Shown: positions 1 through 32,000 of the stretch, piece by piece
Position numbering within the stretch: the first letter of the stretch is position 1
Layout: the number at the start of each line of letters is the position of its first letter
NCBI GenBank assembly: GCA_963662715.1
Contig: OY759724.1
Span: forward strand, 2,910,001-2,942,000
Direction: 5' to 3'
From: Candidatus Omnitrophota bacterium
Lineage (GTDB): Bacteria > Omnitrophota > Gorgyraeia > Zapsychrales > JANLHA01
DNA length: 32,000 nt
Position numbers and translations under genes: made by a program
Notes under the pieces: generated by a model
What the model was told of the DNA's origin: nothing
What the model saw: the letters and a program-made list of their open reading frames with translations, nothing else
Database searches by the model: none

Positions 1-410
1 GACACACAGTTTACTATGCCAGATACCATATTGTCATTTGTACAAGATATAGGCGAAAGATATTGCGATGGGGTTCGGCGGAGTATGTCAAAAGATGCGT
101 TTTGGGAGTGATGAGACGGTATCCTGAGATCATCATTGAAAAAGTAAATACAGATTTAGATCATATGCATCTTTTGGCATCAATTCCGCCGAAGATGGCT
201 GTAAGTCATGCAGTAAATCTGATTAAGAGTAACACAGCAAAGCTGATGAGGCGGCGATATAAGTTTTTAGACAAGATGTATGTGAAAAAGGCAGGGATAT
301 GGTCAGCAGGGTATTTTGTGTCAACGGTTGGAGCCGACGAAGAATCGATAAAGCGATACATCGAATATCAAGGCCGGGAAGACCGAGGACAAACGCAGAT
401 AGAATTTTAG
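1..410 (+). CDS. tnpA: IS200/IS605-family Y1 (HUH) transposase TnpA, 5'-partial (N-terminus outside the window)
   Basis: The frame is open from the window edge (codons from nt 3: HTVYYARYHIVICTRYRRKIL...). Hallmarks are the 'YHIV.C.RYRRK' block, the HUH motif 'HMH' in DLDHMHLLASIPP, and the catalytic-Tyr block 'WSAGYFVSTVG'. The start listed at 63 in the ORF track is internal. Confidence 0.9.
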   Translation, partial: HTVYYARYHIVICTRYRRKILRWGSAEYVKRCVLGVMRRYPEIIIEKVNTDLDHMHLLASIPPKMAVSHAVNLIKSNTAKLMRRRYKFLDKMYVKKAGIWSAGYFVSTVGADEESIKRYIEYQGREDRGQTQIEF

Positions 411-419
411 CTGCGTTTG
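390..419 (+). repeat. Perfect 9-bp inverted repeat (CAAACGCAG / CTGCGTTTG) with a 12-nt loop containing the tnpA stop codon
   Basis: Read directly: 390-398 is the reverse complement of 411-419, and TAG (408-410) lies in the loop. Likely an IS-end structure or attenuator. Confidence 0.7.
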
Positions 420-441
420 CACAGTCAAAATAGTTAAGAAA

Positions 442-461
442 CCACGGCCGTGAGGCCGTGG
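442..461 (+). repeat. Perfect 8-bp stem hairpin (CCACGGCC-GTGA-GGCCGTGG), candidate IS200 right-end recognition hairpin
   Basis: Read directly: a GC-rich stem with a GTGA tetraloop 32 nt downstream of the tnpA stop. No T-run follows, so it is not a classical terminator. Confidence 0.65.
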
Positions 462-520
462 AGTTTCATGGTTTGTCATCGGTTTTGGGGCATTCCATGC
501 TCGTAAAGGCATGAAATTTT

Positions 521-2041
521 ATGAAGATAGCCTTTGTTAATGATTGGAGTCAGCAGATCGCCCTGCAGTATATCTTTGCCGTTTTAAAGAAACACGGCTA
601 TGACGTGAAGCTTTTTACGGAACCCAACTTGTTTGACGATATATGGATTTCCATCCCTCCCCTGCATAAGATCCTGGATTTTCGCGAAGAAGTGGTCAGG
701 AAACTTAAATTATATAATCCGGATTTGATCGGGATATCGGCCACAACGCGTACTTATGACTGGGCCTGTTATGTTGCCGAATCCATTAAGAAACACATGG
801 ACGTGCCGATTATCGCCGGTGGCCTGCATCCCACGTTTGTCCCGGAAAGAGTCATCGAAAACCCCTGTTATGATATGCTCTGTGTCGGGGAGGGGGAGTA
901 TCCTCTGCTGGAGCTCGTGCATAGCATGGAAAAGGGAACTGTGGATTATTCCATAAAAAACATCTGGTTTAAAAAAGACGGAAAAGTTATAAAGAATGAT
1001 ATCCGGCCGCTTATTGAAGATATCGATTCCATCCCTAACCCGGACATGGATGTCTACCTGGACAGCTATTCCTATCATACAAATTCTTACGTTATGAGCA
1101 CCCTTCGCGGTTGTCCTTTTTCTTGCAGTTACTGTTGCACATCGTATTATCATCAGCTGTATAAACTCAAAGGCCCGAGATTCCGCGTGCGAAGTGTCGA
1201 GAACGTCATTAAGGAACTGCTGGAAGTCAAAAGATTAAATAAGCGAACGCGGAAAATCATGTTTAACGACACCTGCTTCGGTTTTAACATCAAGTGGTTA
1301 AAAGAGTTCTCGAAGGAATATGCCCAAAAAATCAACATAGGCTTTTTTTGTGTCATGCACCCGGCGAGCATTACGGAAGAATCCATCGGATATTTAAAAG
1401 CCGCCAGATGCAGATGCGTGTCTTTGGGCATGCAGTCCTGGGAGGAAGACGTGCGGGTGAATTTGTATAATAGGCGGGTCAGCAATGAAGTCATGGAAAG
1501 GGCTGTTCAGCTCATTAAAAAAGCAAAGATGGAAGTGCTGTTGGACAATATTTACGGCCATCCCGGCTCGGATCCGGAAAAGTATATCCAATCGCTCGAC
1601 TTTTATACGCGCTGCAAGCCCACACGCAATTATTTTTACCGGCTGCATCATTTCCCCAAGACGGTTTTAACGGAAAAAGCGTATGCGAACAAATGGCTGT
1701 CGCACGGCCAGTATGAAAATGCCTTAGACGGCAAAGACTTGGGCACATTAAGGTATGAACCGGCCCAGGATGGTTCCTGTGCTCCCCAGGAAAAGATATA
1801 CAAGCAGATGCAGCTGTTGTTTATCCTTATCGACCTTGTCCCGGCAAGAGTCACTTATTATATTATCAAAAAAAGATGGTACAGGTTTTTCCCGGCATTC
1901 TTAAACTCGGCTCTTCTGACCATATGCCGCACATTAATCTCTTTTGACTTGGAGTCCTGCTACTTCCGTTCTATCATGTTTACCAGGTATTTTTATTTTA
2001 TAAAAAGGAAAATTTTAAGCCATTTAAGACTGAAAAAATGA
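521..2041 (+). CDS. B12-binding domain-containing (class B) radical SAM protein, substrate unknown
   Basis: The N-terminal cobalamin-binding-domain pattern is present (MKIAF..., PDLIGIS, VPIIAGGLHPT). The radical SAM cluster motif CxxxCxxC occurs in 'RGCPFSCSYCC'. The C-terminal tail is basic and hydrophobic. An ATGA overlap (2038-2041) joins it to the downstream paralogue. Confidence 0.85.
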   Translation: MKIAFVNDWSQQIALQYIFAVLKKHGYDVKLFTEPNLFDDIWISIPPLHKILDFREEVVRKLKLYNPDLIGISATTRTYDWACYVAESIKKHMDVPIIAGGLHPTFVPERVIENPCYDMLCVGEGEYPLLELVHSMEKGTVDYSIKNIWFKKDGKVIKNDIRPLIEDIDSIPNPDMDVYLDSYSYHTNSYVMSTLRGCPFSCSYCCTSYYHQLYKLKGPRFRVRSVENVIKELLEVKRLNKRTRKIMFNDTCFGFNIKWLKEFSKEYAQKINIGFFCVMHPASITEESIGYLKAARCRCVSLGMQSWEEDVRVNLYNRRVSNEVMERAVQLIKKAKMEVLLDNIYGHPGSDPEKYIQSLDFYTRCKPTRNYFYRLHHFPKTVLTEKAYANKWLSHGQYENALDGKDLGTLRYEPAQDGSCAPQEKIYKQMQLLFILIDLVPARVTYYIIKKRWYRFFPAFLNSALLTICRTLISFDLESCYFRSIMFTRYFYFIKRKILSHLRLKK

Positions 2042-3552
2042 AAATAGCTTTTATATCCGGCTCTTGTCAGACTTTGGGAATACAGTATATCTCCGCTGTC
2101 CTGAAGGCCGGTGGCCATCAGACAAAACTGTTCATGGATCCCCAGCTTTTTAATGACAGTTTTTTGTCCATAAATTTTTTGAGCCGGATGTTTGACCAGA
2201 AAAAAGAAATCGTAGCGCAATTGAAGGCTTATGCCCCCGACCTGATCGCCATTTCCGTTATCACAGATTTTTATCAATGGGCTTCGGGCATGGCGCGTAT
2301 GATCAAGCAGGAGATGGATGTGCCGATCATCCTGGGCGGCATTCACCCGACTTCGGTTCCGGAAAGGGTCATGAAAAATCCTTTGGTTGACATGATTTGT
2401 CTGGGGGAAGGGGAATATGCCATGCTGGAACTTGTCAATAGCATGGCCAAAGGGTGTATCGATTGTTCGATCCCGAACATCTGGTTTAAAAAGGACGGGA
2501 AAATTATAAAGAATGATATCCGCCCTCTTATAGAGGATATTGATTCTCTGCCTTTGCCGGATAAAGACCTTTACTACGAAGACAGCCCCAAGTTTGTTAA
2601 AGCTTATCCTTATCTGATAGCAACGGACCGCGGCTGTCCCTGTTCTTGCAGCTATTGTTGCCATTCCTACCTGAAGCCCTTTTATAAAGGAAAAGGGAGA
2701 TATTTCCGCCAACGCAGTGTTGAAAATGTTATGCGAGAACTGAAAGCGAGCAAGGCGAAATATCATATGAAACATATCGAATTTGTTGATGATTCTTTCG
2801 GACATAATATTGAGTGGCTGAAGCAGTTTTCCTCGGAATATCACAAGCACATCGGGATAAAGTTTTTATGCAATATGAGTCCTATGGATATCAATGAACA
2901 GTCTATCGAATGCCTGAAATTGGCCAATTGCGCTGTCATCAGTATGGGACTTCAATCGTGGGACAAGTCTATCAGGGAAAGAGTTTTTAACAGAAAGATT
3001 CCTAACGAAGTTATGGAGAATGCTATTTCCCTGATTAAAAAGGCTAACATTGCTCTGTCTGTCGACAACATCGTCGGGCTGCCAGAACAAAAAGAGGATG
3101 ACCTTATAGATTCGATTAAATTCTATTCGAAAATACGGCCTAACCGGATCTATTTTTTTAAGCTGCAATACTATCCCAACACTCAAATCACAAAAAGGGC
3201 AAGAGAGACCGGGCTTTTTACGGATGAGGGGTATGATGACCTCCTGGAGGGGAAATGTTCGGATGTCTTTCGCATGAAGTCGCTCGTCGCCCGCAAAAGA
3301 AGGTTGAATAAAAACATGATCAGGATCAACACCCTGTTGTTCCTGATGGATTTTCTCCCCGGGGAAATGATAGACCGTATTATTGAAAAAAAGACCTATT
3401 TGTATTTCCCGACATTGTTTGACCCCTATTTTATTTTTATCATCAGAAGACTGCTGTCCGCGGACGCGGAAGCCGGATTATATAGGGAAAGCACTTTAAG
3501 CCGGTATCGATATTATATAAAAAGAAAATTTTTAAAATGGGTGGGTTTTTGA
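2038..3552 (+). CDS. B12-binding domain-containing (class B) radical SAM protein, paralogue of 521-2041
   Basis: Same architecture as the upstream gene (MKIAF..., PDLIAIS, VPIILGGIHPT, 'RGCPCSCSYCC'). It is collinear with the upstream protein along its whole length and identical at roughly half of positions by eye. The start overlaps the upstream stop. Confidence 0.85.
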   Translation: MKIAFISGSCQTLGIQYISAVLKAGGHQTKLFMDPQLFNDSFLSINFLSRMFDQKKEIVAQLKAYAPDLIAISVITDFYQWASGMARMIKQEMDVPIILGGIHPTSVPERVMKNPLVDMICLGEGEYAMLELVNSMAKGCIDCSIPNIWFKKDGKIIKNDIRPLIEDIDSLPLPDKDLYYEDSPKFVKAYPYLIATDRGCPCSCSYCCHSYLKPFYKGKGRYFRQRSVENVMRELKASKAKYHMKHIEFVDDSFGHNIEWLKQFSSEYHKHIGIKFLCNMSPMDINEQSIECLKLANCAVISMGLQSWDKSIRERVFNRKIPNEVMENAISLIKKANIALSVDNIVGLPEQKEDDLIDSIKFYSKIRPNRIYFFKLQYYPNTQITKRARETGLFTDEGYDDLLEGKCSDVFRMKSLVARKRRLNKNMIRINTLLFLMDFLPGEMIDRIIEKKTYLYFPTLFDPYFIFIIRRLLSADAEAGLYRESTLSRYRYYIKRKFLKWVGF

Positions 3553-3819
3553 GGGCATCCCGCCTCCGGCCAGCCAGGATAATGCTCAATGGCTCAATAA
3601 TCTTTTTCTCTTAAAAGTTCTCAGCCTTTGGGACGCAGTCGGAGGGAGGGGGTGCAGCATAAACGCCGTTTTTCTTAGTCAGATATTTTTTAATCTAGAA
3701 TGAGTTGTCAAGGATGTCTCCCCGGGAAGACTGTTTTTGTTCCGACGTTATTCATGCCTTCAAAAGGTCGCAAAAAATTTTAATCTTGTTTTGATTTAAA
3801 ACAATAAAAATAAAAAAGA

Positions 3820-3848
3820 TTGACATTCTAAAATTCCCCATGTAAGAT
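3820..3848 (+). promoter_or_regulatory. Sigma70-type promoter: -35 TTGACA (3820-3825), 17-nt spacer, -10 TAAGAT (3843-3848)
   Basis: Read directly. An AT-rich UP-like tract lies upstream (3795-3819). It sits about 30-60 nt before the first riboswitch aptamer. Confidence 0.6.
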
Positions 3849-3877
3849 TAATCCATTGTTTTATGTTTTTGTTCTTT

Positions 3878-4049
3878 GAGGTGTTATTCAGTACGATATA
3901 AAACCGAATAAAAAAGGGAAGTTCCGTGAGATTCGGAGGCTGTCCGGCAACGGTAATATTTACTTTTTAATTGTAAATGAGCCCGAACACTTTTTTGTTT
4001 TGGGAAGTACCTTCTGTGGAAAGGGAAGATAAAGAATCGGATACTATAG
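3878..4049 (+). promoter_or_regulatory. Cobalamin riboswitch-like aptamer, unit 1 of a tandem pair
   Basis: The core reads 'AAAAGGGAAGTTCCGTGAGATTCGGAGGCTGTCCGGCAACGGTAA' (about 3911-3956). A B12-box-like 'GAGCCCGAACAC' follows at 3979-3990. It resembles unit 2 and the cob-operon riboswitch in this window. It deviates somewhat from consensus (one C short in the CCCGC element), hence lower confidence. Confidence 0.65.
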
Positions 4050-4078
4050 CCGGCCTTTCTACAGGTCGGTTTTTTTTT
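4050..4078 (+). terminator. Intrinsic terminator (expression platform of riboswitch unit 1)
   Basis: A 7-bp stem CCGGCCT (4050-4056) / AGGTCGG (4063-4069) with one G-U pair and a 6-nt loop, followed by nine T (4070-4078). Confidence 0.75.
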
Positions 4079-4104
4079 GACATTGAATCATTTGCAACAT
4101 AAAT

Positions 4105-4264
4105 AAATCATTCAGCAGGGAATTCGGTGAGAGTCCGAAGCTGTACCCGCAACTGTAAGCTTCATCTCCTTTGAGGATATTTTAAGAGGAGTTGAAGTGA
4201 GCCAGAAAACGAAAACCTCCGGGAATAGAGGAGCTAAGCCTACCTTTGTGGAAAAGGCGTTGAA
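4105..4264 (+). promoter_or_regulatory. Cobalamin riboswitch aptamer, unit 2
   Basis: 'CAGGGAATTCGGTGAGAGTCCGAAGCTGTACCCGCAACTGTAAGC' (about 4116-4160) is a close match to the conserved cobalamin-riboswitch core (GGGAA..GGTGA.A.TCC..CTGT.CCCGCAACTGTAA). The B12 box 'GTGAGCCAGAAAAC' lies at about 4197-4210. Confidence 0.85.
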
Positions 4265-4296
4265 CCCAGCTTCTCTTTAGGAGACTGGGATTTTTT
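4265..4296 (+). terminator. Intrinsic terminator (expression platform of riboswitch unit 2)
   Basis: Stem CCCAG(CT)TCTC / GAGACTGGG (4265-4275 / 4281-4289) with a 2-nt bulge, followed by ATTTTTT. It lies 46 nt before the ATG at 4343. Confidence 0.7.
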
Positions 4297-4342
4297 ATTG
4301 AACAAACCCAAATAAATTATTTTAAGGAAAGGAGTTTTTGAA

Positions 4343-5881
4343 ATGCAGAAATTTTTAATCCCGCAGCAGTTTATTTGCATCATGGCCTTGGTCGGTTTGT
4401 TGATGCCTGGAAATGCTGTTGCCGAAAATAATTTCAGTGAATATGGTTCTAACCAGATTGGGAATATTGTTTTACCGGAAGTTGAAGCGGGATGGTTCGT
4501 TCACTTTGATGCCATAGGTGAAACAGACCAGATGATCGGGGCCTACCCGGCAAAAGGGAGGGTCCTGGCAGCCAACGGAACAAGCATTTACCTGCAAAAG
4601 AACTACGGGGCCGGAGCGCATTCAGGCGACTGGCAATGGAACGGACCTGATCAGGCTCACACCGGGAATCTTCCCGGAGGTAACGATAATTTTTTAGTTG
4701 TCGGGACTACCACTGAGACGATGGATCCCATTTTTATAAAAGTATCTCCTGACGGTAATACCGTTGCACTCGGCGTGAGCTGGACCTCGCAACTATTGTT
4801 AGTTTTTCCGATCAGCTTGTTAGACCCGGACAATCCGCCTGTGTTGGATACGCACCCGTCTGTTACCGCGTATACAATTAACTGCTATGAGGGTCAATGG
4901 GTGCCGGAAGAAGCCGGAACAGCAAACTACCGTTTAGCACTGAATGGCGGGTCTTGGCCCGGTCCTTTTGAAAGTGATGTCGCGGTGCTTGACGTTACAC
5001 AGCCCAACTCTGAAGATCTTCCCTACAATCCTGTGCCTGTTATCGGTTCTATAGGAGGAGCGAGTGCTGATATTGATTTTGATAATGACGGGAATATGAT
5101 CACAGGTTGCGGGTACGGAACAGATCCGGAAACCGGGCAAATTAAAATTTTTACCCGAACGGATTGGGAAACGGTATACGCATCCGGTGGATCAACCGCA
5201 CCGCTGGATTATGCTGCCGCAGGACACTTATTGGCAGAAAGCATTTTAAGCGCCGCGGCCATGGGTGTGGATAAAGACGATAATCTTCATGTCGGAGGCG
5301 GGGACTTTGTCGATGGCTCTGAAAATGGCTTCGCGGCCCTGGTTCACGCGGACGTTGTCGCTAGAGTATTAACCGGAGGGGATCCGGTTAATGAAGGACT
5401 TGCCAGTGAGTATAGACAGCTCCAACCGGATTATTATGGGGATGACTCAGCTACATCACCTATTGAATTCAATCTTTTGGGAGAAGGCTTGAATATCTGC
5501 TGGAATCCAACCGGTACCGGCACGCAGGGTTCCGGATCGGATTGGTGGCAGGTGGGAGTCAAACCGGTTATGACAACCTATTACGGTGTCGACGCTCCTG
5601 ATAGTGATGGTGATGATATCCCTGATACATCGGATAACGCTTACATGACCCCTAATCCTAATCAATGGGATGCGGACGAAGATTCGTTCGGCAATGCCTG
5701 CGACTGCGACCTGGATAACAATGGCTCTGTGGGATTCAATGATTACGATTTATTTGTCGCTCAGTTCGGCCAGCCGGGAGGCCCGGACCAGCCTGCTGAT
5801 TTCGACGAGTCAAGCACAGTGGGTTTTAATGACCTCGATGTATTAATTACCCGCTGGGGCCAGGAAGAGCCTTTTAAATAA
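4343..5881 (+). CDS. Secreted protein of unknown function. It has an N-terminal signal peptide, a central region with FG-GAP/propeller-like Ca-binding motifs, and a C-terminal thrombospondin type-3 repeat plus a two-segment dockerin-like module.
   Basis: RBS AGGAG lies 7 nt upstream. The signal peptide is 'ALVGLLMPGNAVA|EN'. The TSP3-like repeat is 'DSDGDDIPDTSDNAYMTPNPNQWDADEDSFGNACD'. Two EF-hand/dockerin segments are present, 'DLDNNGSVGFNDYDLFVAQFG' and 'DFDESSTVGFNDLDVLITRWG' (D-x-D-x-N/S-G/S-x-V-x-x-x-D plus helix), separated by a Pro/Gly linker. Confidence 0.8.
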   Translation: MQKFLIPQQFICIMALVGLLMPGNAVAENNFSEYGSNQIGNIVLPEVEAGWFVHFDAIGETDQMIGAYPAKGRVLAANGTSIYLQKNYGAGAHSGDWQWNGPDQAHTGNLPGGNDNFLVVGTTTETMDPIFIKVSPDGNTVALGVSWTSQLLLVFPISLLDPDNPPVLDTHPSVTAYTINCYEGQWVPEEAGTANYRLALNGGSWPGPFESDVAVLDVTQPNSEDLPYNPVPVIGSIGGASADIDFDNDGNMITGCGYGTDPETGQIKIFTRTDWETVYASGGSTAPLDYAAAGHLLAESILSAAAMGVDKDDNLHVGGGDFVDGSENGFAALVHADVVARVLTGGDPVNEGLASEYRQLQPDYYGDDSATSPIEFNLLGEGLNICWNPTGTGTQGSGSDWWQVGVKPVMTTYYGVDAPDSDGDDIPDTSDNAYMTPNPNQWDADEDSFGNACDCDLDNNGSVGFNDYDLFVAQFGQPGGPDQPADFDESSTVGFNDLDVLITRWGQEEPFK

Positions 5882-5942
5882 CACTTTTATTCACGAAGGA
5901 TGAACTGTCTAAATTATTTGTATTTTTAAGGAAGGAGAGGCA

Positions 5943-8168
5943 ATGAAAAAAATTGTTCAGTTACTAACGATGCTTGTCGTATTTACCCTGTGCCTTGGCA
6001 TTCAATCCGTGTCCGCGGAAGATCCCGAAACCAATTGGCAGTTGCAACTTAAAGGGGTCGACGGAGATCTTGTTCAAGGATCATACTACTACGTGGAAGT
6101 CTGGTTTGTTTCAACGGATAATGGCGATAGCGGCACCGCCAATGACGGTGAGCAAAATCTGAACCGTTTCGGGCTTGATATTGATTATGACGAAACACGT
6201 TTGGAATCTCCGGCCATACTGTATGAATCTTATACAGATCCGAATGACCCGTTCGTTGAGATTTGGGACGGAGGTATTGTTCCGACGACTATAGAGGAAG
6301 ATACCGGGTATATAAGGGATGTGAACGGGAGTGAGCCGTTAGGCAGCAGCGGAGTATTTTTCCCTGATGACTTAAACGGAAAATTAGCCACCATCAGGTT
6401 TACGGCAAAAGTAACAGGCTCCCAGACAGACATTTTAACATGGGTTGATCCGGATATAGACGGGCTCGCCAGAATAGACGAGGTCACGTATAATCTTGAT
6501 CCGCTCATCCTTTGGAAAGACGGAACGTCTCTCAACGGCACCTATCTTCAGGAATATTACAGACTGCATCTGGGAATTAACGCCTTCGGTCAGGATGAAT
6601 TCCCGCAGGAAGTAAGCGAGCAGACATATTTCACCGGTGTGGCTTCAGCGTTGCAGGCCTTGCGTTTTTTAGGCCCGGCATATACCTGGCCGACCCAGCA
6701 GGAATTGTATGATGCGTATAATACCGGTGATGTCGGAGACGATTTCACCGCGCCTGCGTTAGAGACCTTGCTTAACGCCCTCACCTATAATAACAGCGGT
6801 TCGCCGTTTTATCGCATCTATCATTTTTCTGATTACAACGATAGCGATGAAGACACGGCTATTAAGAGAATCATTCACTGGATCGATTATGATGTCCCGA
6901 ACGCCCCGGATGAACCTAATGCGCCGGCCCATGTGCCTTTAAACGGCGCATACAACTGGATGACGGTTCGGGGGTTTGTCAGCGATATCGCTCCGACCGT
7001 AGAGGGTAATGTCTGGTCCATCCCGGAAGATGTCACGGTATACGGGCTTTGGCTCAACGACCCCAATGAGGATGGAATGGGCTACAACATCTATATGACC
7101 GGCGATGCCTTTAAGACGGCCTATGAGACTGTGGATGGAGGTCATCGCTCCGTTGTCGAGCCTCCTCTAGATGATGAAAAAATACAGAAATTTGAACAGG
7201 CTTTACCGGACATGAAAATCAATTATGTGAAAAGAAAAGCCAATAAACAACTCGCTCAGGCCATAAGATCAGATATGGAATTAACTTGGGATAAAAAAGA
7301 AGTTCTGGCCGCCAAGGAAGAATTAGATGAAACCCTTCTTCAACCTTTGGCTGAGGACGTGTTTGATCAATTCAAGTCACTAAACTGGGAAGACGTTATC
7401 CCGGAAGAATTGATGGCATCTCCTGATTTTAACAGCCTTTATTCAGAAACACCCTTTGCCTTGCCCATGACTGTCTTGAATGAGGAGAGTGCTACTGTCT
7501 ACACCCTCGTGCTTTTTGGCAAAGAACGGCCGCGCATGATCAGGAAATTGTATAAGGCCTATGCGGCCGTTGTGGTCGATGAAGAAGGCGTATTCCAGGA
7601 AGCATCCTGGACAACCTCCGGGGACACCTATCTTACGGAACGGGGAGCTTTGCATCTGGCCAAAAAAGCGCTGAAAGAAAACTACTTCAAAGAATTAAAA
7701 ATTTGGAAACGTTTATCAGGATCCCGCCGCTGGGACGTTGATATCGTCTTTCATCCGGAACTCAGCGGCAGTGTTTTTCTCCCGGTTTTTCAGGTGACTT
7801 CGCCTTTCGGCCCCGTTGTTTATGTGACACAGGATGGGGAAACGCAGATTGAAGGGGATGTCGATCCGGAGTTGAGAAAGGCGCTGCGGATAACGGCAGC
7901 CAAAAGAATAAAAAAAGCTGTTCTTGAAGAGACGACAAATAAGAAAGAAGACTTTCGGCAAGACGCTTTAGCACGTCTGCCTGTCATCAGCGTTGATGTC
8001 TCAGAACAGGACAATACTGTCGGTGTCCGTATTGACCCGGAAGATGCCAAAAAAACAAAAGAAATTATTGAAAGGGTTGCCGAACTCTACAAAGAAAAGA
8101 CCAATGCCGATGTTGTCACTGTCGTGCATTATGTCGGAGGTAAAATTTTCAGTCGATCGACTCATTAA
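5943..8168 (+). CDS. Secreted protein of unknown function with an N-terminal cohesin-like domain and a K/E-rich C-terminal region
   Basis: RBS GGAGAGG is present. The signal peptide is 'FTLCLGIQSVSA|ED'. Residues about 30-170 follow the cohesin pattern: 'GSYYYVEVWF', 'FGLDIDYDETRLES', 'GKLATIRFTAKVTG'. The rest is unassigned. The domain call is by eye only. Confidence 0.75.
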   Translation: MKKIVQLLTMLVVFTLCLGIQSVSAEDPETNWQLQLKGVDGDLVQGSYYYVEVWFVSTDNGDSGTANDGEQNLNRFGLDIDYDETRLESPAILYESYTDPNDPFVEIWDGGIVPTTIEEDTGYIRDVNGSEPLGSSGVFFPDDLNGKLATIRFTAKVTGSQTDILTWVDPDIDGLARIDEVTYNLDPLILWKDGTSLNGTYLQEYYRLHLGINAFGQDEFPQEVSEQTYFTGVASALQALRFLGPAYTWPTQQELYDAYNTGDVGDDFTAPALETLLNALTYNNSGSPFYRIYHFSDYNDSDEDTAIKRIIHWIDYDVPNAPDEPNAPAHVPLNGAYNWMTVRGFVSDIAPTVEGNVWSIPEDVTVYGLWLNDPNEDGMGYNIYMTGDAFKTAYETVDGGHRSVVEPPLDDEKIQKFEQALPDMKINYVKRKANKQLAQAIRSDMELTWDKKEVLAAKEELDETLLQPLAEDVFDQFKSLNWEDVIPEELMASPDFNSLYSETPFALPMTVLNEESATVYTLVLFGKERPRMIRKLYKAYAAVVVDEEGVFQEASWTTSGDTYLTERGALHLAKKALKENYFKELKIWKRLSGSRRWDVDIVFHPELSGSVFLPVFQVTSPFGPVVYVTQDGETQIEGDVDPELRKALRITAAKRIKKAVLEETTNKKEDFRQDALARLPVISVDVSEQDNTVGVRIDPEDAKKTKEIIERVAELYKEKTNADVVTVVHYVGGKIFSRSTH

Positions 8169-8197
8169 CCAGTAAATACCATTAAAAGGAGGAAATT

Positions 8198-8383
8198 ATG
8201 CAGATCAAACTCAGAAAAAAACTAAGAAGTAAAAAAGGCGCCAGCGCTGTTGAATATGCCTTGATAGCCGGTTTGGTTTCTGTGGTGCTTATCGCAACGC
8301 TTGGCTCGTCAGGAACTTTCGGCACAGCGTTTACGGGTATGTTTGGCCGGCTTGCCGATGAATTAGATGCTGTTCAACCGTAA
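8198..8383 (+). CDS. flp: Flp-family type IVb/IVc pilin
   Basis: 61 aa with a basic leader, then the Flp processing motif 'G|ASAVEYALIAGLVSVVLI' (G/xxxxEY followed by a hydrophobic helix). RBS AAAGGAGG lies upstream. Confidence 0.9.
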   Translation: MQIKLRKKLRSKKGASAVEYALIAGLVSVVLIATLGSSGTFGTAFTGMFGRLADELDAVQP

Positions 8384-8811
8384 TGAAATTCTTTAATGCT
8401 TCAAAACGAACACCGTTTGGATTAGAAAGCGGGGCATCAGCCGTGGAGTTTGCGCTGGTGCTCCCTTTCTTGCTAATTGTCTTTTTTGCAATCTTTGAAA
8501 TGTCATGGCTTGTTTCGTCACAGACGATCCTCAATCACGCTGTTTTTGAAGCCGGCCGGACAGCCGCGATTGCCAAAGAAGAAGGATATTCTGATACGGA
8601 CGCGACGTCTTATGCGAAGGCAAGAGCCGTGAACTCCTATTGGATGGGGGCTCTGGACCCGGATGATGTGACGGTGAATTTTGATGAAAGCGGCTATGTC
8701 CCGCAGGTTGAAATATCCGCCCTGATGAACTATGTCCCTTTAACGGGGTGGTTTGACGCAAGCCAGCTTCCCGGCCAGATCACATCCCAGGCGGCTATGC
8801 CGTATCATTAA
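8383..8811 (+). CDS. tadE: TadE-like pseudopilin
   Basis: The N-terminus 'SGASAVEFALVLPFLLIVFFAIFE' is the TadE/TadG-like motif. It has a TAATG overlap with flp. Confidence 0.8.
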   Translation: MKFFNASKRTPFGLESGASAVEFALVLPFLLIVFFAIFEMSWLVSSQTILNHAVFEAGRTAAIAKEEGYSDTDATSYAKARAVNSYWMGALDPDDVTVNFDESGYVPQVEISALMNYVPLTGWFDASQLPGQITSQAAMPYH

Positions 8812-8829
8812 TGACAGGAAAGAAGACCA

Positions 8830-10068
8830 ATGAAAAATGTGCGAGGAATGATAGCCTTTTTGATCGCCTTGTTTTGCGGTTTGATCGCCGCGAAAATGAC
8901 ATCAAAATATCTGAGGGAACTGCAAACGCCGCAGCCGCCGCAACCGGACATTGAAATGCAGGATATAGCGCCGATGGCCCCCGGGCAGGACAAGCCATTT
9001 ACGCAATCAATCCCCCAGGGCATGCGGGCTTTGAGTATACCGGTTGATGAAGTGACCGGGGTTTCCCGGGAAGTCAACAAAGGGGATATCGTTGATGTGG
9101 TTGCTGTATCTAAAGCCTCAGCCGAATGTAAGAATAAAGACGGCCGTATCGCCCGGGTGATTTTACAGGGAATAGAGGTTTTAGCAGCGGCCGCTCAGCA
9201 GGAGGAAGAGGACAAGCCGGCGTTACAAGTCACTAAGAAAGAAAAAAAGTGGGTGGCGACTCTTCTGGTCAAAGCGGAAGAGGCCCCTCTGCTGGCAGCG
9301 GCTGACGCTTCGGCCGATTTAAGACTCGTTGTCAGAAATCCTTCTGATGACATAGCCTTGCAAGAGCCTCTTGCAAGGGGGTTCGATAAAAAACAGGGCA
9401 GCTATGTCCACCGCGACCAACGGCAGATTCCTCCTGTTGATATGAAGAAACTCGTCCGTCCGGGCATGCGCGCTTTTACCCTGATTACGGAACTGGAAGA
9501 CGGTGTTTCCGGCCGTCTGCAGCCGGGAGACAGGGTTGATGTCATTTTGACCTGCCCCTTCGGGCATTTTAGTGCCAAGGGCCATGAGGCGGGGGCCGAA
9601 GGGACGATCACATCAACCCACATGGCATCGCGTATTTTTTTGCAGGACATTGAAGTTTTGGCCGTTGATGAAAACGAAAGGCTCGTCATGCCGCCTAAGC
9701 TTTCCAATGATAACCTGAATGACGTTATGCCGACGGAAAATGCTGCGGTGACGGAAGTGGTCCGTTCCGTTGTCCTGCATCTTAGCCCGGAAGATGCCGA
9801 GTTGCTGGCGGTCGCTCATGATGCGACAGAAAAAAGTGTTATACGCCTGGTTCTTCGCCATCCGGAGGATGCCGGGATAGTCAAAACAGACGGTCAGCTG
9901 TTAATTGAGCTGTTAACGGAAAAAAAGGAGTATTCCAATGTAGAAGTTATCCGCGGGATAGAGCAAACTGCAAAGAAATTTTTTAAATACAAAAAAGGTG
10001 CGATTGCGACGCGTTCTGAAGCTTTGTTTAATCTGCCTGATGTTGATGATAGGGATGGGAACGAATGA
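8830..10068 (+). CDS. cpaB: CpaB/RcpC-like Flp pilus assembly protein with a tandemly duplicated RcpC-type domain
   Basis: An N-terminal TM anchor is followed by two similar modules. Module 1 is 'GMRALSIPVDEVTGVSREVNKGDIVDVVAV...LQGIEVLAA...LRLVVRNPSD'. Module 2 is 'GMRAFTLITELEDGVSGRLQPGDRVDVILT...LQDIEVLAVD...IRLVLRHPED'. It sits between tadE and the secretin. Confidence 0.75.
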   Translation: MKNVRGMIAFLIALFCGLIAAKMTSKYLRELQTPQPPQPDIEMQDIAPMAPGQDKPFTQSIPQGMRALSIPVDEVTGVSREVNKGDIVDVVAVSKASAECKNKDGRIARVILQGIEVLAAAAQQEEEDKPALQVTKKEKKWVATLLVKAEEAPLLAAADASADLRLVVRNPSDDIALQEPLARGFDKKQGSYVHRDQRQIPPVDMKKLVRPGMRAFTLITELEDGVSGRLQPGDRVDVILTCPFGHFSAKGHEAGAEGTITSTHMASRIFLQDIEVLAVDENERLVMPPKLSNDNLNDVMPTENAAVTEVVRSVVLHLSPEDAELLAVAHDATEKSVIRLVLRHPEDAGIVKTDGQLLIELLTEKKEYSNVEVIRGIEQTAKKFFKYKKGAIATRSEALFNLPDVDDRDGNE

Positions 10069-11708
10069 AAACATATTTCATAATACTGCTCTCTTTGATT
10101 TTTTTGTGTTGTGCGGCTGTGGCAAATGTTTCGGCGGAAGATATGGAGGACTATCGTGATGTGCGGGAGACTGTCTCACAGAAAAATCAAGGGAAGAAAA
10201 TTTCACTTGAACTAAATAAATCCTTGTTATTTCGCCTGGAAAGACCGGCTATCCGCGTATCAATTTCGGCGACAGATGTCGCAGACGTCACCCTGCTCAC
10301 CCCCCGGCAGATACTCGTTGTATCTAAGAAAATTATCGGAACGACCAATTTGATTGTCTGGTATGACGAAGAAGAGGTGGAGTCCTTTGATGTTGAGATC
10401 TTTATCCCCAACCGTTTGCTGGAGATCATTGAATCCACCATTAAAGAACACGCCCCCCGGGCCTACATCACCCTGAATATCACTCCTACAAGCATTATTA
10501 TCGACGGTTTTGTTGAAGACCAGGAAACTTTTCTTCGTGTTGAAAAAATCGTCAAAAGCTACGTCCCGAACGTCACTAATCTCATCAAAATACGGGGAAC
10601 GATTCAAAAGGCCATTAATCGGGTGACCGGAGGAGAACACGTTAAAGTCATTATGGAAAAATCAGGCCTTTTGCTGGACGGGACGGTAGACAGTCAGGCG
10701 ACTCTGATCCGGGTGCTGCAAGTGGCCCGGGGCTACTCAAAAGATGTCAATAATATGATGACCGTTAAAAGTCCGCAACAGGTTCAGCTGGAAGTCACCA
10801 TTGCCGAAGTCTCCCGCAGCGCGATCAAACAACGCGGATTAAGTTATTTGTTAAACTCTGACGGCGGCCGGCTGGGACTTTTAAAGTCAGGAGCCTTATC
10901 AGATACCAGCGATGATTCTTCCGGCAGTTATTCGATTGAAAGTGAAGGTGTTCCTGATTTGAATGATGTCGCTAGCGCTCTGTGGGGGGCACAAGTCTCT
11001 GATGTCCTGTCGGACTCGGCCGTGAATTCGGCTTATGGCTCAGCCTTCCAGATTCTGGTACAGTCTATGGATGATAACTGGCTTTCGATCATCAGTCTTT
11101 TGAAAGGTCAGGGGCTGGCGAGGACCCTCGCGACACCAACCCTGGTCGCCCTCAATGGCCAAAAAGCGAAATTTCTTGTCGGGGGAGAAATTCCTTATGT
11201 TACGGAAGAGGCGATCATTTTCCGGGAATTTGGCATTCAACTGGAATTCACGCCTTATCTTACGGGTAAAGAAAGCATGACACTTGTTGTTGAACCGACG
11301 GTGAGCTCGGTGGACTGGTCTTTTGACCCGCCGGGATTAAAGGAACGCGCCGGGTCGACAACCTTGAGCCTAAAAGACGGACAGACATTTGTGATGGCCG
11401 GGCTCATCACAGAAGAATTTTCCGAAATCAGCAATAAAATTCCATTTTTGGCTGACATCCCCGTGCTCGGTTCGCTTTTTGAAAGCAAGCAGTTCCGGAA
11501 AAGCGAATCAGAATTGATTATCGTTGTGACGCCGCGTTTAGTCCGGCCCCTGAATCGAAATGAATTAAAGAAAGTGCCTATTTTTAAACAGCCTAAAGAT
11601 ATCAATGATGAGGAATTTTTCCTCTATAAAACAAACACAGACTCGAATGTGACAGACCGTAATTCCGCTCCCCCGCAGACTGTGGGGACATTCGGGTTCG
11701 CAAGGTAA
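10065..11708 (+). CDS. cpaC: CpaC/RcpA-family outer-membrane secretin
   Basis: A signal peptide is present, with a CpaC N-terminal domain ('LELNKSLLFRLERPAIRVSISATDVADVTLL...TTNLIVW'). Two BON-like modules follow. The secretin core reads 'LATPTLVALNGQKAKFLVGGEIPY' and 'IPFLADIPVLGSLFESK...SELIIVVTPRLV'. Confidence 0.9.
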   Translation: MKTYFIILLSLIFLCCAAVANVSAEDMEDYRDVRETVSQKNQGKKISLELNKSLLFRLERPAIRVSISATDVADVTLLTPRQILVVSKKIIGTTNLIVWYDEEEVESFDVEIFIPNRLLEIIESTIKEHAPRAYITLNITPTSIIIDGFVEDQETFLRVEKIVKSYVPNVTNLIKIRGTIQKAINRVTGGEHVKVIMEKSGLLLDGTVDSQATLIRVLQVARGYSKDVNNMMTVKSPQQVQLEVTIAEVSRSAIKQRGLSYLLNSDGGRLGLLKSGALSDTSDDSSGSYSIESEGVPDLNDVASALWGAQVSDVLSDSAVNSAYGSAFQILVQSMDDNWLSIISLLKGQGLARTLATPTLVALNGQKAKFLVGGEIPYVTEEAIIFREFGIQLEFTPYLTGKESMTLVVEPTVSSVDWSFDPPGLKERAGSTTLSLKDGQTFVMAGLITEEFSEISNKIPFLADIPVLGSLFESKQFRKSESELIIVVTPRLVRPLNRNELKKVPIFKQPKDINDEEFFLYKTNTDSNVTDRNSAPPQTVGTFGFAR

Positions 11709-11711
11709 AAT

Positions 11712-12884
11712 ATGAATTACGAAGAATATCAATACGCTATTATTTCTTTGGATGAAAAATTCACGGCCCATATTAAAAGAATTCTCAATCCCGCCATAAC
11801 GGCAGATCACATTATCTCCGCCGGTTCTTTAACACGGCTGCCAGTAAGTCAAAAAACTATTGTATTATTCGATGCGCGGACGTTGAATGTCCAGTCCATG
11901 GAATGTGCCCGGCAGTTTAAAAAAAGGAAAAGGGACGCTAAATTTCTGATTATTTCGGACAACATGGATCCTCATGAGATACGAAACTGGATGAGACTGG
12001 GAGCGGTTGATTATTTGACGCCCCCTTTAGATAGTAAAGAATTGCTGAATGCCGTTCAGCGCATGGTCGATTTAGACCATTCCCAAAATTTCAACGACTC
12101 GCAGGTTATGGGGGTCTTCAGCTTGAAAGGCGGACAGGGGGTTACATCCATAGCCACCAATATGACTGACCATATCACCCGTCTCACGCATGAAAAAAAC
12201 CTGTTAATGGACCTTAATCTTTATATGGGGCATATGTCTGTTCTTTTAAATCAAAAATGCACCTATACCCCTTTTAATCTGGTCCGGGATTTGCCGCGGG
12301 CGGATGAAGACCTTCTCCTGTCTTCTATAGAAAAACACGAAAACGGGTTCCACCTTTTGGGAGTTTCAGATGAGATTGCCGATGCGGAGCAGATCAGCCG
12401 TGAAGATGTGAAATCCATGCTTCAAGTATTAAGAAAAGTTTTTAATTTTATTGTCGTTGATCTCCCGCATGACTTTTCCAACCAGACCCTGGCCGCTCTT
12501 GATGAGTCCGATAGCATTCTTCTTGTTGTTCAACAGAGCGTGCCGAGTTTGAAAAGCGCCCAAATGGCCATTCAAATATTCGGGGAACTCGGGTATCCGG
12601 ATCATAAGGTCCATGTGGTTTTAAACCGGTATCTCAGCCGTAATCCCATTCAACACGATGATATTGAGGTAGCCCTGAATAAGCCTGTGTTTATGTCTTT
12701 AGAGAATAATTATCCCGTTATGTCGGAAGTTTTTAACAGCGGTCAGACCATTCATTCATTTGAAAGGCATTCAGATATTAACATAACATTTCATCATTTT
12801 GCAGCAAAATTGATCGGTGTAAATCCGGCCTTGAAACGCATGAGAACATTAAAAAGGCTCTTTTCGAGAATTAAAGGATCATAG
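11712..12884 (+). CDS. cpaE: TadZ/CpaE: atypical receiver domain plus ParA/MinD-like ATPase
   Basis: The N-terminus is receiver-like and lacks the conserved KP lysine ('DYLTPP'). A deviant Walker A occurs in 'FSLKGGQGVTSIATN'. It sits between the secretin and tadA. Confidence 0.8.
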   Translation: MNYEEYQYAIISLDEKFTAHIKRILNPAITADHIISAGSLTRLPVSQKTIVLFDARTLNVQSMECARQFKKRKRDAKFLIISDNMDPHEIRNWMRLGAVDYLTPPLDSKELLNAVQRMVDLDHSQNFNDSQVMGVFSLKGGQGVTSIATNMTDHITRLTHEKNLLMDLNLYMGHMSVLLNQKCTYTPFNLVRDLPRADEDLLLSSIEKHENGFHLLGVSDEIADAEQISREDVKSMLQVLRKVFNFIVVDLPHDFSNQTLAALDESDSILLVVQQSVPSLKSAQMAIQIFGELGYPDHKVHVVLNRYLSRNPIQHDDIEVALNKPVFMSLENNYPVMSEVFNSGQTIHSFERHSDINITFHHFAAKLIGVNPALKRMRTLKRLFSRIKGS

Positions 12885-12889
12885 CCTTT

Positions 12890-14239
12890 ATGAGCTTAAC
12901 GGAACGTTTCCTGAGAAACCAAAAAAGTGATAAAAATTATCACAACGAGCAGTTGACAATCGATGAGGCCTCTTTTGATAAAGCCAAATTGCTTGTTCAT
13001 GAAAAGGTCGTTGAGATCATGGATTTATCCAGTATCATGGAAATGCCCCGGGAAGAGCTTGAACGGTCTGTCCGGGATATTTTGATCCAAATGCTCGAAA
13101 CCGAAAAGATCCCGCTCAACAGAGCAGAACGTTCGCGTTTGATTTCGGAATTGTTAAATGAAATCCTGGGTTTGGGCCCTATTGAACTATTGATACATGA
13201 TGAAAGCGTACAGGATATCCTTATTAACGGAAGCAAAAACGTTTATATTGAAAAACAGGGTGTCATCCATCAAACAGCCATTCATTTCCGGAATGACGAA
13301 CATTTGATGCAGGTGATTGACAAAATTGTATCCAAAGTGGGCAGACGGGTGGATGAATCCTCCCCTATGGTTGATGTCCGGCTGCCCGACGGATCGCGCG
13401 TAAATGTCATTATTCCCCCTGTTGCTTTGGATGGGCCGCAGGTATCCATTAGAAAATTCGGTGACACCCGGTTAACACAGGAAGGGTTACTACAACATCA
13501 GAGCGCTACGGCCCAAATGACGGCATACCTTCAAATGGCGCTACGCTCCAAACTGAATATCCTTATTTCGGGCGGAACAGGCAGCGGGAAGACGACGTTG
13601 TTGAATATTTTATCAGGCCATATCCCGCATAACGAAAGAATCGTAACCATCGAAGATATTGCTGAACTTAAGTTAAACCAGCCTCATGTCGTGCGGCTGG
13701 AAAGCCGCCCGGAAAACATTGAATCCAGGGGGGAGATCACATTGACAGACCTCGTTAAAAACAGCCTGCGTATGCGGCCGGACCGAATTATTGTCGGAGA
13801 GACGCGGGGGGGGGAAGTCCTGAACATGCTTCAGGCCATGAATACAGGGCATCCAGGCTCCATGAGCACAATACATGCTAATTCCCCCCGGGATGCTTTC
13901 TCCCGCATGGAAGTGATGATTGGTATGGCTCCGACCATTTTATCAGAACGGGGAGCCAAAGGTTTGATCGCCAGTGCTATTAATGTGATCGTTCAATGTT
14001 CACGTCTTGTCGACGGCTCGCGCAAGGTCATATCCATTTCCGAAGTCTGCGGGATAGAAGACGGCGAAATCATGACGCACGAAATTTTCATTTTTGAACA
14101 GCAGGGGATCAGTGAGGAGGGGCGAGTCTACGGCTGTTTTAAGCCCGTAGGTTCAACATCCATTTACAAGGAACATTTCTTGTCTAACGGCATGGAACTG
14201 CCCCCGGCCCTGTTTCATTTCCAGCAAAAGGTTCGTTGA
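12890..14239 (+). CDS. cpaF: TadA/CpaF secretion ATPase
   Basis: Walker A is '[12 protein letters not shown]', Walker B/Asp box is '[12 protein letters not shown]', and the His box is '[12 protein letters not shown]'. Confidence 0.93.
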
Positions 14240-14240
14240 A

Positions 14241-15179
14241 ATGGTTTTGTTAATAACCATCATTGTTTTTTTGACAATATTTTTTTCCGTGCTGACGGTG
14301 TATTTCCTGAAAGAGGACAATCGGCGTAAAGTTAAGAACACTTTACTTATACGATTGCTTCCGGCTGAAGAAGCCCTGCCGCATCATTTTTATCGTCTGA
14401 ATTCCCAAGTAGCGGACTCTCATGATTTTTGGTTAGCCAAGAAAATCAGGAAGCATCTGGAAATCGCCAACATGGAAATCCCGGTTAAAACTTTTATTTT
14501 TTATTGTTCTCTTATATCCGTTATAACATTAATTTTATTTTTATTCCTGACGGGGCCTTTAACGGCCTTAACAATGAGTTTATTGTCAGGAGGGCTTGGG
14601 CCTTTTTTGTACATCATGTATCGCCGGCATAAAAGAGAAAATGCCTTGGTTGCGCAGTTGCCCGATGCCGTTGATATGATCAGCCGGGGCCTTCGCTCGG
14701 GGCTGAATCTGGATGATAGTCTCAAGGAGATTGCCCGCTCCTTTTCAGACCCCATCGGACCGGAATTCAGGCGCATGTATGAAGAAATGGCGCTTGGCCT
14801 GTCCTTCGAGCAGGCTATAAGAGGTTTAGAAAGCCGTTTTGTCCGGGTACATGACGTGAAAATTCTTTGCGCGGCGTTTCTGATTCAGAGGGAAACAGGG
14901 GGGAACTTAACGTCTATTCTGGACACAATATCCAGGACGATCCGTTCCCGCCTGGTGTTTTTCCGCCAGGTACAAGCTCTGGGGACAGAAGGCCGCGTGT
15001 CGGCCTACATCCTCGGCAGCCTGCCTTTTTTGTTTGCTCTTATTACTTGGTTCATTCAGCCAGACTATATTAATCTGCTGTTTACAGAACCGGCGGGAAA
15101 AACGGCTTTAAGTTTAGCCTTGATTTTTGAGATGGCAGGATTCGCTCTTATGTACAGGATGGGAAAGGTGGAGGTATGA
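14241..15179 (+). CDS. tadB: TadB (type II secretion system F-family inner-membrane platform protein)
   Basis: Polytopic membrane protein with a T2SSF-type cytoplasmic domain ('LPDAVDMISRGLRSGLNLDDSL'), immediately after tadA. Confidence 0.85.
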   Translation: MVLLITIIVFLTIFFSVLTVYFLKEDNRRKVKNTLLIRLLPAEEALPHHFYRLNSQVADSHDFWLAKKIRKHLEIANMEIPVKTFIFYCSLISVITLILFLFLTGPLTALTMSLLSGGLGPFLYIMYRRHKRENALVAQLPDAVDMISRGLRSGLNLDDSLKEIARSFSDPIGPEFRRMYEEMALGLSFEQAIRGLESRFVRVHDVKILCAAFLIQRETGGNLTSILDTISRTIRSRLVFFRQVQALGTEGRVSAYILGSLPFLFALITWFIQPDYINLLFTEPAGKTALSLALIFEMAGFALMYRMGKVEV

Positions 15180-16081
15180 TCATAACTATTGCGGTTTTTA
15201 TCTTTATGACGGTTTTTGGCATAATTATCAGCTTGTATTATACAACCGAAATCATTCATCAGAAAAACATCTTATTCCGTCGGCTTTCGGTTGTCCGTCA
15301 TGAAAAATCAGACCATGTTTATAAAACAGCCCTGGTCAATATTTTCATGCATTTGGGCCGGCTTATTTTGCCCCAACAGAATACAGACCGGCACCTGATT
15401 TTGGAATGCCTGAAACGCACGGGATACCGTAACGAAAATGCCCTGTCATTTTTTTACGGTTTACGCATGATATCTGCTTTGGGAACGGCTTTGCTTATTC
15501 TGTTTTTTTCGATGCTCCTTCATGTGAAATCTCTGGTCGTGTGTTATGCGGGAGTACTTTTGGGGTATTATCTGCCTCTGTGGCTGTTGAAATGGAAAGA
15601 AAAACAAAGAGCCCAGACCATCTTCCGGGAATTGCCGGATGCTTTGGACATGTTTATTGTCTGCATGAATGCCGGATATAACTTTGACCGCGCATTGTTC
15701 CGGGTCAGCCAGGAACTTCGCCAGATTGCTCCTGTCTTGTCCAAAGAATTTGAACGTTATTTTTATGAAGTGGAAAGTGGATTGCCTGTCCAGGAAGCTC
15801 TCGGTAATTTAATAAACCGCAATCAGGTTGAAGAATTAACCAGTGTTGTGCAAATTTTAATGCAGTCGGCCCGCTTTGGAACGGATATCATTCATGCCCT
15901 TAAAATTCATGCCGAAAGTCTAAGAACCAAACGCCGACAGATGGCAGAACAAAAAGCGGCCAAAGTTTCGGTGAAGCTGGTTTTTCCAACGATCCTTTTT
16001 ATTATGCCCGCGATGATTTTGATCATCCTCGGGCCAACCGGAATCCGGTTTATTGAAAAATTAAAGGATTTAAAATGGTGA
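15176..16081 (+). CDS. tadC: TadC (type II secretion system F-family platform protein)
   Basis: Paralogous T2SSF architecture ('LPDALDMFIVCMNAGYNFDRAL'). It has a 4-nt overlap with tadB. Confidence 0.85.
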   Translation: MIITIAVFIFMTVFGIIISLYYTTEIIHQKNILFRRLSVVRHEKSDHVYKTALVNIFMHLGRLILPQQNTDRHLILECLKRTGYRNENALSFFYGLRMISALGTALLILFFSMLLHVKSLVVCYAGVLLGYYLPLWLLKWKEKQRAQTIFRELPDALDMFIVCMNAGYNFDRALFRVSQELRQIAPVLSKEFERYFYEVESGLPVQEALGNLINRNQVEELTSVVQILMQSARFGTDIIHALKIHAESLRTKRRQMAEQKAAKVSVKLVFPTILFIMPAMILIILGPTGIRFIEKLKDLKW

Positions 16082-16881
16082 AAAAATTATTATGTTTTGT
16101 GGCCGTTTTTTTATGTTTTGGTTGTTCGTCAACTCATGTCCTGAATGAAATATATCCCCGGGAAGTCCGCTATATCCCTGCTCACGAATTAAACGCTGAG
16201 AAATCCTGGGATTTGAAAACCTGTACCAGCCGTGTAGAGATAGCCCGGAGGCTTATGGGGAAAGGGTTCCATGAAGTCGCCCTGAGACAGTTGAAAGAGG
16301 AGGTTAAAGGGCAGGGGACCAATTCGGCGGAAATTTTATATTTGATCGGTATTTGTGAGCGGGAAATGGGAGATAAACATAAAGCCAAAAGATCATTCCA
16401 GGCCGCCCTGCGTTATGATGCTAATTATGCCCCTGCCTATGACGGGCTGGGCGTCGTATGCTTTTTGGAAGGATATCTTTGGCAGGCAGAAAAGTTTTTC
16501 AAGAAAGCGGTGGAACTTGACCCGGGACGAGCCGATTTCCAGAATAATTTAGGATTCCTTTATCTTCATAAACGCAATTTTTTACTGGCAGAGAAGCGCT
16601 TCAGGAGATGTTTGTCCATTGATCCGAATTTCACCAAAGCGATCAATAATCTGGGTAGTTGCTTGGCTCTCTTAGCCAGGGAGGAGGAAGCTCTTGCTGT
16701 TTTTCAAGAGATCATGTCTAAAAGTGAAGCTTTAAATAATATGGGTGTTGTCTTTGAAGTGGCTGACCAGGAAGCAAAAGCTTTGGAATACTATCAAAAG
16801 GCCGTTAGGGCGGAACCCTCCCTGACTATTGCCCAGAACAACTTAAAGCGATTTAAGAAAATCATCAACAGGACGGAATAA
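16075..16881 (+). CDS. tadD: TPR-repeat lipoprotein, TadD-like
   Basis: The lipobox is 'FLCFGC|SS'. Several TPR-like repeats are present ('ALRYDANYAPAYDGLGVV', 'AVELDPGRADFQNNLGFL', 'CLSIDPNFTKAINNLG', 'AVRAEPSLTIAQNNL'). It overlaps the tadC stop. Confidence 0.75.
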   Translation: MVKKLLCFVAVFLCFGCSSTHVLNEIYPREVRYIPAHELNAEKSWDLKTCTSRVEIARRLMGKGFHEVALRQLKEEVKGQGTNSAEILYLIGICEREMGDKHKAKRSFQAALRYDANYAPAYDGLGVVCFLEGYLWQAEKFFKKAVELDPGRADFQNNLGFLYLHKRNFLLAEKRFRRCLSIDPNFTKAINNLGSCLALLAREEEALAVFQEIMSKSEALNNMGVVFEVADQEAKALEYYQKAVRAEPSLTIAQNNLKRFKKIINRTE

Positions 16882-16893
16882 AGGAGCGAAATT

Positions 16894-17193
16894 ATGACAT
16901 GCGGGACAGAACGTGGTGTTTTTATCCTACGAATATGTTTTTTTGTTTTTATTTTAAGCGGCCTGCAGGGATGCGCCCCGGTTGCTGAGGAAACATATCC
17001 TTTCGGCGAATCTTCCAAAACATTATTTGCGGCACAGGTCATCAATCCGAATGCCCCGGAAGATCCCTCCCCGGTTAATGAAATGCCCGGGCAGGTCAGT
17101 GAGCTGATCTATTATCAACGTTATATGGATGAGATGGTCACCCCGGAAGATGAAGAAGAAAAAAGCAGCGGAGGGACATGTCATAATGGATAA
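16894..17193 (+). CDS. Small acidic lipoprotein of unknown function (tad-locus accessory)
   Basis: The lipobox is 'ILSGLQGC|AP'. It is 99 aa with an acidic C-terminus and is tightly packed between the tadD-like and tadG-like genes. It may resemble the small DUF3613-type proteins of other tad loci, but that rests on recall only. Confidence 0.55.
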   Translation: MTCGTERGVFILRICFFVFILSGLQGCAPVAEETYPFGESSKTLFAAQVINPNAPEDPSPVNEMPGQVSELIYYQRYMDEMVTPEDEEEKSSGGTCHNG

Positions 17194-18625
17194 GCTTCCT
17201 GGGGCCAGCAGGATATCCCGCACTTTGTCTAGCGAGAAAGCTAATATCAGTATTGTTGTCGCCTTAAGTATGGTGACGATCGTATTTTTTGTGGCCCTGG
17301 CCTTTGACCTTGGTTTTCTCGTGATGGAGAAGGACAGCTTGCGGAACAAGACAGAGGCTGCGGCTAAAAGCGGGGTTCAGGTCCTGCATAAAGATTCAAC
17401 CTATATGCAGGCCTTTTGGGCTTCCTATGATTCCTATCAAAGAAACGATGAAATTTTACCGCCTATCTATTTATATCAGCGTTTTCATCCCGGGTATTAT
17501 GATTATAAAAAGCTTTACTCGGACTTTCCCCATTTTAAGAATTTTGCCTCTGTTAGATACGGAGAAGTCCCTGCGGATGAGCCGTGTAATGCGGTTGCAA
17601 TACTCGATATGCCCAAAGCCGTTCAGACTATCGAAATCAAACCTTCCGGGGCAAGTACGGGCCGTGTACAGTCGGCAGGGATGGCCTATGCCAAAAACTA
17701 TACATTTCTTGCTTTAAGCGATGCGTCAGATGCTATGCGCTGGTATGGCTGGGAAGACGGGTATTCAAATTATAAAAATTGTCTTATTGGCTCCAACGGC
17801 GGCATTGAATTCTATGGAACGGAAACTTTTGACAATAAGACTGTCGTAGAAGCCGGCGGGGCCGTTGTTAATGACAACGGCAATGTCCAGATCAATTCCA
17901 TTGACAAGATTCGGCTTCCGGATATCAACTGGGACGCCTTGAGAGAACAGGCTGTAAGCAACGGGATGGTTTACGACCCTGAAACGTGGTCAGACAGCTG
18001 GACCGAAGATGCGTTCGGCAATCAACTTAGACGCTTGGTCAGTGGTTCGGCTCCCAATCAGACAATACATTATTTTTTTATTCCCCAGGGTGAAGATGAG
18101 GACGGCGTGCTTGGGACAGAGGGGGACCACGACGGGCGGACATATTTTTTCGAGATTCCGGACCCGCTTCCAACCGGTGTCTCAGAGATCTATTTAAACA
18201 TGATGAATACAGATCATGCGCCGGCTAATCGCATTTTTTGGAACTGTACCATAGCCGCACGATGCAATATCAGTACCTATCCCAACCCCTCCTACGGTCC
18301 GTATCTTTCCACTAAATATGGCAACTATGAAGCTTACGGCGAAGACGGGCTGGTCTATATTTACGGGAAGCGGTTTTATCGCTGGTACACACGTTACAGT
18401 CATCTCCCTGTCTCTCTTCCCTATGGGACCGTCATCCGGGTTGAAGAGGATTTTACGATGTACAGTCAGTATCTTCTGTCATTTTTTGGCGTCCCGGAAA
18501 ATTATTACCTTAAAGTGATAGCAGATACCATGTATTTGTACTCTCCCACCTGGCGAAAAAATGCCATTGAATTTCACGGCAATTTTGGCGCTCCTGACCT
18601 TTTCCGCATCGGAAGCCTGGAATAG
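17186..18625 (+). CDS. tadG: TadG-like pilus assembly protein / large pseudopilin
   Basis: The N-terminus 'EKANISIVVALSMVTIVFFVALAFDLGFLVMEKDSLRNKTEAAAKSG' is typical of the TadG/Tad N-terminal domain. I prefer the ATG at 17186 over the ORF-track start at 17129: it has RBS GGAGGGA about 10 nt upstream and overlaps the upstream stop. Confidence 0.7.
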   Translation: MDKLPGASRISRTLSSEKANISIVVALSMVTIVFFVALAFDLGFLVMEKDSLRNKTEAAAKSGVQVLHKDSTYMQAFWASYDSYQRNDEILPPIYLYQRFHPGYYDYKKLYSDFPHFKNFASVRYGEVPADEPCNAVAILDMPKAVQTIEIKPSGASTGRVQSAGMAYAKNYTFLALSDASDAMRWYGWEDGYSNYKNCLIGSNGGIEFYGTETFDNKTVVEAGGAVVNDNGNVQINSIDKIRLPDINWDALREQAVSNGMVYDPETWSDSWTEDAFGNQLRRLVSGSAPNQTIHYFFIPQGEDEDGVLGTEGDHDGRTYFFEIPDPLPTGVSEIYLNMMNTDHAPANRIFWNCTIAARCNISTYPNPSYGPYLSTKYGNYEAYGEDGLVYIYGKRFYRWYTRYSHLPVSLPYGTVIRVEEDFTMYSQYLLSFFGVPENYYLKVIADTMYLYSPTWRKNAIEFHGNFGAPDLFRIGSLE

Positions 18626-18730
18626 ATTTTACTGCTTGTATCTAACATGCCTCACGGCTGGCAGCCGAAAGATCCCCTGGCCCGCTCATTTATTCCTTTT
18701 TTTAGCTCTTCATGAATAATTCACCTGCTC

Positions 18731-18759
18731 TTGTTGCGGCAGACGAATTGTTATATATT
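18731..18759 (+). promoter_or_regulatory. Possible sigma70 promoter for the kinase gene (TTGTTG, 17-nt spacer, TATATT)
   Basis: Read directly. The -10 is good, the -35 is poor, and the context is AT-rich. Confidence 0.3.
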
Positions 18760-18816
18760 TATTAATATTGTAAAGATCTATTCCTGTGGCGGGTTTTTTA
18801 GGAGGATTTTATATAA

Positions 18817-21006
18817 ATGCCTGGTATGTATAGTTTTAATATTAATTTAGTATATCAATCTCATATGTCGAATATATTTAAAAAATTATTGCGGAAACGG
18901 GATATTCCCTACCCGTGGCACCACATACATAATGTGCTTTATTATTCCTCTATGCTGGCTTTCTTCAGCCATCTCACTTTTATCTTTTTTTATTCTTATT
19001 TGAATATCCCCTTCATGATTTATTTCAATGTTTTCAGCTGTCTGCTTTTTGCCGTTTGTCTGATTTTATGCCGAAAATTCCTGCTGAACATCGCAATTAT
19101 TCTCTTCATTTCAGAAGTCATCATCCACGCCTTTTGCAGTGTCGTGTTTGTCGGCTGGAACAGCGCATTTCACATTTATATCATTTGTATGGTCCCGTTA
19201 TTTTTCTTCCATCCGACCTGGTCCAATTCTGTCAAAATCGTTTTTACGTTTTTTGTGGGGTGCGGCTATATGTTCCTGAATTACCTTTTCCCGGATAAAG
19301 GGCTGGTTCCTGTTCCTCCGGCCATACTTTATTGGATTAGATATTTCAATTTTTACTCTTTTTTTGCCTATATGGCTGCGTATGCCGCGTACTATAAAGC
19401 AGCCTCGGAATTTATTGAAAACACCCTGCGTATACAAATAGAAGAACGCAGAGAGACGATGGAGGCTTTAAAGGAAAGTGAGGAGCTTTTCAGAACCATT
19501 GTTACGAATTCCGTCCCCATTATCTCCTGCATTAACCGGGAGGGGATCTTTACCCTCGTAGAAGGGAAATCCCTTAAAGTTTTAGGATTAAAACCGGAAA
19601 GCCTTGTCGGAAAATCAGCCAAAGAATTGTTCTGCCATTACCCGGAGATCATGAAAGGCCTTGAGCTGGCTTTAAACGGACAGGCCTTTACGGACACGAT
19701 AGCCATTCAGGGAGCACATGAACTGGTTTATTTTGATCTTTTTTTCTCCCCTTTTAGGGACGCTGAAGGCCATATCACGGGAATCATCGCTATCTTAAAT
19801 GATATTAGCGAACGGAAGAAAGTTGAGAAAGAAAGAAAGAGCTGGGAGGATCAGCTGCAGAGGGCAGAGAAAATGGAAGCTATCGGAACCCTGGCCGGAG
19901 GCGTCGCGCATGATCTTAATAATATTCTGGCCGGAATTGTCGGTTATCCTGACTTGATATTAATGGAACTTCCCGAGGACAACCCTTTGCGAAAACCCAT
20001 TGAAATCATTAAAGACTCCGGGAAAAAAGCCGCTGAAATCGTGCAGGATTTGTTGACTTTGGCCAGAAGAGGCGTCTCAGGGAGGGACATCCTGAATTTG
20101 AACCATATTATTAAAAATTATCTGGAAAGCCCTGAATTTGCACACCTGCGGTCATCGCATGATGCCCCGATTGTTCTAAAGACTCAACTGGACAGTCATC
20201 TGCTGAACTTGGTAGGATCCCGGGTCCATCTGTTCAAAACCGTTATGAATTTGGTCATCAATGCCGTAGAGGCCATGCCGAGTGGAGGCCAATTGACCAT
20301 CTCAACGGAAAACCGCTACATTGACCGGTTCCTGGATAAATATGAACCTATCGAAGGAGGCGATTATGTGGTCCTGACGATTACGGATACCGGGGTGGGT
20401 ATCAGCGAGGAAGATCAAATGAGAATCTTTGAGCCGTTTTATACAAAGAAAATTATGGGGCTAAGCGGAAGCGGATTAGGGATGTCGGTTGTCTGGGGTA
20501 CGGTCAAGGATCATAAGGGATATATTGATATCCGCACGGAACTGACAAAGGGGACCAGTTTCGTTCTTTATTTCCCGGCGACAAAAAAGGAAATCGTTCC
20601 GGAAGAAACAGATATTTCTCTGCAGGATTATAACGGGAAAGGGGAATCTATTCTTGTTATCGATGATGTCCCTGAGCAGAGAGAGATCGCCGTAAAAATG
20701 TTAACCGCGATAGGCTATTCTGCCTCAGCCGTTGAAAGCGGGGAAGCGGCCGTCGGATATTTGAAAGAGAATAAAGTGGACTTAATCATCCTGGATATGA
20801 TTATGGATCCCGGTATGGACGGCCTTGACACCTATAAAAAAGTCCTTGCTATTCGTAAAGATCAAAGAGTGATCATCGCAAGCGGTTTTTCGGAAACCGC
20901 GCGGGTCAGGGAAGCTCAGCGTCTCGGGGCTAAAAAATATGTCAAGAAACCGTATACCCTGGCGGTCATCGCCAGGGCCGTCAGGGATGTCTTGCAATCC
21001 GCATAA
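18817..21006 (+). CDS. Hybrid sensor histidine kinase: multi-TM N-terminal domain, PAS, HisKA, HATPase_c, C-terminal receiver
   Basis: RBS AGGAGG lies 11 nt upstream. About 5-6 hydrophobic helices precede a PAS region ('FRTIVTNSVPIISCINREG...ILNDISERKK'). The H-box is 'GGVAHDLNNIL', the N-box is 'LVINAVEAM', and the G-boxes are 'DTGVGI' and 'GSGLGMS'. The receiver reads 'ILVIDDV...DLIILDMIMDPGMDG...KKPY'. Confidence 0.9.
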   Translation: MPGMYSFNINLVYQSHMSNIFKKLLRKRDIPYPWHHIHNVLYYSSMLAFFSHLTFIFFYSYLNIPFMIYFNVFSCLLFAVCLILCRKFLLNIAIILFISEVIIHAFCSVVFVGWNSAFHIYIICMVPLFFFHPTWSNSVKIVFTFFVGCGYMFLNYLFPDKGLVPVPPAILYWIRYFNFYSFFAYMAAYAAYYKAASEFIENTLRIQIEERRETMEALKESEELFRTIVTNSVPIISCINREGIFTLVEGKSLKVLGLKPESLVGKSAKELFCHYPEIMKGLELALNGQAFTDTIAIQGAHELVYFDLFFSPFRDAEGHITGIIAILNDISERKKVEKERKSWEDQLQRAEKMEAIGTLAGGVAHDLNNILAGIVGYPDLILMELPEDNPLRKPIEIIKDSGKKAAEIVQDLLTLARRGVSGRDILNLNHIIKNYLESPEFAHLRSSHDAPIVLKTQLDSHLLNLVGSRVHLFKTVMNLVINAVEAMPSGGQLTISTENRYIDRFLDKYEPIEGGDYVVLTITDTGVGISEEDQMRIFEPFYTKKIMGLSGSGLGMSVVWGTVKDHKGYIDIRTELTKGTSFVLYFPATKKEIVPEETDISLQDYNGKGESILVIDDVPEQREIAVKMLTAIGYSASAVESGEAAVGYLKENKVDLIILDMIMDPGMDGLDTYKKVLAIRKDQRVIIASGFSETARVREAQRLGAKKYVKKPYTLAVIARAVRDVLQSA

Positions 21007-21053
21007 TTTCCCTTCCAGAATCACGATGCCATTGTAATGTTTGAAATATTCTG

Positions 21054-21082
21054 TTGACAGAGATTAAAAAACTAAGCATAAT
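21054..21082 (+). promoter_or_regulatory. Sigma70-type promoter of the cob/btu operon: TTGACA (21054-21059), 17-nt spacer, CATAAT (21077-21082)
   Basis: Read directly, about 20 nt upstream of the riboswitch P1 region. Confidence 0.6.
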
Positions 21083-21099
21083 ATTCATCTAACAATTTG

Positions 21100-21281
21100 A
21101 AAAGACATAAGCGCTTTCTTTGGGAAAGCTAAAAGGGAAATCCTGTTAAATTCAGGAACGGTCCCGCCGCTGTAACCGGAGGAGATTCCCGGGAGTCAGA
21201 AAACCTTCTTATGTTGTGAGCATAAGGTGCTGCGTAAGACAGTGTTCGTGCAACAAAAAGGACCAAAGTTGATAAGGGTGC
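21100..21281 (+). promoter_or_regulatory. Cobalamin riboswitch
   Basis: P1 is CATAAG (21106-21111) paired with CTTATG (21208-21213). The core reads 'AAAAGGGAAATCCTGTTAAATTCAGGAACGGTCCCGCCGCTGTAACCGGAGG'. The B12 box is 'GAGTCAGAAAACC' (21193-21205). It lies upstream of cobalamin genes. Confidence 0.9.
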
Positions 21282-21317
21282 AATCCTTAAGTGCAAATCG
21301 CGCTTAAGGATTTTTTA
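21282..21317 (+). terminator. Intrinsic terminator (expression platform of the cob-operon riboswitch)
   Basis: A perfect 10-bp stem AATCCTTAAG (21282-21291) / CTTAAGGATT (21303-21312) followed by a T-run. It overlaps the 5' extension of the ORF-track model 21291-21953, which supports the later start at 21330. Confidence 0.8.
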
Positions 21318-21329
21318 TTGAAATCAGAA

Positions 21330-21953
21330 ATGACGACATTAATTCTTATAAGACACGGTGAAACCAAAGATAATGCTGTCGGGCGTTACATCGGACACAC
21401 CGACCCGGATTTGAATCCGGAAGGGCTTCGGCAGGCAAAAGCTTTGTATGCACGTCTTTCGGCCATGCCTGTCGATCATATTTATACGAGCGATCTGAAA
21501 CGGGCCGTTCAAACAGCCCGGGGGGCTTTTCCCCATGCCCCTATCTTAGAAGAACCTGCTTTCCGCGAAATGCATTTCGGTGTTTTTGAAGGCTTGCTTT
21601 ATGATGAACTTCAGGAAAGATTCTCTCAGGAGTATCAGGCCTGGTTAACGGATCCGGTGATTCATTACCCCCCGGAAGGAGAGAGTCTCCAAGGGATGAA
21701 AAAGCGTGTTTTATGCAAAATGGCGGCTATCCTCAATGAGCACGCCGGAGCAAGCGTGGCCATTGTTTCGCATGCCGGCCCTATCAAAATTATCTTGCTG
21801 AACGCGCTTGATTATGATTTGTCGAAATTCTGGGATGTTGATCAAGCTCATGGAACAATTTCCATTATCAAATACGATGAAAAAGGAAGAGCCCATGTCG
21901 CGGTGAGGAACGATAAGACACATCTCGTGAAGCCCGGGGCCATGATGGAATAA
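21330..21953 (+). CDS. cobC: Alpha-ribazole phosphatase (histidine phosphatase family)
   Basis: 'LILIRHGETKDN' is the RHG motif. It is about 205 aa and is the first gene after a B12 riboswitch. The start is moved to the ATG at 21330, downstream of the terminator. Confidence 0.8.
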   Translation: MTTLILIRHGETKDNAVGRYIGHTDPDLNPEGLRQAKALYARLSAMPVDHIYTSDLKRAVQTARGAFPHAPILEEPAFREMHFGVFEGLLYDELQERFSQEYQAWLTDPVIHYPPEGESLQGMKKRVLCKMAAILNEHAGASVAIVSHAGPIKIILLNALDYDLSKFWDVDQAHGTISIIKYDEKGRAHVAVRNDKTHLVKPGAMME

Positions 21954-21963
21954 GGATATTCGT

Positions 21964-22506
21964 ATGGGAAAGATCACTTTTGTCATTGGCGGTGTCCGCA
22001 GCGGCAAAAGCCGTTATGCCGTTGAGTATGCCAAAGCATCACAAAGACACGTGACTTTTATTGCCACGGCCAGGGCAGCTGATGATGAGATGAAAGAACG
22101 GATTAAAACCCATCAGGCATCCCGGCCTCCGGAATGGGATTTGATAGAAGAGACAACGGATATGGCATCGGTTATAAAAAACCTCAATAAAAAACATGCC
22201 AGGAAAGAGGTTGTTATTGTGGACTGTCTGGGGCTTTATATCACGAACTTGTTCATGGACGATCATTCGGATGAAAGCATGATCCGAAACATGTCCGACT
22301 TCCTGGATGCTTGCCTCGTCTCTCAGCACGATATTTTTATTGTATCCAATGAAGTGGGGCAGGGCATTGTCCCGGAACACCTTTTAGGCCGGCGTTTCCG
22401 GGACGTCCTGGGTTTGAGCAACCAGATGATCGCCCGGAAAGCGGATAAGGTTATTGTTATGCAGTGCGGGATTCCCGTTACGATCAAAGGAAAATCAGAT
22501 GAATAA
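21964..22506 (+). CDS. cobU: Bifunctional adenosylcobinamide kinase / adenosylcobinamide-phosphate guanylyltransferase
   Basis: P-loop 'GGVRSGKS' is present. Its size (180 aa) and cob-operon context fit. Confidence 0.88.
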   Translation: MGKITFVIGGVRSGKSRYAVEYAKASQRHVTFIATARAADDEMKERIKTHQASRPPEWDLIEETTDMASVIKNLNKKHARKEVVIVDCLGLYITNLFMDDHSDESMIRNMSDFLDACLVSQHDIFIVSNEVGQGIVPEHLLGRRFRDVLGLSNQMIARKADKVIVMQCGIPVTIKGKSDE

Positions 22507-23581
22507 ATTTCCCGATATTATAAAATCGATAAAGAAAATCAACTGGGACATGACAGCTAAAACGCAAGACAGACTGGACCATTTAACAAAACCGCAAGGA
22601 AGCCTGGGCCGCCTGGAAGATCTGGCCAAACAGATCACAGCCATAACCCAGGAAGAAAATCCTTCTCTAAAGGATAAGGTTATTTTCACCTTTGCCGCGG
22701 ATCACGGGGTGGCGGAAGAAGGTGTCAGCGCTTTTCCCCAGGAAGTGACAGCCCAGATGGTCTATAACTTCCTGAGAGGCGGGGCGGGGATTAACGTGCT
22801 GGCGAATCATGCCGGGGCGCGTGTCGTTATCGCGGATCTGGGCGTCGCCTCCGATCTGTCGGAACATCCCGGGCTTTATGCTAAAAAAGTTGCTTATGGA
22901 ACAAAAAATATGGCCCGCGGCCCGGCCATGAGTCCTGAACAAGCTCTTGCATCCATCGAAAACGGTATCGCTATTTTCGAAGAAGAATTTCAAAAAGGTG
23001 TTCATCTGGTTGGGACGGGGGAGATGGGCATCGCCAATACAACGGCGGCCAGCGCTATTGTTTCCGTCATTACCGGCAAAAGCGTGGCCGAAGTCACAAG
23101 CCGCGGGACAGGGATTTCTGATGAAGCCCTGGCAACGAAGATTCAGGTGATCTCTCGAAGCATCCAGAGCAACAGTCCCTGTGCAGATGACGGGATGGAT
23201 GTTTTAGCCAAGGTGGGCGGTTTTGAAATCGGCGGTTTGACAGGGGTTATTCTTGCGGCGGCGGCCAGGAATATCCCGGTGGTGATTGACGGGTTTATCT
23301 CAACCGCAGCGGCCTTAATCGCCTGTCAAATGGAACCCAAGGTCCGGGATTACCTCATAGCCTCGCACTGTTCGGTGGAACAGGGACACAGGGTCGCTCT
23401 TGATTATCTGGATCTTAAGCCGCTTTTTGATTTTCAGCTGCGCTTGGGGGAAGGAACCGGGGCAGCCCTCGCTTTCAGCCCCATTGAAGCCAGTATAAAG
23501 ATCCTGACGGAAATGGCAACATTCGAAACAGCCGCGGTGTCAGAGAAAATACACCCATCGCATAAAGGACTTTGCGTGTGA
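22499..23581 (+). CDS. cobT: Nicotinate-nucleotide--dimethylbenzimidazole phosphoribosyltransferase
   Basis: Motifs 'LTKPQGSLGRLE', 'GEMGIANTT' and 'LGEGTGAALA' are present. I prefer the ATG at 22499 (MNKFPD...), which overlaps the cobU stop, over the ORF-track start at 22454. Confidence 0.9.
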   Translation: MNKFPDIIKSIKKINWDMTAKTQDRLDHLTKPQGSLGRLEDLAKQITAITQEENPSLKDKVIFTFAADHGVAEEGVSAFPQEVTAQMVYNFLRGGAGINVLANHAGARVVIADLGVASDLSEHPGLYAKKVAYGTKNMARGPAMSPEQALASIENGIAIFEEEFQKGVHLVGTGEMGIANTTAASAIVSVITGKSVAEVTSRGTGISDEALATKIQVISRSIQSNSPCADDGMDVLAKVGGFEIGGLTGVILAAAARNIPVVIDGFISTAAALIACQMEPKVRDYLIASHCSVEQGHRVALDYLDLKPLFDFQLRLGEGTGAALAFSPIEASIKILTEMATFETAAVSEKIHPSHKGLCV

Positions 23582-24330
23582 AATCTTTTTTTATTGCTGT
23601 CCAGTTCTTAACCGTTTTCCCCGTCCGGATCGCATCCCCGGTCAAAAAGACTGATTACGGACCGGCCCTTACTTTTTTCCCTGTGGTGGGACTGCTGCTG
23701 GGGCTTTTTTTGTCTTTATGCTCAGTCCTGTCTTCTTTTCTGCCGAGAGAAGTGCATGCTGTGCTTATTTTAACTGTTTCTGTTGTTATAACAGGCGCGA
23801 TTCATCTGGACGGCCTCGCCGACACGTGTGACGGTTTTTATGGACAAAGATCCCGTGAGGATGTCTTGAAAATTATGCGGGACAGCCGTATCGGCGTGAT
23901 GGGCGTGACAGGTGTCGTTATCGCCTTATTATTAAAATATGCTTTGTTCATCAATATGCCTCTTGAAGTTTTATGCCCGGCCTTGATGACAGCGATGACG
24001 GCCGGCCGCTGGGCCCACGTGTTTTGCTGCTACTATGCTTCTTATGCCCGCCAGGACGGTAAAGCAAAATATTTTATGGACTATGCCGGGGAACGGGAGA
24101 TGATCCGCGCGTCCCTTTTTACCGTGGCTGTTTTCCTTTTCCTCAGACAACTCGAGGGGCTCTTTGTTTTTTTTATCTTGGCTATTATCGTTTTTTTGTT
24201 TATCCGGAGCTCTAAGCATAAAATCGACGGAATGACAGGAGATACCATCGGAGCTGCCGGAGAGATAGCGGAGATTTCCGTACTGCTCCTGACGGTTATT
24301 TTATCCTCCTTAGGAGGCCCCCATGTTTAA
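23578..24330 (+). CDS. cobS: Adenosylcobinamide-GDP ribazoletransferase (cobalamin synthase)
   Basis: Polytopic membrane protein with 'AVQFLTVFPV' and 'DGLADTCDG'. The GTG at 23578 forms a GTGA overlap with the cobT stop. The TTG at 23572 is an alternative start. Confidence 0.88.
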   Translation: MKSFFIAVQFLTVFPVRIASPVKKTDYGPALTFFPVVGLLLGLFLSLCSVLSSFLPREVHAVLILTVSVVITGAIHLDGLADTCDGFYGQRSREDVLKIMRDSRIGVMGVTGVVIALLLKYALFINMPLEVLCPALMTAMTAGRWAHVFCCYYASYARQDGKAKYFMDYAGEREMIRASLFTVAVFLFLRQLEGLFVFFILAIIVFLFIRSSKHKIDGMTGDTIGAAGEIAEISVLLLTVILSSLGGPHV

Positions 24331-25399
24331 AGCATCGCACGGCGGGCATATCTGGGAGTATTCACAACAGCAGAGAAAAAATTTACTGGATTTTAGTGCA
24401 AACATTAATCCCTTAGGCCTCCCGCAAGGGGTTAAACCGCTTATTCGCCGGTCTTTGAATTTTATAGCCCATTACCCGGATCATCACGGCCATGCCCTTA
24501 AACGTGTTCTGGCTGAATCTCACGGGATTTCTGAACAGAATATCCTGCTGGGCAACGGGTCCGTAGACCTCATTTACCGTATCACTGAATTATATCAATC
24601 CGCTCAGGCCCTGATCCCCGTCCCGACTTTTAGTGAATATGAATATGCGGCCCGCGCTCACCGTATCCGGTGTCACTTTATTAAGAGGCAAGAAAGAGAT
24701 CATTTTAAACCCGATATCAAAACCTTGACAGACTCCCTCAGGAAGATGGATCTGCTTTTTATCTGCCATCCCAATAACCCTACAGGCGATGTCATGCCCC
24801 GGGAAGACTTGCAGCATGTCTTAGCGGCCTGCCGTAAACATAAAACAAAGCTTGTCATTGATGAGGCTTTCCTGGACTTCCATCCGGAAGAATCGTCTTT
24901 AAGTTTTATCAGGGAGGCGGCTGGCGGTGATTCTTTGATTGTCATCCGTTCCATGACAAAAATATACGCTCTGGCTGGTTTAAGGTTGGGGTATCTGGTC
25001 GCCGGTCCCGGAATTATCAGGCAGTTAAACGCGCTTCAATACCCCTGGTGCGTGAATACCCTGGCCCAACTGTGCGGGGAACATGTTTTGGCCGATACCG
25101 GTTATATCCAAAAAACCCGGCCCTTTATACATAAAGAACGGACTTTCCTGATGCAACATCTTCGGGCGCTGCCCGGGCTCAAAGTTTTTCCTTCCCAGGC
25201 AAATTTTGTCTTATGCAAGATTGAAAGAAAACAGGTCGGTGACGCCGGCAAGCTCAAGGACACCCTTTTAAAGAAAAATATCCTTATTAGAAACTGTGCA
25301 GATTTCCGGGGGCTTGACGGGCGTTTCTTCAGGGTCGCCGTAAAGAAACGGGTTGATAATGAAATTTTAATCAACGCATTACGAAAGGTTTTTCCATAA
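24323..25399 (+). CDS. cobD: Threonine-phosphate decarboxylase (class I/II aminotransferase fold)
   Basis: N-terminal 'HGG' is present, with the PLP-lysine block 'SMTKIYALAGLRLGY'. It sits immediately upstream of cbiB. Confidence 0.8.
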   Translation: MFKASHGGHIWEYSQQQRKNLLDFSANINPLGLPQGVKPLIRRSLNFIAHYPDHHGHALKRVLAESHGISEQNILLGNGSVDLIYRITELYQSAQALIPVPTFSEYEYAARAHRIRCHFIKRQERDHFKPDIKTLTDSLRKMDLLFICHPNNPTGDVMPREDLQHVLAACRKHKTKLVIDEAFLDFHPEESSLSFIREAAGGDSLIVIRSMTKIYALAGLRLGYLVAGPGIIRQLNALQYPWCVNTLAQLCGEHVLADTGYIQKTRPFIHKERTFLMQHLRALPGLKVFPSQANFVLCKIERKQVGDAGKLKDTLLKKNILIRNCADFRGLDGRFFRVAVKKRVDNEILINALRKVFP

Positions 25400-26340
25400 T
25401 GCCGTTGTGGCAGATGATCATCCTGGCTTTTATTCTAGATTTGTTTTGGGGCGATCCGGTATGGCTGCCTCATCCTGTCCGCGCCATAGGCTGGTTGATC
25501 AGCCTTTTTGAAAGATTTTTGCGACAAGTCGTTCCGCATAAAAAGACTGCCGGAGCTTTGCTCGCCTGTCTTGTCATCGGGATCACCTGGGGTAGTGTGG
25601 CGTTTTTTATCAGGATACTCACAGACATCCATAGTGTCCTGGGGGCCTGTGTCGCGGTTTTCTTTATCTACACATCATTGGCCGTTAAGGACCTCGGGGT
25701 GGAAGCGATGCGTGTTTATCATGCCTTGGACAAAGAAGACCTGGACGATGCCAGAAAAAATGTTGCCCTGATTGTTGGCCGGGACACGGAGCGGATGACC
25801 CGGGAGGAGATCATCCGGGCCAGCGTGGAGACCGTTGCCGAGAATATCGTTGACGGTATTGTTTCCCCCTTATTTTACGCGTGTATCGGCGGAGCCCCGT
25901 TGGCCCTGGCCTACAAAGCCGTTAACACTCTGGATTCCATGGTGGGGTATAAAAATGATGAATATAAAGACCTGGGGTTTGTTTCTGCCAGGCTTGATGA
26001 TATCGCCAATTTCATCCCGGCCCGTATCACAGCGCTTATCGTGCCTTTGGCAGCTCTTTTAGCAGGCAAGGATTTTGCTCATGCCTGGCAAGTCATCGCC
26101 AGAGACCGCAGGAAACATCCCAGTCCTAACAGCGGTATCCCGGAAGCCGCCGTGGCCGGGGCGTTGCGGATACAGATCGGCGGGATAAATTATTATCAGG
26201 GGAAACCGTCTCTGAAGCCTTTTATCGGGGATGATATGGAGTCGCTCACGATAGGGCATATTACAGACAGTATAAAAATCAGCCGGTTGAGCGCTGTTTT
26301 GATATTGATTTTGGGAATAATCGTGTTGATGCATTTATGA
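25399..26340 (+). CDS. cbiB: Adenosylcobinamide-phosphate synthase
   Basis: Membrane protein with 'GDPVWLPHPVRAIG' and 'HPSPNSGIPEAAVAGAL'. It has a TAATG overlap with cobD. Confidence 0.88.
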   Translation: MPLWQMIILAFILDLFWGDPVWLPHPVRAIGWLISLFERFLRQVVPHKKTAGALLACLVIGITWGSVAFFIRILTDIHSVLGACVAVFFIYTSLAVKDLGVEAMRVYHALDKEDLDDARKNVALIVGRDTERMTREEIIRASVETVAENIVDGIVSPLFYACIGGAPLALAYKAVNTLDSMVGYKNDEYKDLGFVSARLDDIANFIPARITALIVPLAALLAGKDFAHAWQVIARDRRKHPSPNSGIPEAAVAGALRIQIGGINYYQGKPSLKPFIGDDMESLTIGHITDSIKISRLSAVLILILGIIVLMHL

Positions 26341-26392
26341 TAAACAGCTTCTCCAGAAAAGATGATTTTTTAAGGCATCCGGGAATCATTTT

Positions 26393-27901
26393 ATGAAAAA
26401 AAAGGCGAAAGTTATTCAAATATGCGGGACAGGTTCCGGTGTCGGCAAGAGCGTCCTTGTCGCGGGCTTATGCCGTATTTATCAACAGCAGGGATACCGC
26501 GTGGTTCCTTTTAAAGCCCAGAATATGGCCCTTAACTCTGCTGTCACAGAAGACGGGCTGGAGATCGGCCGGGCTCAGGCCATGCAAGCCGCAGCCAGCA
26601 AGGTTGAACCTCACGTGGATATGAACCCCATTTTATTAAAACCCACCAGCCAGGTCGGATGCCAGGTCATTCTGCACGGGAAGCCCGTGGGGAACATGAA
26701 CGCACGCGAATATTATAAATGCAAACTTCAATTTTTGACCCGGATCAAAGAATCTTTGAACCGTCTTTTTAAAAATAATGATCTCGTTATTATTGAGGGG
26801 GCCGGCTCTCCGGCCGAAATCAATTTAAAACACCACGATATCGTCAACATGCGCATAGCCCGTCTTTTAAAAGCTCCTGTTCTTCTGGCGGGGGATATAG
26901 ACCGCGGGGGAGTTTTTGCCTGGCTTTTGGGGACATTATCTTTATTAAGTCAGCAGGAACAGCAGTTAATCAGAGGCTTTATTATCAATAAATTCCGGGG
27001 AGATAAAAATCTTTTGAAAAACGGGCTCCGCTATCTGGAAAGAAAAAGCCGGAAACGTGTTTTAGGGGTTGTTCCTTATTATACGGATATCACTTTGCCG
27101 GAAGAAGACTCCCAGTTTTTTGATCATCAACGCCCCAAAAGAGCCCCTAAAAAAAACGCGGTACGGATCGTTGTTGTGAAGGTCCCGCATATCTCGAACT
27201 TCACTGATTTTGATGCTTTTCATTACGAAGACGACGTTCATTTGGAGTATTCGGCCGATATTCGGACTATCAAAAAGGCCGATTGCATTATTCTTCCCGG
27301 CACCAAAAACACTTGTCATGACCTGTCTGTTATTTTCAAAGAAGGGATAGCCGACATAATCCGTCAAAAAGCCCGAGCCGGCTGTTGTGTCGTGGGGATC
27401 TGCGGCGGCTTTCAAATGATGGGCATAAACGTTTCAGACAGGCTGGGGATTGAGGGCGTGCGGGGAAAATACCCCGGACTAAATTTGTTGAACCTGGAAA
27501 CTGTTTTCAAAGCCGAAAAGGAGACCCGCCGTATCGAAGGTTATGAAATAAGGACAGGGAGACATATTCAGGGGTATGAGATTCATCACGGGCGGATACA
27601 TGTCTCTGATAAAGAAAAACCTTTGTTTATGATAGAAAAAAGAGGCCGGGAGAAGACCTGCGTCCCGGAGGGACTTAAGAACAGGAAAGGCAATGTCTGG
27701 GGAACGCATATCCACGGGATATTCGATAATAATGATTTCCGTAACGATTTTTTAAATTCCCTGCGCCGCAAGAAAAGATTAAAAATAAAAAGTCAGGGAT
27801 CTTTTTTTTCCCCTGACGATGAATTTAACAGGTTGGCGGATTTATTAAAGGACCATCTGAACATGAAATTATTGCATACAATTATTTTTCAGCAGAAATA
27901 A
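26393..27901 (+). CDS. cobQ: Cobyric acid synthase
   Basis: The N-terminal P-loop is 'GTGSGVGKS'. The C-terminal glutamine amidotransferase has 'GICGGFQMMG' and 'GYEIHHG'. Confidence 0.9.
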   Translation: MKKKAKVIQICGTGSGVGKSVLVAGLCRIYQQQGYRVVPFKAQNMALNSAVTEDGLEIGRAQAMQAAASKVEPHVDMNPILLKPTSQVGCQVILHGKPVGNMNAREYYKCKLQFLTRIKESLNRLFKNNDLVIIEGAGSPAEINLKHHDIVNMRIARLLKAPVLLAGDIDRGGVFAWLLGTLSLLSQQEQQLIRGFIINKFRGDKNLLKNGLRYLERKSRKRVLGVVPYYTDITLPEEDSQFFDHQRPKRAPKKNAVRIVVVKVPHISNFTDFDAFHYEDDVHLEYSADIRTIKKADCIILPGTKNTCHDLSVIFKEGIADIIRQKARAGCCVVGICGGFQMMGINVSDRLGIEGVRGKYPGLNLLNLETVFKAEKETRRIEGYEIRTGRHIQGYEIHHGRIHVSDKEKPLFMIEKRGREKTCVPEGLKNRKGNVWGTHIHGIFDNNDFRNDFLNSLRRKKRLKIKSQGSFFSPDDEFNRLADLLKDHLNMKLLHTIIFQQK

Positions 27902-27911
27902 GGAGCGTGTT

Positions 27912-28574
27912 ATGAAGGTTTTCGTATCCTGGAGCGGCGGGAAAGATTCCATGCTTGCCTTGTTCCATGTTCATAATGACCTCGGGAAAAAAGTGGTTAG
28001 TTTGTTGAATATGATGAGTGAAGACGGGACTCACTCCCGGACACACGGGATAAGCACCCGTTTGCTGAAAGAACAGGCGGAGGCCCTGTCCATCCCGCTT
28101 CTTCAGCAGAAAACAACCTGGAAAACCTACAGGGAAAATTTTATAAAAGCCGTGGCGCGCCTGAAAGAGGACGGGGTGGAGGGCGGCGTCTTTGGAGATA
28201 TCGATTTGCAGCCGCACCGGGACTGGGTCGAAAGTGTTTGCCGGGAGACAGGACTTCAGCCTTTTTTCCCTCTTTGGCAGCAGAAAAGAACGGCCATTAT
28301 GGACGCTTTTATTCAAGCGGGCTTCAAATCTATTGTCATTGCCACGCGTGCCGCAAAAATGAATGCCTCCTGGCTTGGCAGGGACATTAACGAACGCTTT
28401 CTTCTTGATCTTGCAAAAGAGAAGGATATCGACCTTTGCGGAGAAGCCGGAGAATACCATACATTTGTCTATGCCGGGCCGCTTTTTAAAAAACCCGTCT
28501 CTTTTACGGCAGGAGAAATTTTTAATCGGGATGATCACTGGCTGTTAAATCTTTCAGCTTCGGAGGATGACTGA
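27912..28574 (+). CDS. PP-loop ATP pyrophosphatase of the MJ0570/Dph6 (diphthine-ammonia ligase-like) family; role in this operon unknown
   Basis: The N-terminal PP-loop is 'VSWSGGKDS'. Family-typical 'FGDI' and 'CGEAGEYHTFV' blocks are present. It is embedded between cobQ and btuF with 10-nt and 3-nt gaps. Confidence 0.75.
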   Translation: MKVFVSWSGGKDSMLALFHVHNDLGKKVVSLLNMMSEDGTHSRTHGISTRLLKEQAEALSIPLLQQKTTWKTYRENFIKAVARLKEDGVEGGVFGDIDLQPHRDWVESVCRETGLQPFFPLWQQKRTAIMDAFIQAGFKSIVIATRAAKMNASWLGRDINERFLLDLAKEKDIDLCGEAGEYHTFVYAGPLFKKPVSFTAGEIFNRDDHWLLNLSASEDD

Positions 28575-28577
28575 TTT

Positions 28578-29423
28578 ATGGAAAAAATAATATTTAAACC
28601 AATAATTTTTATGCTCGCTCTTTTCCTTGCTTTGACGCAGGGGGCTGTTGCCGGGGCGGGTGTCCCCGACCGTATTATCAGCCTGGCTCCGTCCTTAACA
28701 GAAGCTGTTTACCTGCTTCAGGCAGATGACAAATTGGTCGGCAATACAACGTACTGCCTGCGGCCCCCGGATGCTCAACAGAAAGAAAAAGTCGGGACAG
28801 CTATTGCTGTGAATATCGAAAAGGTGATCAGCCTGAAGCCGGATCTTATTTTAGCCACACCTTTGACCAGACCTGATGAAAAAAAGAAGTTGGAGAATTT
28901 AGGAGTTAACATTGTCAGCTTTACTTATCCCCGGAATTTTGGCGAAATCTGCACGCAATTCCTGAAACTGGGGCAGCTCCTCGGGAAAGAAGAGTTGTCC
29001 CGGGACATTGTTCAGCAAACAGAGAAAGAAGTTGAAGAAATCAGAACAAAATCTCTCAAGGCTCCTAAACCGCGTGTATTCGTTCAGATAGGCGCCAAAC
29101 CCCTGGTCACTGTTACGCAGGACTCTTTCATCAATGATTATATTGAGTTTGCCGGGGGCGTTAACGTCACCCGGGACATAAAGAACACCCGCTATTCGAG
29201 AGAACGTGTATTAACCGATAACCCGGACGTTATTATTATCGTTACGATGGGGATCAATGGGCCGGAAGAAAAACAGGTTTGGGAGAAGTACACGGCTTTG
29301 CGGGCCGTCCAAACCGGGCAGATTCATATTATGGAATCTGAATTATTCTGCAGCCCGACCCCGGAAACTTTTGTTGAAACATTGCGGAAAGTTTCGAAAA
29401 TTCTGCACTCAGAATATGAATAA
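28578..29423 (+). CDS. btuF: Periplasmic cobalamin/corrinoid-binding protein of an ABC importer (BtuF-like)
   Basis: A signal peptide is present, with 'RIISLAPSLTEAVYLL' and 'KPDLILAT' (class III SBP). It is followed by a FecCD permease and an ATPase within a B12-riboswitch operon. Confidence 0.8.
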   Translation: MEKIIFKPIIFMLALFLALTQGAVAGAGVPDRIISLAPSLTEAVYLLQADDKLVGNTTYCLRPPDAQQKEKVGTAIAVNIEKVISLKPDLILATPLTRPDEKKKLENLGVNIVSFTYPRNFGEICTQFLKLGQLLGKEELSRDIVQQTEKEVEEIRTKSLKAPKPRVFVQIGAKPLVTVTQDSFINDYIEFAGGVNVTRDIKNTRYSRERVLTDNPDVIIIVTMGINGPEEKQVWEKYTALRAVQTGQIHIMESELFCSPTPETFVETLRKVSKILHSEYE

Positions 29424-30417
29424 GATATCCTTATGGCTTCGATGGGTTTTGTTTTGTTCCCTCACCGTTGCGGGAATAAGCCTTTTGTCCTTGTCGATCG
29501 GGACAGCCGGCATTCATATCAAAAAGATTCTGCCTGTCCTCCTGAACGGACAAGGAACCATGGAGTACAGCATTTTGTTTGACATCCGCCTGCCCAGAAT
29601 CATTCTAGGGTTCTGCATCGGAGGCGCCTTGAGCCTGGCCGGCGTTATCCTGCAGGGGATATTCCGCAACCCTTTGGTCGAACCTTATACATTAGGCATC
29701 TCTGGAGGGGCGGCCCTGGGGGTCTGCTTGAATATTGTCCTTAAATTTCACCGCTCTTTAGGAGTTTTCACCTTGCCCCTTTTCGGATTCCTGGGGGCGG
29801 GATGCGTCATCCTGATCATTTACTCATTAAATATTAAAAAAGGTATCTTGAAAATCCAGGAGCTTCTTTTAACCGGGGTCATGTTGAGCTTCATCTGTTC
29901 GTCGCTTATTATGCTCATTATGTCCATCGTTCATTCAGAAGACCTGCACGGCATTGTCTTCTGGATCATGGGCTCTCTTGAAGAACCGAACTGGGCCTTT
30001 ATCAAGATATCCATAGGGGTCTCTTTGTTGGGTTTGCTGGCGTCTTACGGGTTCTGCCTTGACCTCAACGCCTTCTCGCTGGGAGAAGAGGAAGCCATTC
30101 ACCTGGGCGTTGACACGGAAAGGACAAAACGTGCCCTGTTTATTATCGCGGCCCTGCTGATCGGATACAGTGTTTCTGTGACAGGCATTATCGGATTTGT
30201 CGGCCTGGTGATCCCTCATCTGATGCGCATGCTCGTTGGACGGGATCACCGCATTCTCTTGATATGCTCATTTCTCGGCGGGGCGGCTTTCTTGATTATC
30301 TGTGACACATTGGCCCGGACAATTATTTCCCCCATGGAACTTCCTGTCGGAGTTATCACCGGGCTGCTGGGAGGCTCGCTTTTTGTCTATACCTTAGCCA
30401 AAAAAGGAACATTGTAA
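29416..30417 (+). CDS. btuC: FecCD-family ABC permease (BtuC-like)
   Basis: Polytopic, with 'RLPRIILGFCIGGALSLAGVILQGIFRNPLVEPYTLGISGGAAL'. I prefer the ATG at 29416, which overlaps the btuF stop. The ORF-track start at 29257 lies inside btuF. Confidence 0.85.
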   Translation: MNKISLWLRWVLFCSLTVAGISLLSLSIGTAGIHIKKILPVLLNGQGTMEYSILFDIRLPRIILGFCIGGALSLAGVILQGIFRNPLVEPYTLGISGGAALGVCLNIVLKFHRSLGVFTLPLFGFLGAGCVILIIYSLNIKKGILKIQELLLTGVMLSFICSSLIMLIMSIVHSEDLHGIVFWIMGSLEEPNWAFIKISIGVSLLGLLASYGFCLDLNAFSLGEEEAIHLGVDTERTKRALFIIAALLIGYSVSVTGIIGFVGLVIPHLMRMLVGRDHRILLICSFLGGAAFLIICDTLARTIISPMELPVGVITGLLGGSLFVYTLAKKGTL

Positions 30418-30420
30418 ATC

Positions 30421-31269
30421 ATGCTCGAAATAAAAAACCTGACCTGCGGGTACACAACAAAGTCTATTCTTCATGATATTGAGTTCAAGGCGGAGGACGG
30501 CGAATTTTACGGTATTATTGGACCCAATGGTTCCGGGAAAACCACCTTTCTGCGGACCATCAGCCGCATACTCAAGCCGAGGAAGGGAGCGGTCCTTTTA
30601 GATCAGCAGGATATCAGAAAAATGGGGCTGAAGGAACTCGCCCGTAAAATGGCTTTTGTGCCGCAGAGCCTGGAAATCAGCCGCCTGACCGTTGAAGAAT
30701 TCGTCCTGCTGGGGCGGATCCCGTATTTTTCCGGACTGCAGTTTATCGAATCAAAGGAGGATTATCTTAAAGCCCGTCAATCCATGGAATTGACGGACGT
30801 CCTGCACCTTAAAGATGTTTTTATTGACCAGATCAGCGGGGGCGAAAGACAGCTTGCCCTGATCGCCCGGGCTTTAACCCAGGAGCCGCGGCTGCTTTTG
30901 CTTGATGAACCCACGTCGCATTTAGACATCAGCCATCAGGTTAAAATTCTGGATTTATTGAGGAGACTTAACAAAGAGCTGAAAATAACGGTGATGATGG
31001 TGCTGCATGATTTGAACCTGGCCAGTGAATACTGTCATAAACTGGTGCTGATCAATCAGGGAAGAATTCATCGTATAGGATCCCCGCAGGAGGTGTTGGA
31101 CTACCGGATCATTGAAGACGTCTATAAAACAATTGTCGTTGTGGAAAACAACCCTGTTTCGAACAAACCGTATGTATTAATCGTTTCGGAAGAGGCGAGG
31201 GATGCCGCCTGTTTAACAGCTAAGGCCCGGCGTAAAAACGGGGCTTCAAGAGGAAAGGACGCATTATGA
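30421..31269 (+). CDS. btuD: ABC transporter ATP-binding protein (BtuD-like)
   Basis: Walker A is 'GPNGSGKTT', the signature is 'ISGGERQ', and Walker B is 'LLLLDEPTSHLD'. Confidence 0.88.
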   Translation: MLEIKNLTCGYTTKSILHDIEFKAEDGEFYGIIGPNGSGKTTFLRTISRILKPRKGAVLLDQQDIRKMGLKELARKMAFVPQSLEISRLTVEEFVLLGRIPYFSGLQFIESKEDYLKARQSMELTDVLHLKDVFIDQISGGERQLALIARALTQEPRLLLLDEPTSHLDISHQVKILDLLRRLNKELKITVMMVLHDLNLASEYCHKLVLINQGRIHRIGSPQEVLDYRIIEDVYKTIVVVENNPVSNKPYVLIVSEEARDAACLTAKARRKNGASRGKDAL

Positions 31270-31796
31270 AGCAAGGATTGACTCATATTTATACTGGCGA
31301 TGGCAAAGGCAAGACAACAGCCGCTGTCGGGCAGACGATCAGAGCGGCGGGGCAGGGTTTGCGCTGTTGTTTTATTTTCTTCTTTAAGGATCTTTCCCGC
31401 TATACAACCGGAGAATTGACCATTATGAAAACCCTGGGGATAACGGTCATGAATTTCGTCTCCAAATCCCCGTGTTTTTCTCCCGACGTATCTCATGAGG
31501 AGATGCGTCAGGGCTGCCTGCAGTCGCTGAAAGACATAGAAGAAAAAATATTTTCTGATAAGACCCTTGATCTTCTGGTCTTGGATGAATTTAACCTGGC
31601 TGTCAAACACGGATATTTAACGGAAAAGGACATTTTCCCCTTTATTCAAAAGAAGCCGGCCGAACTTGAACTGATTTTAACCGGACGCGGAGCAACGGAT
31701 GAGCTTATGGAACAGGCCGATTATGTGAGTCAAATTCATAAAATAAAACATCCTTATGAACGGGATATCCAGATACGTAAAGGTATTGAATATTAA
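31266..31796 (+). CDS. cobO: Cob(I)yrinic acid a,c-diamide (corrinoid) adenosyltransferase, CobA/CobO/BtuR type
   Basis: 'IYTGDGKGKTTAAVG' is the P-loop, with 'LLVLDEFN' also present. It is 176 aa and has an ATGA overlap with btuD. Confidence 0.85.
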   Translation: MKQGLTHIYTGDGKGKTTAAVGQTIRAAGQGLRCCFIFFFKDLSRYTTGELTIMKTLGITVMNFVSKSPCFSPDVSHEEMRQGCLQSLKDIEEKIFSDKTLDLLVLDEFNLAVKHGYLTEKDIFPFIQKKPAELELILTGRGATDELMEQADYVSQIHKIKHPYERDIQIRKGIEY

Positions 31797-31855
31797 AACG
31801 GCACAAGGAAGGAAACAGCCCTCAAAATAAATCATTATTTGAAACATGTTATTGT

Positions 31856-32000
31856 CCAGGTGCTCCTCCCGAAGGAGAGAATAGGGAAGCCAGTGCAAAT
31901 CTGGCACGGACCCGCCGCTGTAATGGGGAACGAAAGCCGTATCAAGTCACTGTTCATCGCCGTATAAATAGGCATGAAGATGAACGGGAAGGCGCGGCCA
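31856..32000 (+). promoter_or_regulatory. Cobalamin riboswitch (3' part and regulated gene lie outside the window)
   Basis: The core reads 'AATAGGGAAGCCAGTGCAAATCTGGCACGGACCCGCCGCTGTAATGGGGAACGAA'. The B12 box region is 'CAAGTCACTG...GGGAAGGCGCGGC'. Confidence 0.85.

Follow-up and report, generated by a model that had tools for sequence, protein, structure and literature searches.

Two adjacent genes, A and B, in the 32-kb stretch of Omnitrophota DNA analyzed here (the window) are a detached fragment of a long, uncharacterized radical-enzyme array. An earlier note on this DNA had treated them as a standalone pair, and had named as evidence against its interpretation orthologues that consistently adjoin a defined pathway merely disrupted here. 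The genome-neighborhood comparison that it proposed was carried out, and such orthologues were found: in relatives, the counterparts of A and B lie in a conserved radical SAM array beside sugar (glycan) and lipid genes of the cell envelope. We refer to this arrangement as the "Omnitrophota multi-radical-SAM array," an operational definition made here and not a published family. Features of the window are collected in Table 1.

Table 1. Features of the A-B locus (coordinates refer to the window)
Feature	Position	Strand	Remarks
IS200/IS605-family Y1 transposase gene (tnpA)	1..410	+	5' end cut by window start; ORF called 63..410
Perfect 8-bp GC-rich hairpin	442..461	.	CCACGGCC-GTGA-GGCCGTGG; 60 nt before A start
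ORF A	521..2041	+	506 aa, ATG start; B12-binding-domain radical SAM protein, orthologue of "array position 8"
A: B12-binding domain, Rossmann-type, N-terminal	554..916	+	residues 12-132; PF02310 63.6 bits
A: radical SAM core	1097..1603	+	residues 193-361; PF04055 65.9 bits
A: CxxxCxxC	1112..1135	+	C198/C202/C205
A: C-terminal helical bundle ("hydrophobic/basic tail")	1784..2035	+	residues 422-505; predicted, AF2 helices
ATGA start/stop overlap A/B	2038..2041	+	read directly in sequence
ORF B	2038..3552	+	504 aa, ATG start; B12-binding-domain radical SAM protein
B: B12-binding domain, N-terminal	2056..2433	+	residues 7-132; PF02310 65.3 bits
B: radical SAM core	2629..3123	+	residues 198-362; PF04055 65.4 bits
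B: CxxxCxxC	2635..2658	+	C200/C204/C207, read from translation
B: basic and aromatic C-terminal helical region	3295..3549	+	about residues 420-504; composition, charge; aligns with A's helical bundle

As the note had described, A and B are paralogues of about 505 amino acids with an identical architecture, each combining a B12-binding domain with a CxxxCxxC core; both exceed the curated Pfam cutoffs (32.1 bits for PF02310 and 29.5 bits for PF04055), and Pfam and NCBIfam profile searches found a SPASM domain in neither. Aligned end to end, the two share 46% identity (E = 1e-162). The overlap said to join the pair is confirmed by the junction sequence, aaaaaATGAaaata, in which the ATG of B (2038-2040) overlaps the TGA of A (2039-2041). 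Both ORFs are full length, no frameshift was found in either, and translational coupling is kept. Moreover, A and B retain all 31 invariant columns of a 50-sequence family alignment, among them the CxxxCxxC cysteines of A, and their pN/pS values against orthologues are 0.17-0.22, with synonymous sites saturated. From the retained residues and the pN/pS values, both genes look functional. The similarity between B and P0039 is even along the whole length, and B is therefore not chimeric.

The IS200 element reported directly upstream was recognized as a Y1 transposase by both Pfam (Y1_Tnp, 75.5 bits) and NCBIfam (transpos_IS200, 79.1 bits), 60 nt from A. Its reading frame is open from base 3 (YHIVICTRYRRKIL...), that is, back to the start of the window, and a HUH motif (HMHLL) and the region of the catalytic Tyr can be read from the sequence. 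The hairpin between the transposase gene and A scores as terminator-like on the minus strand, and probably represents the right-end hairpin of IS200. The interval from the IS to A yielded no sigma-70-like promoter.

A search for homologues yielded 1411 sequences, and the organism-named ones among the best 120 were almost all from Omnitrophota; A and P0002 share 67% identity. In relatives (L001, L004-L013 and L025-L030), the genes form arrays of 9-11 consecutive, tightly packed radical SAM genes, which comprise 6-7 B12-type paralogues, 2-5 enzymes with the Tes/GDGT-MAS fold and one MiaB-like enzyme. Neighboring genes largely overlap or are less than 40 nt apart; short start/stop overlaps like the one joining A and B are the usual case, an example being 11521/11524 of L004. 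SPASM radical SAM genes occur near some arrays. The array is interleaved with, or followed by, genes for DegT-type sugar aminotransferases (some of them placed inside the array), a small GT2 that resembles polyprenyl-phosphate sugar synthases, an MprF-type (LPG_synthase_TM) membrane protein, WbqC and a YfhO-like membrane glycosyltransferase. In a neighbor-joining tree each array position forms one orthogroup. A falls among the position-8 genes of L001, L004 and L006-L008, which directly follow a gene for a 446-aa Tes-fold radical SAM enzyme; B is 77% identical to the product of a gene located between the position-9 gene and a C6 membrane protein gene (L024, L030), where it is the last B12-type gene preceding the membrane/glycosyl module. 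Thus, both A and B are orthologous to a fixed position of the array. Because each position is a separate orthogroup, the suggestion that the paralogues act sequentially is plausible, and their action would be non-redundant.

Within the visible window, A and B stand alone. The position-9 gene, which elsewhere follows A or precedes B, is missing between them, and the downstream membrane/glycosyl module is missing from the whole 32 kb. No array partner other than A and B was found in the window, and tblastn with Tes-fold, MiaB-like, DegT, C6, LPG_synthase_TM, GT2, WbqC and YfhO queries detected neither a gene nor a remnant; the MiaB-like and position-9 queries matched A and B alone, at the superfamily or paralogue level. 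The statement that no partner is adjacent therefore holds within the window, but not for relatives, where the orthologues sit in arrays of 9-11 radical SAM genes. Elsewhere in the source genome, on the same 3,360,633-bp contig, are encoded P0135 (the 446-aa partner that usually precedes A), P0015 (a position-5 paralogue) and P0059 (a position-9 paralogue).

One explanation of this arrangement is that A and B were cut from their pathway by rearrangement or IS200 activity and are now functionless or decaying. The transposase gene so close to A, the lack of a sigma-70-like promoter in the interval, and the absence of the position-9 gene and the downstream module would all fit. However, two full-length, coupled genes free of frameshifts and with every invariant family residue in place argue against decay, the other partners are still present in the genome, and the array may simply extend upstream beyond the edge of the window. 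We hold this explanation to be very improbable. No part of the glycan module occurs within 28 kb downstream, however, which also weighs against the main reading proposed below: the pair could serve a different context, or could be in the course of being lost.

The assignment of both proteins to class B-type radical SAM enzymes is supported alike by Pfam, AF2 and Foldseek, and they carry the features of that superfamily, namely a PF02310 domain, a CxxxCxxC core and similarity to the partial TIM-barrel fold. The AF2 model of A (pLDDT 91.7) begins with a beta-alpha Rossmann N-terminus, and Foldseek aligned it with TsrM, OxsB, MgmA/QCMT, CysS and AprD4 at TM 0.61-0.66 (E = 1e-21 to 1e-18 for class B enzymes), with identities of 12-18% to the solved structures. 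By sequence profile, the best match among solved structures was AprD4 (PDB 6fd2; E = 3e-19), confined to the radical SAM core, whereas the N-terminal domain was aligned by the family profile with the cobalamin binders OxsB and TokK. A and B may use cobalamin, but a domain of this type is no proof of it: no universal sequence motif marks such use, and AprD4 and ArsL have comparable Rossmann-like domains yet do not bind B12 (PMC12931638). The earlier note further proposed that the locus links cobamide supply to this chemistry. This idea found no support: A and B lie upstream of the riboswitches and not under them, no cobalamin riboswitch was found in the loci of eight relatives (144 kb), and no cob gene family is among the families listed for the flanking genes of relatives' loci.

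The subgroup check with HMMs that the note called for was run with Pfam and NCBIfam; superfamily domains were matched, but no named family. The best NCBIfam match for both proteins, HpnJ (TIGR03471), reached 96.5 bits (A) and 111 bits (B) against an equivalog cutoff of 577.6. Scores were likewise far too low for BchE, the anaerobic Mg-protoporphyrin cyclase (TIGR02026; 95.3 and 108 bits against 481), for the ladderane-associated lipid-biosynthesis B12/radical SAM family (TIGR04072; 87.8 and 89.6 against 360) and for the AprD4-family diol dehydratases (NF033070; 29.7 and 33.9 against 500). The window contains no photosynthesis genes. A and B belong to an uncharacterized subfamily, in keeping with the note's view that function cannot be assigned from sequence.

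PoyB/PoyC and ApyD modify ribosomal peptides, and A and B could in principle take part in the maturation of such a peptide (RiPP). They do match ApyD (NF050148) at 76-82 bits and the RiPP C-methyltransferases (TIGR03975) at 46-50 bits, and SPASM radical SAM genes accompany some arrays; the matches are, however, weak ones at the superfamily level, far under the cutoffs of 750 and 282 bits, respectively. Moreover, no credible small precursor ORF is present downstream of B (3540-4345), the close packing of the array genes leaves no room for precursors, and no protease, transporter or RRE family is among the families listed in the flanking-gene census. Peptide maturation is thus extremely improbable.

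The C-terminal regions had drawn attention as tails rich in aromatic and basic residues, and the enrichment is real in both proteins: in the last 90 residues, aromatic residues account for 18-19% (11-12% in the remainder) and basic residues for 18-20% (13-14% in the remainder). Over the last 85 residues, A carries a net charge of +12 and B one of +9. The description of the tails as amphipathic appendages has to be revised. In the model of A, this region is confidently predicted as a five-helix domain (H422-437, 442-450, 453-456, 463-473 and 477-505; pLDDT 83-92), and a high hydrophobic moment is seen only in the last helix of A (0.59, vs 0.40 in B). No segment of transmembrane grade was found in the tails (maximum KD19 1.57 in A and 1.36 in B), and for B neither a transmembrane nor a strongly amphipathic element is predicted. 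Thus, the tails are predicted to be a folded helical bundle and not a transmembrane segment.

GDGT-MAS/Tes is a lipid-tail-coupling enzyme. The model of P0135 (pLDDT 92.1) matches GDGT-MAS (7tol/7tom) at TM 0.81-0.83 and 26% identity, vs 0.41 for the next match; the match is full length and includes the N-terminal zinc ribbon (Pfam Zn_ribbon_HMPTM). As a candidate Tes proper, P0135 fell short: it reached 160.8 bits in the Tes model, whose cutoff is 450. Apart from the Cys of the radical SAM motif and zinc ribbon, P0135 has only three invariant ones (C305, C402 and C415), which suggests one auxiliary cluster rather than two. The fold of P0135 and the basic, aromatic tails make a hydrophobic or membrane-bound substrate, as suggested earlier, plausible for A and B; the gene context, on the other hand, speaks for sugars or glycolipids no less strongly than for core membrane lipids.

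This latter pattern emerges from a census of 112 flanking proteins, in which GT2 (14), DegT (9), WbqC, NDP-sugar epimerase/dehydratase and LPG_synthase_TM (4 each) and YfhO (3) were counted and no lipid-synthesis family appears among the 25 most frequent. In Parcubacteria, Nealsonbacteria and Nanoarchaeia, too, homologues lie amid glycosyltransferase and nucleotide-sugar genes, including heptose-pathway genes. Envelope-glycan genes are frequent neighbors of many things, and gene context is guilt by association. Signs of a lipid type, taken together, are the fold match of P0135 and the charge of the tails; signs of a sugar type are the flanking census, the glycan loci in other phyla, the AprD4 profile match and HpnJ as the best NCBIfam match.

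The earlier note had thought of lipids. In a core-lipid role of this kind, B12-type paralogues would methylate, cyclize or desaturate the tails of core membrane lipids, possibly membrane-spanning ones, and Tes-fold enzymes would join the tails, as a bacterial counterpart of the archaeal toolkit of Tes, GrsA/GrsB and Gmm/GDGT-methylase/Ted. Such a role would suit the fold of P0135, the composition of the A and B tails and the union, within the arrays, of Tes-fold, B12-type and SPASM radical SAM enzymes, the classes that tailor GDGTs (PMC13459092; 10.1101/2025.10.20.683597). In addition, GrsA and GrsB, themselves radical SAM proteins with a B12 domain, have a C-terminal helix for which substrate binding has been proposed (PMC13459092), and Omnitrophota MAGs were reported to contain homologues of Mss and Gms/Hbs (10.1101/2023.10.20.563219; PMC11868695). 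Nevertheless, sugar genes, and not lipid-synthesis families, dominate the census, with DegT inside the arrays, and the family also has members within glycan loci of Patescibacteria and Nanoarchaeia. To our knowledge, these two groups generally lack de novo lipid synthesis. The scores also tell against a core-lipid role, that of P0135 being far below the Tes cutoff and those of A and B (88-90 bits) far below that of the lipid-associated TIGR04072, and we consider this role unlikely.

Conversely, the substrate may be a soluble, NDP-activated amino- or deoxy-sugar that the paralogues C-methylate or otherwise modify in the cytoplasm, before its use in an O-antigen-like or S-layer glycan; GenK and GenD1 modify aminoglycoside sugars in this way. 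In three phyla, family members adjoin DegT/PseC/ArnB-like aminotransferases, NDP-sugar 4,6-dehydratase/epimerases, sugar-1-P nucleotidyltransferases, Wzy_C, a Wzx-type flippase and many glycosyltransferases, and the AprD4 profile match is in the same vein. What this explanation leaves unaccounted for are the 2-5 lipid-coupling-fold enzymes per long array, the hydrophobic and basic C-terminal domains and the conserved trio formed by a small GT2, an MprF-type membrane protein and YfhO, a trio typical of lipid-carrier-based extracytoplasmic glycosylation. A soluble nucleotide sugar is therefore decidedly unlikely.

A glycolipid or lipid-linked sugar is proposed as a substrate that could reconcile the Tes-fold evidence (lipid tails) with the DegT and nucleotide-sugar evidence (sugars). 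The likeliest job of the set, in our estimation and with a confidence a little short of even, is to tailor, by successive radical reactions, an envelope molecule anchored in the membrane, either a glycolipid or a polyprenyl-phosphate-linked sugar. A and B are two non-redundant members of a class B-type multi-paralogue set native to Omnitrophota. Each paralogue would introduce one modification at its own position, for example C-methylation of an unactivated carbon or the formation of a ring or C-C bond, and attachment to the membrane-bound substrate would be the task of the basic, aromatic helical domain at the C terminus. In this genome the pair is detached, with an IS200 upstream and both the position-9 gene and the downstream module missing from the window. 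The analysis demonstrates the domains, the fold, orthology and synteny, this detachment, and the existence of the Tes-fold partner and two more paralogues elsewhere in the genome; the substrate class, the chemistry, the membrane docking and cobalamin use are what we infer. A broader proposal, possible but rather doubtful, is that Omnitrophota (and, in smaller form, Patescibacteria and DPANN archaea) possess an undescribed system in which up to 11 consecutive radical SAM enzymes (seven B12-type, several Tes-fold C-C-coupling and one MiaB-like) build a hyper-modified membrane-anchored glycolipid or lipid-linked sugar, as a bacterial counterpart of the tetraether tailoring of archaea, linked to extracytoplasmic glycosylation. 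The array would evolve by gain, loss and shuffling of paralogues, the A-B junction being one such event.

Several known enzymes resemble parts of this system. AprD4 is a radical SAM diol dehydratase of apramycin biosynthesis, acting on an aminoglycoside sugar; the structural match to it has TM 0.65, beside the profile match already described. However, the profile match is limited to the core, A and B align at their N termini with OxsB/TokK instead, and AprD4 does not bind cobalamin (PMC12931638). TsrM, OxsB, MgmA/QCMT, CysS and TokK share with A and B a Rossmann B12 domain, a partial TIM-barrel core and a C-terminal domain, but only 14-18% identity. They act, respectively, on tryptophan, a nucleoside, a glutamine of a protein, a polyketide intermediate bound to a carrier, and a carbapenam, and we know of none of these enzymes in a multi-paralogue array. 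HpnJ, a class B-type enzyme that remodels an aminosugar attached to a lipid, is close to the proposed substrate type, but A and B score about one-fifth of its cutoff, and no hopanoid genes were seen in any locus. Tes/GDGT-MAS (PDB 7tol, 7tom) shares its full fold and zinc ribbon not with A or B but with the partner P0135, which is about 50 aa shorter; a Tes-fold protein of this kind, at 160.8 bits vs the Tes cutoff of 450, is encoded beside the A/B orthologues as well as in the source genome. GrsA/GrsB, Gmm, the GDGT methylases and Ted, compared here by architecture alone, are likewise radical SAM paralogues of about 500 aa that carry a B12 domain and, at the C terminus, a helical element; together with a Tes-fold enzyme, they work in sequence on separate sites of a single hydrophobic substrate (PMC13459092; 10.1101/2025.10.20.683597). 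They are archaeal and act on isoprenoid tetraethers, whereas the A/B family occurs amid sugar-nucleotide and glycosyltransferase genes with 6-7 paralogues per array; in both, B12-type paralogues are paired with Tes-fold enzymes.

The A gene of the window and the B gene that follows it encode class B-type radical SAM paralogues, whose Pfam matches (B12-binding, 63.6 bits for A and 65.3 bits for B; Radical_SAM, 65.9 and 65.4 bits) lie well over the curated cutoffs. Both contain the CxxxCxxC motif, and they are 46% identical end to end. Because the junction reads aaaaaATGAaaata, the B start codon overlaps the A stop codon by four bases. The last 90 residues of each protein are rich in aromatic (18-19% versus 11-12% in the remainder) and basic residues (18-20% versus 13-14%), with a net tail charge of +12 in A and +9 in B. 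Domain matches, composition and overlap thus agree with the earlier description of two coupled paralogues of about 505 residues with aromatic and basic tails. All 31 invariant columns of the family are retained in both proteins, and pN/pS against their own orthologues is 0.17-0.22, with synonymous sites saturated; for these reasons, both genes look functional at the sequence level. A and B share no DNA repeat better than one of 273 nt at 72% identity, which led us to reject recent gene conversion. An antisense ORF of 285 aa across the junction and several of 60-150 aa within A, which have no support, are most likely by-products of coding-strand composition.

No named family in NCBIfam accommodates either protein, and every best match falls under its cutoff: HpnJ (A 96.5 and B 111 bits; cutoff 577.6), BchE (95 and 108; 481), TIGR04013 (93 and 89; 251) and the ladderane-associated TIGR04072 (88 and 90; 360). 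An AlphaFold2 model of A, computed from a 50-sequence family alignment (pLDDT 91.7, pTM 0.90), divides into a Rossmann domain, a partial TIM barrel and, at the C-terminus, a five-helix bundle. Foldseek searches of the PDB with this model returned class B-type enzymes only, namely TsrM, OxsB, MgmA/QCMT (9ccb; PMC11796369, PMC12931638), CysS and AprD4, at TM-scores of 0.61-0.66 and identities of 12-18%. A and B belong to an established superfamily, the class B-type enzymes, but lie outside every named family, and the view that their function cannot be assigned from sequence holds, given such sub-cutoff matches and low identities. In the family profile, the N-terminal domain aligns with OxsB and TokK, which are genuine cobalamin binders, while the top overall match, AprD4, covers the radical SAM core only. 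Since AprD4 and ArsL have related domains yet lack B12 (PMC12931638), cobalamin use by A and B is no more than likely. The tail of A (residues 422-505), previously taken for an amphipathic appendage, is instead predicted to be a folded domain, because AlphaFold2 gives a confident five-helix bundle there (pLDDT 83-92). Moreover, the hydrophobic moment of the last helix is high only in A (0.59 versus 0.40 in B), and no 19-residue window reaches transmembrane grade in A (maximum 1.57) or B (maximum 1.36). As to a defence role, which we rejected, the sole match was a weak, superfamily-level one to PADLOC PDC-M51A (28 and 58 bits).

The neighbourhoods of relatives place the pair in a different light. 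The family has 1411 matches at E <= 1e-10, and nearly all of the best 120 that carry an organism name belong to Omnitrophota. The source organism is almost certainly a member of this phylum too, as the best named matches to its CobQ come from Omnitrophota, at 59-64% identity. Instead of standing in a pair, the A orthologue of the nearest relatives is the eighth of 9-11 successive radical SAM genes, most of which overlap. A Tes-like gene (with the fold of tetraether synthase) comes first, followed by a B12-type gene, a MiaB-like (UPF0004) gene, three B12-type genes, a Tes-like gene of 446 aa at position 7, the A-type gene and, from position 9 onward, one or two more B12-type genes. After the array in loci of the L004, L007 and L008 type come C6 (a 558-aa membrane protein), an LPG_synthase_TM protein, a small GT2, WbqC, a YfhO-like protein and a CapK-like ligase. 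Clustering of all ORFs of the loci gathered by then gave 70 B12-type, 29 Tes-like and 10 MiaB-like genes, and each of the long loci from Omnitrophota contains 3-7 B12-type and 1-5 Tes-like genes. Sequential action of the paralogues is favoured, as each array position forms one orthogroup in a neighbour-joining tree. A falls in the position-8 group, and B stands alone on its branch. The source contig (3,360,633 bp) also encodes members of the position-5 (P0015) and position-9 (P0059) groups, together with P0135, an orthologue of the 446-aa Tes-like gene usually found just before A.

Orthologues of B at 77% identity occur on the Logan contigs L024 and L030, where they are flanked by the position-9 gene and C6, directly ahead of LPG_synthase_TM, GT2 and WbqC; a metagenome scan with B as the query found five loci only, none above 51% identity. 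Array composition evidently differs between lineages through local duplication and loss, as one Omnitrophota MAG (L006) has three tandem A-type paralogues and L030 has none. L004 encodes a 764-aa fusion with two B12-binding domains on either side of a radical SAM core. Likewise, a 936-aa fusion of a B12-type with a MiaB-like enzyme in L030 hints that these two types work jointly. Literature on Omnitrophota and radical SAM, on WbqC and radical SAM and on Tes homologues yielded no published description of the array. The "ladderane" clusters that antiSMASH calls in Omnitrophota (PMC9902471) might correspond to these loci or to others.

Within the window, the A-B pair is detached from this usual context (see table). 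Tes-like, MiaB-like, DegT, C6, LPG_synthase_TM, GT2, WbqC and YfhO genes or remnants are absent across the 32 kb. The claim that no partner is adjacent is therefore correct for the window and fails for the relatives. The position-9 gene is missing between A and B; elsewhere it stands after A (L001 and L004-L008) or ahead of B (L024 and L030). Given how array make-up varies (the triplication in L006, the absence in L030 and the fusions in L004 and L030), the A-B junction is best seen as another gain, loss or shuffling event. Identity between B and its orthologue stays at 65-90% over the full length, which led us to reject a chimeric B formed when recombination removed the position-9 gene. An IS200 element does lie directly upstream, as had been noted. 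Its transposase looks intact over the visible part, with HUH and Tyr motifs, and the hairpin ahead of A is probably its right end; on these grounds the insertion, within about 60 nt of the A start codon, looks recent. No sigma-70-like promoter was found from the element to A. Such isolation might suit a stranded, functionless fragment, a reading compatible with the others, but the conserved columns make it improbable.

Features of the window and of related loci
Sequence	Feature	Position	Strand	Remark
Window	IS200/IS605 Y1 transposase gene	1-480 region		upstream of A; truncated by window start; Pfam/NCBIfam
Window	perfect GC hairpin	442-461		60 nt before A
Window	ORF A	521..2041	+	506 aa
Window	antisense ORF	1993-2850	-	
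Window	ORF B	2038..3552	+	504 aa
Window	promoter-like site	3820-3848		ahead of tandem riboswitches
Window	AdoCbl-II riboswitch	3901-4000		first of tandem
Window	terminator-like hairpin	4048-4071		after AdoCbl-II riboswitch
Window	Cobalamin riboswitch	4119-4210		second of tandem
Window	hairpin plus T-run	about 4262-4300		after Cobalamin riboswitch; by eye only
Window	secreted-type protein, 512 aa	4343-5881		hydrophobic signal-peptide-like N-terminus; D/N-rich C-terminus
Window	secreted-type protein, 741 aa	5943-8168		hydrophobic signal-peptide-like N-terminus
Window	complete Tad/Flp pilus locus	8383-18625		directly downstream of riboswitch-controlled secreted-type protein genes
Window	cobalamin riboswitch	21092-21226		leads cob operon
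Window	lower-pathway cob operon	21291-27901		CobC-like histidine phosphatase, CobU, CobT, CobS, CobD-like class I/II aminotransferase, CbiB, CobQ
Window	Diphthami_syn_2-family gene	27912-28574		
Window	BtuF/FecCD/ABC (btuFCD-like) transporter	28578-31269		
Window	corrinoid adenosyltransferase CobA	31266-31796		
Window	riboswitch	31841-32000		truncated by window end
L004	764-aa fusion	11521-13815		
L006	three A-type paralogues	6965-11521		
L030	936-aa fusion	1311-4121		

B12 elements do abound in the window, and the earlier note had proposed that cobamide supply is linked to the chemistry of the pair. That link is not borne out. Both genes stand ahead of the first riboswitch and not under it, no cobalamin riboswitch was found in the array loci of eight relatives (144 kb), which led us to reject riboswitch control of the family, and no cob gene family is among those listed in a census of 112 flanking proteins. 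The adjacency is best read as coincidence, and the pair is better annotated as a detached piece of an array than as a standalone duo tied to B12 supply. The two B12-repressed, secreted-type proteins led by the tandem riboswitches, which gave zero Pfam or PHROG matches, might be cobamide-capture proteins. The pilus locus beyond them comprises TadE-like, RcpC/CpaB, secretin, ParA/CpaE-like ATPase, TadA/CpaF, two TadB/C-like, TPR and TadG-like genes.

The genes around the arrays point mainly to sugars. Among the 25 most frequent families of the census were GT2 (14), DegT/DnrJ/EryC1 aminotransferases (9), SAM methyltransferases (5), WbqC, NDP-sugar epimerase/dehydratases, LPG_synthase_TM and SPASM radical SAM proteins (4 each) and YfhO (3), with no lipid-synthesis family. 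DegT genes even lie within some arrays (L011-L013 and L030), and Wzy_C, a Wzx-type flippase and PseC/ArnB-like transaminases adjoin family loci. Distant homologues (33-40% identity) in Parcubacteria, Nealsonbacteria and Nanoarchaeia sit amid glycosyltransferases, sugar-1-phosphate nucleotidyltransferases and 4,6-dehydratases, joined in one case by genes of the heptose pathway. In three loci from Nanoarchaeia and Patescibacteria (L017, L018 and L020), family homologues and Tes-like genes occur amid glycosyltransferase and nucleotide-sugar genes. Also present in L020 are a GmhA-transaldolase fusion and a gene of the NTP_transferase cluster; the L017 homologue of the latter is similar to HddC, a heptose-1-P guanylyltransferase. 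Soluble nucleotide-sugar chemistry would fit this setting; however, the predicted structure of P0135 points the other way. Its model (pLDDT 92.1) matches GDGT-MAS/Tes, which couples lipid tails, over the whole length (TM 0.81-0.83, 26% identity; next match 0.41), but the P0135 sequence scores under the Tes family cutoff (160.8 versus 450 bits). We consider the soluble alternative distinctly unlikely. Chemistry on membrane-lipid tails alone, which the P0135 fold would suit and the prevailing sugar genes would not, is a contender, if an unlikely one. The lipid or hydrophobic substrate suggested earlier thus gains from the fold and loses from the neighbours. Peptide maturation is very improbable; as the earlier note had reported, no RiPP precursor is adjacent, a search of the region downstream of B (3540-4345) yielding zero credible small ORFs.

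We tentatively prefer, at a little less than an even chance, stepwise tailoring of a membrane-anchored glycolipid or polyprenyl-phosphate-linked sugar, since it accommodates the sugar-gene context and the Tes-fold evidence alike. Each B12-type paralogue would make a single change at a position of its own, by C-methylating an unactivated carbon or by forming a ring or C-C bond, Tes-fold enzymes would make C-C links, and the basic, aromatic C-terminal bundle would dock the enzymes onto the membrane-bound substrate. The small GT2 resembles polyprenyl-phosphate sugar synthases (ArnC, PpgS, PgfS and dolichyl-phosphate hexose transferase). Alongside the LPG_synthase_TM protein, which is an MprF-type membrane protein, and the YfhO-like one, it makes up a trio of the type used in lipid-carrier-based extracytoplasmic glycosylation, as in the GtrB/CsbB-YfhO and ArnC-ArnT systems.

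Among the most demanding C-H functionalisations known are reactions of class B radical SAM enzymes, the majority of which are uncharacterised, and Omnitrophota are a mainly uncultured phylum of nanobacteria, often host-dependent. By itself, the pair is an ordinary-looking uncharacterised duo; its value lies in pointing to a striking, conserved multi-radical-SAM system, in which 6-7 B12-type paralogues and several homologues of tetraether-forming enzymes stand beside envelope glycosylation genes. If the array makes a modified glycolipid or a lipid that spans the membrane, it would bear on the origins of orphan bacterial lipid biomarkers, on cell-surface building in Omnitrophota and perhaps in CPR and DPANN, and on how position-specific radical-enzyme paralogues diversify. 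Compared by enzyme class, its mix of Tes-fold, many B12-type and SPASM enzymes parallels the toolkit of archaeal tetraether tailoring, which uses Tes, GrsA/B, Gms, Gmm, GDGT methylases and Ted (PMC13459092; 10.1101/2025.10.20.683597).

Follow-up and report, generated by a model that had tools for sequence, protein, structure and literature searches.

The window, as we call the whole 32,000-nt stretch of DNA analysed, carries 13 open reading frames (ORFs) in a row on the + strand (4343–18625), headed by a leader with two cobalamin aptamers and ending in a Tad/Flp pilus locus. The leader begins with a sigma-70-like promoter (3820–3848, + strand; TTGACA-17-TAAGAT), called from 10 of 12 consensus matches only, such matches being found in the region at chance level. 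Downstream on the same strand, a short cobalamin aptamer of the AdoCbl-II or class-II type (3901–4000) matched the full RF01689 model (positions 1–81) with 42.5 bits, the gathering score being 36.5, and is followed by an intrinsic terminator (4048–4080) that was recovered by the terminator scan and by folding and consists of a 9-bp G+C-rich stem (4048–4071) and T9. The second aptamer (4119–4210, +) matched the core of RF00174 with 40.2 bits (gathering score 31.5), covering model positions 47–167 only and leaving the outer helices unaligned. Its terminator (4265–4297, +) is formed by the hairpin CCCAGCUUCUC...GGAGACUGGG (4265–4289), present both in the minimum-free-energy fold and in the centroid fold, and a subsequent AUUUUUU. 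A custom model built from 26 related aptamers matched both units as well (3862–4076, 31.6 bits; 4078–4237, 32 bits; E ~2e-7), and the Rfam scan found no c-di-GMP aptamer in the leader.

The ORFs are separated by gaps of 61, 29, 18, 3, 5, 1 and 12 nt and otherwise joined by five overlaps, and the terminator scan detected no terminator-like sites within the gaps; across the whole region there were 26 such sites, which is at chance level (21.6 ± 4.3). This layout matches the original prediction exactly, and the promoter and the two riboswitch-like units with their terminators were likewise seen as it had described them. It had also placed the operon in a B12-themed neighbourhood, and indeed two genes for B12-binding radical SAM proteins lie upstream (521–3552) and an RF00174 aptamer (21092–21226) heads a cobC-cobU-cobT-cobS-cobD-cbiB-cobQ-btuFCD-cobO operon downstream.

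The first two ORFs encode secreted proteins. ORF1 (4343–5881, +) has a signal peptide, a beta-propeller, thrombospondin type-3 (TSP3) Ca-binding repeats (E 4e-27) and a dockerin-like module (E about 5e-4). It belongs to an unnamed family with no Pfam entry and has relatives in 189 cluster representatives among 1.84 billion; a PF00404 assignment is on record for P0009, P0016 and P0018. Its AF2 model (pLDDT 81.6) retrieved only generic propellers with Foldseek, and structure and profile comparisons found no specific similarity to BtuG or other known B12 binders. ORF2 (5943–8168, +) combines a signal peptide, an N-domain with weak similarity to cohesins, a middle region unique to it and a C-terminal domain of ~75 amino acids, and has only seven homologues. 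The cohesin matches of its N-domain (probability 0.95–0.99, E 0.02–0.05) fall in a low-confidence region of the AF2 model (pLDDT 68), and small neighbouring proteins show a similarly weak cohesin resemblance. The C-terminal domain recurs in the protein right before flp in all four of the other co-directional loci described below, and between the ORF1 operon and a convergent Tad cluster in two more (L001 and L004). The PEP-CTERM anchors carried by relatives of ORF1 and ORF2 are absent from both proteins of the window, which would thus have to reach the cell surface, or be retained there, by other means. The arrangement resembles the cohesin–dockerin pairs of cellulosomes in the duplicated Ca-binding module at the C terminus of ORF1 and the N-domain of ORF2, but differs in the Gram-negative host, the weak cohesin match, the missing carbohydrate-active enzyme and a beta-propeller cargo under B12 control.

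The remaining eleven ORFs, all on the + strand, form the Tad locus. They encode a Flp prepilin (8198–8383; PF04964, E 6.6e-14) with the processing motif KKG/ASAVEY, a TadE-like pseudopilin (8383–8811; PF07811, E 2.5e-13), CpaB/RcpC (8830–10068; PF16976, E 6e-44), the outer-membrane secretin CpaC/RcpA (10065–11708; Secretin, E 6.8e-39, also T2SS-T3SS_pil_N and BON), and a CpaE/TadZ-like ParA-type ATPase with a receiver-like N-domain (11712–12884), assigned from its conserved position and from AAA_31, CBP_BcsQ and Response_reg matches all below or near the cut-offs. These are followed by the pilus ATPase CpaF/TadA (12890–14239; T2SSE, E 3.2e-65), the platform proteins TadB (14241–15179; T2SSF, E 4.2e-16) and TadC (15176–16081; T2SSF, E 2.3e-16), a TadD-like TPR protein (16075–16881; TPR families, E down to 3.6e-23), a small lipoprotein (16894–17193) and a TadG-like protein (17129–18625; PF13400 Tad, a weak N-domain match of E 1.6e-4) whose true start is likely near 17186. 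The small lipoprotein, recognised in translation by its lipobox LQGC and without a Pfam family, is conserved in this Tad clade, with homologues in the same position in nine loci (L082, L129, L130, L131, L001, L004, L006, L089 and L101). The claim of a complete Tad set thus stood for the Pfam-supported components, secretin included, but was slightly overstated because the window has no gene for a Peptidase_A24 prepilin peptidase; in the relatives L088, L100, L129 and L131, a peptidase gene lies between flp and tadE. The gene order and the Flp G/xxxxEY motif are those of the canonical Aggregatibacter tad and Caulobacter cpa loci, which share Flp, TadE, RcpC/CpaB, the secretin, TadZ/CpaE, TadA/CpaF, TadB, TadC, the TPR protein TadD and TadG with the window. 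In contrast to these, the window lacks a TadV/CpaA peptidase gene, has two secreted-protein genes that precede Tad and are probably co-transcribed with it, and places Tad behind metabolite riboswitches, whereas the Tad regulators known so far are proteins.

The layout leading from a B12 riboswitch to a pilus was found in seven further, diverse bacterial loci. In four of them, RF00174, an ORF1 homologue and flp-tad follow each other on one strand (L080, 133.6 bits; L082, 127.8; L088, 72.2; L100, 85.1). The gap between flp and the preceding gene is 18 nt in L082, 255 nt in L080 and ~700 nt in L100, and the search for a terminator ahead of flp was negative in L080, L088 and L100; a promoter could lie within the gaps of L080 and L100. 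The other three, reached from the Tad side and not via ORF1, have a full-length cobalamin riboswitch and no ORF1 or ORF2 within 10 kb: in L129 (74.9 bits) and L130 (65.5 bits), RF00174 and a hairpin/T-run terminator directly precede flp, and in L131 (112.3 bits) the gene of a cNMP-binding AraC regulator stands between the terminator and flp. The Tad proteins closest to those of the window are from L129 and L100 (Flp 73% and 63%, CpaB 51% and 50% identity, respectively). At 57–72% identity, the aptamers of the ORF1-first loci L088 and L100 fall into one cluster with those of the flp-first loci L129 and L130, so one riboswitch lineage heads both layouts. With GC contents of 38–60% and protein identities of 33–66%, the linked loci do not represent one clone.

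A cobalamin riboswitch is also found upstream in about 40 of the 43 informative ORF1-family loci. As a control, 64 loci (997 kb) were fetched by TSP3/dockerin matches alone; the two aptamer matches among them were both directly upstream of partial ORF1-propeller homologues, and the count for the unrelated control loci is therefore 0 of 62 (about 1 Mb). ORF1 homologues adjoin genes of DUF4465 proteins in ten loci (L081, L083–L085, L089–L091, L001, L004 and L005) and TonB-dependent receptor and ExbBD-TonB genes in L082. DUF4465 is a published B12-binding domain (PMC13398666). As the ORF1 family nearly always sits behind a cobalamin riboswitch and often adjoins DUF4465, the suggestion that ORF1 and ORF2 may form a corrinoid-capture complex gains support.

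We consider it likely that the 13 genes form one cobamide-repressed operon serving a starvation response at the cell surface. Transcription would start near 3850 and RNA polymerase would meet two cobalamin riboswitches in series, each a short aptamer with its own intrinsic terminator. With cobamide plentiful, both aptamers would be bound and transcription would stop at 4080 and/or 4297; with cobamide scarce, it would read through into ORF1, ORF2 and then the eleven tad genes, no terminator lying between, and two serial OFF switches would be expected to reduce leakiness and sharpen the response. ORF1 probably attaches through its dockerin-like tail to the cohesin-like N-domain of ORF2, the secreted propeller and its partner probably serving extracellular corrinoid capture, and the pilus may hold the cell to a surface, a biofilm or a cobamide-producing partner. 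The control of a Tad/Flp locus by cobalamin riboswitches, as originally proposed, is thus supported at the level of sequence: both leader aptamers score above the Rfam gathering scores and the linkage to tad recurs in related genomes. We know of no established biochemical reason for a B12-responsive pilus. Our literature search found no report of Tad pili in connection with B12 riboswitches, in agreement with the claim that such an operon is undescribed, and the loci suggest that B12 starvation and pilus production are linked in a way not described so far.

The same regulation could serve another purpose, the Tad machine being part of a cobamide-acquisition device and not primarily an adhesin. 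Either the secretin and pilus would export or display the ORF1–ORF2 complex in the style of type II secretion, or a retractile pilus would pull bound corrinoid towards the cell surface, in the way that competence pili pull DNA. ORF1 modules adjoin Tad loci in 11 loci in either orientation, and the recurrence of the ORF2 C-terminal domain before flp and near convergent Tad clusters, together with the missing PEP-CTERM anchors, fits such a device. We nevertheless regard it as unlikely: L129–L131 combine riboswitch and Tad with neither ORF1 nor ORF2 nearby, the cohesin assignment depends on a low-confidence model region, and to our knowledge no Tad system secretes folded proteins or takes up small molecules.

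Quite unlikely, in our view, is that the riboswitches gate ORF1 and ORF2 only and that Tad is a separate unit abutting them in a shared island of cell-surface genes. In six related loci (L001, L004, L006, L089, L094 and L101; the DNA covered stops short of their flp ends), Tad and the ORF1 operon are convergent, so that the riboswitch of the latter cannot drive the former; homologues of ORF1/ORF2 are present, too, at loci without Tad genes in the vicinity (L002–L003, L007–L014, L081 and L083–L087), and the long gaps before flp in L080 and L100 would suit a separate unit. On the other hand, the riboswitch ahead of flp in L129–L131 means that Tad is targeted by riboswitches independently of ORF1 and ORF2, the corresponding gap of L082 is short, and 29 nt separate ORF2 from flp in the window (8168/8198), where a strong ribosome-binding site (AAGGAGG) is present but no hairpin or terminator, and the + strand has no promoter-like site from 6494 to 8779. 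Strong promoters of their own are frequent for flp genes, and one may lie inside ORF2. That the two short aptamers are decayed, non-binding relics and the operon is constitutive or otherwise controlled seems very improbable: their scores are near the thresholds (a margin of only 6–9 bits for both), the second matches RF00174 in part, and the homologous loci each have a single long aptamer of 65–134 bits, but in both units the core motif (GGGAA..GGUG..CCGCAAC.GUAA..GCCAG) is still conserved and the terminator intact, short class-II aptamers (RF01689) are a recognised functional class, and the leader position is conserved.

A single cobamide-repressed operon would have partial counterparts in known systems. 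In Clostridioides difficile, a c-di-GMP riboswitch controls type IV pilus genes. There, too, whether transcription extends into the pilus genes depends on a riboswitch that the pilin operon carries in its leader (reviewed in PMC11477304), but the ligand is a lifestyle second messenger acting as an ON signal, whereas that of the window would be an enzyme cofactor acting as an OFF signal, and the pilus class differs. The Bacteroides btuB loci with BtuG, BtuH and BtuJ/DUF4465 similarly consist of riboswitch-repressed surface or extracellular cobamide scavengers (PMC13398666, PMC13616437). They contain no pilus or secretin machinery and anchor their proteins by lipidation, in contrast to the dockerin/cohesin-like or PEP-CTERM modules here, and ORF1 represents a different propeller family.

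For the leader, a parallel exists in the island of tandem riboswitches reported from Desulfobacca acetoxidans (Sherlock et al. 2022, PMC9481103), where an AdoCbl OFF switch with a terminator is combined with a c-di-GMP-I ON switch. Leaders of the same kind head many ORF1-family operons (L001, L004–L006, L081, L083–L085, L089, L090, L094 and L101), whereas that of the window has two cobalamin aptamers and an explicit Tad locus among its target genes. That study did speculate that B12 might be connected with pili, but it had conductive pili in mind, offered no gene evidence and left the island genes uncharacterised. Tandems responding to one ligand, such as TPP or AdoCbl, are known (Table 1 of PMC9481103) and likewise consist of two full units of aptamer and terminator for which a steeper, tighter response is expected. 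Mechanistically, the leader of the window adds nothing new; its two units are of different sub-types, one RF01689-like and the other an RF00174 core.

The Rfam scan identified four cobalamin-clan (CL00101) aptamers on the forward strand of the window, two of which lie in the leader of the predicted pilus operon. Aptamer 1 (3901–4000) matched RF01689, AdoCbl-II, over the whole model with 42.5 bits against a gathering score of 36.5, and aptamer 2 (4119–4210) matched RF00174 with 40.2 bits against 31.5, aligning to model positions 47–167 only; both exceed the gathering scores, in agreement with the original prediction of two cobalamin-riboswitch-like units. Both aptamers are short and score near the thresholds, and R1, a covariance model that we made from 26 related aptamers, covered aptamer 2 end to end, yet at 32 bits only. 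The units are preceded by a match to a promoter-like sequence (TTGACA-17-TAAGAT, 3820–3848, forward strand), and each aptamer is followed on the same strand by an expression platform consisting of a hairpin and a T-run. In unit 1, with a spacing of 48 nt, the terminator scan and the fold gave a stem at 4048–4071 followed by T9; in unit 2, with a spacing of 55 nt, a hairpin at 4265–4289 followed by AUUUUUU was present in both the minimum-free-energy and the centroid folds. The Rfam scan of the leader found no c-di-GMP aptamer.

The 13 ORFs that follow on the forward strand (4343–18625) have exactly the gaps and overlaps listed earlier, and none of the gaps contains a terminator-like site. The flp gene starts 29 nt 3' of ORF2 and is preceded by an AAGGAGG site, and no forward-strand promoter-like sites were found at 6494–8779; from the sequence, we infer read-through from ORF2 into flp. 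ORFs 3–13 encode, in order, Flp, TadE, RcpC/CpaB, the secretin, CpaE/TadZ, CpaF/TadA, TadB, TadC, TadD, a 99-aa lipoprotein, and a TadG-like protein. The secretin carries BON and pilus-N domains, CpaE/TadZ is ParA-like, CpaF/TadA is a T2SSE ATPase, TadB and TadC are T2SSF proteins, and TadD is a TPR protein. TadA/CpaF, TadB/TadC, the RcpA/CpaC secretin, and RcpC/CpaB were all far above the Pfam cut-offs, Flp matched PF04964 at E 6.6e-14 and has the G/xxxxEY processing motif (KKG/ASAVEYALIAG), and the TadE and TPR/TadD matches were clear; CpaE and TadG score weakly in Pfam but keep their position across the clade. No distinct TadF was recognised among the window ORFs. The claim of a full Tad set holds for the genes from Flp to TadG and fails for the prepilin peptidase (TadV/CpaA), as the 32-kb window contains no Peptidase_A24 gene. 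Among the loci that we compared with the window (L numbers; fetched by similarity to ORF1 or to the Tad side), a prepilin peptidase lies between flp and tadE in L088 (5198–5758), L100 (14031–14543), L129 (9070–9561), and L131 (5655–6185). It is absent from this position, the usual one for the gene, in the window (8383–8830), L080, and L082, the three loci with mutually most similar ORF1 proteins, and the window organism may encode the enzyme elsewhere in its genome. A hybrid PAS histidine kinase/receiver gene (18817–21006) lies on the same strand 191 nt after tadG; its place after tadG is not conserved in L129 or L131.

The linkage of riboswitch and tad genes, expected to recur in related genomes, was found in four loci approached from the ORF1 side and in three approached from the Tad side. 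Four loci (L080, L082, L088, and L100) repeat the layout of the window on one strand: an aptamer, zero to two PEP-CTERM proteins, an ORF1 homologue, a protein with the C-terminal domain of ORF2, flp, tadE, rcpC, the secretin, and the remaining tad genes. The gap ahead of flp is 18 nt in L082, and no terminator was found ahead of flp in L080, L088, or L100. From the Tad side, we took the three best new contigs of a CpaB search (L129, L130, and L131), and all three hold Tad loci without ORF1 or ORF2, with a full-length RF00174 match just upstream on the same strand (74.9, 65.5, and 112.3 bits, respectively). In each, the aptamer is separated from the first gene by a G+C-rich hairpin and T-run, a design like that of the window leader. 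L129 and L130 start with flp, and L131 with the gene of a cNMP-binding AraC-type regulator, followed immediately by flp. The Tad proteins most similar to those of the window come from L129 and L100, and the L088, L100, L129, and L130 aptamers cluster together at 57–72% identity, implying that one riboswitch lineage heads both the layouts starting with ORF1 and those starting with flp. The eight riboswitch–Tad loci, the window included, range from 38 to 60% in GC. In six other loci (L001, L004, L006, L089, L094, and L101), the ORF1 operon has a same-clade Tad cluster as its neighbour, but the two are convergent; the 10-kb flanks stop short of the flp ends, and the CpaB search gave no proteins from these contigs. 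Contigs of the convergent loci include CAXXPR010000002.1, OY771548.1, NZ_BBCC01000005.1, and PDWJ01001579.1. Directly behind a cobalamin riboswitch, cNMP-binding AraC-family regulators were seen in L131 (4308–5380), L081 (1–1025), and L084 (1836–2966), which suggests a riboswitch-to-transcription-factor cascade. In L082, genes for Fur, a TonB-dependent receptor (Plug), a methyltransferase, ExbB, ExbD, and TonB (3618–8859) lie immediately upstream of the ORF1–tad riboswitch.

The two genes ahead of flp in the window, ORF1 (4343–5881) and ORF2 (5943–8168), match no Pfam family at E values up to 10, ORF2 giving noise only (e.g., DsbC_N and HMA). ORF1 has a signal peptide and a confident AF2 model (pLDDT 81.6, pTM 0.84) of a beta-propeller followed by Ca-binding repeats. 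Its PDB profile matches are confined to the C-terminal 90 residues, where thrombospondin type-3 (TSP3) repeats score E 4e-27 and dockerin chains E 4.5e-4 to 3e-3, and PF00404 (dockerin) is precomputed for three members of the ORF1 family; these weak but consistent matches point to a C-terminal dockerin, a duplicated Ca-binding loop-helix module. The propeller domain alone has 189 cluster representatives among 1.84 billion, and no named propeller domain was found in the 10 representatives scanned. ORF2 has seven homologues and a moderate AF2 model (pLDDT 68) for which whole-model Foldseek gave no match below E 1e-3. Its N-domain weakly matched cohesin chains with probability 0.95–0.99, E 0.02–0.05, and TM up to 0.50, in a region modelled at a pLDDT of about 50, and is common to small PEP-CTERM-tailed proteins encoded beside ORF1 homologues elsewhere.

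The last approximately 75 residues of ORF2 (residues ~664–741; window 7932–8165) recur in the protein before flp in every co-directional locus, namely L080 (~5050–5374), L082 (12135–12386), L088 (4607–4864), and L100 (~12790–12960); in L088 and L100, they are attached to a membrane anchor and linker only. The domain is also present in L005 (15014–15370), and in L001 (14586–14891) and L004 (17623–17949) it sits in the stretch that separates the ORF1 operon from the convergent Tad cluster. It has the motif LPLLSV...GEVWIRIxPE...LY...VxVxLWVGGR and is modelled by AF2 as beta-beta-alpha-beta-beta with a pLDDT of 85–89. No Pfam family covers it, and it may be what links the Tad machine with the ORF1/ORF2 module.

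We scanned genomes and metagenomes with the ORF1 alignment and the resulting loci with Rfam and R1. The family was found in Desulfobacterota, Myxococcota (Sorangium and Labilithrix), Planctomycetota, and others, the relatives being Desulfobacterota (Desulfosarcina, Desulfatiglandales, Desulfobulbus, and Syntrophobacteraceae). Of the 43 loci in which the sequence ahead of a full-length ORF1 homologue reaches 1 kb or more, about 40 have a same-strand cobalamin aptamer upstream of it (the exceptions being L015, L087, and L097), although some of the 43 are near-duplicates and the independent cases are therefore fewer. The gene of DUF4465, which has been shown experimentally to bind B12 (PMC13398666), directly precedes the ORF1 homologue in L081, L083–L085, and L089–L091, and in L001, L004, and L005 it comes earlier in the ORF1 operon. 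The ORF1-type propeller, as yet unnamed, is a widespread part of the B12 regulon. It directly follows a cobalamin riboswitch, with no Tad genes nearby, in Myxococcota (L002, L003, L007, L008, and L010–L014, with Sorangium and Labilithrix among the riboswitch-headed loci) and in Planctomycetota (L017, 9322–9538, and L019, 9584–9770). L011 encodes two ORF1 paralogues with one riboswitch each.

A c-di-GMP-I aptamer is also present in many ORF1-family leaders of Desulfobacterota. Cobalamin aptamers stand in tandem with c-di-GMP-I or its GGC variant in L001 (8167–8594), L004 (4984–5414), L005 (5673–6073), L006 (6115–6531), L081 (1420–1819), L083 (522–986), L084 (3117–3520), L085 (36–363), L089 (314–676), L090 (3929–4327), L094 (1483–1968), and L101 (1206–1542). 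Sherlock et al. (2022) counted this tandem in only two to three cases and described AdoCbl/c-di-GMP a single time, for Desulfobacca acetoxidans, without analysing the genes (PMC9481103); here it is common, and the operons linked to it encode secreted proteins of the PEP-CTERM and dockerin-tailed kinds. Together with the riboswitch–Tad link, these tandem leaders of relatives suggest a "sessile AND B12-starved" logic for the deployment of corrinoid-scavenging proteins. An unusually dense cluster, with four cobalamin aptamers on both strands in about 3.3 kb and a c-di-GMP aptamer, lies upstream of the DUF4465–ORF1 operon in L090 (1021–4327) and L091 (794–4100).

Under the mechanism that we propose, two serial cobalamin OFF switches would terminate transcription when cobamide is sufficient, and the whole 14.3-kb unit would be transcribed under cobamide starvation. 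The reading that we favour, ORF1 and ORF2 as a tethered extracellular corrinoid-capture pair, draws on regulation by riboswitches, on DUF4465 and TonB-system genes as neighbours, and on the presence of dockerin and cohesin-like modules. The Tad pilus would be the attachment arm of the same B12-starvation programme, a view favoured by the c-di-GMP aptamers of related leaders, since these tie the genes to the sessile state; the physiological purpose of the B12-linked pilus and capture genes we infer entirely. A more integrated role, in which the Tad machine of the Desulfobacterota clade is a working part of the cobamide-acquisition apparatus, its pilus and secretin, built on B12 starvation, displaying, exporting, or retracting a cohesin/dockerin-tethered beta-propeller corrinoid trap coupled through the ORF2 C-terminal domain, would mean that a type IV-like filament is used to forage for a vitamin. 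The adjacency of ORF1 modules and Tad loci in eleven loci and the shared ORF2 C-terminal domain fit such a machine, but the stand-alone riboswitch–Tad loci imply a pilus that is useful without an adjacent ORF1/ORF2 module, and we consider this role unlikely. Chance juxtaposition was rejected on the recurrence in eight loci and on a control scan of 64 loci (997 kb) fetched by TSP3/dockerin-like matches alone, which gave two aptamers, both directly upstream of partial ORF1-propeller homologues (L017 and L019), and none in the remaining 62 unrelated loci. ORF1 was also rejected as a homologue of BtuG (PF16819), with no Pfam match at E 10, PDB profile matches outside the propeller, and top 50 Foldseek PDB matches that are generic WD40/PQQ propellers at TM 0.3–0.5.

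Cobalamin riboswitch regulons are a textbook example in which a metabolite feeds back on biosynthesis and transport as well as on B12-independent isozymes, and B12 is a shared vitamin for which most microbes depend on their neighbours. A conserved link to a pilus would extend these regulons to cell-surface behaviour, with a shared vitamin giving cells a direct instruction to attach or deploy surface machinery, which bears on cobamide cross-feeding as a structuring force in anaerobic and syntrophic communities. It would also provide a defined, testable ligand for inducing Tad pili in organisms with no known trigger for them, and a handle on two unannotated protein families, the ORF1 propeller–dockerin family and ORF2. 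The riboswitch, the tandem arrangement, and the Tad locus are each of known kinds; what appears undescribed is their conserved coupling, together with the ORF1 and ORF2 families and the domain ahead of flp. The link had been thought unreported, and no paper describing it emerged from full-text literature searches that paired cobalamin or B12 riboswitch with Flp, Tad, pilus, or pili, the nearest published statement being a speculation on conductive pili in a survey of tandem riboswitches (PMC9481103).

The surroundings of the operon have the B12 theme that the original prediction had noted, with two B12-binding radical SAM genes upstream and a riboswitch-headed cob/btu operon downstream. The latter, a riboswitch and 12-gene operon at 21092–31796, includes cobC, cobU, cobT, cobS, cobD, cbiB, cobQ, btuF, btuC, btuD, and cobO, with a Diphthami_syn_2-family gene at 27912–28574. 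Its content is limited to late-assembly, salvage, and transport genes, and no early corrin-ring genes are in view in the window. An IS200-like (Y1 transposase) ORF at the window start (63–410) lies upstream of the radical SAM genes, and a third cobalamin riboswitch (31841–32000) is cut by the window end.

Follow-up and report, generated by a model that had tools for sequence, protein, structure and literature searches.

Two elements resembling cobalamin riboswitches lie in series upstream of a large operon in the window analyzed here, a 32,000-nt stretch of a contig from a Candidatus Omnitrophota bacterium. This raises the question of whether they act together as one device and what that device controls. 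The 790-nt intergenic leader, in which no ORF of at least 80 aa occurs on either strand (3553–4342), holds two cobalamin-clan aptamers with a unit-to-unit spacing of 218 nt, both of which pass the Rfam gathering thresholds. Unit 1 is matched by RF01689 (AdoCbl-II; 3901–4000, + strand) over the full model (positions 1–81) with 42.5 bits against a gathering score of 36.5 (E = 3.9e-07 for the whole window). Unit 2 is matched by RF00174 (4119–4210) with 40.2 bits against 31.5 (E = 5.3e-07), in a local alignment covering model positions 47–167 of 189. Because of these E-values and because both scores lie above curated thresholds, the matches are not due to chance. The cores, B12 boxes and terminators listed for both units in the initial annotation were recovered in place or within a few bases (Table 1). 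The best reading of the locus, with a probability of about 0.6, is a pseudo-cooperative tandem OFF switch made of two Cbl-II riboswitches on one transcript from the promoter at 3820–3848.

Table 1. Features of the leader and of the downstream operon, in window coordinates.
Feature	Position	Strand	Basis or remark
Sigma-70-like promoter TTGACA-17-TAAGAT	3820–3848	+	10/12 matches; sole promoter-like site in 3400–4700 (scan)
Unit 1 aptamer, Cbl-II architecture	3901–4000	+	RF01689 full-length match
Unit 1 P1	3901–3906 × 3995–4000	+	Rfam alignment
Unit 1 bulged J1/3, 5 nt	3907–3911	+	
Unit 1 P3	3912–3916 × 3990–3994	+	
Unit 1 P4	3922–3926 × 3934–3938	+	
Unit 1 P5	3941–3943 × 3947–3949	+	
Unit 1 P6	3951–3953 × 3983–3985	+	inserted hairpin 3957–3979, UAUUUAC/GUAAAUG
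Unit 1 B12 box GAGCCCGAACAC	3979–3990	+	sequence and Rfam
Antiterminator 1	4013–4065	+	4013–4024 × 4054–4065 (12 bp) and inner helix 4037–4040 × 4050–4053
Candidate L13 UCGGA, unit 1	4037–4041	+	putative complement of unit 1 L5 UCCGG (3943–3947), 5 bp, one G-U; read from sequence
Intrinsic terminator 1	4048–4078	+	stem 4048–4071, 9 bp (5 G-C), 6-nt loop, nine U 4070–4078, −12.9 kcal/mol
Weak promoter-like TTGACA (4077–4082)-17-TAAATA (4100–4105)	4077–4105	+	overlaps terminator 1 U-run; not scan-called
Unit 2 aptamer and adjoining P13-like hairpin	4111–4231	+	core 4119–4210, RF00174 local match
Unit 2 possible 3-bp P3	4117–4119 × 4216–4218	+	Rfam leaves P3 unaligned
Unit 2 P4	4123–4127 × 4135–4139	+	
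Unit 2 P5	4142–4143 × 4150–4151	+	
Unit 2 P6 with long hairpin extension	4153–4155 × 4203–4205	+	
Unit 2 B12 box GAGCCAGAAAAC	4199–4210	+	sequence
Tandem 6-nt duplication GAAAAC/GAAAAC	4205–4210, 4211–4216	+	runs on from unit 2 B12 box (4199–4216)
Unit 2 P13-like hairpin, loop CGGGAAUA	4216–4219 × 4228–4231	+	−4.4 kcal/mol
Antiterminator 2	4227–4276	+	AGAGGAGCU 4227–4235 × AGCUUCUCU 4268–4276, 9 bp
Intrinsic terminator 2	4265–4296	+	stem 4265–4289, 10 bp, one bulge, 4-nt loop, −12.9 kcal/mol
ORF1, secreted beta-propeller, 512 aa	4343–5881	+	C-terminal thrombospondin-3/dockerin-like calcium-binding repeats
ORF2, secreted, 741 aa	5943–8168	+	no assigned family
Flp pilin	8198–8383	+	Pfam
TadE	8383–8811	+	Pfam
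CpaB/RcpC	8830–10068	+	Pfam
Secretin	10065–11708	+	Pfam
TadZ/CpaE-like	11712–12884	+	AAA_31 26.4 bits and Response_reg 21.4 bits (below cutoffs); CBP_BcsQ 24.6 (above cutoff)
TadA/CpaF ATPase	12890–14239	+	Pfam
TadB	14241–15179	+	Pfam
TadC	15176–16081	+	Pfam
TPR protein (TadD-like)	16075–16881	+	Pfam
99-aa ORF	16894–17193	+	
TadG-like	17129–18625	+	Pfam

Consistent with the Cbl-II class, both units lack the P2 loop-stem-loop between P1 and P3, and their P6 extension is a simple hairpin, i.e., one hairpin in unit 1 and one long hairpin in unit 2. The Cbl-I features, P7–P11 and the GCCACUG...CGGGAAGGC motif, are absent from both units and present in the riboswitch at 31841 and in that of a distant relative, L003. 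Both aptamers thus have the minimal Cbl-II architecture, an assignment from sequence at which neither IIa or IIb membership nor the ligand form is readable. In unit 1, every helix of the four-way junction (P3–P6) and the B12 box are present, and P1 and P3 are nearly all A-U. The initial annotation had considered that unit 1 might be a decayed relic, but this unit exceeds the RF01689 gathering score and is no sub-threshold relic; the structural doubts fall instead on unit 2, with its local-only match and a 6-nt duplication at the 3′ strand of P3. The GAAAAC duplication lengthens J6/3 of unit 2 by 6 nt, so that CCU, the consensus strand of P3, lies 6 nt further downstream. P3 is possible there only with the duplication looped out, and would then overlap the P13-like hairpin. 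The third riboswitch of the window carries the unduplicated form, CAGAAAACCU. Between the two units, P4 differs by compensatory changes (UUCCG/CGGAG in unit 1, UUCGG/CCGAA in unit 2), as does the base of P6 (CGG/CCG and CUG/CAG, respectively), indicating that both structures have been maintained.

The differences between the aptamers could also mean that they sense different corrinoid forms (adenosyl versus methyl or aquo upper ligand, or different lower ligands), in which case the pair would be a two-input NOR gate. Indeed, unit 1 scores best on RF01689, a family that includes the aquo/methyl-selective Cbl-IIa RNAs, and has the bulged J1/3, whereas unit 2 scores best on RF00174 and differs in J6/3 (AAAACGAAAA vs AACA); selectivity can shift with small peripheral changes (PMC7367189). 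However, the overall Cbl-II layout is the same in both units, their B12 boxes are nearly identical, selectivity is not readable from sequence, and the cobalamin riboswitches tested are reported to respond broadly to corrinoids (PMC9600662). Divergent ligands are thus improbable.

Each aptamer is followed by a hairpin with a U-run and by an alternative helix that would sequester the 5′ arm of the terminator, in agreement with the earlier assignment of one terminator to each unit. Antiterminator 1 uses up the 5′ arm and the loop of terminator 1. The two states of this platform are isoenergetic: −17.2 kcal/mol for the antiterminator (12 + 4 bp) versus −17.5 kcal/mol for a hairpin at 4011–4028 plus terminator 1. 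The stem of terminator 2 is followed by A-UUUUUU-A-UU (U-run 4291–4296); this terminator was not called by the simple terminator scan, probably because of its bulge. For the unit 2 platform taken in isolation, the terminator state (−24.2 kcal/mol) is more stable by 7 kcal/mol than the antiterminator with its enclosed hairpin (−17.2 kcal/mol), so that unit 2 could terminate regardless of ligand.

All classes of cobalamin riboswitch share a kissing loop between L5 and L13 (PMC7367189). In both units, the platform contains a stretch complementary to the unit's L5 (5 bp in unit 1, 4 bp in unit 2), matches short enough to arise by chance. In unit 2, the candidate partner CGGG (4220–4223) is located in a hairpin loop and would form four G-C pairs with L5 CCCG (4146–4149); the 3′ arm of this hairpin belongs to antiterminator 2. 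An ON-switch arrangement of unit 2, in which P3 would compete with the small hairpin and free the antiterminator, is not favored, since L5 finds its natural L13 partner in the loop CGGG. A kissing role was also considered for the 7-nt loop of the first hairpin (UGAGAUU in one unit, UGAGAGU in the other) and dropped: this loop corresponds to L4, a T-loop, in the published nomenclature, where the CCCG-type loop is L5.

When folding was performed with the aptamer pairs enforced, the terminator probability rose from 0.16 to about 1.0 in unit 1 (transcript from 3856) and from 0.36 to 0.95 in unit 2 (transcript from 4079), yet the outcome of such folding depends strongly on the amount of 5′ context included. 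In the isolated unit 1 platform, the antiterminator wins (P 0.99) even with the candidate L13 held unpaired, and the terminator wins only if leader positions 3880–3894 may pair with 4007–4045, a helix without comparative support. Overall, thermodynamic modelling of switching is equivocal and supports it weakly. Such results could be taken to mean that only one unit works as a switch, the other being either a duplicate in decay or an attenuator that acts constitutively, possibly as a fixed read-through tax. Unit 2 would be suspected for its local-only match, the duplication at the J6/3–P3 boundary and a terminator favored by 7 kcal/mol whatever the aptamer; unit 1 would be suspected for its weak A-U P1 and P3 and for an isolated platform that is antiterminator-dominated under any constraint. 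Furthermore, both aptamers score only about 40 bits, far below the other riboswitches seen here (69–134 bits). On the other hand, both exceed curated thresholds, the core helices are all intact and differ between the units by compensatory changes, and each unit has kept an intact terminator, a matching antiterminator and L5 complementarity to its own platform. We therefore regard a single working switch as doubtful.

Close relatives of the leader for covariation analysis were absent from the ORF1 homologue search, from two scans of species-representative genomes and from a metagenome B12-box scan. The two genome scans yielded one full-length relative, L011 (a Desulfobacula MAG), with only a c-di-GMP riboswitch. 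In the metagenome scan, pairs of variant B12 boxes 193–223 nt apart were found at 69 loci, none with a cobalamin core. Those inspected were coding or other repeats; in two of them, L085 and L093, a sequence that includes GAGCCAGAAAAC is repeated, and L085 proved to be a CRISPR array.

The leader presumably begins at the promoter at 3820–3848, with a transcription start near 3855. The same layout, a perfect TTGACA, a 17–18-nt spacer, a −10 element and then a riboswitch, recurs in the window at 21054–21082 and in two distant relatives, L003 (115–143) and L004 (8902–8931). In a shuffle control, promoter-like sites numbered 1 versus 2.1 ± 1.3 and terminator-like sites 2 versus 1.8 ± 1.5. Since the generic scans are thus unenriched, such elements count only by their position directly after each aptamer. 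The ribosome-binding site GGAG, 8 nt before the ATG at 4343, lies outside both switches, which argues that control is transcriptional.

A second promoter had been proposed within the leader, TTGACA-17-TAAATA at 4077–4105; this motif is present in the sequence but fails the criteria of the promoter scan. If active, it would start transcripts before unit 2, so that the leader would comprise two promoter–riboswitch modules and part of the expression would be gated by unit 2 alone. Its −35 is perfect and its spacing is 17 nt, and the predicted outer helix of unit 2 begins at 4111, 6 nt past the −10, a spacing like that between promoter and riboswitch at 21054–21092, in L003 and in L004. Nevertheless, the −10 TAAATA matches TATAAT at 3/6 positions without the conserved final T and is rejected by the scan, two of the six −35 bases are supplied by the U-run of terminator 1, and transcripts from the upstream promoter would pass both checkpoints anyway. 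An arrangement of two promoter–riboswitch modules is accordingly quite unlikely.

In the tandem OFF switch that we prefer, the transcript from 3820–3848 would open with about 490 nt of leader holding two complete cobalamin riboswitches that act independently, each aptamer being followed by its own platform in which the antiterminator helix would compete with the intrinsic terminator. Once a corrinoid is bound, the folded aptamer would disfavor the antiterminator, the terminator would form and transcription would stop; aptamer and platform are probably coupled via the L5–L13 kissing loop. Polymerase would have to pass both checkpoints to reach the operon, and, with the two in series, expression would be the product of two read-through probabilities. 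Basal expression would thereby be lower and the OFF response to B12 steeper ("pseudo-cooperative"), the two secreted proteins and the Flp/Tad pilus being made only under corrinoid scarcity. Ligand binding, the OFF polarity, the single start site and the physiological role are what we infer.

Tandem AdoCbl riboswitches were reportedly first noted by Sudarsan et al. in 2006. Sherlock et al. (2022; PMC9481103) catalogued 26 AdoCbl doublets and termed their behavior "pseudo-cooperative", and the initial annotation's description of same-ligand tandems as rare, with a steeper response, agrees with that study. Units 1 and 2 have the structure by which a pseudo-cooperative tandem is defined there. Like the AdoCbl doublets, they are two presumably complete cobalamin-clan riboswitches that share a leader, are not separated by an ORF and have an intrinsic terminator each, and a steeper OFF response is predicted (PMC9481103). 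Unlike those doublets, both aptamers are of the minimal Cbl-II type, unit 1 being best matched by RF01689, and the target is a pilus operon rather than B12 synthesis, transport or B12-independent isozymes. The same authors list the AqCbl class among riboswitches never seen in tandem (PMC9481103). The tandem TPP riboswitches of Desulfovibrio thiSGHFE (PMC545781) follow the same logic, two same-ligand elements with a terminator after each, as do those of Bacillus anthracis tenA, as cited in PMC9481103; they differ in ligand and aptamer fold, and the TPP target is the ligand's own biosynthesis. PMC9481103 also describes logic gates of AdoCbl and c-di-GMP-I riboswitches in Desulfobacca acetoxidans, in which a cobalamin riboswitch with its own terminator stands beside a second riboswitch in deltaproteobacteria-type genomes; here, by contrast, the second element is another cobalamin aptamer. 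As a regulatory device, the leader is a further example of the known pseudo-cooperative tandem cobalamin design. Its construction from two minimal Cbl-II aptamers is unusual, and its target, two secreted proteins and a complete Flp/Tad operon, is more unusual than the tandem itself.

The 14-kb surface-apparatus operon assumed downstream proved to be a packed same-strand block of 14.3 kb (4343–18625) encoding an Flp/Tad pilus. Its genes overlap or are separated by gaps of at most 61 nt, and no intergenic terminator was found within it; the stop codon of Flp and the start codon of TadE overlap (TAATG). The gene set of a Tad/Flp locus is present, comprising Flp, TadE/F, CpaB/RcpC, secretin, TadZ/CpaE, TadA/CpaF, TadB, TadC, a TPR protein and TadG, with Pfam matches to Flp_Fap (6.6e-14), TadE (2.5e-13), RcpC (6e-44), Secretin (6.8e-39), T2SSE (3.2e-65), T2SSF (twice), TPR and Tad (1.6e-4). 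No family match to a prepilin peptidase (TadV/CpaA) occurs among the + strand genes of 4343–21006; this enzyme may be encoded elsewhere in the genome. The operon belongs to an island for B12 salvage and transport that contains four riboswitches.

The two proteins encoded ahead of the pilus genes belong to sparsely populated families. ORF1 has a signal-peptide-like N-terminus, an NCBIfam throspo3 repeat at residues 419–464 (E = 4.8e-08) and an AlphaFold model with a pLDDT of 82.6. It matches no Pfam family even at E ≤ 1, and Foldseek against the PDB gave only generic WD40/propeller matches (query-normalised TM ≤ 0.38). Homology of ORF1 to BtuG was considered and rejected, as neither PF16819 nor a solved BtuG structure was matched. 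Only 28 homologues of ORF1 were found among 5.8 billion proteins, the nearest with 48% identity, and only 6 of ORF2. The predicted structure of ORF2 is mediocre (pLDDT 68); the one fold match that it gave is a weak cohesin-like hit for the N-terminal beta-sandwich.

The target is a more useful lead than the device. A riboswitch is direct, protein-independent evidence that a cell couples a set of genes to a metabolite; in the window and in two distant relatives, the genes so coupled are those of a Tad pilus operon with two uncharacterised secreted proteins. In both relatives, L003 and L004, a promoter is followed in turn by a cobalamin riboswitch (133.6 and 127.8 bits, respectively), a strong terminator, an ORF1 homologue, an ORF2-like gene and Flp/Tad genes. 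The initial annotation had argued that leaky expression of the operon is strongly selected against when B12 is available; this argument gains indirect support from the two relatives, since the same genes there follow a cobalamin riboswitch and a terminator. No report of a pilus operon under B12 control emerged from the searchable literature, and a link between B12 and pili is speculated upon, for the AdoCbl and c-di-GMP-I gates, by the authors of PMC9481103.

The Bacteroides B12-capture loci (BtuB/BtuG/BtuH/BtuJ) offer a comparison, as cobalamin riboswitches there likewise repress secreted or surface proteins (PMC13398666), and beta-propeller and DUF4465 proteins co-occur in loci with ORF1 homologues. 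In contrast to those loci, ORF1 matches neither the BtuG family nor its structure, the window has no DUF4465 gene, and the operon contains a Tad pilus and no TonB-dependent receptor. It is possible, if tentative, that the tandem switch gates a new B12-starvation response, in which an Flp/Tad pilus, a propeller with a dockerin-like tail and a cohesin-like partner would serve corrinoid capture or attachment to a B12-producing partner or host, as a module common to an Omnitrophota-like lineage and Desulfobacterota. The testable hypothesis is that a Tad-type machine and its cargo may serve some uncultured bacteria in acquiring corrinoids or in making contact with producers of B12, and it provides a first functional handle on two unannotated protein families. 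ORF1 homologues in five loci (L001, L007, L008, L009 and L114) lie behind a pairing of cobalamin and c-di-GMP riboswitches, and some homologues under such riboswitches adjoin DUF4465 proteins; DUF4465 is BtuJ, which binds B12 (PMC13398666). In Desulfobacterota, the same propeller family adjoins B12-binding DUF4465 proteins and Tad genes, with cobalamin and c-di-GMP riboswitches upstream.

The leader ahead of ORF1 carries two cobalamin riboswitches in series, each with its own terminator (Table). The 790-nt intergenic region (3553–4342) contains no ORF of at least 80 aa on either strand, and an Rfam scan of the whole window at curated gathering thresholds returned four aptamers of the cobalamin clan, all on the + strand. 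Two of these lie in the leader as independent matches above gathering, RF01689 for unit 1 and RF00174 for unit 2, with a hairpin and a U-run behind both; a more permissive rescan of 3840–4345 recovered the same pair and no other credible match. The tandem arrangement reported in the initial annotation is confirmed, with both B12 boxes where it had placed them, and its reading as a tandem switch is supported. Generic promoter and terminator scans of the leader region gave counts no higher than in shuffles, so the weight of these elements rests on their position and not on their number.

Table. Features of the leader, the operon and the surrounding B12 genes (window positions)
Feature	Position	Strand	Details
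IS200-like transposase fragment	63–410		upstream of radical SAM pair
B12-binding radical SAM genes	521–2041, 2038–3552		two paralogues, directly upstream of leader
Promoter-like TTGACA-17-TAAGAT	3820–3848	+	promoter scan
Unit 1 aptamer	3901–4000	+	RF01689 AdoCbl-II, 42.5 bits (gathering 36.5), full model
Unit 1 P1	3901–3906 × 3995–4000	+
Unit 1 J1/3	3907–3911	+	5-nt bulge
Unit 1 P3	3912–3916 × 3990–3994	+	mostly A-U
B12 box, unit 1	3979–3990	+	GAGCCCGAACAC
Antiterminator 1	4013–4024 × 4054–4065	+	12 bp; inner helix 4037–4040 × 4050–4053
Terminator 1 hairpin	4048–4071	+	then nine U; −12.9 kcal/mol
Unit 2 aptamer	4119–4210	+	RF00174, 40.2 bits (gathering 31.5), model positions 47–167
B12 box, unit 2	4199–4210	+	GAGCCAGAAAAC
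Antiterminator 2	4227–4235 × 4268–4276	+	AGAGGAGCU × AGCUUCUCU (5′ arm of terminator 2)
Terminator 2 hairpin	4265–4289	+	then A-UUUUUU; −12.9 kcal/mol
ORF1	4343–5881	+	signal-peptide-like N-terminus, no Pfam family
ORF2	5943–8168	+	secreted, outside any known family
Hybrid histidine kinase	18817–21006		PAS, HisKA, HATPase, receiver; behind Tad block after 191-nt gap
Third-riboswitch promoter	from 21054	+	TTGACA-17-CATAAT; with riboswitch, 21054–21226
Third riboswitch	21092–21226	+	RF00174, 69.3 bits
Fourth riboswitch	31841–32000	+	RF00174, 77.8 bits, truncated by window end

Cbl-I riboswitches have a P2 arm and a large P7–P11 extension, and Cbl-II riboswitches have neither (PMC7367189). The fourth riboswitch and the ORF1-homologue locus L003 have the Cbl-I motifs; units 1 and 2 have none of them, which places both units, judged from sequence, in Cbl-II by architecture, a level at which subtype (IIa or IIb) and preferred upper ligand are not readable. 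P4, P5 and P6 were all found in both units, with one inserted hairpin in unit 1 and a single long hairpin on P6 in unit 2. Compensatory differences between the units in P4 and at the base of P6 argue that both structures are being maintained. The Rfam alignment of unit 2 ends at C4210, and the hexamer GAAAAC is perfectly duplicated in tandem right behind its B12 box (4205–4210 and 4211–4216). With one copy looped out, CCU 4216–4218 and AGG 4117–4119 would form an exact consensus P3, and the sequence would then contain CAGAAAACCU, a string shared with the third riboswitch. The duplication resembles a replication-slippage insertion in the J6/3–P3 region. It may weaken or retune the unit 2 aptamer.

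The initial annotation also raised the alternative of two promoter–riboswitch modules, with an internal promoter ahead of unit 2. The motif it named, TTGACA (4077–4082)-17-TAAATA (4100–4105), does exist; its −35 is perfect, and unit 2 lies about as far from it as the riboswitches at 21054–21092 and in the ORF1-homologue loci L003 and L004 lie from their promoters. The −10 matches at only 3/6 positions and lacks the final T, and the promoter scan does not call it. A functional promoter here is unlikely. Even were it active, transcripts from 3820–3848 would meet both checkpoints.

An L5–L13 kissing loop couples aptamer to platform in all cobalamin riboswitch classes (PMC7367189). The unit 2 layout appears to be that of a canonical platform with a candidate L5 kissing pair: hairpin 4216–4231 overlaps the 5′ strand of antiterminator 2, and CGGG in its loop is complementary to CCCG of L5 (4146–4149). 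Ligand would stabilise the kissing loop and lock P13, so that the antiterminator is blocked and the terminator forms. The unit 1 counterpart, likewise a candidate, is UCGGA (4037–4041), complementary to UCCGG of L5 (3943–3947) and overlapping the inner helix of antiterminator 1. Antiterminator 1 would use up both the loop and the 5′ arm of its terminator, at −17.2 kcal/mol versus −17.5 for a small hairpin (4011–4028) plus the terminator. AGAGGAG is present twice as a direct repeat, once on the 3′ strand of the unit 2 P6 extension (4185–4191) and once within antiterminator 2 (4227–4233); since each copy is complementary to CUUCUCU, part of the terminator 2 5′ arm, a second, longer antiterminator (4183–4193 × 4267–4277) is possible.

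With the aptamer enforced, terminator probability rises from 0.36 to 0.95 in unit 2 (folding from 4079) and from 0.16 to ~1.0 in unit 1, the latter only if the 5′ leader from 3856 is folded too, because 3880–3894 then pairs with 4007–4045. In isolation, the unit 1 platform always prefers the antiterminator and the unit 2 platform always the terminator (−24.2 vs −17.2 kcal/mol). Riboswitches of this kind are under kinetic control; folding energies thus neither prove nor refute switching, and the calculations support it weakly.

Tandems in which both riboswitches share a ligand and each has its own terminator form an established type. Desulfovibrio supplied the first, a tandem of THI-elements (PMC545781); AdoCbl doublets have been on record since 2006, 26 were counted in 2022, and the AqCbl class is listed among those never found in tandem (PMC9481103). 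The steeper response expected in the initial annotation agrees with the behaviour termed pseudo-cooperative and explained in the same work (PMC9481103). The interest of the present leader is twofold: the tandem device is made of two minimal Cbl-II aptamers, and the operon that it would gate, which comparative data tie to B12 scarcity, encodes a pilus. Within searchable literature that takes in a minority of subscription journals, no paper was found to connect Tad or Flp pili with a cobalamin riboswitch; the one hit, a genome paper, appears unrelated.

The proposed downstream surface-apparatus operon is borne out by a single-strand block (4343–18625) with gaps of ≤61 nt or overlaps, within which no intergenic terminator was found. 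ORF1 is confidently modelled as a β-propeller, and its C-terminus bears thrombospondin-3/dockerin-like calcium-binding repeats. The N-terminal β-sandwich of ORF2, where model pLDDT is only ~50–60, gives weak cohesin-module matches (E 0.02–0.05), and the two proteins may form a cohesin–dockerin-type surface complex. Behind ORF2 comes a full Flp/Tad set (Flp pilin, TadE, CpaB, secretin, TadZ-like, TadA, TadB and TadC), ending with a TPR protein, a 99-aa ORF and TadG; a search of the Tad-block genes (4343–21006) revealed no prepilin peptidase (TadV/CpaA). The TadZ-like protein has a weak receiver-domain match, below cutoff.

The Flp/Tad locus forms part of a B12 island, with the radical SAM pair upstream of it. 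Downstream, the third riboswitch, without a P6 extension and with no terminator behind it, stands ahead of cobC-cobU-cobT-cobS-cobD-cbiB-cobQ, a PP-loop gene, btuF-btuC-btuD and btuR. It probably acts on translation, as CCC of its L5 has a complement, GGG, in a loop close to the ribosome-binding site. The best named relatives of CobQ are from Candidatus Omnitrophota MAGs (≤64% identity), which on this one gene makes an Omnitrophota-like organism probable. The fourth riboswitch, after btuR, is of full Cbl-I type with GUCACUG...CGGGAAGGC motifs; its target gene lies outside the window.

ORF1 has 28 homologues, and gene neighbourhoods were compared across 11 loci, window included. The window's gene order is kept in two, L003 and L004 (ORF1 homologues 48% and 44% identical): promoter, Cbl-I riboswitch, terminator, PEP-CTERM protein, ORF1 homologue, ORF2-like gene, Flp-TadE-CpaB-secretin and further genes. 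The riboswitch, single in both loci, is strong (133.6 and 127.8 bits), and the terminator has 13–16 bp plus eight T. In seven others (L001, L002, L007, L008, L009, L010 and L114), the homologue is in an operon with other unannotated genes, and a gene for DUF4465, shown to bind B12 (PMC13398666), has the same orientation in six and the reverse one in L010. Most of these seven have a cobalamin plus c-di-GMP-I riboswitch tandem upstream, in varying order. Tad genes adjoin the ORF1-family operon in L008 and L010; in L010, a cobalamin riboswitch lies within the Tad cluster, upstream of AraC-TadG-DUF4465 (15992–19748, − strand), and btuFCD, cbiK and cbiZ adjoin that cluster. A cobalamin riboswitch occupies the same-strand leader in 8/11 loci, and a cobalamin–cobalamin doublet occurs in the window only, which argues that cobalamin control of the ORF1 propeller family and its Tad link is conserved and that, among these 11 loci, the doubling is specific to the window's genome.

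On Desulfobacterota-type contigs (L001, L002, L007, L008, L009, L011 and L114), a c-di-GMP-I or c-di-GMP-I-GGC riboswitch stands ahead of the ORF1-family operon, usually paired with a cobalamin riboswitch, which may come first or second; in L008 the pairing occurs twice, at a distance of 2.5 kb. These leaders resemble the Desulfobacca acetoxidans riboswitch cluster, whose AdoCbl/c-di-GMP gates are speculatively linked to pili in PMC9481103. Two loci from a metagenome pattern scan for the B12 box, L085 and L093, are unrelated to riboswitches. L085 is a CRISPR array (37-nt repeat GTTTCAATCCCTGTCGGGTTTTCTGGCTCGCTGCGAC, 73-nt period) whose repeat contains GAGCCAGAAAAC in its reverse complement, and L093 similarly has repeated copies containing GAGCCAGAAAAC.

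Follow-up and report, generated by a model that had tools for sequence, protein, structure and literature searches.

A predicted dockerin–cohesin gene pair leading into a flp-tad operon downstream of tandem cobalamin riboswitches

Organization of the operon

The window, i.e. the whole 32-kb stretch of DNA analysed here, contains two neighbouring genes for secreted proteins with Sec signal peptides, ORF-A and ORF-B, located downstream of two cobalamin aptamers in tandem. A separate terminator-like hairpin with a U-run lies 3' of each aptamer (Table 1). Aptamer 1 scores 42.5 bits (gathering score 36.5) over the full RF01689 model (1-81), and aptamer 2 scores 40.2 bits (gathering score 31.5) over RF00174 model positions 47-167. 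The hairpin 3' of aptamer 1 (fold energy -12.9 kcal/mol, z-score -3.8) runs into U9. The one 3' of aptamer 2 (-12.9 kcal/mol, 10-pair stem) is followed by AUUUUUUAUU; it was absent from the output of a simple terminator scan and was found by folding.

The pair leads straight into flp-tadE-rcpC-secretin-tadZ-cpaF-tadBC-tadG. From ORF-A through the TPR (tadD-like) gene, all genes point in one direction and are separated by spacers of 0-61 nt, and a gap of 247 nt precedes the tadG-like gene. The start of flp, with the ribosome-binding site AAAGGAGG, lies 29 nt past the ORF-B stop; this gene is missing from the first ORF list because it falls below the size limit used there. Folding of the ORF-A/ORF-B and ORF-B/flp spacers disclosed no hairpin in either, and internal promoters may exist 5' of flp. 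Two Rfam-significant aptamers with terminator-like hairpins, hairpin-free spacers and the adjoining flp support the proposal of an earlier note that ORF-A and ORF-B head a pilus/secretin operon under B12 control. The window also includes btuFCD, cobO and corrinoid salvage genes, 3' of another riboswitch. Inspection of its ORFs and Pfam matches revealed no further outer-membrane export system, and it holds neither a DUF4465 gene nor a PEP-CTERM cohesin.

Table 1. Positions of the features described in the window.
Feature	Position	Strand	Basis or content
Sigma-70-like promoter, TTGACA / 17 nt / TAAGAT, 5' of riboswitches	3820..3848	+	Consensus scan, 10/12 matches, pattern match only
Cobalamin riboswitch aptamer 1, AdoCbl-II model	3901..4000	+	Rfam RF01689
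Terminator-like hairpin and U-run 3' of aptamer 1	4048..4079	+	Terminator scan, folding
Cobalamin riboswitch aptamer 2, core of RF00174	4119..4210	+	Rfam RF00174
Terminator-like hairpin and U-run 3' of aptamer 2	4265..4297	+	Folding
ORF-A (ORF 4343), whole	4343..5881	+	Signal peptide, beta-propeller, TSP3 repeat, duplicated EF-hand/helix tail
ORF-A signal peptide, aa 1-27, ...GNAVA|ENN	4343..4423	+	Translation; model: hydrophobic helix aa 7-20
ORF-A beta-propeller, aa about 30-415	4430..5587	+	AlphaFold2
ORF-A thrombospondin type-3 Ca-binding repeat, aa 419-455	5597..5707	+	phmmer, family profile
ORF-A dockerin-type module, EF-hand loop and helix segments aa 456-476, 486-506	5708..5860	+	Family-level profiles
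ORF-B (ORF 5943), whole	5943..8168	+	N-terminal beta-sandwich, central module, helix, C-terminal domain
ORF-B signal peptide, aa 1-25, ...QSVSA|EDP	5943..6017	+	Translation; model: helix aa 2-18
ORF-B cohesin-fold N-domain, aa 33-209	6039..6569	+	Foldseek, hhalign
ORF-B central module, aa about 210-640	6570..7862	+	Matches in 511 proteins
ORF-B long connecting helix, aa 641-679, central module to C-terminal domain	7863..7979	+	AlphaFold2, single helix aa 642-678
ORF-B C-terminal small alpha/beta domain, aa 680-741	7980..8165	+	Model: strand-strand-helix-strand-strand
Flp pilin gene, 61 aa, ...KKGASAVEYALIAGLV...	8198..8383	+	Pfam Flp_Fap 51.9 bits, E=6.6e-14
TadE-like pseudopilin	8383..8811	+	Pfam TadE 50.4 bits
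RcpC/CpaB	8830..10068	+	Pfam RcpC 149 bits
Secretin CpaC/RcpA	10065..11708	+	Pfam Secretin 133.6 bits, T2SS-T3SS_pil_N, BON
TadZ-like, CpaF ATPase, TadB, TadC, TPR (TadD-like) genes	11712..16881	+	Pfam AAA_31/Response_reg, T2SSE 220.6 bits, T2SSF x2, TPR
TadG-like protein	17129..18625	+	Pfam Tad 22.4 bits, cut-off 22.3

Modules of ORF-A and ORF-B

The AlphaFold2 model of ORF-A (pLDDT 82.6, pTM 0.84) contains a propeller for which Foldseek retrieved only generic propellers (WD40, YxaL, Drp35; query-normalised TM about 0.35). Its family is comprised of 39 clusters, none named, and belongs to Desulfobacterales wherever the source is named; Pfam, Foldseek and family searches did not connect the propeller sequence with BtuG or PF16819. 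A thrombospondin type-3 repeat (aa 419-461, nt 5597-5725) is present where the earlier note had seen it, and matches type-3 repeats of cartilage oligomeric matrix protein (COMP) with E=2.2e-9 and those of thrombospondin-1 and -2 less strongly (phmmer, PDB sequences). The family profile matches COMP at 1.8e-27, and NCBIfam throspo3_MtsC gives a partial match (4.8e-8).

Two segments follow, each composed of a 12-residue loop and a helix: DLDNNGSVGFND-YDLFVAQFG (aa 456-476) and DFDESSTVGFND-LDVLITRWG (aa 486-506), with a linker of 9 residues between them. In the model, helices are located at 465-474 and 495-503, with pLDDT 84-94 over the tail. The tail of the window protein alone retrieved no solved dockerin from PDB, only weak matches to calcineurin-type EF-hands. 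Its assignment comes from the family: Dockerin_1 is matched in 12 of 26 ORF-A homologues (best 3.5e-6), and the profile of the 26-member alignment, which spans the tail, matches solved type-I dockerins across both segments (2y3n_B, 5.6e-5; 2vn6_B, 6kg9_A and 3ul4_B, 5e-4 to 1e-3). The two EF-hand loop and helix segments reported previously are thus found as placed (nt 5708-5860), and their dockerin character is given by family profiles. Together, these comparisons support a C-terminus built of TSP3 and a dockerin-type tail.

Segments 1 and 2 were compared at positions 9-11, 13-15 and 17-18, the cohesin-contacting positions of type-I dockerins. Identity is 0.62 within a protein and 0.18-0.19 between proteins, a within-protein value reached in none of 20,000 permutations, and the best match of the first segment is its own second segment in 22/26 proteins. 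Both segments thus evolve in concert within each protein, and the near-identical recognition residues suggest a dual binding mode.

ORF-B was modelled with a pLDDT of 89.8 (10-residue blocks of 91-97 over aa 31-170, and 75-89 over aa 171-210). Cohesin modules make up all of the top 34 Foldseek matches against PDB (E 3e-4 to 1e-2, probability 1.00, 112-173 aligned columns), so the cohesin-like N-terminal region proposed earlier is borne out at the level of predicted fold, with borders at nt 6039-6569 instead of 6030-6460. Target-normalised TM-scores are 0.42-0.57 against single-module cohesin entries, which is moderate, and 0.24-0.33 against multi-module ones. The profile of this domain (alignment A4) found no cohesin among PDB sequences. 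Comparison by hhalign gave a probability of 62% with the cohesin, verified by Pfam, that relative P0046 carries in the equivalent place, and 91% with domains of PEP-CTERM-anchored neighbours; in another relative, P0133, an ORF-B-type N-domain is fused with a Pfam-significant Dockerin_1. Assignment of the modelled N-terminal beta-sandwich to the cohesin type is therefore supported.

Pfam searches suggested in the earlier note fell short for both window proteins and succeeded at the family and fold levels only: ORF-A has no Dockerin_1 match, ORF-B no Cohesin match, and TSP_3 on the ORF-A C-terminal fragment (E=0.0065, 16.6 bits) remains below the 25-bit cut-off. The window copies themselves are too diverged for Pfam thresholds. 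The sequence pattern in the two ORFs is more than chance.

In the protein library, 511 proteins match ORF-B at E<=0.001, mostly across the central module, which is usually C-terminal within large secreted multidomain proteins, some of them also carrying GH, CBM and S8 domains. The earlier observation that no glycoside hydrolase or CBM is evident is valid for ORF-A and ORF-B themselves, but the central module is common to proteins that have them. Neither this module nor the connecting helix has a match in Pfam, PDB sequences or PDB folds. The ORF-B-type C-terminal domain is also found 3' of a cohesin-like domain in L010 (11463-12386), and forms the end of TM plus Pro-rich proteins in L012 and L046.

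Related loci

Relatives of ORF-A were examined in 11 loci (the window, L001, L003, L004, L008, L009, L010, L011, L012, L046 and L047), and all 11 have an adjacent cohesin-like gene. In L008 gene order is inverted, with the dockerin and cohesin genes still neighbours. Furthermore, different cargo proteins within one locus carry dockerins with common recognition residues. The arrangement of the window is seen again in genomes of related sulfate reducers. ORF-A and ORF-B would be a cognate dockerin–cohesin pair, a putative assignment that gains support from three independent comparisons: adjacency in all loci, concerted segments, and co-locus cargo with the same recognition residues. Locus counts are not phylogenetically independent because most loci are metagenomic and from one order.

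In metagenomic L009 and L010, cobalamin riboswitches scoring 133.6 and 127.8 bits, respectively, precede the same series of genes (dockerin protein, cohesin protein, flp, tadE, rcpC, secretin), which further strengthens the lead-gene proposal. Convergent Tad loci abut ORF-A relatives in L012 and L046, and in L003 Tad genes are about 7 kb downstream. Many ORF-A relatives are accompanied by PEP-CTERM-anchored cohesins, and their Tad genes are encoded on the other strand or lie past the sequence fetched. Cobalamin riboswitches were detected at 7 of 10 related loci (those with enough upstream sequence); c-di-GMP-I riboswitches likewise head 7/10, as the sole class in L001, L012 and L046. DUF4465 genes adjoin or lie near ORF-A relatives in L001, L003, L004, L011, L046 and L047, and L012 has a DUF4465-like gene, judged by sequence and not scanned. 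DUF4465 corresponds to BtuJ, a jelly roll shown by experiment to bind B12 (PMC13398666). Immediately upstream in L010 are genes for a TonB-dependent receptor and ExbBD-TonB.

A candidate surface response to B12 shortage

With slightly better than even confidence, we propose that a non-cellulosomal dockerin–cohesin cargo/scaffold pair heads a flp-tad operon attenuated by tandem cobalamin riboswitches, as a response to B12 shortage. When B12 is plentiful, transcription would terminate at both aptamers, and scarcity would allow readthrough of the entire array. ORF-A would dock onto the ORF-B cohesin through its Ca-loaded dockerin, and ORF-B would keep it at the cell surface or close to it during the simultaneous assembly of Tad pili. 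The most likely purpose of the propeller or the complex would be extracellular corrinoid capture, the alternative being to keep the cell in contact with a source of corrinoids. Adhesion, and possibly an export route, would come from the Tad apparatus. BtuG/H/J lipoproteins of Bacteroides capture corrinoids outside the cell, and a similar role is suggested for the ORF-A propeller or complex. The module pair resembles cellulosome parts, although here it is predicted to be non-cellulosomal.

The pair could also be matrix or cell-cell adhesins working with the Tad pilus and having no direct corrinoid role, in which case the B12 riboswitch (with c-di-GMP in relatives) would be a lifestyle signal, and low B12 would lead to attachment or aggregation, e.g. 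to a partner organism. The c-di-GMP-I riboswitches at most related loci, alone in three, are of a class typical of attachment genes, although elsewhere, as far as is known, genes under cobalamin riboswitches serve B12 uptake or synthesis or encode B12-independent isozymes. Tad pili are organelles of adhesion (PMC12307814), cohesin/dockerin proteins of syntrophic sulfate reducers are listed as putative adhesins (PMC10553843), and the propeller is without detectable similarity to known B12 binders; however, genes for the validated B12-binding DUF4465 repeatedly adjoin ORF-A relatives (PMC13398666). The TonB-dependent receptor and ExbBD-TonB beside L010 also speak against a purely adhesive role, which we consider possible but rather doubtful.

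A direct role of the Tad machinery in exporting or displaying ORF-A and ORF-B, via or on the Flp pilus and secretin, is improbable. It would resemble TcpF in Vibrio cholerae and CofJ in ETEC, operon-encoded proteins exported by type IVb pilus systems, and it is favoured by the position of the pair directly 5' of flp in one tight operon (kept in L009 and L010), by the lack of another outer-membrane export system within the window, and by recurrence of the ORF-B C-terminal domain in proteins encoded beside Tad loci. Nevertheless, we know of no Tad (type IVc) system that secretes a soluble protein, many relatives have the PEP-CTERM and Tad arrangements noted above, and the window covers 32 kb of genome, therefore a T2SS may lie elsewhere. 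Least probable is that the ORF-A tail, with its TSP3 repeat and EF-hands, is a Ca-binding stabiliser without a partner, the ORF-B sandwich a generic Ig-like or carbohydrate-binding domain, and their adjacency coincidental. Sub-threshold Pfam results, calcineurin-type matches of the isolated tail and cohesin TM-scores of about 0.5 would fit such a case, but not the exclusively cohesin top 34, the family profile matching dockerins across both segments, the P0133 fusion, or adjacency in every locus, one of them in reversed order. Concerted evolution at hypervariable positions 10 and 11 is likewise hard to explain without a partner.

The sequences are best read as encoding a putative Ca-dependent complex at the cell surface, which would be produced only under B12 scarcity and would serve to capture corrinoids or to attach the cell to a source of them. 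The literature searched gave no link of cobalamin riboswitches with Tad pili, in accordance with the earlier suggestion of a new context for these modules, nor of cohesin–dockerin with PEP-CTERM. A predicted B12-switched pair combined with a pilus points to an undescribed cell-surface response to B12 shortage.

Dockerin-type and cohesin-type modules

The protein encoded by ORF-A starts with a Sec-type signal peptide. Its AlphaFold2 model, built on a 26-sequence alignment (pLDDT 82.6, pTM 0.84), predicts an all-beta propeller reaching about residue 415, with a loop region and two short helices behind it. The ORF-A family is tight, comprising 29 clusters and, on a later search, 39, with Desulfobacterales names wherever the source names one, and its C-terminus can be aligned column by column. 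A Foldseek search with the model returned generic propellers only, BtuG being absent among the 50 matches listed. Likewise, when annotated distant relatives were sought with a profile of the propeller alone, 39 clusters were recovered, all of them unnamed. Drp35 lactonase and a sugar dehydrogenase are among the fold matches, and an enzyme role suggested by them was rejected, since the sequence gives no support for it and their TM-scores are no better than those of WD40 proteins.

Behind the propeller, ORF-A carries the Asp-rich calcium-binding pattern of thrombospondin type-3 (TSP3) repeats, DxDxDGxxDxxDxC..N..Q.D.D.DG.GD.CD. Residues 419-461 match the type-3 repeats of the cartilage oligomeric matrix protein (COMP) with E=2.2e-9 (phmmer, PDB sequences), and the family profile matches them with E=1.8e-27. 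In the same kind of search, whole ORF-A gave TSP3 matches, and whole ORF-B gave no matches of any kind. The Pfam model TSP_3 (PF02412) scores 16.6 bits on ORF-A, under the 25-bit cut-off, and is matched at E<=0.01 by 7 of the 26 homologues (best 6.8e-7).

The last 60 residues of ORF-A contain two segments, each with an EF-hand loop and a helix. The loops are D456-L-D-N-N-G-S-V-G-F-N-D467 and D486-F-D-E-S-S-T-V-G-F-N-D497, the linker between the segments is 9 residues long, and helices are modelled at residues 465-474 and 495-503. This is the tandem layout of type I dockerins (PF00404), in which two segments of ~22 residues, separated by a short linker, each combine a helix with a 12-residue EF-hand loop bearing Asp/Asn at positions 1, 3, 5, and 12; both segments are present in 26/26 homologues. 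Dockerin_1 was not matched by the window copy in Pfam up to E=10, and the dockerin fragment alone gave weak EF-hand matches and no dockerin among PDB sequences (phmmer). Family members match Dockerin_1 in 12 of 26 cases (best 3.5e-6), the family profile matches solved type-I dockerins over both segments (5.6e-5 to 1e-3), and one homologue is named dockerin type I domain-containing protein at NCBI.

Just past the second dockerin helix (columns 700-706 of the family alignment A2), nearly all C-termini of the family read A/E/G-P-[FYW]-[YK], with an invariant Pro; the window version is EPFK. Other dockerin-tailed cargo proteins, from the related, mostly metagenomic loci L001, L003, L004, and L047, end in PF[EDN]. 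A contig scan with the ORF-A family was overwhelmed by matches to the TSP3 motif and yielded one true full-length relative (L012), together with 33 loci (L013-L045), mostly from other phyla, in which the match is confined to the C-terminal TSP3/dockerin part. Unrelated proteins in these loci carry the TSP3 repeat and the first dockerin segment, often also the second (residues ~416-510 of ORF-A), and their hosts include many Gammaproteobacteria (Methylomonas and others), Planctomycetota, Zixibacteria, Acidobacteriota, and other groups. The TSP3 repeat with its predicted dockerin is a widespread portable module of Gram-negative bacteria.

The ORF-B model (38-sequence alignment, pLDDT 89.8) is ordered as a beta-sandwich (residues 33-209), an alpha/beta part (231-405), a helical region, a beta part (505-640), a long helix, and an alpha/beta domain (681-740). 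In 10-residue blocks, pLDDT of the N-domain is 91-97 over residues 31-170 and 75-89 over residues 171-210. The modelled N-domain has the fold of cohesins (PF00963), a nine-stranded beta-sandwich jelly-roll of ~140-180 residues. A Foldseek search of the model against the PDB puts cohesins (types I, II, and III) at each of its first 34 ranks (E 3.1e-4 to 1.2e-2), at a moderate target-normalised TM-score of up to 0.57; nothing convincing was found there for the rest of the protein. A jelly roll of the DUF4465 type was rejected for this domain, the fold matches being exclusively cohesins and a DUF4465 Pfam match being absent.

At the sequence level, ORF-B has no Pfam Cohesin match, the N-domain profile A4 finds no cohesin among PDB sequences at E<10, and the whole-protein profile A3 has no match in the PDB. 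Links to cohesins are indirect and come from related proteins. In P0046, a Pfam-significant Cohesin (4.1e-9) occupies the position of the ORF-B N-domain, directly N-terminal to the shared central module, and hhalign aligns A4 to it with a probability of 61.8%. Profile A5, representing the beta domains of small proteins encoded next to ORF-A relatives, is aligned to A4 with a probability of 91%, and cohesins are its only matches among PDB sequences (E 0.014 to 0.38). One such neighbour, in L011, matches Pfam Cohesin with E=0.0031, below the cut-off. The domain is also portable: it stands alone with PEP-CTERM-like tails in the related proteins P0079, P0083, and P0098, and is fused to a TSP3 repeat and a Pfam-significant Dockerin_1 in P0133.

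The central module of ORF-B was matched by 511 library proteins, usually towards the C-terminus of very large secreted proteins of up to 4789 aa, which carry GH31, GH2-like, S8 peptidase, CBM4_9, or T9SS(-tail) domains; it may be a widespread domain that has yet to be characterised. The secondary structures of its first alpha/beta part follow a papain/C39-like order, but no conserved Cys is present. The small C-terminal domain may be an anchoring element. It is fused straight to a cohesin-like domain in L010, and in L012 and L046 it follows an N-terminal TM helix and a Pro-rich linker, in proteins encoded just upstream of ORF-A relatives and reminiscent of TonB in architecture.

In substance, the module calls of the earlier note, made from the sequence alone, are right. 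The TSP3 repeat and the two EF-hand loop/helix segments that it placed at the end of ORF-A are borne out, and the cohesin-type beta-sandwich that it proposed for ORF-B agrees with the modelled fold. The HMM check it suggested came out negative for the window proteins themselves: searches of both window proteins in Pfam, NCBIfam, and PADLOC returned no Cohesin, Dockerin_1, or defence matches and only sub-threshold TSP3-type signals, but Dockerin_1 does appear within the ORF-A family.

Recognition residues and gene pairing across related loci

In type-I dockerins, segment positions 9-11, 13-15, and 17-18 contact the cohesin, as seen in cellulosome structures. To compare these positions, the two 21-residue segments were extracted from 26/26 proteins of the ORF-A family. 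Segments of the same protein are 62% identical there, compared with 18-19% for orthologous segments of different proteins, and the within-protein identity was attained in 0 of 20,000 partner permutations. In 22/26 proteins the best match of the first segment is the protein's own second segment. Across the family, no positions vary more than 10 and 11, with 14 and 12 residue types, yet the two segments of one protein agree at them in 19/26 and 17/26 cases, respectively; ORF-A has F-N at positions 10-11 in both. The family therefore has the two-fold internal symmetry of type-I dockerins at positions 10, 11, and the helix face. Concerted evolution of the segments is predicted by the symmetry of the dual binding mode of dockerins, and points to a partner that differs between lineages.

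Unrelated cargo proteins of the same loci also have a TSP3 repeat and a dockerin tail at their C-termini, and in the tail they share the recognition residues of the local ORF-A relative (see the table). Large secreted dockerin-tailed proteins are encoded in L001, L003, L004, and L047, and a TSP3-like Asp-rich stretch precedes the tail in those whose sequence was read. Their recognition residues are those of the local ORF-A relative in 3 of these 4 loci. Judged by these residues, the large proteins look like a multiple cargo set for one cohesin.

A cohesin-like gene adjoins the ORF-A relative in 11/11 readable loci, although these loci, most of them metagenomic, belong to one order and cannot be counted as independent events. 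The small neighbours of 190-220 aa, found in seven of the loci, combine a cohesin-like domain with a PEP-CTERM-type tail. In L005, the gene upstream of the ORF-B homologue encodes a protein with a TSP3-like stretch plus two EF-hand segments at its end. The ORF-B homologues in L002 and L006 adjoin contig ends or opposite-strand genes, and are for this reason uninformative on partners. Taken together, ORF-A and ORF-B are very likely a cognate pair.

A further domain recurs alongside dockerin and cohesin genes in L005, L012, L001, and L004. It has the motifs GPGPDFA(V/T)FENGF and ELGYVEVSSNGTDF, is without a Pfam match, and is often followed by a PEP-CTERM-type tail.

Features of the window and of related loci (L001-L047), with coordinates in the numbering of each
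Feature	Location	Strand	Details
Two B12-binding radical-SAM genes	521-3552	+	Upstream of the leader
Promoter-like site	3820-3848	+	
Cobalamin aptamer 1, AdoCbl-II (RF01689)	3901-4000	+	Rfam 42.5 bits, gathering score 36.5
Hairpin and U-run after aptamer 1	4048-4079	+	-12.9 kcal/mol, z -3.8
Cobalamin aptamer 2, RF00174 core	4119-4210	+	Rfam 40.2 bits, gathering score 31.5; model positions 47-167 only
Hairpin and U-run after aptamer 2	4265-4297	+	-12.9 kcal/mol
ORF-A	4343-5881	+	512 aa
ORF-B	5943-8168	+	741 aa; cohesin-like neighbour downstream of ORF-A
ORF-B central module	6570-7862	+	Residues ~210-640 (~430 residues), also delimited as ~195-630; no Pfam or PDB relative
ORF-B C-terminal domain	7980-8165	+	~60 residues; recurs in L010, L012, L046
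Flp pilin gene	8198-8383	+	61 aa; Pfam Flp_Fap 51.9 bits
Hybrid PAS histidine kinase/receiver gene	18817-21006	+	After the tad genes
Second cobalamin riboswitch	21092-21226	+	Before corrinoid salvage and btuFCD/cobO genes
Third cobalamin aptamer	31841-32000	+	Cut by the window end
Tandem aptamers	L003 5637-6205 and 8167-8594		Cobalamin first
Tandem aptamers	L004 1420-1819; L011 3117-3520; L047 36-363		c-di-GMP first
Cohesin-like neighbour	L008		ORF-B orthologue, 41% identity, upstream (reversed order)
Cohesin-like neighbours	L009		Upstream, 224-aa protein with PEP-CTERM tail; downstream, 770-aa ORF-B orthologue
Cohesin-like neighbours	L010		Upstream, 228-aa PEP-CTERM-tailed protein; downstream, 307-aa protein, cohesin-like domain and ORF-B C-terminal domain
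Cohesin-like neighbours	L001, L003, L004, L011, L012, L046, L047		190-220-aa secreted protein, directly downstream
Shared recognition residues	L001		VNLLDYL, three proteins
Shared recognition residues	L003		VGLPDYSIFRR
Shared recognition residues	L004		VN..DFN.LR..W
Large secreted dockerin-tailed proteins	L001 5664-8846, 12631-14448; L003 1720-4761; L004 5810-8953, 12888-16076; L047 5663-8812		
Recurring domain with GPGPDFA(V/T)FENGF motif	L005 3357-4373; L012 6200-6976; L001 5664-8846; L004 5810-8953		C-terminal halves of the L001 and L004 proteins
Cohesin-like domain fused to ORF-B C-terminal domain	L010 11463-12386		
TM helix, Pro-rich linker, ORF-B C-terminal domain	L012 2512-3153; L046 9231-9845		

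Riboswitches and the flp-tad operon

The leader before ORF-A is 790 nt long. Its sense strand holds aptamers of the cobalamin clan (Rfam CL00101) above the gathering score together with an expression platform, which is the composition of a cobalamin riboswitch. With two aptamers, each followed by a terminator-like hairpin and a U-run, it has the usual look of a doubled transcription-terminating OFF switch, and is predicted to act as one. A search for a c-di-GMP aptamer in this leader at a relaxed threshold found none. Among the 10 ORF-A-family loci with enough upstream sequence, cobalamin riboswitches were found in 7 (window, L003, L004, L009, L010, L011, and L047) and c-di-GMP-I-type riboswitches also in 7; the two kinds of aptamer stand in tandem in 4 (L003, L004, L011, and L047).

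The operons behind the tandem aptamers encode DUF4465, dockerin-tailed, and PEP-CTERM cohesin-like proteins. DUF4465 genes adjoin or lie near the ORF-A relative in L001, L003, L004, L011, L046, and L047, and a DUF4465-like gene, so classed by inspection of its sequence, is present in L012. DUF4465 domains from several phyla bind B12, among them the Bacteroides surface scavengers BtuJ1 and BtuJ2 (PMC13398666). In L010, genes for a TonB-dependent receptor and ExbBD-TonB are situated just upstream of the riboswitch.

In the window, genes of B12-dependent enzymes adjoin the operon predicted to be B12-repressed: the radical-SAM genes are directly upstream of the leader on the same strand, the first with Pfam Radical_SAM and B12-binding domains, the second judged from its translation. 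On the other side, the segment 21092-32000 is a dense B12 island, with cobC-like, cobU, cobT, cobS, cobD, cbiB, cobQ, Diphthami_syn_2-type, btuF, btuC, btuD, and cobO genes at 21092-31796.

Downstream of ORF-B, a complete flp-tad set extends to 18625 on the same strand, encoding the pilin, TadE, RcpC, secretin, TadZ, CpaF, TadB, TadC, a TadD-like TPR protein, and TadG. These are the genes expected of a Flp/Tad (type IVc) pilus operon, with Pfam matches to TadE (50.4 bits), RcpC (149), Secretin (133.6), T2SSE (220.6), T2SSF (twice), TPR families, and Tad (22.4). Because the first ORF list was cut off at 100 aa, the flp gene was hidden in it; it fills the apparent intergenic gap between ORF-B and tadE, starting 29 nt past the ORF-B stop and overlapping the tadE start with its own stop. 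It has a good ribosome-binding site and the processing-type motif G/ASAVEYALIAGLV. Spacers from ORF-A to the TPR gene measure 0-61 nt, and no hairpins were found by folding the ORF-A/ORF-B and ORF-B/flp spacers. A gap of 247 nt (16881-17129) separates the TPR gene from the tadG-like gene, and relatives have a small ORF there. No candidate gene for a dedicated prepilin peptidase (TadV/CpaA) was found at 8198-18625; it may be located outside the 32-kb window.

The same order, cobalamin riboswitch (133.6 bits in L009, 127.8 bits in L010), dockerin propeller, cohesin protein, flp, tadE, rcpC, and secretin, is found in L009 and L010, where a PEP-CTERM cohesin additionally stands before the propeller, making the cohesin protein after it the second. 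In L012 and L046, the cluster faces a complete convergent Tad locus, while in L003 the Tad genes are ~7 kb downstream on the opposite strand. The earlier note had regarded ORF-A and ORF-B as lead genes of a B12-regulated operon, and this view is supported by the aptamers upstream, the close spacing of flp to ORF-B, and the order repeated in L009 and L010.

Comparison with known systems and possible function

In several respects ORF-A and ORF-B resemble the cellulosomal type-I pairs of Clostridium/Acetivibrio thermocellum, C. cellulolyticum, and Ruminococcus flavefaciens. A dockerin with a duplicated 22-residue loop-and-helix unit is placed at the C-terminus of a secreted cargo, a beta-sandwich cohesin of ~150-180 residues is carried by a separate secreted protein, recognition positions are symmetric in the family, and locus-specific recognition residues are common to several cargo proteins; the likeness extends to the fold match of ORF-B and the profile match of the ORF-A family. 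In contrast to cellulosomal pairs, these belong to a Gram-negative host of the Desulfobacterales type, a beta-propeller takes the place of a glycoside hydrolase as cargo, and a TSP3 repeat precedes the dockerin. There is one cohesin per scaffold, anchored in relatives by PEP-CTERM tails and not by SLH or sortase, and the genes are fused to a flp-tad operon under predicted cobalamin (and c-di-GMP) riboswitch control. The sequences are also too diverged for Pfam thresholds.

Non-cellulosomal cohesin and dockerin modules are widespread; proteins with them are described in ANME archaea and syntrophic sulfate-reducing bacteria, and Desulfobacterota without cellulolytic genes have such domains, with an extracellular, adhesive role proposed, in the portion of PMC10553843 considered here. 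That portion lists the proteins by domain annotation only, and does not mention B12 riboswitches, Tad operons, DUF4465, or PEP-CTERM anchoring.

The B12-scavenging surface lipoproteins of Bacteroides, BtuG (a beta-propeller), BtuH, and BtuJ (DUF4465), are encoded in riboswitch-regulated btu loci (PMC13398666; bioRxiv 10.1101/2025.07.01.662609). Shared with them are extracytoplasmic proteins behind cobalamin riboswitches, a beta-propeller gene beside DUF4465 genes in ORF-A relatives, and TonB-dependent uptake genes nearby in L010. Unlike BtuG, BtuH, and BtuJ, ORF-A and ORF-B are not lipoproteins, the predicted tether being cohesin-dockerin or PEP-CTERM in place of lipid, and, unlike in btu loci, a pilus operon is attached. 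Similarity of the ORF-A propeller to PF16819/BtuG was sought by Pfam and the propeller-only profile, and none was found; since ORF-A is not a member of PF16819, it is not classed as BtuG, and the analogy is one of context.

AdoCbl/c-di-GMP-I tandems act as NOT-A-AND-B gates in Desulfobacca acetoxidans, as presented, with no analysis of regulated genes and with a speculated link between pili and B12, in the sections of Sherlock et al. 2022 (PMC9481103) drawn on here. The tandem aptamers of L003, L004, L011, and L047 resemble these gates, but c-di-GMP comes first in L004, L011, and L047, unlike the AdoCbl/c-di-GMP-I order tabulated in those sections, and the window leader differs from the gates described there in having two cobalamin aptamers and no c-di-GMP aptamer.

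The ORF-A/ORF-B pair is part of a conserved gene set predicted to be repressed by B12. We favour the interpretation that the complex would be an extracellular response to B12 shortage, by corrinoid capture or by attachment to a corrinoid source, because of the riboswitches, the DUF4465 neighbours, and the uptake genes. Its main rival is a plain adhesion role, suggested by the c-di-GMP switches in related loci and by a propeller without similarity to known B12 binders.

Beyond the favoured response to B12 shortage, operon structure makes it possible that the Tad apparatus exports or displays ORF-A/ORF-B. Type IVb pilus operons encode a soluble secreted protein, TcpF in the TCP operon of V. cholerae and CofJ in the CFA/III operon of ETEC, and here too secreted soluble proteins are encoded inside a pilus biogenesis operon. 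In those operons, however, the pilus is of type IVb and not IVc, the secreted gene is located downstream and not at the operon head, and cohesin-dockerin modules are absent, and to propose Tad export by this analogy would be pure conjecture. The most elaborate interpretation, a hitherto unrecognised extracellular B12-starvation system of Desulfobacterales, we regard as unlikely as a whole. Corrinoid-binding cargo (the new beta-propeller family, DUF4465 proteins, and others) would be mounted by cohesin-dockerin contacts on scaffolds of the PEP-CTERM or ORF-B type, and, in the window lineage, the complex would be exported or displayed by the Tad pilus/secretin. Such a system would be a harvester of corrinoids, cellulosome-like in build, that cobalamin (and c-di-GMP) riboswitches gate.

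To our knowledge, what is understood of cohesin-dockerin pairs hardly goes beyond their service as cellulosome glue, and the many non-cellulosomal copies are without an assigned role. Our literature search found no paper on a link between cobalamin riboswitches and Tad pili, or between cohesin-dockerin and PEP-CTERM anchors; familiar assembly modules are thus found in an unreported regulatory and genomic setting. Here the pair has an explicit regulatory input (B12, and in relatives also c-di-GMP) and a conserved partner machine, the Tad pilus, and so offers testable hypotheses for cohesin-dockerin outside polysaccharide degradation. Going by the literature found, this would be the first case of a pilus operon controlled by a cobalamin riboswitch, and it may show what kind of gene the AdoCbl/c-di-GMP tandem logic gates of Desulfobacca control. 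Corrinoid exchange shapes the syntrophic communities of marine and sediment sulfate reducers, and the finding would extend to these organisms the surface scavenging of B12, worked out mainly in gut Bacteroides.
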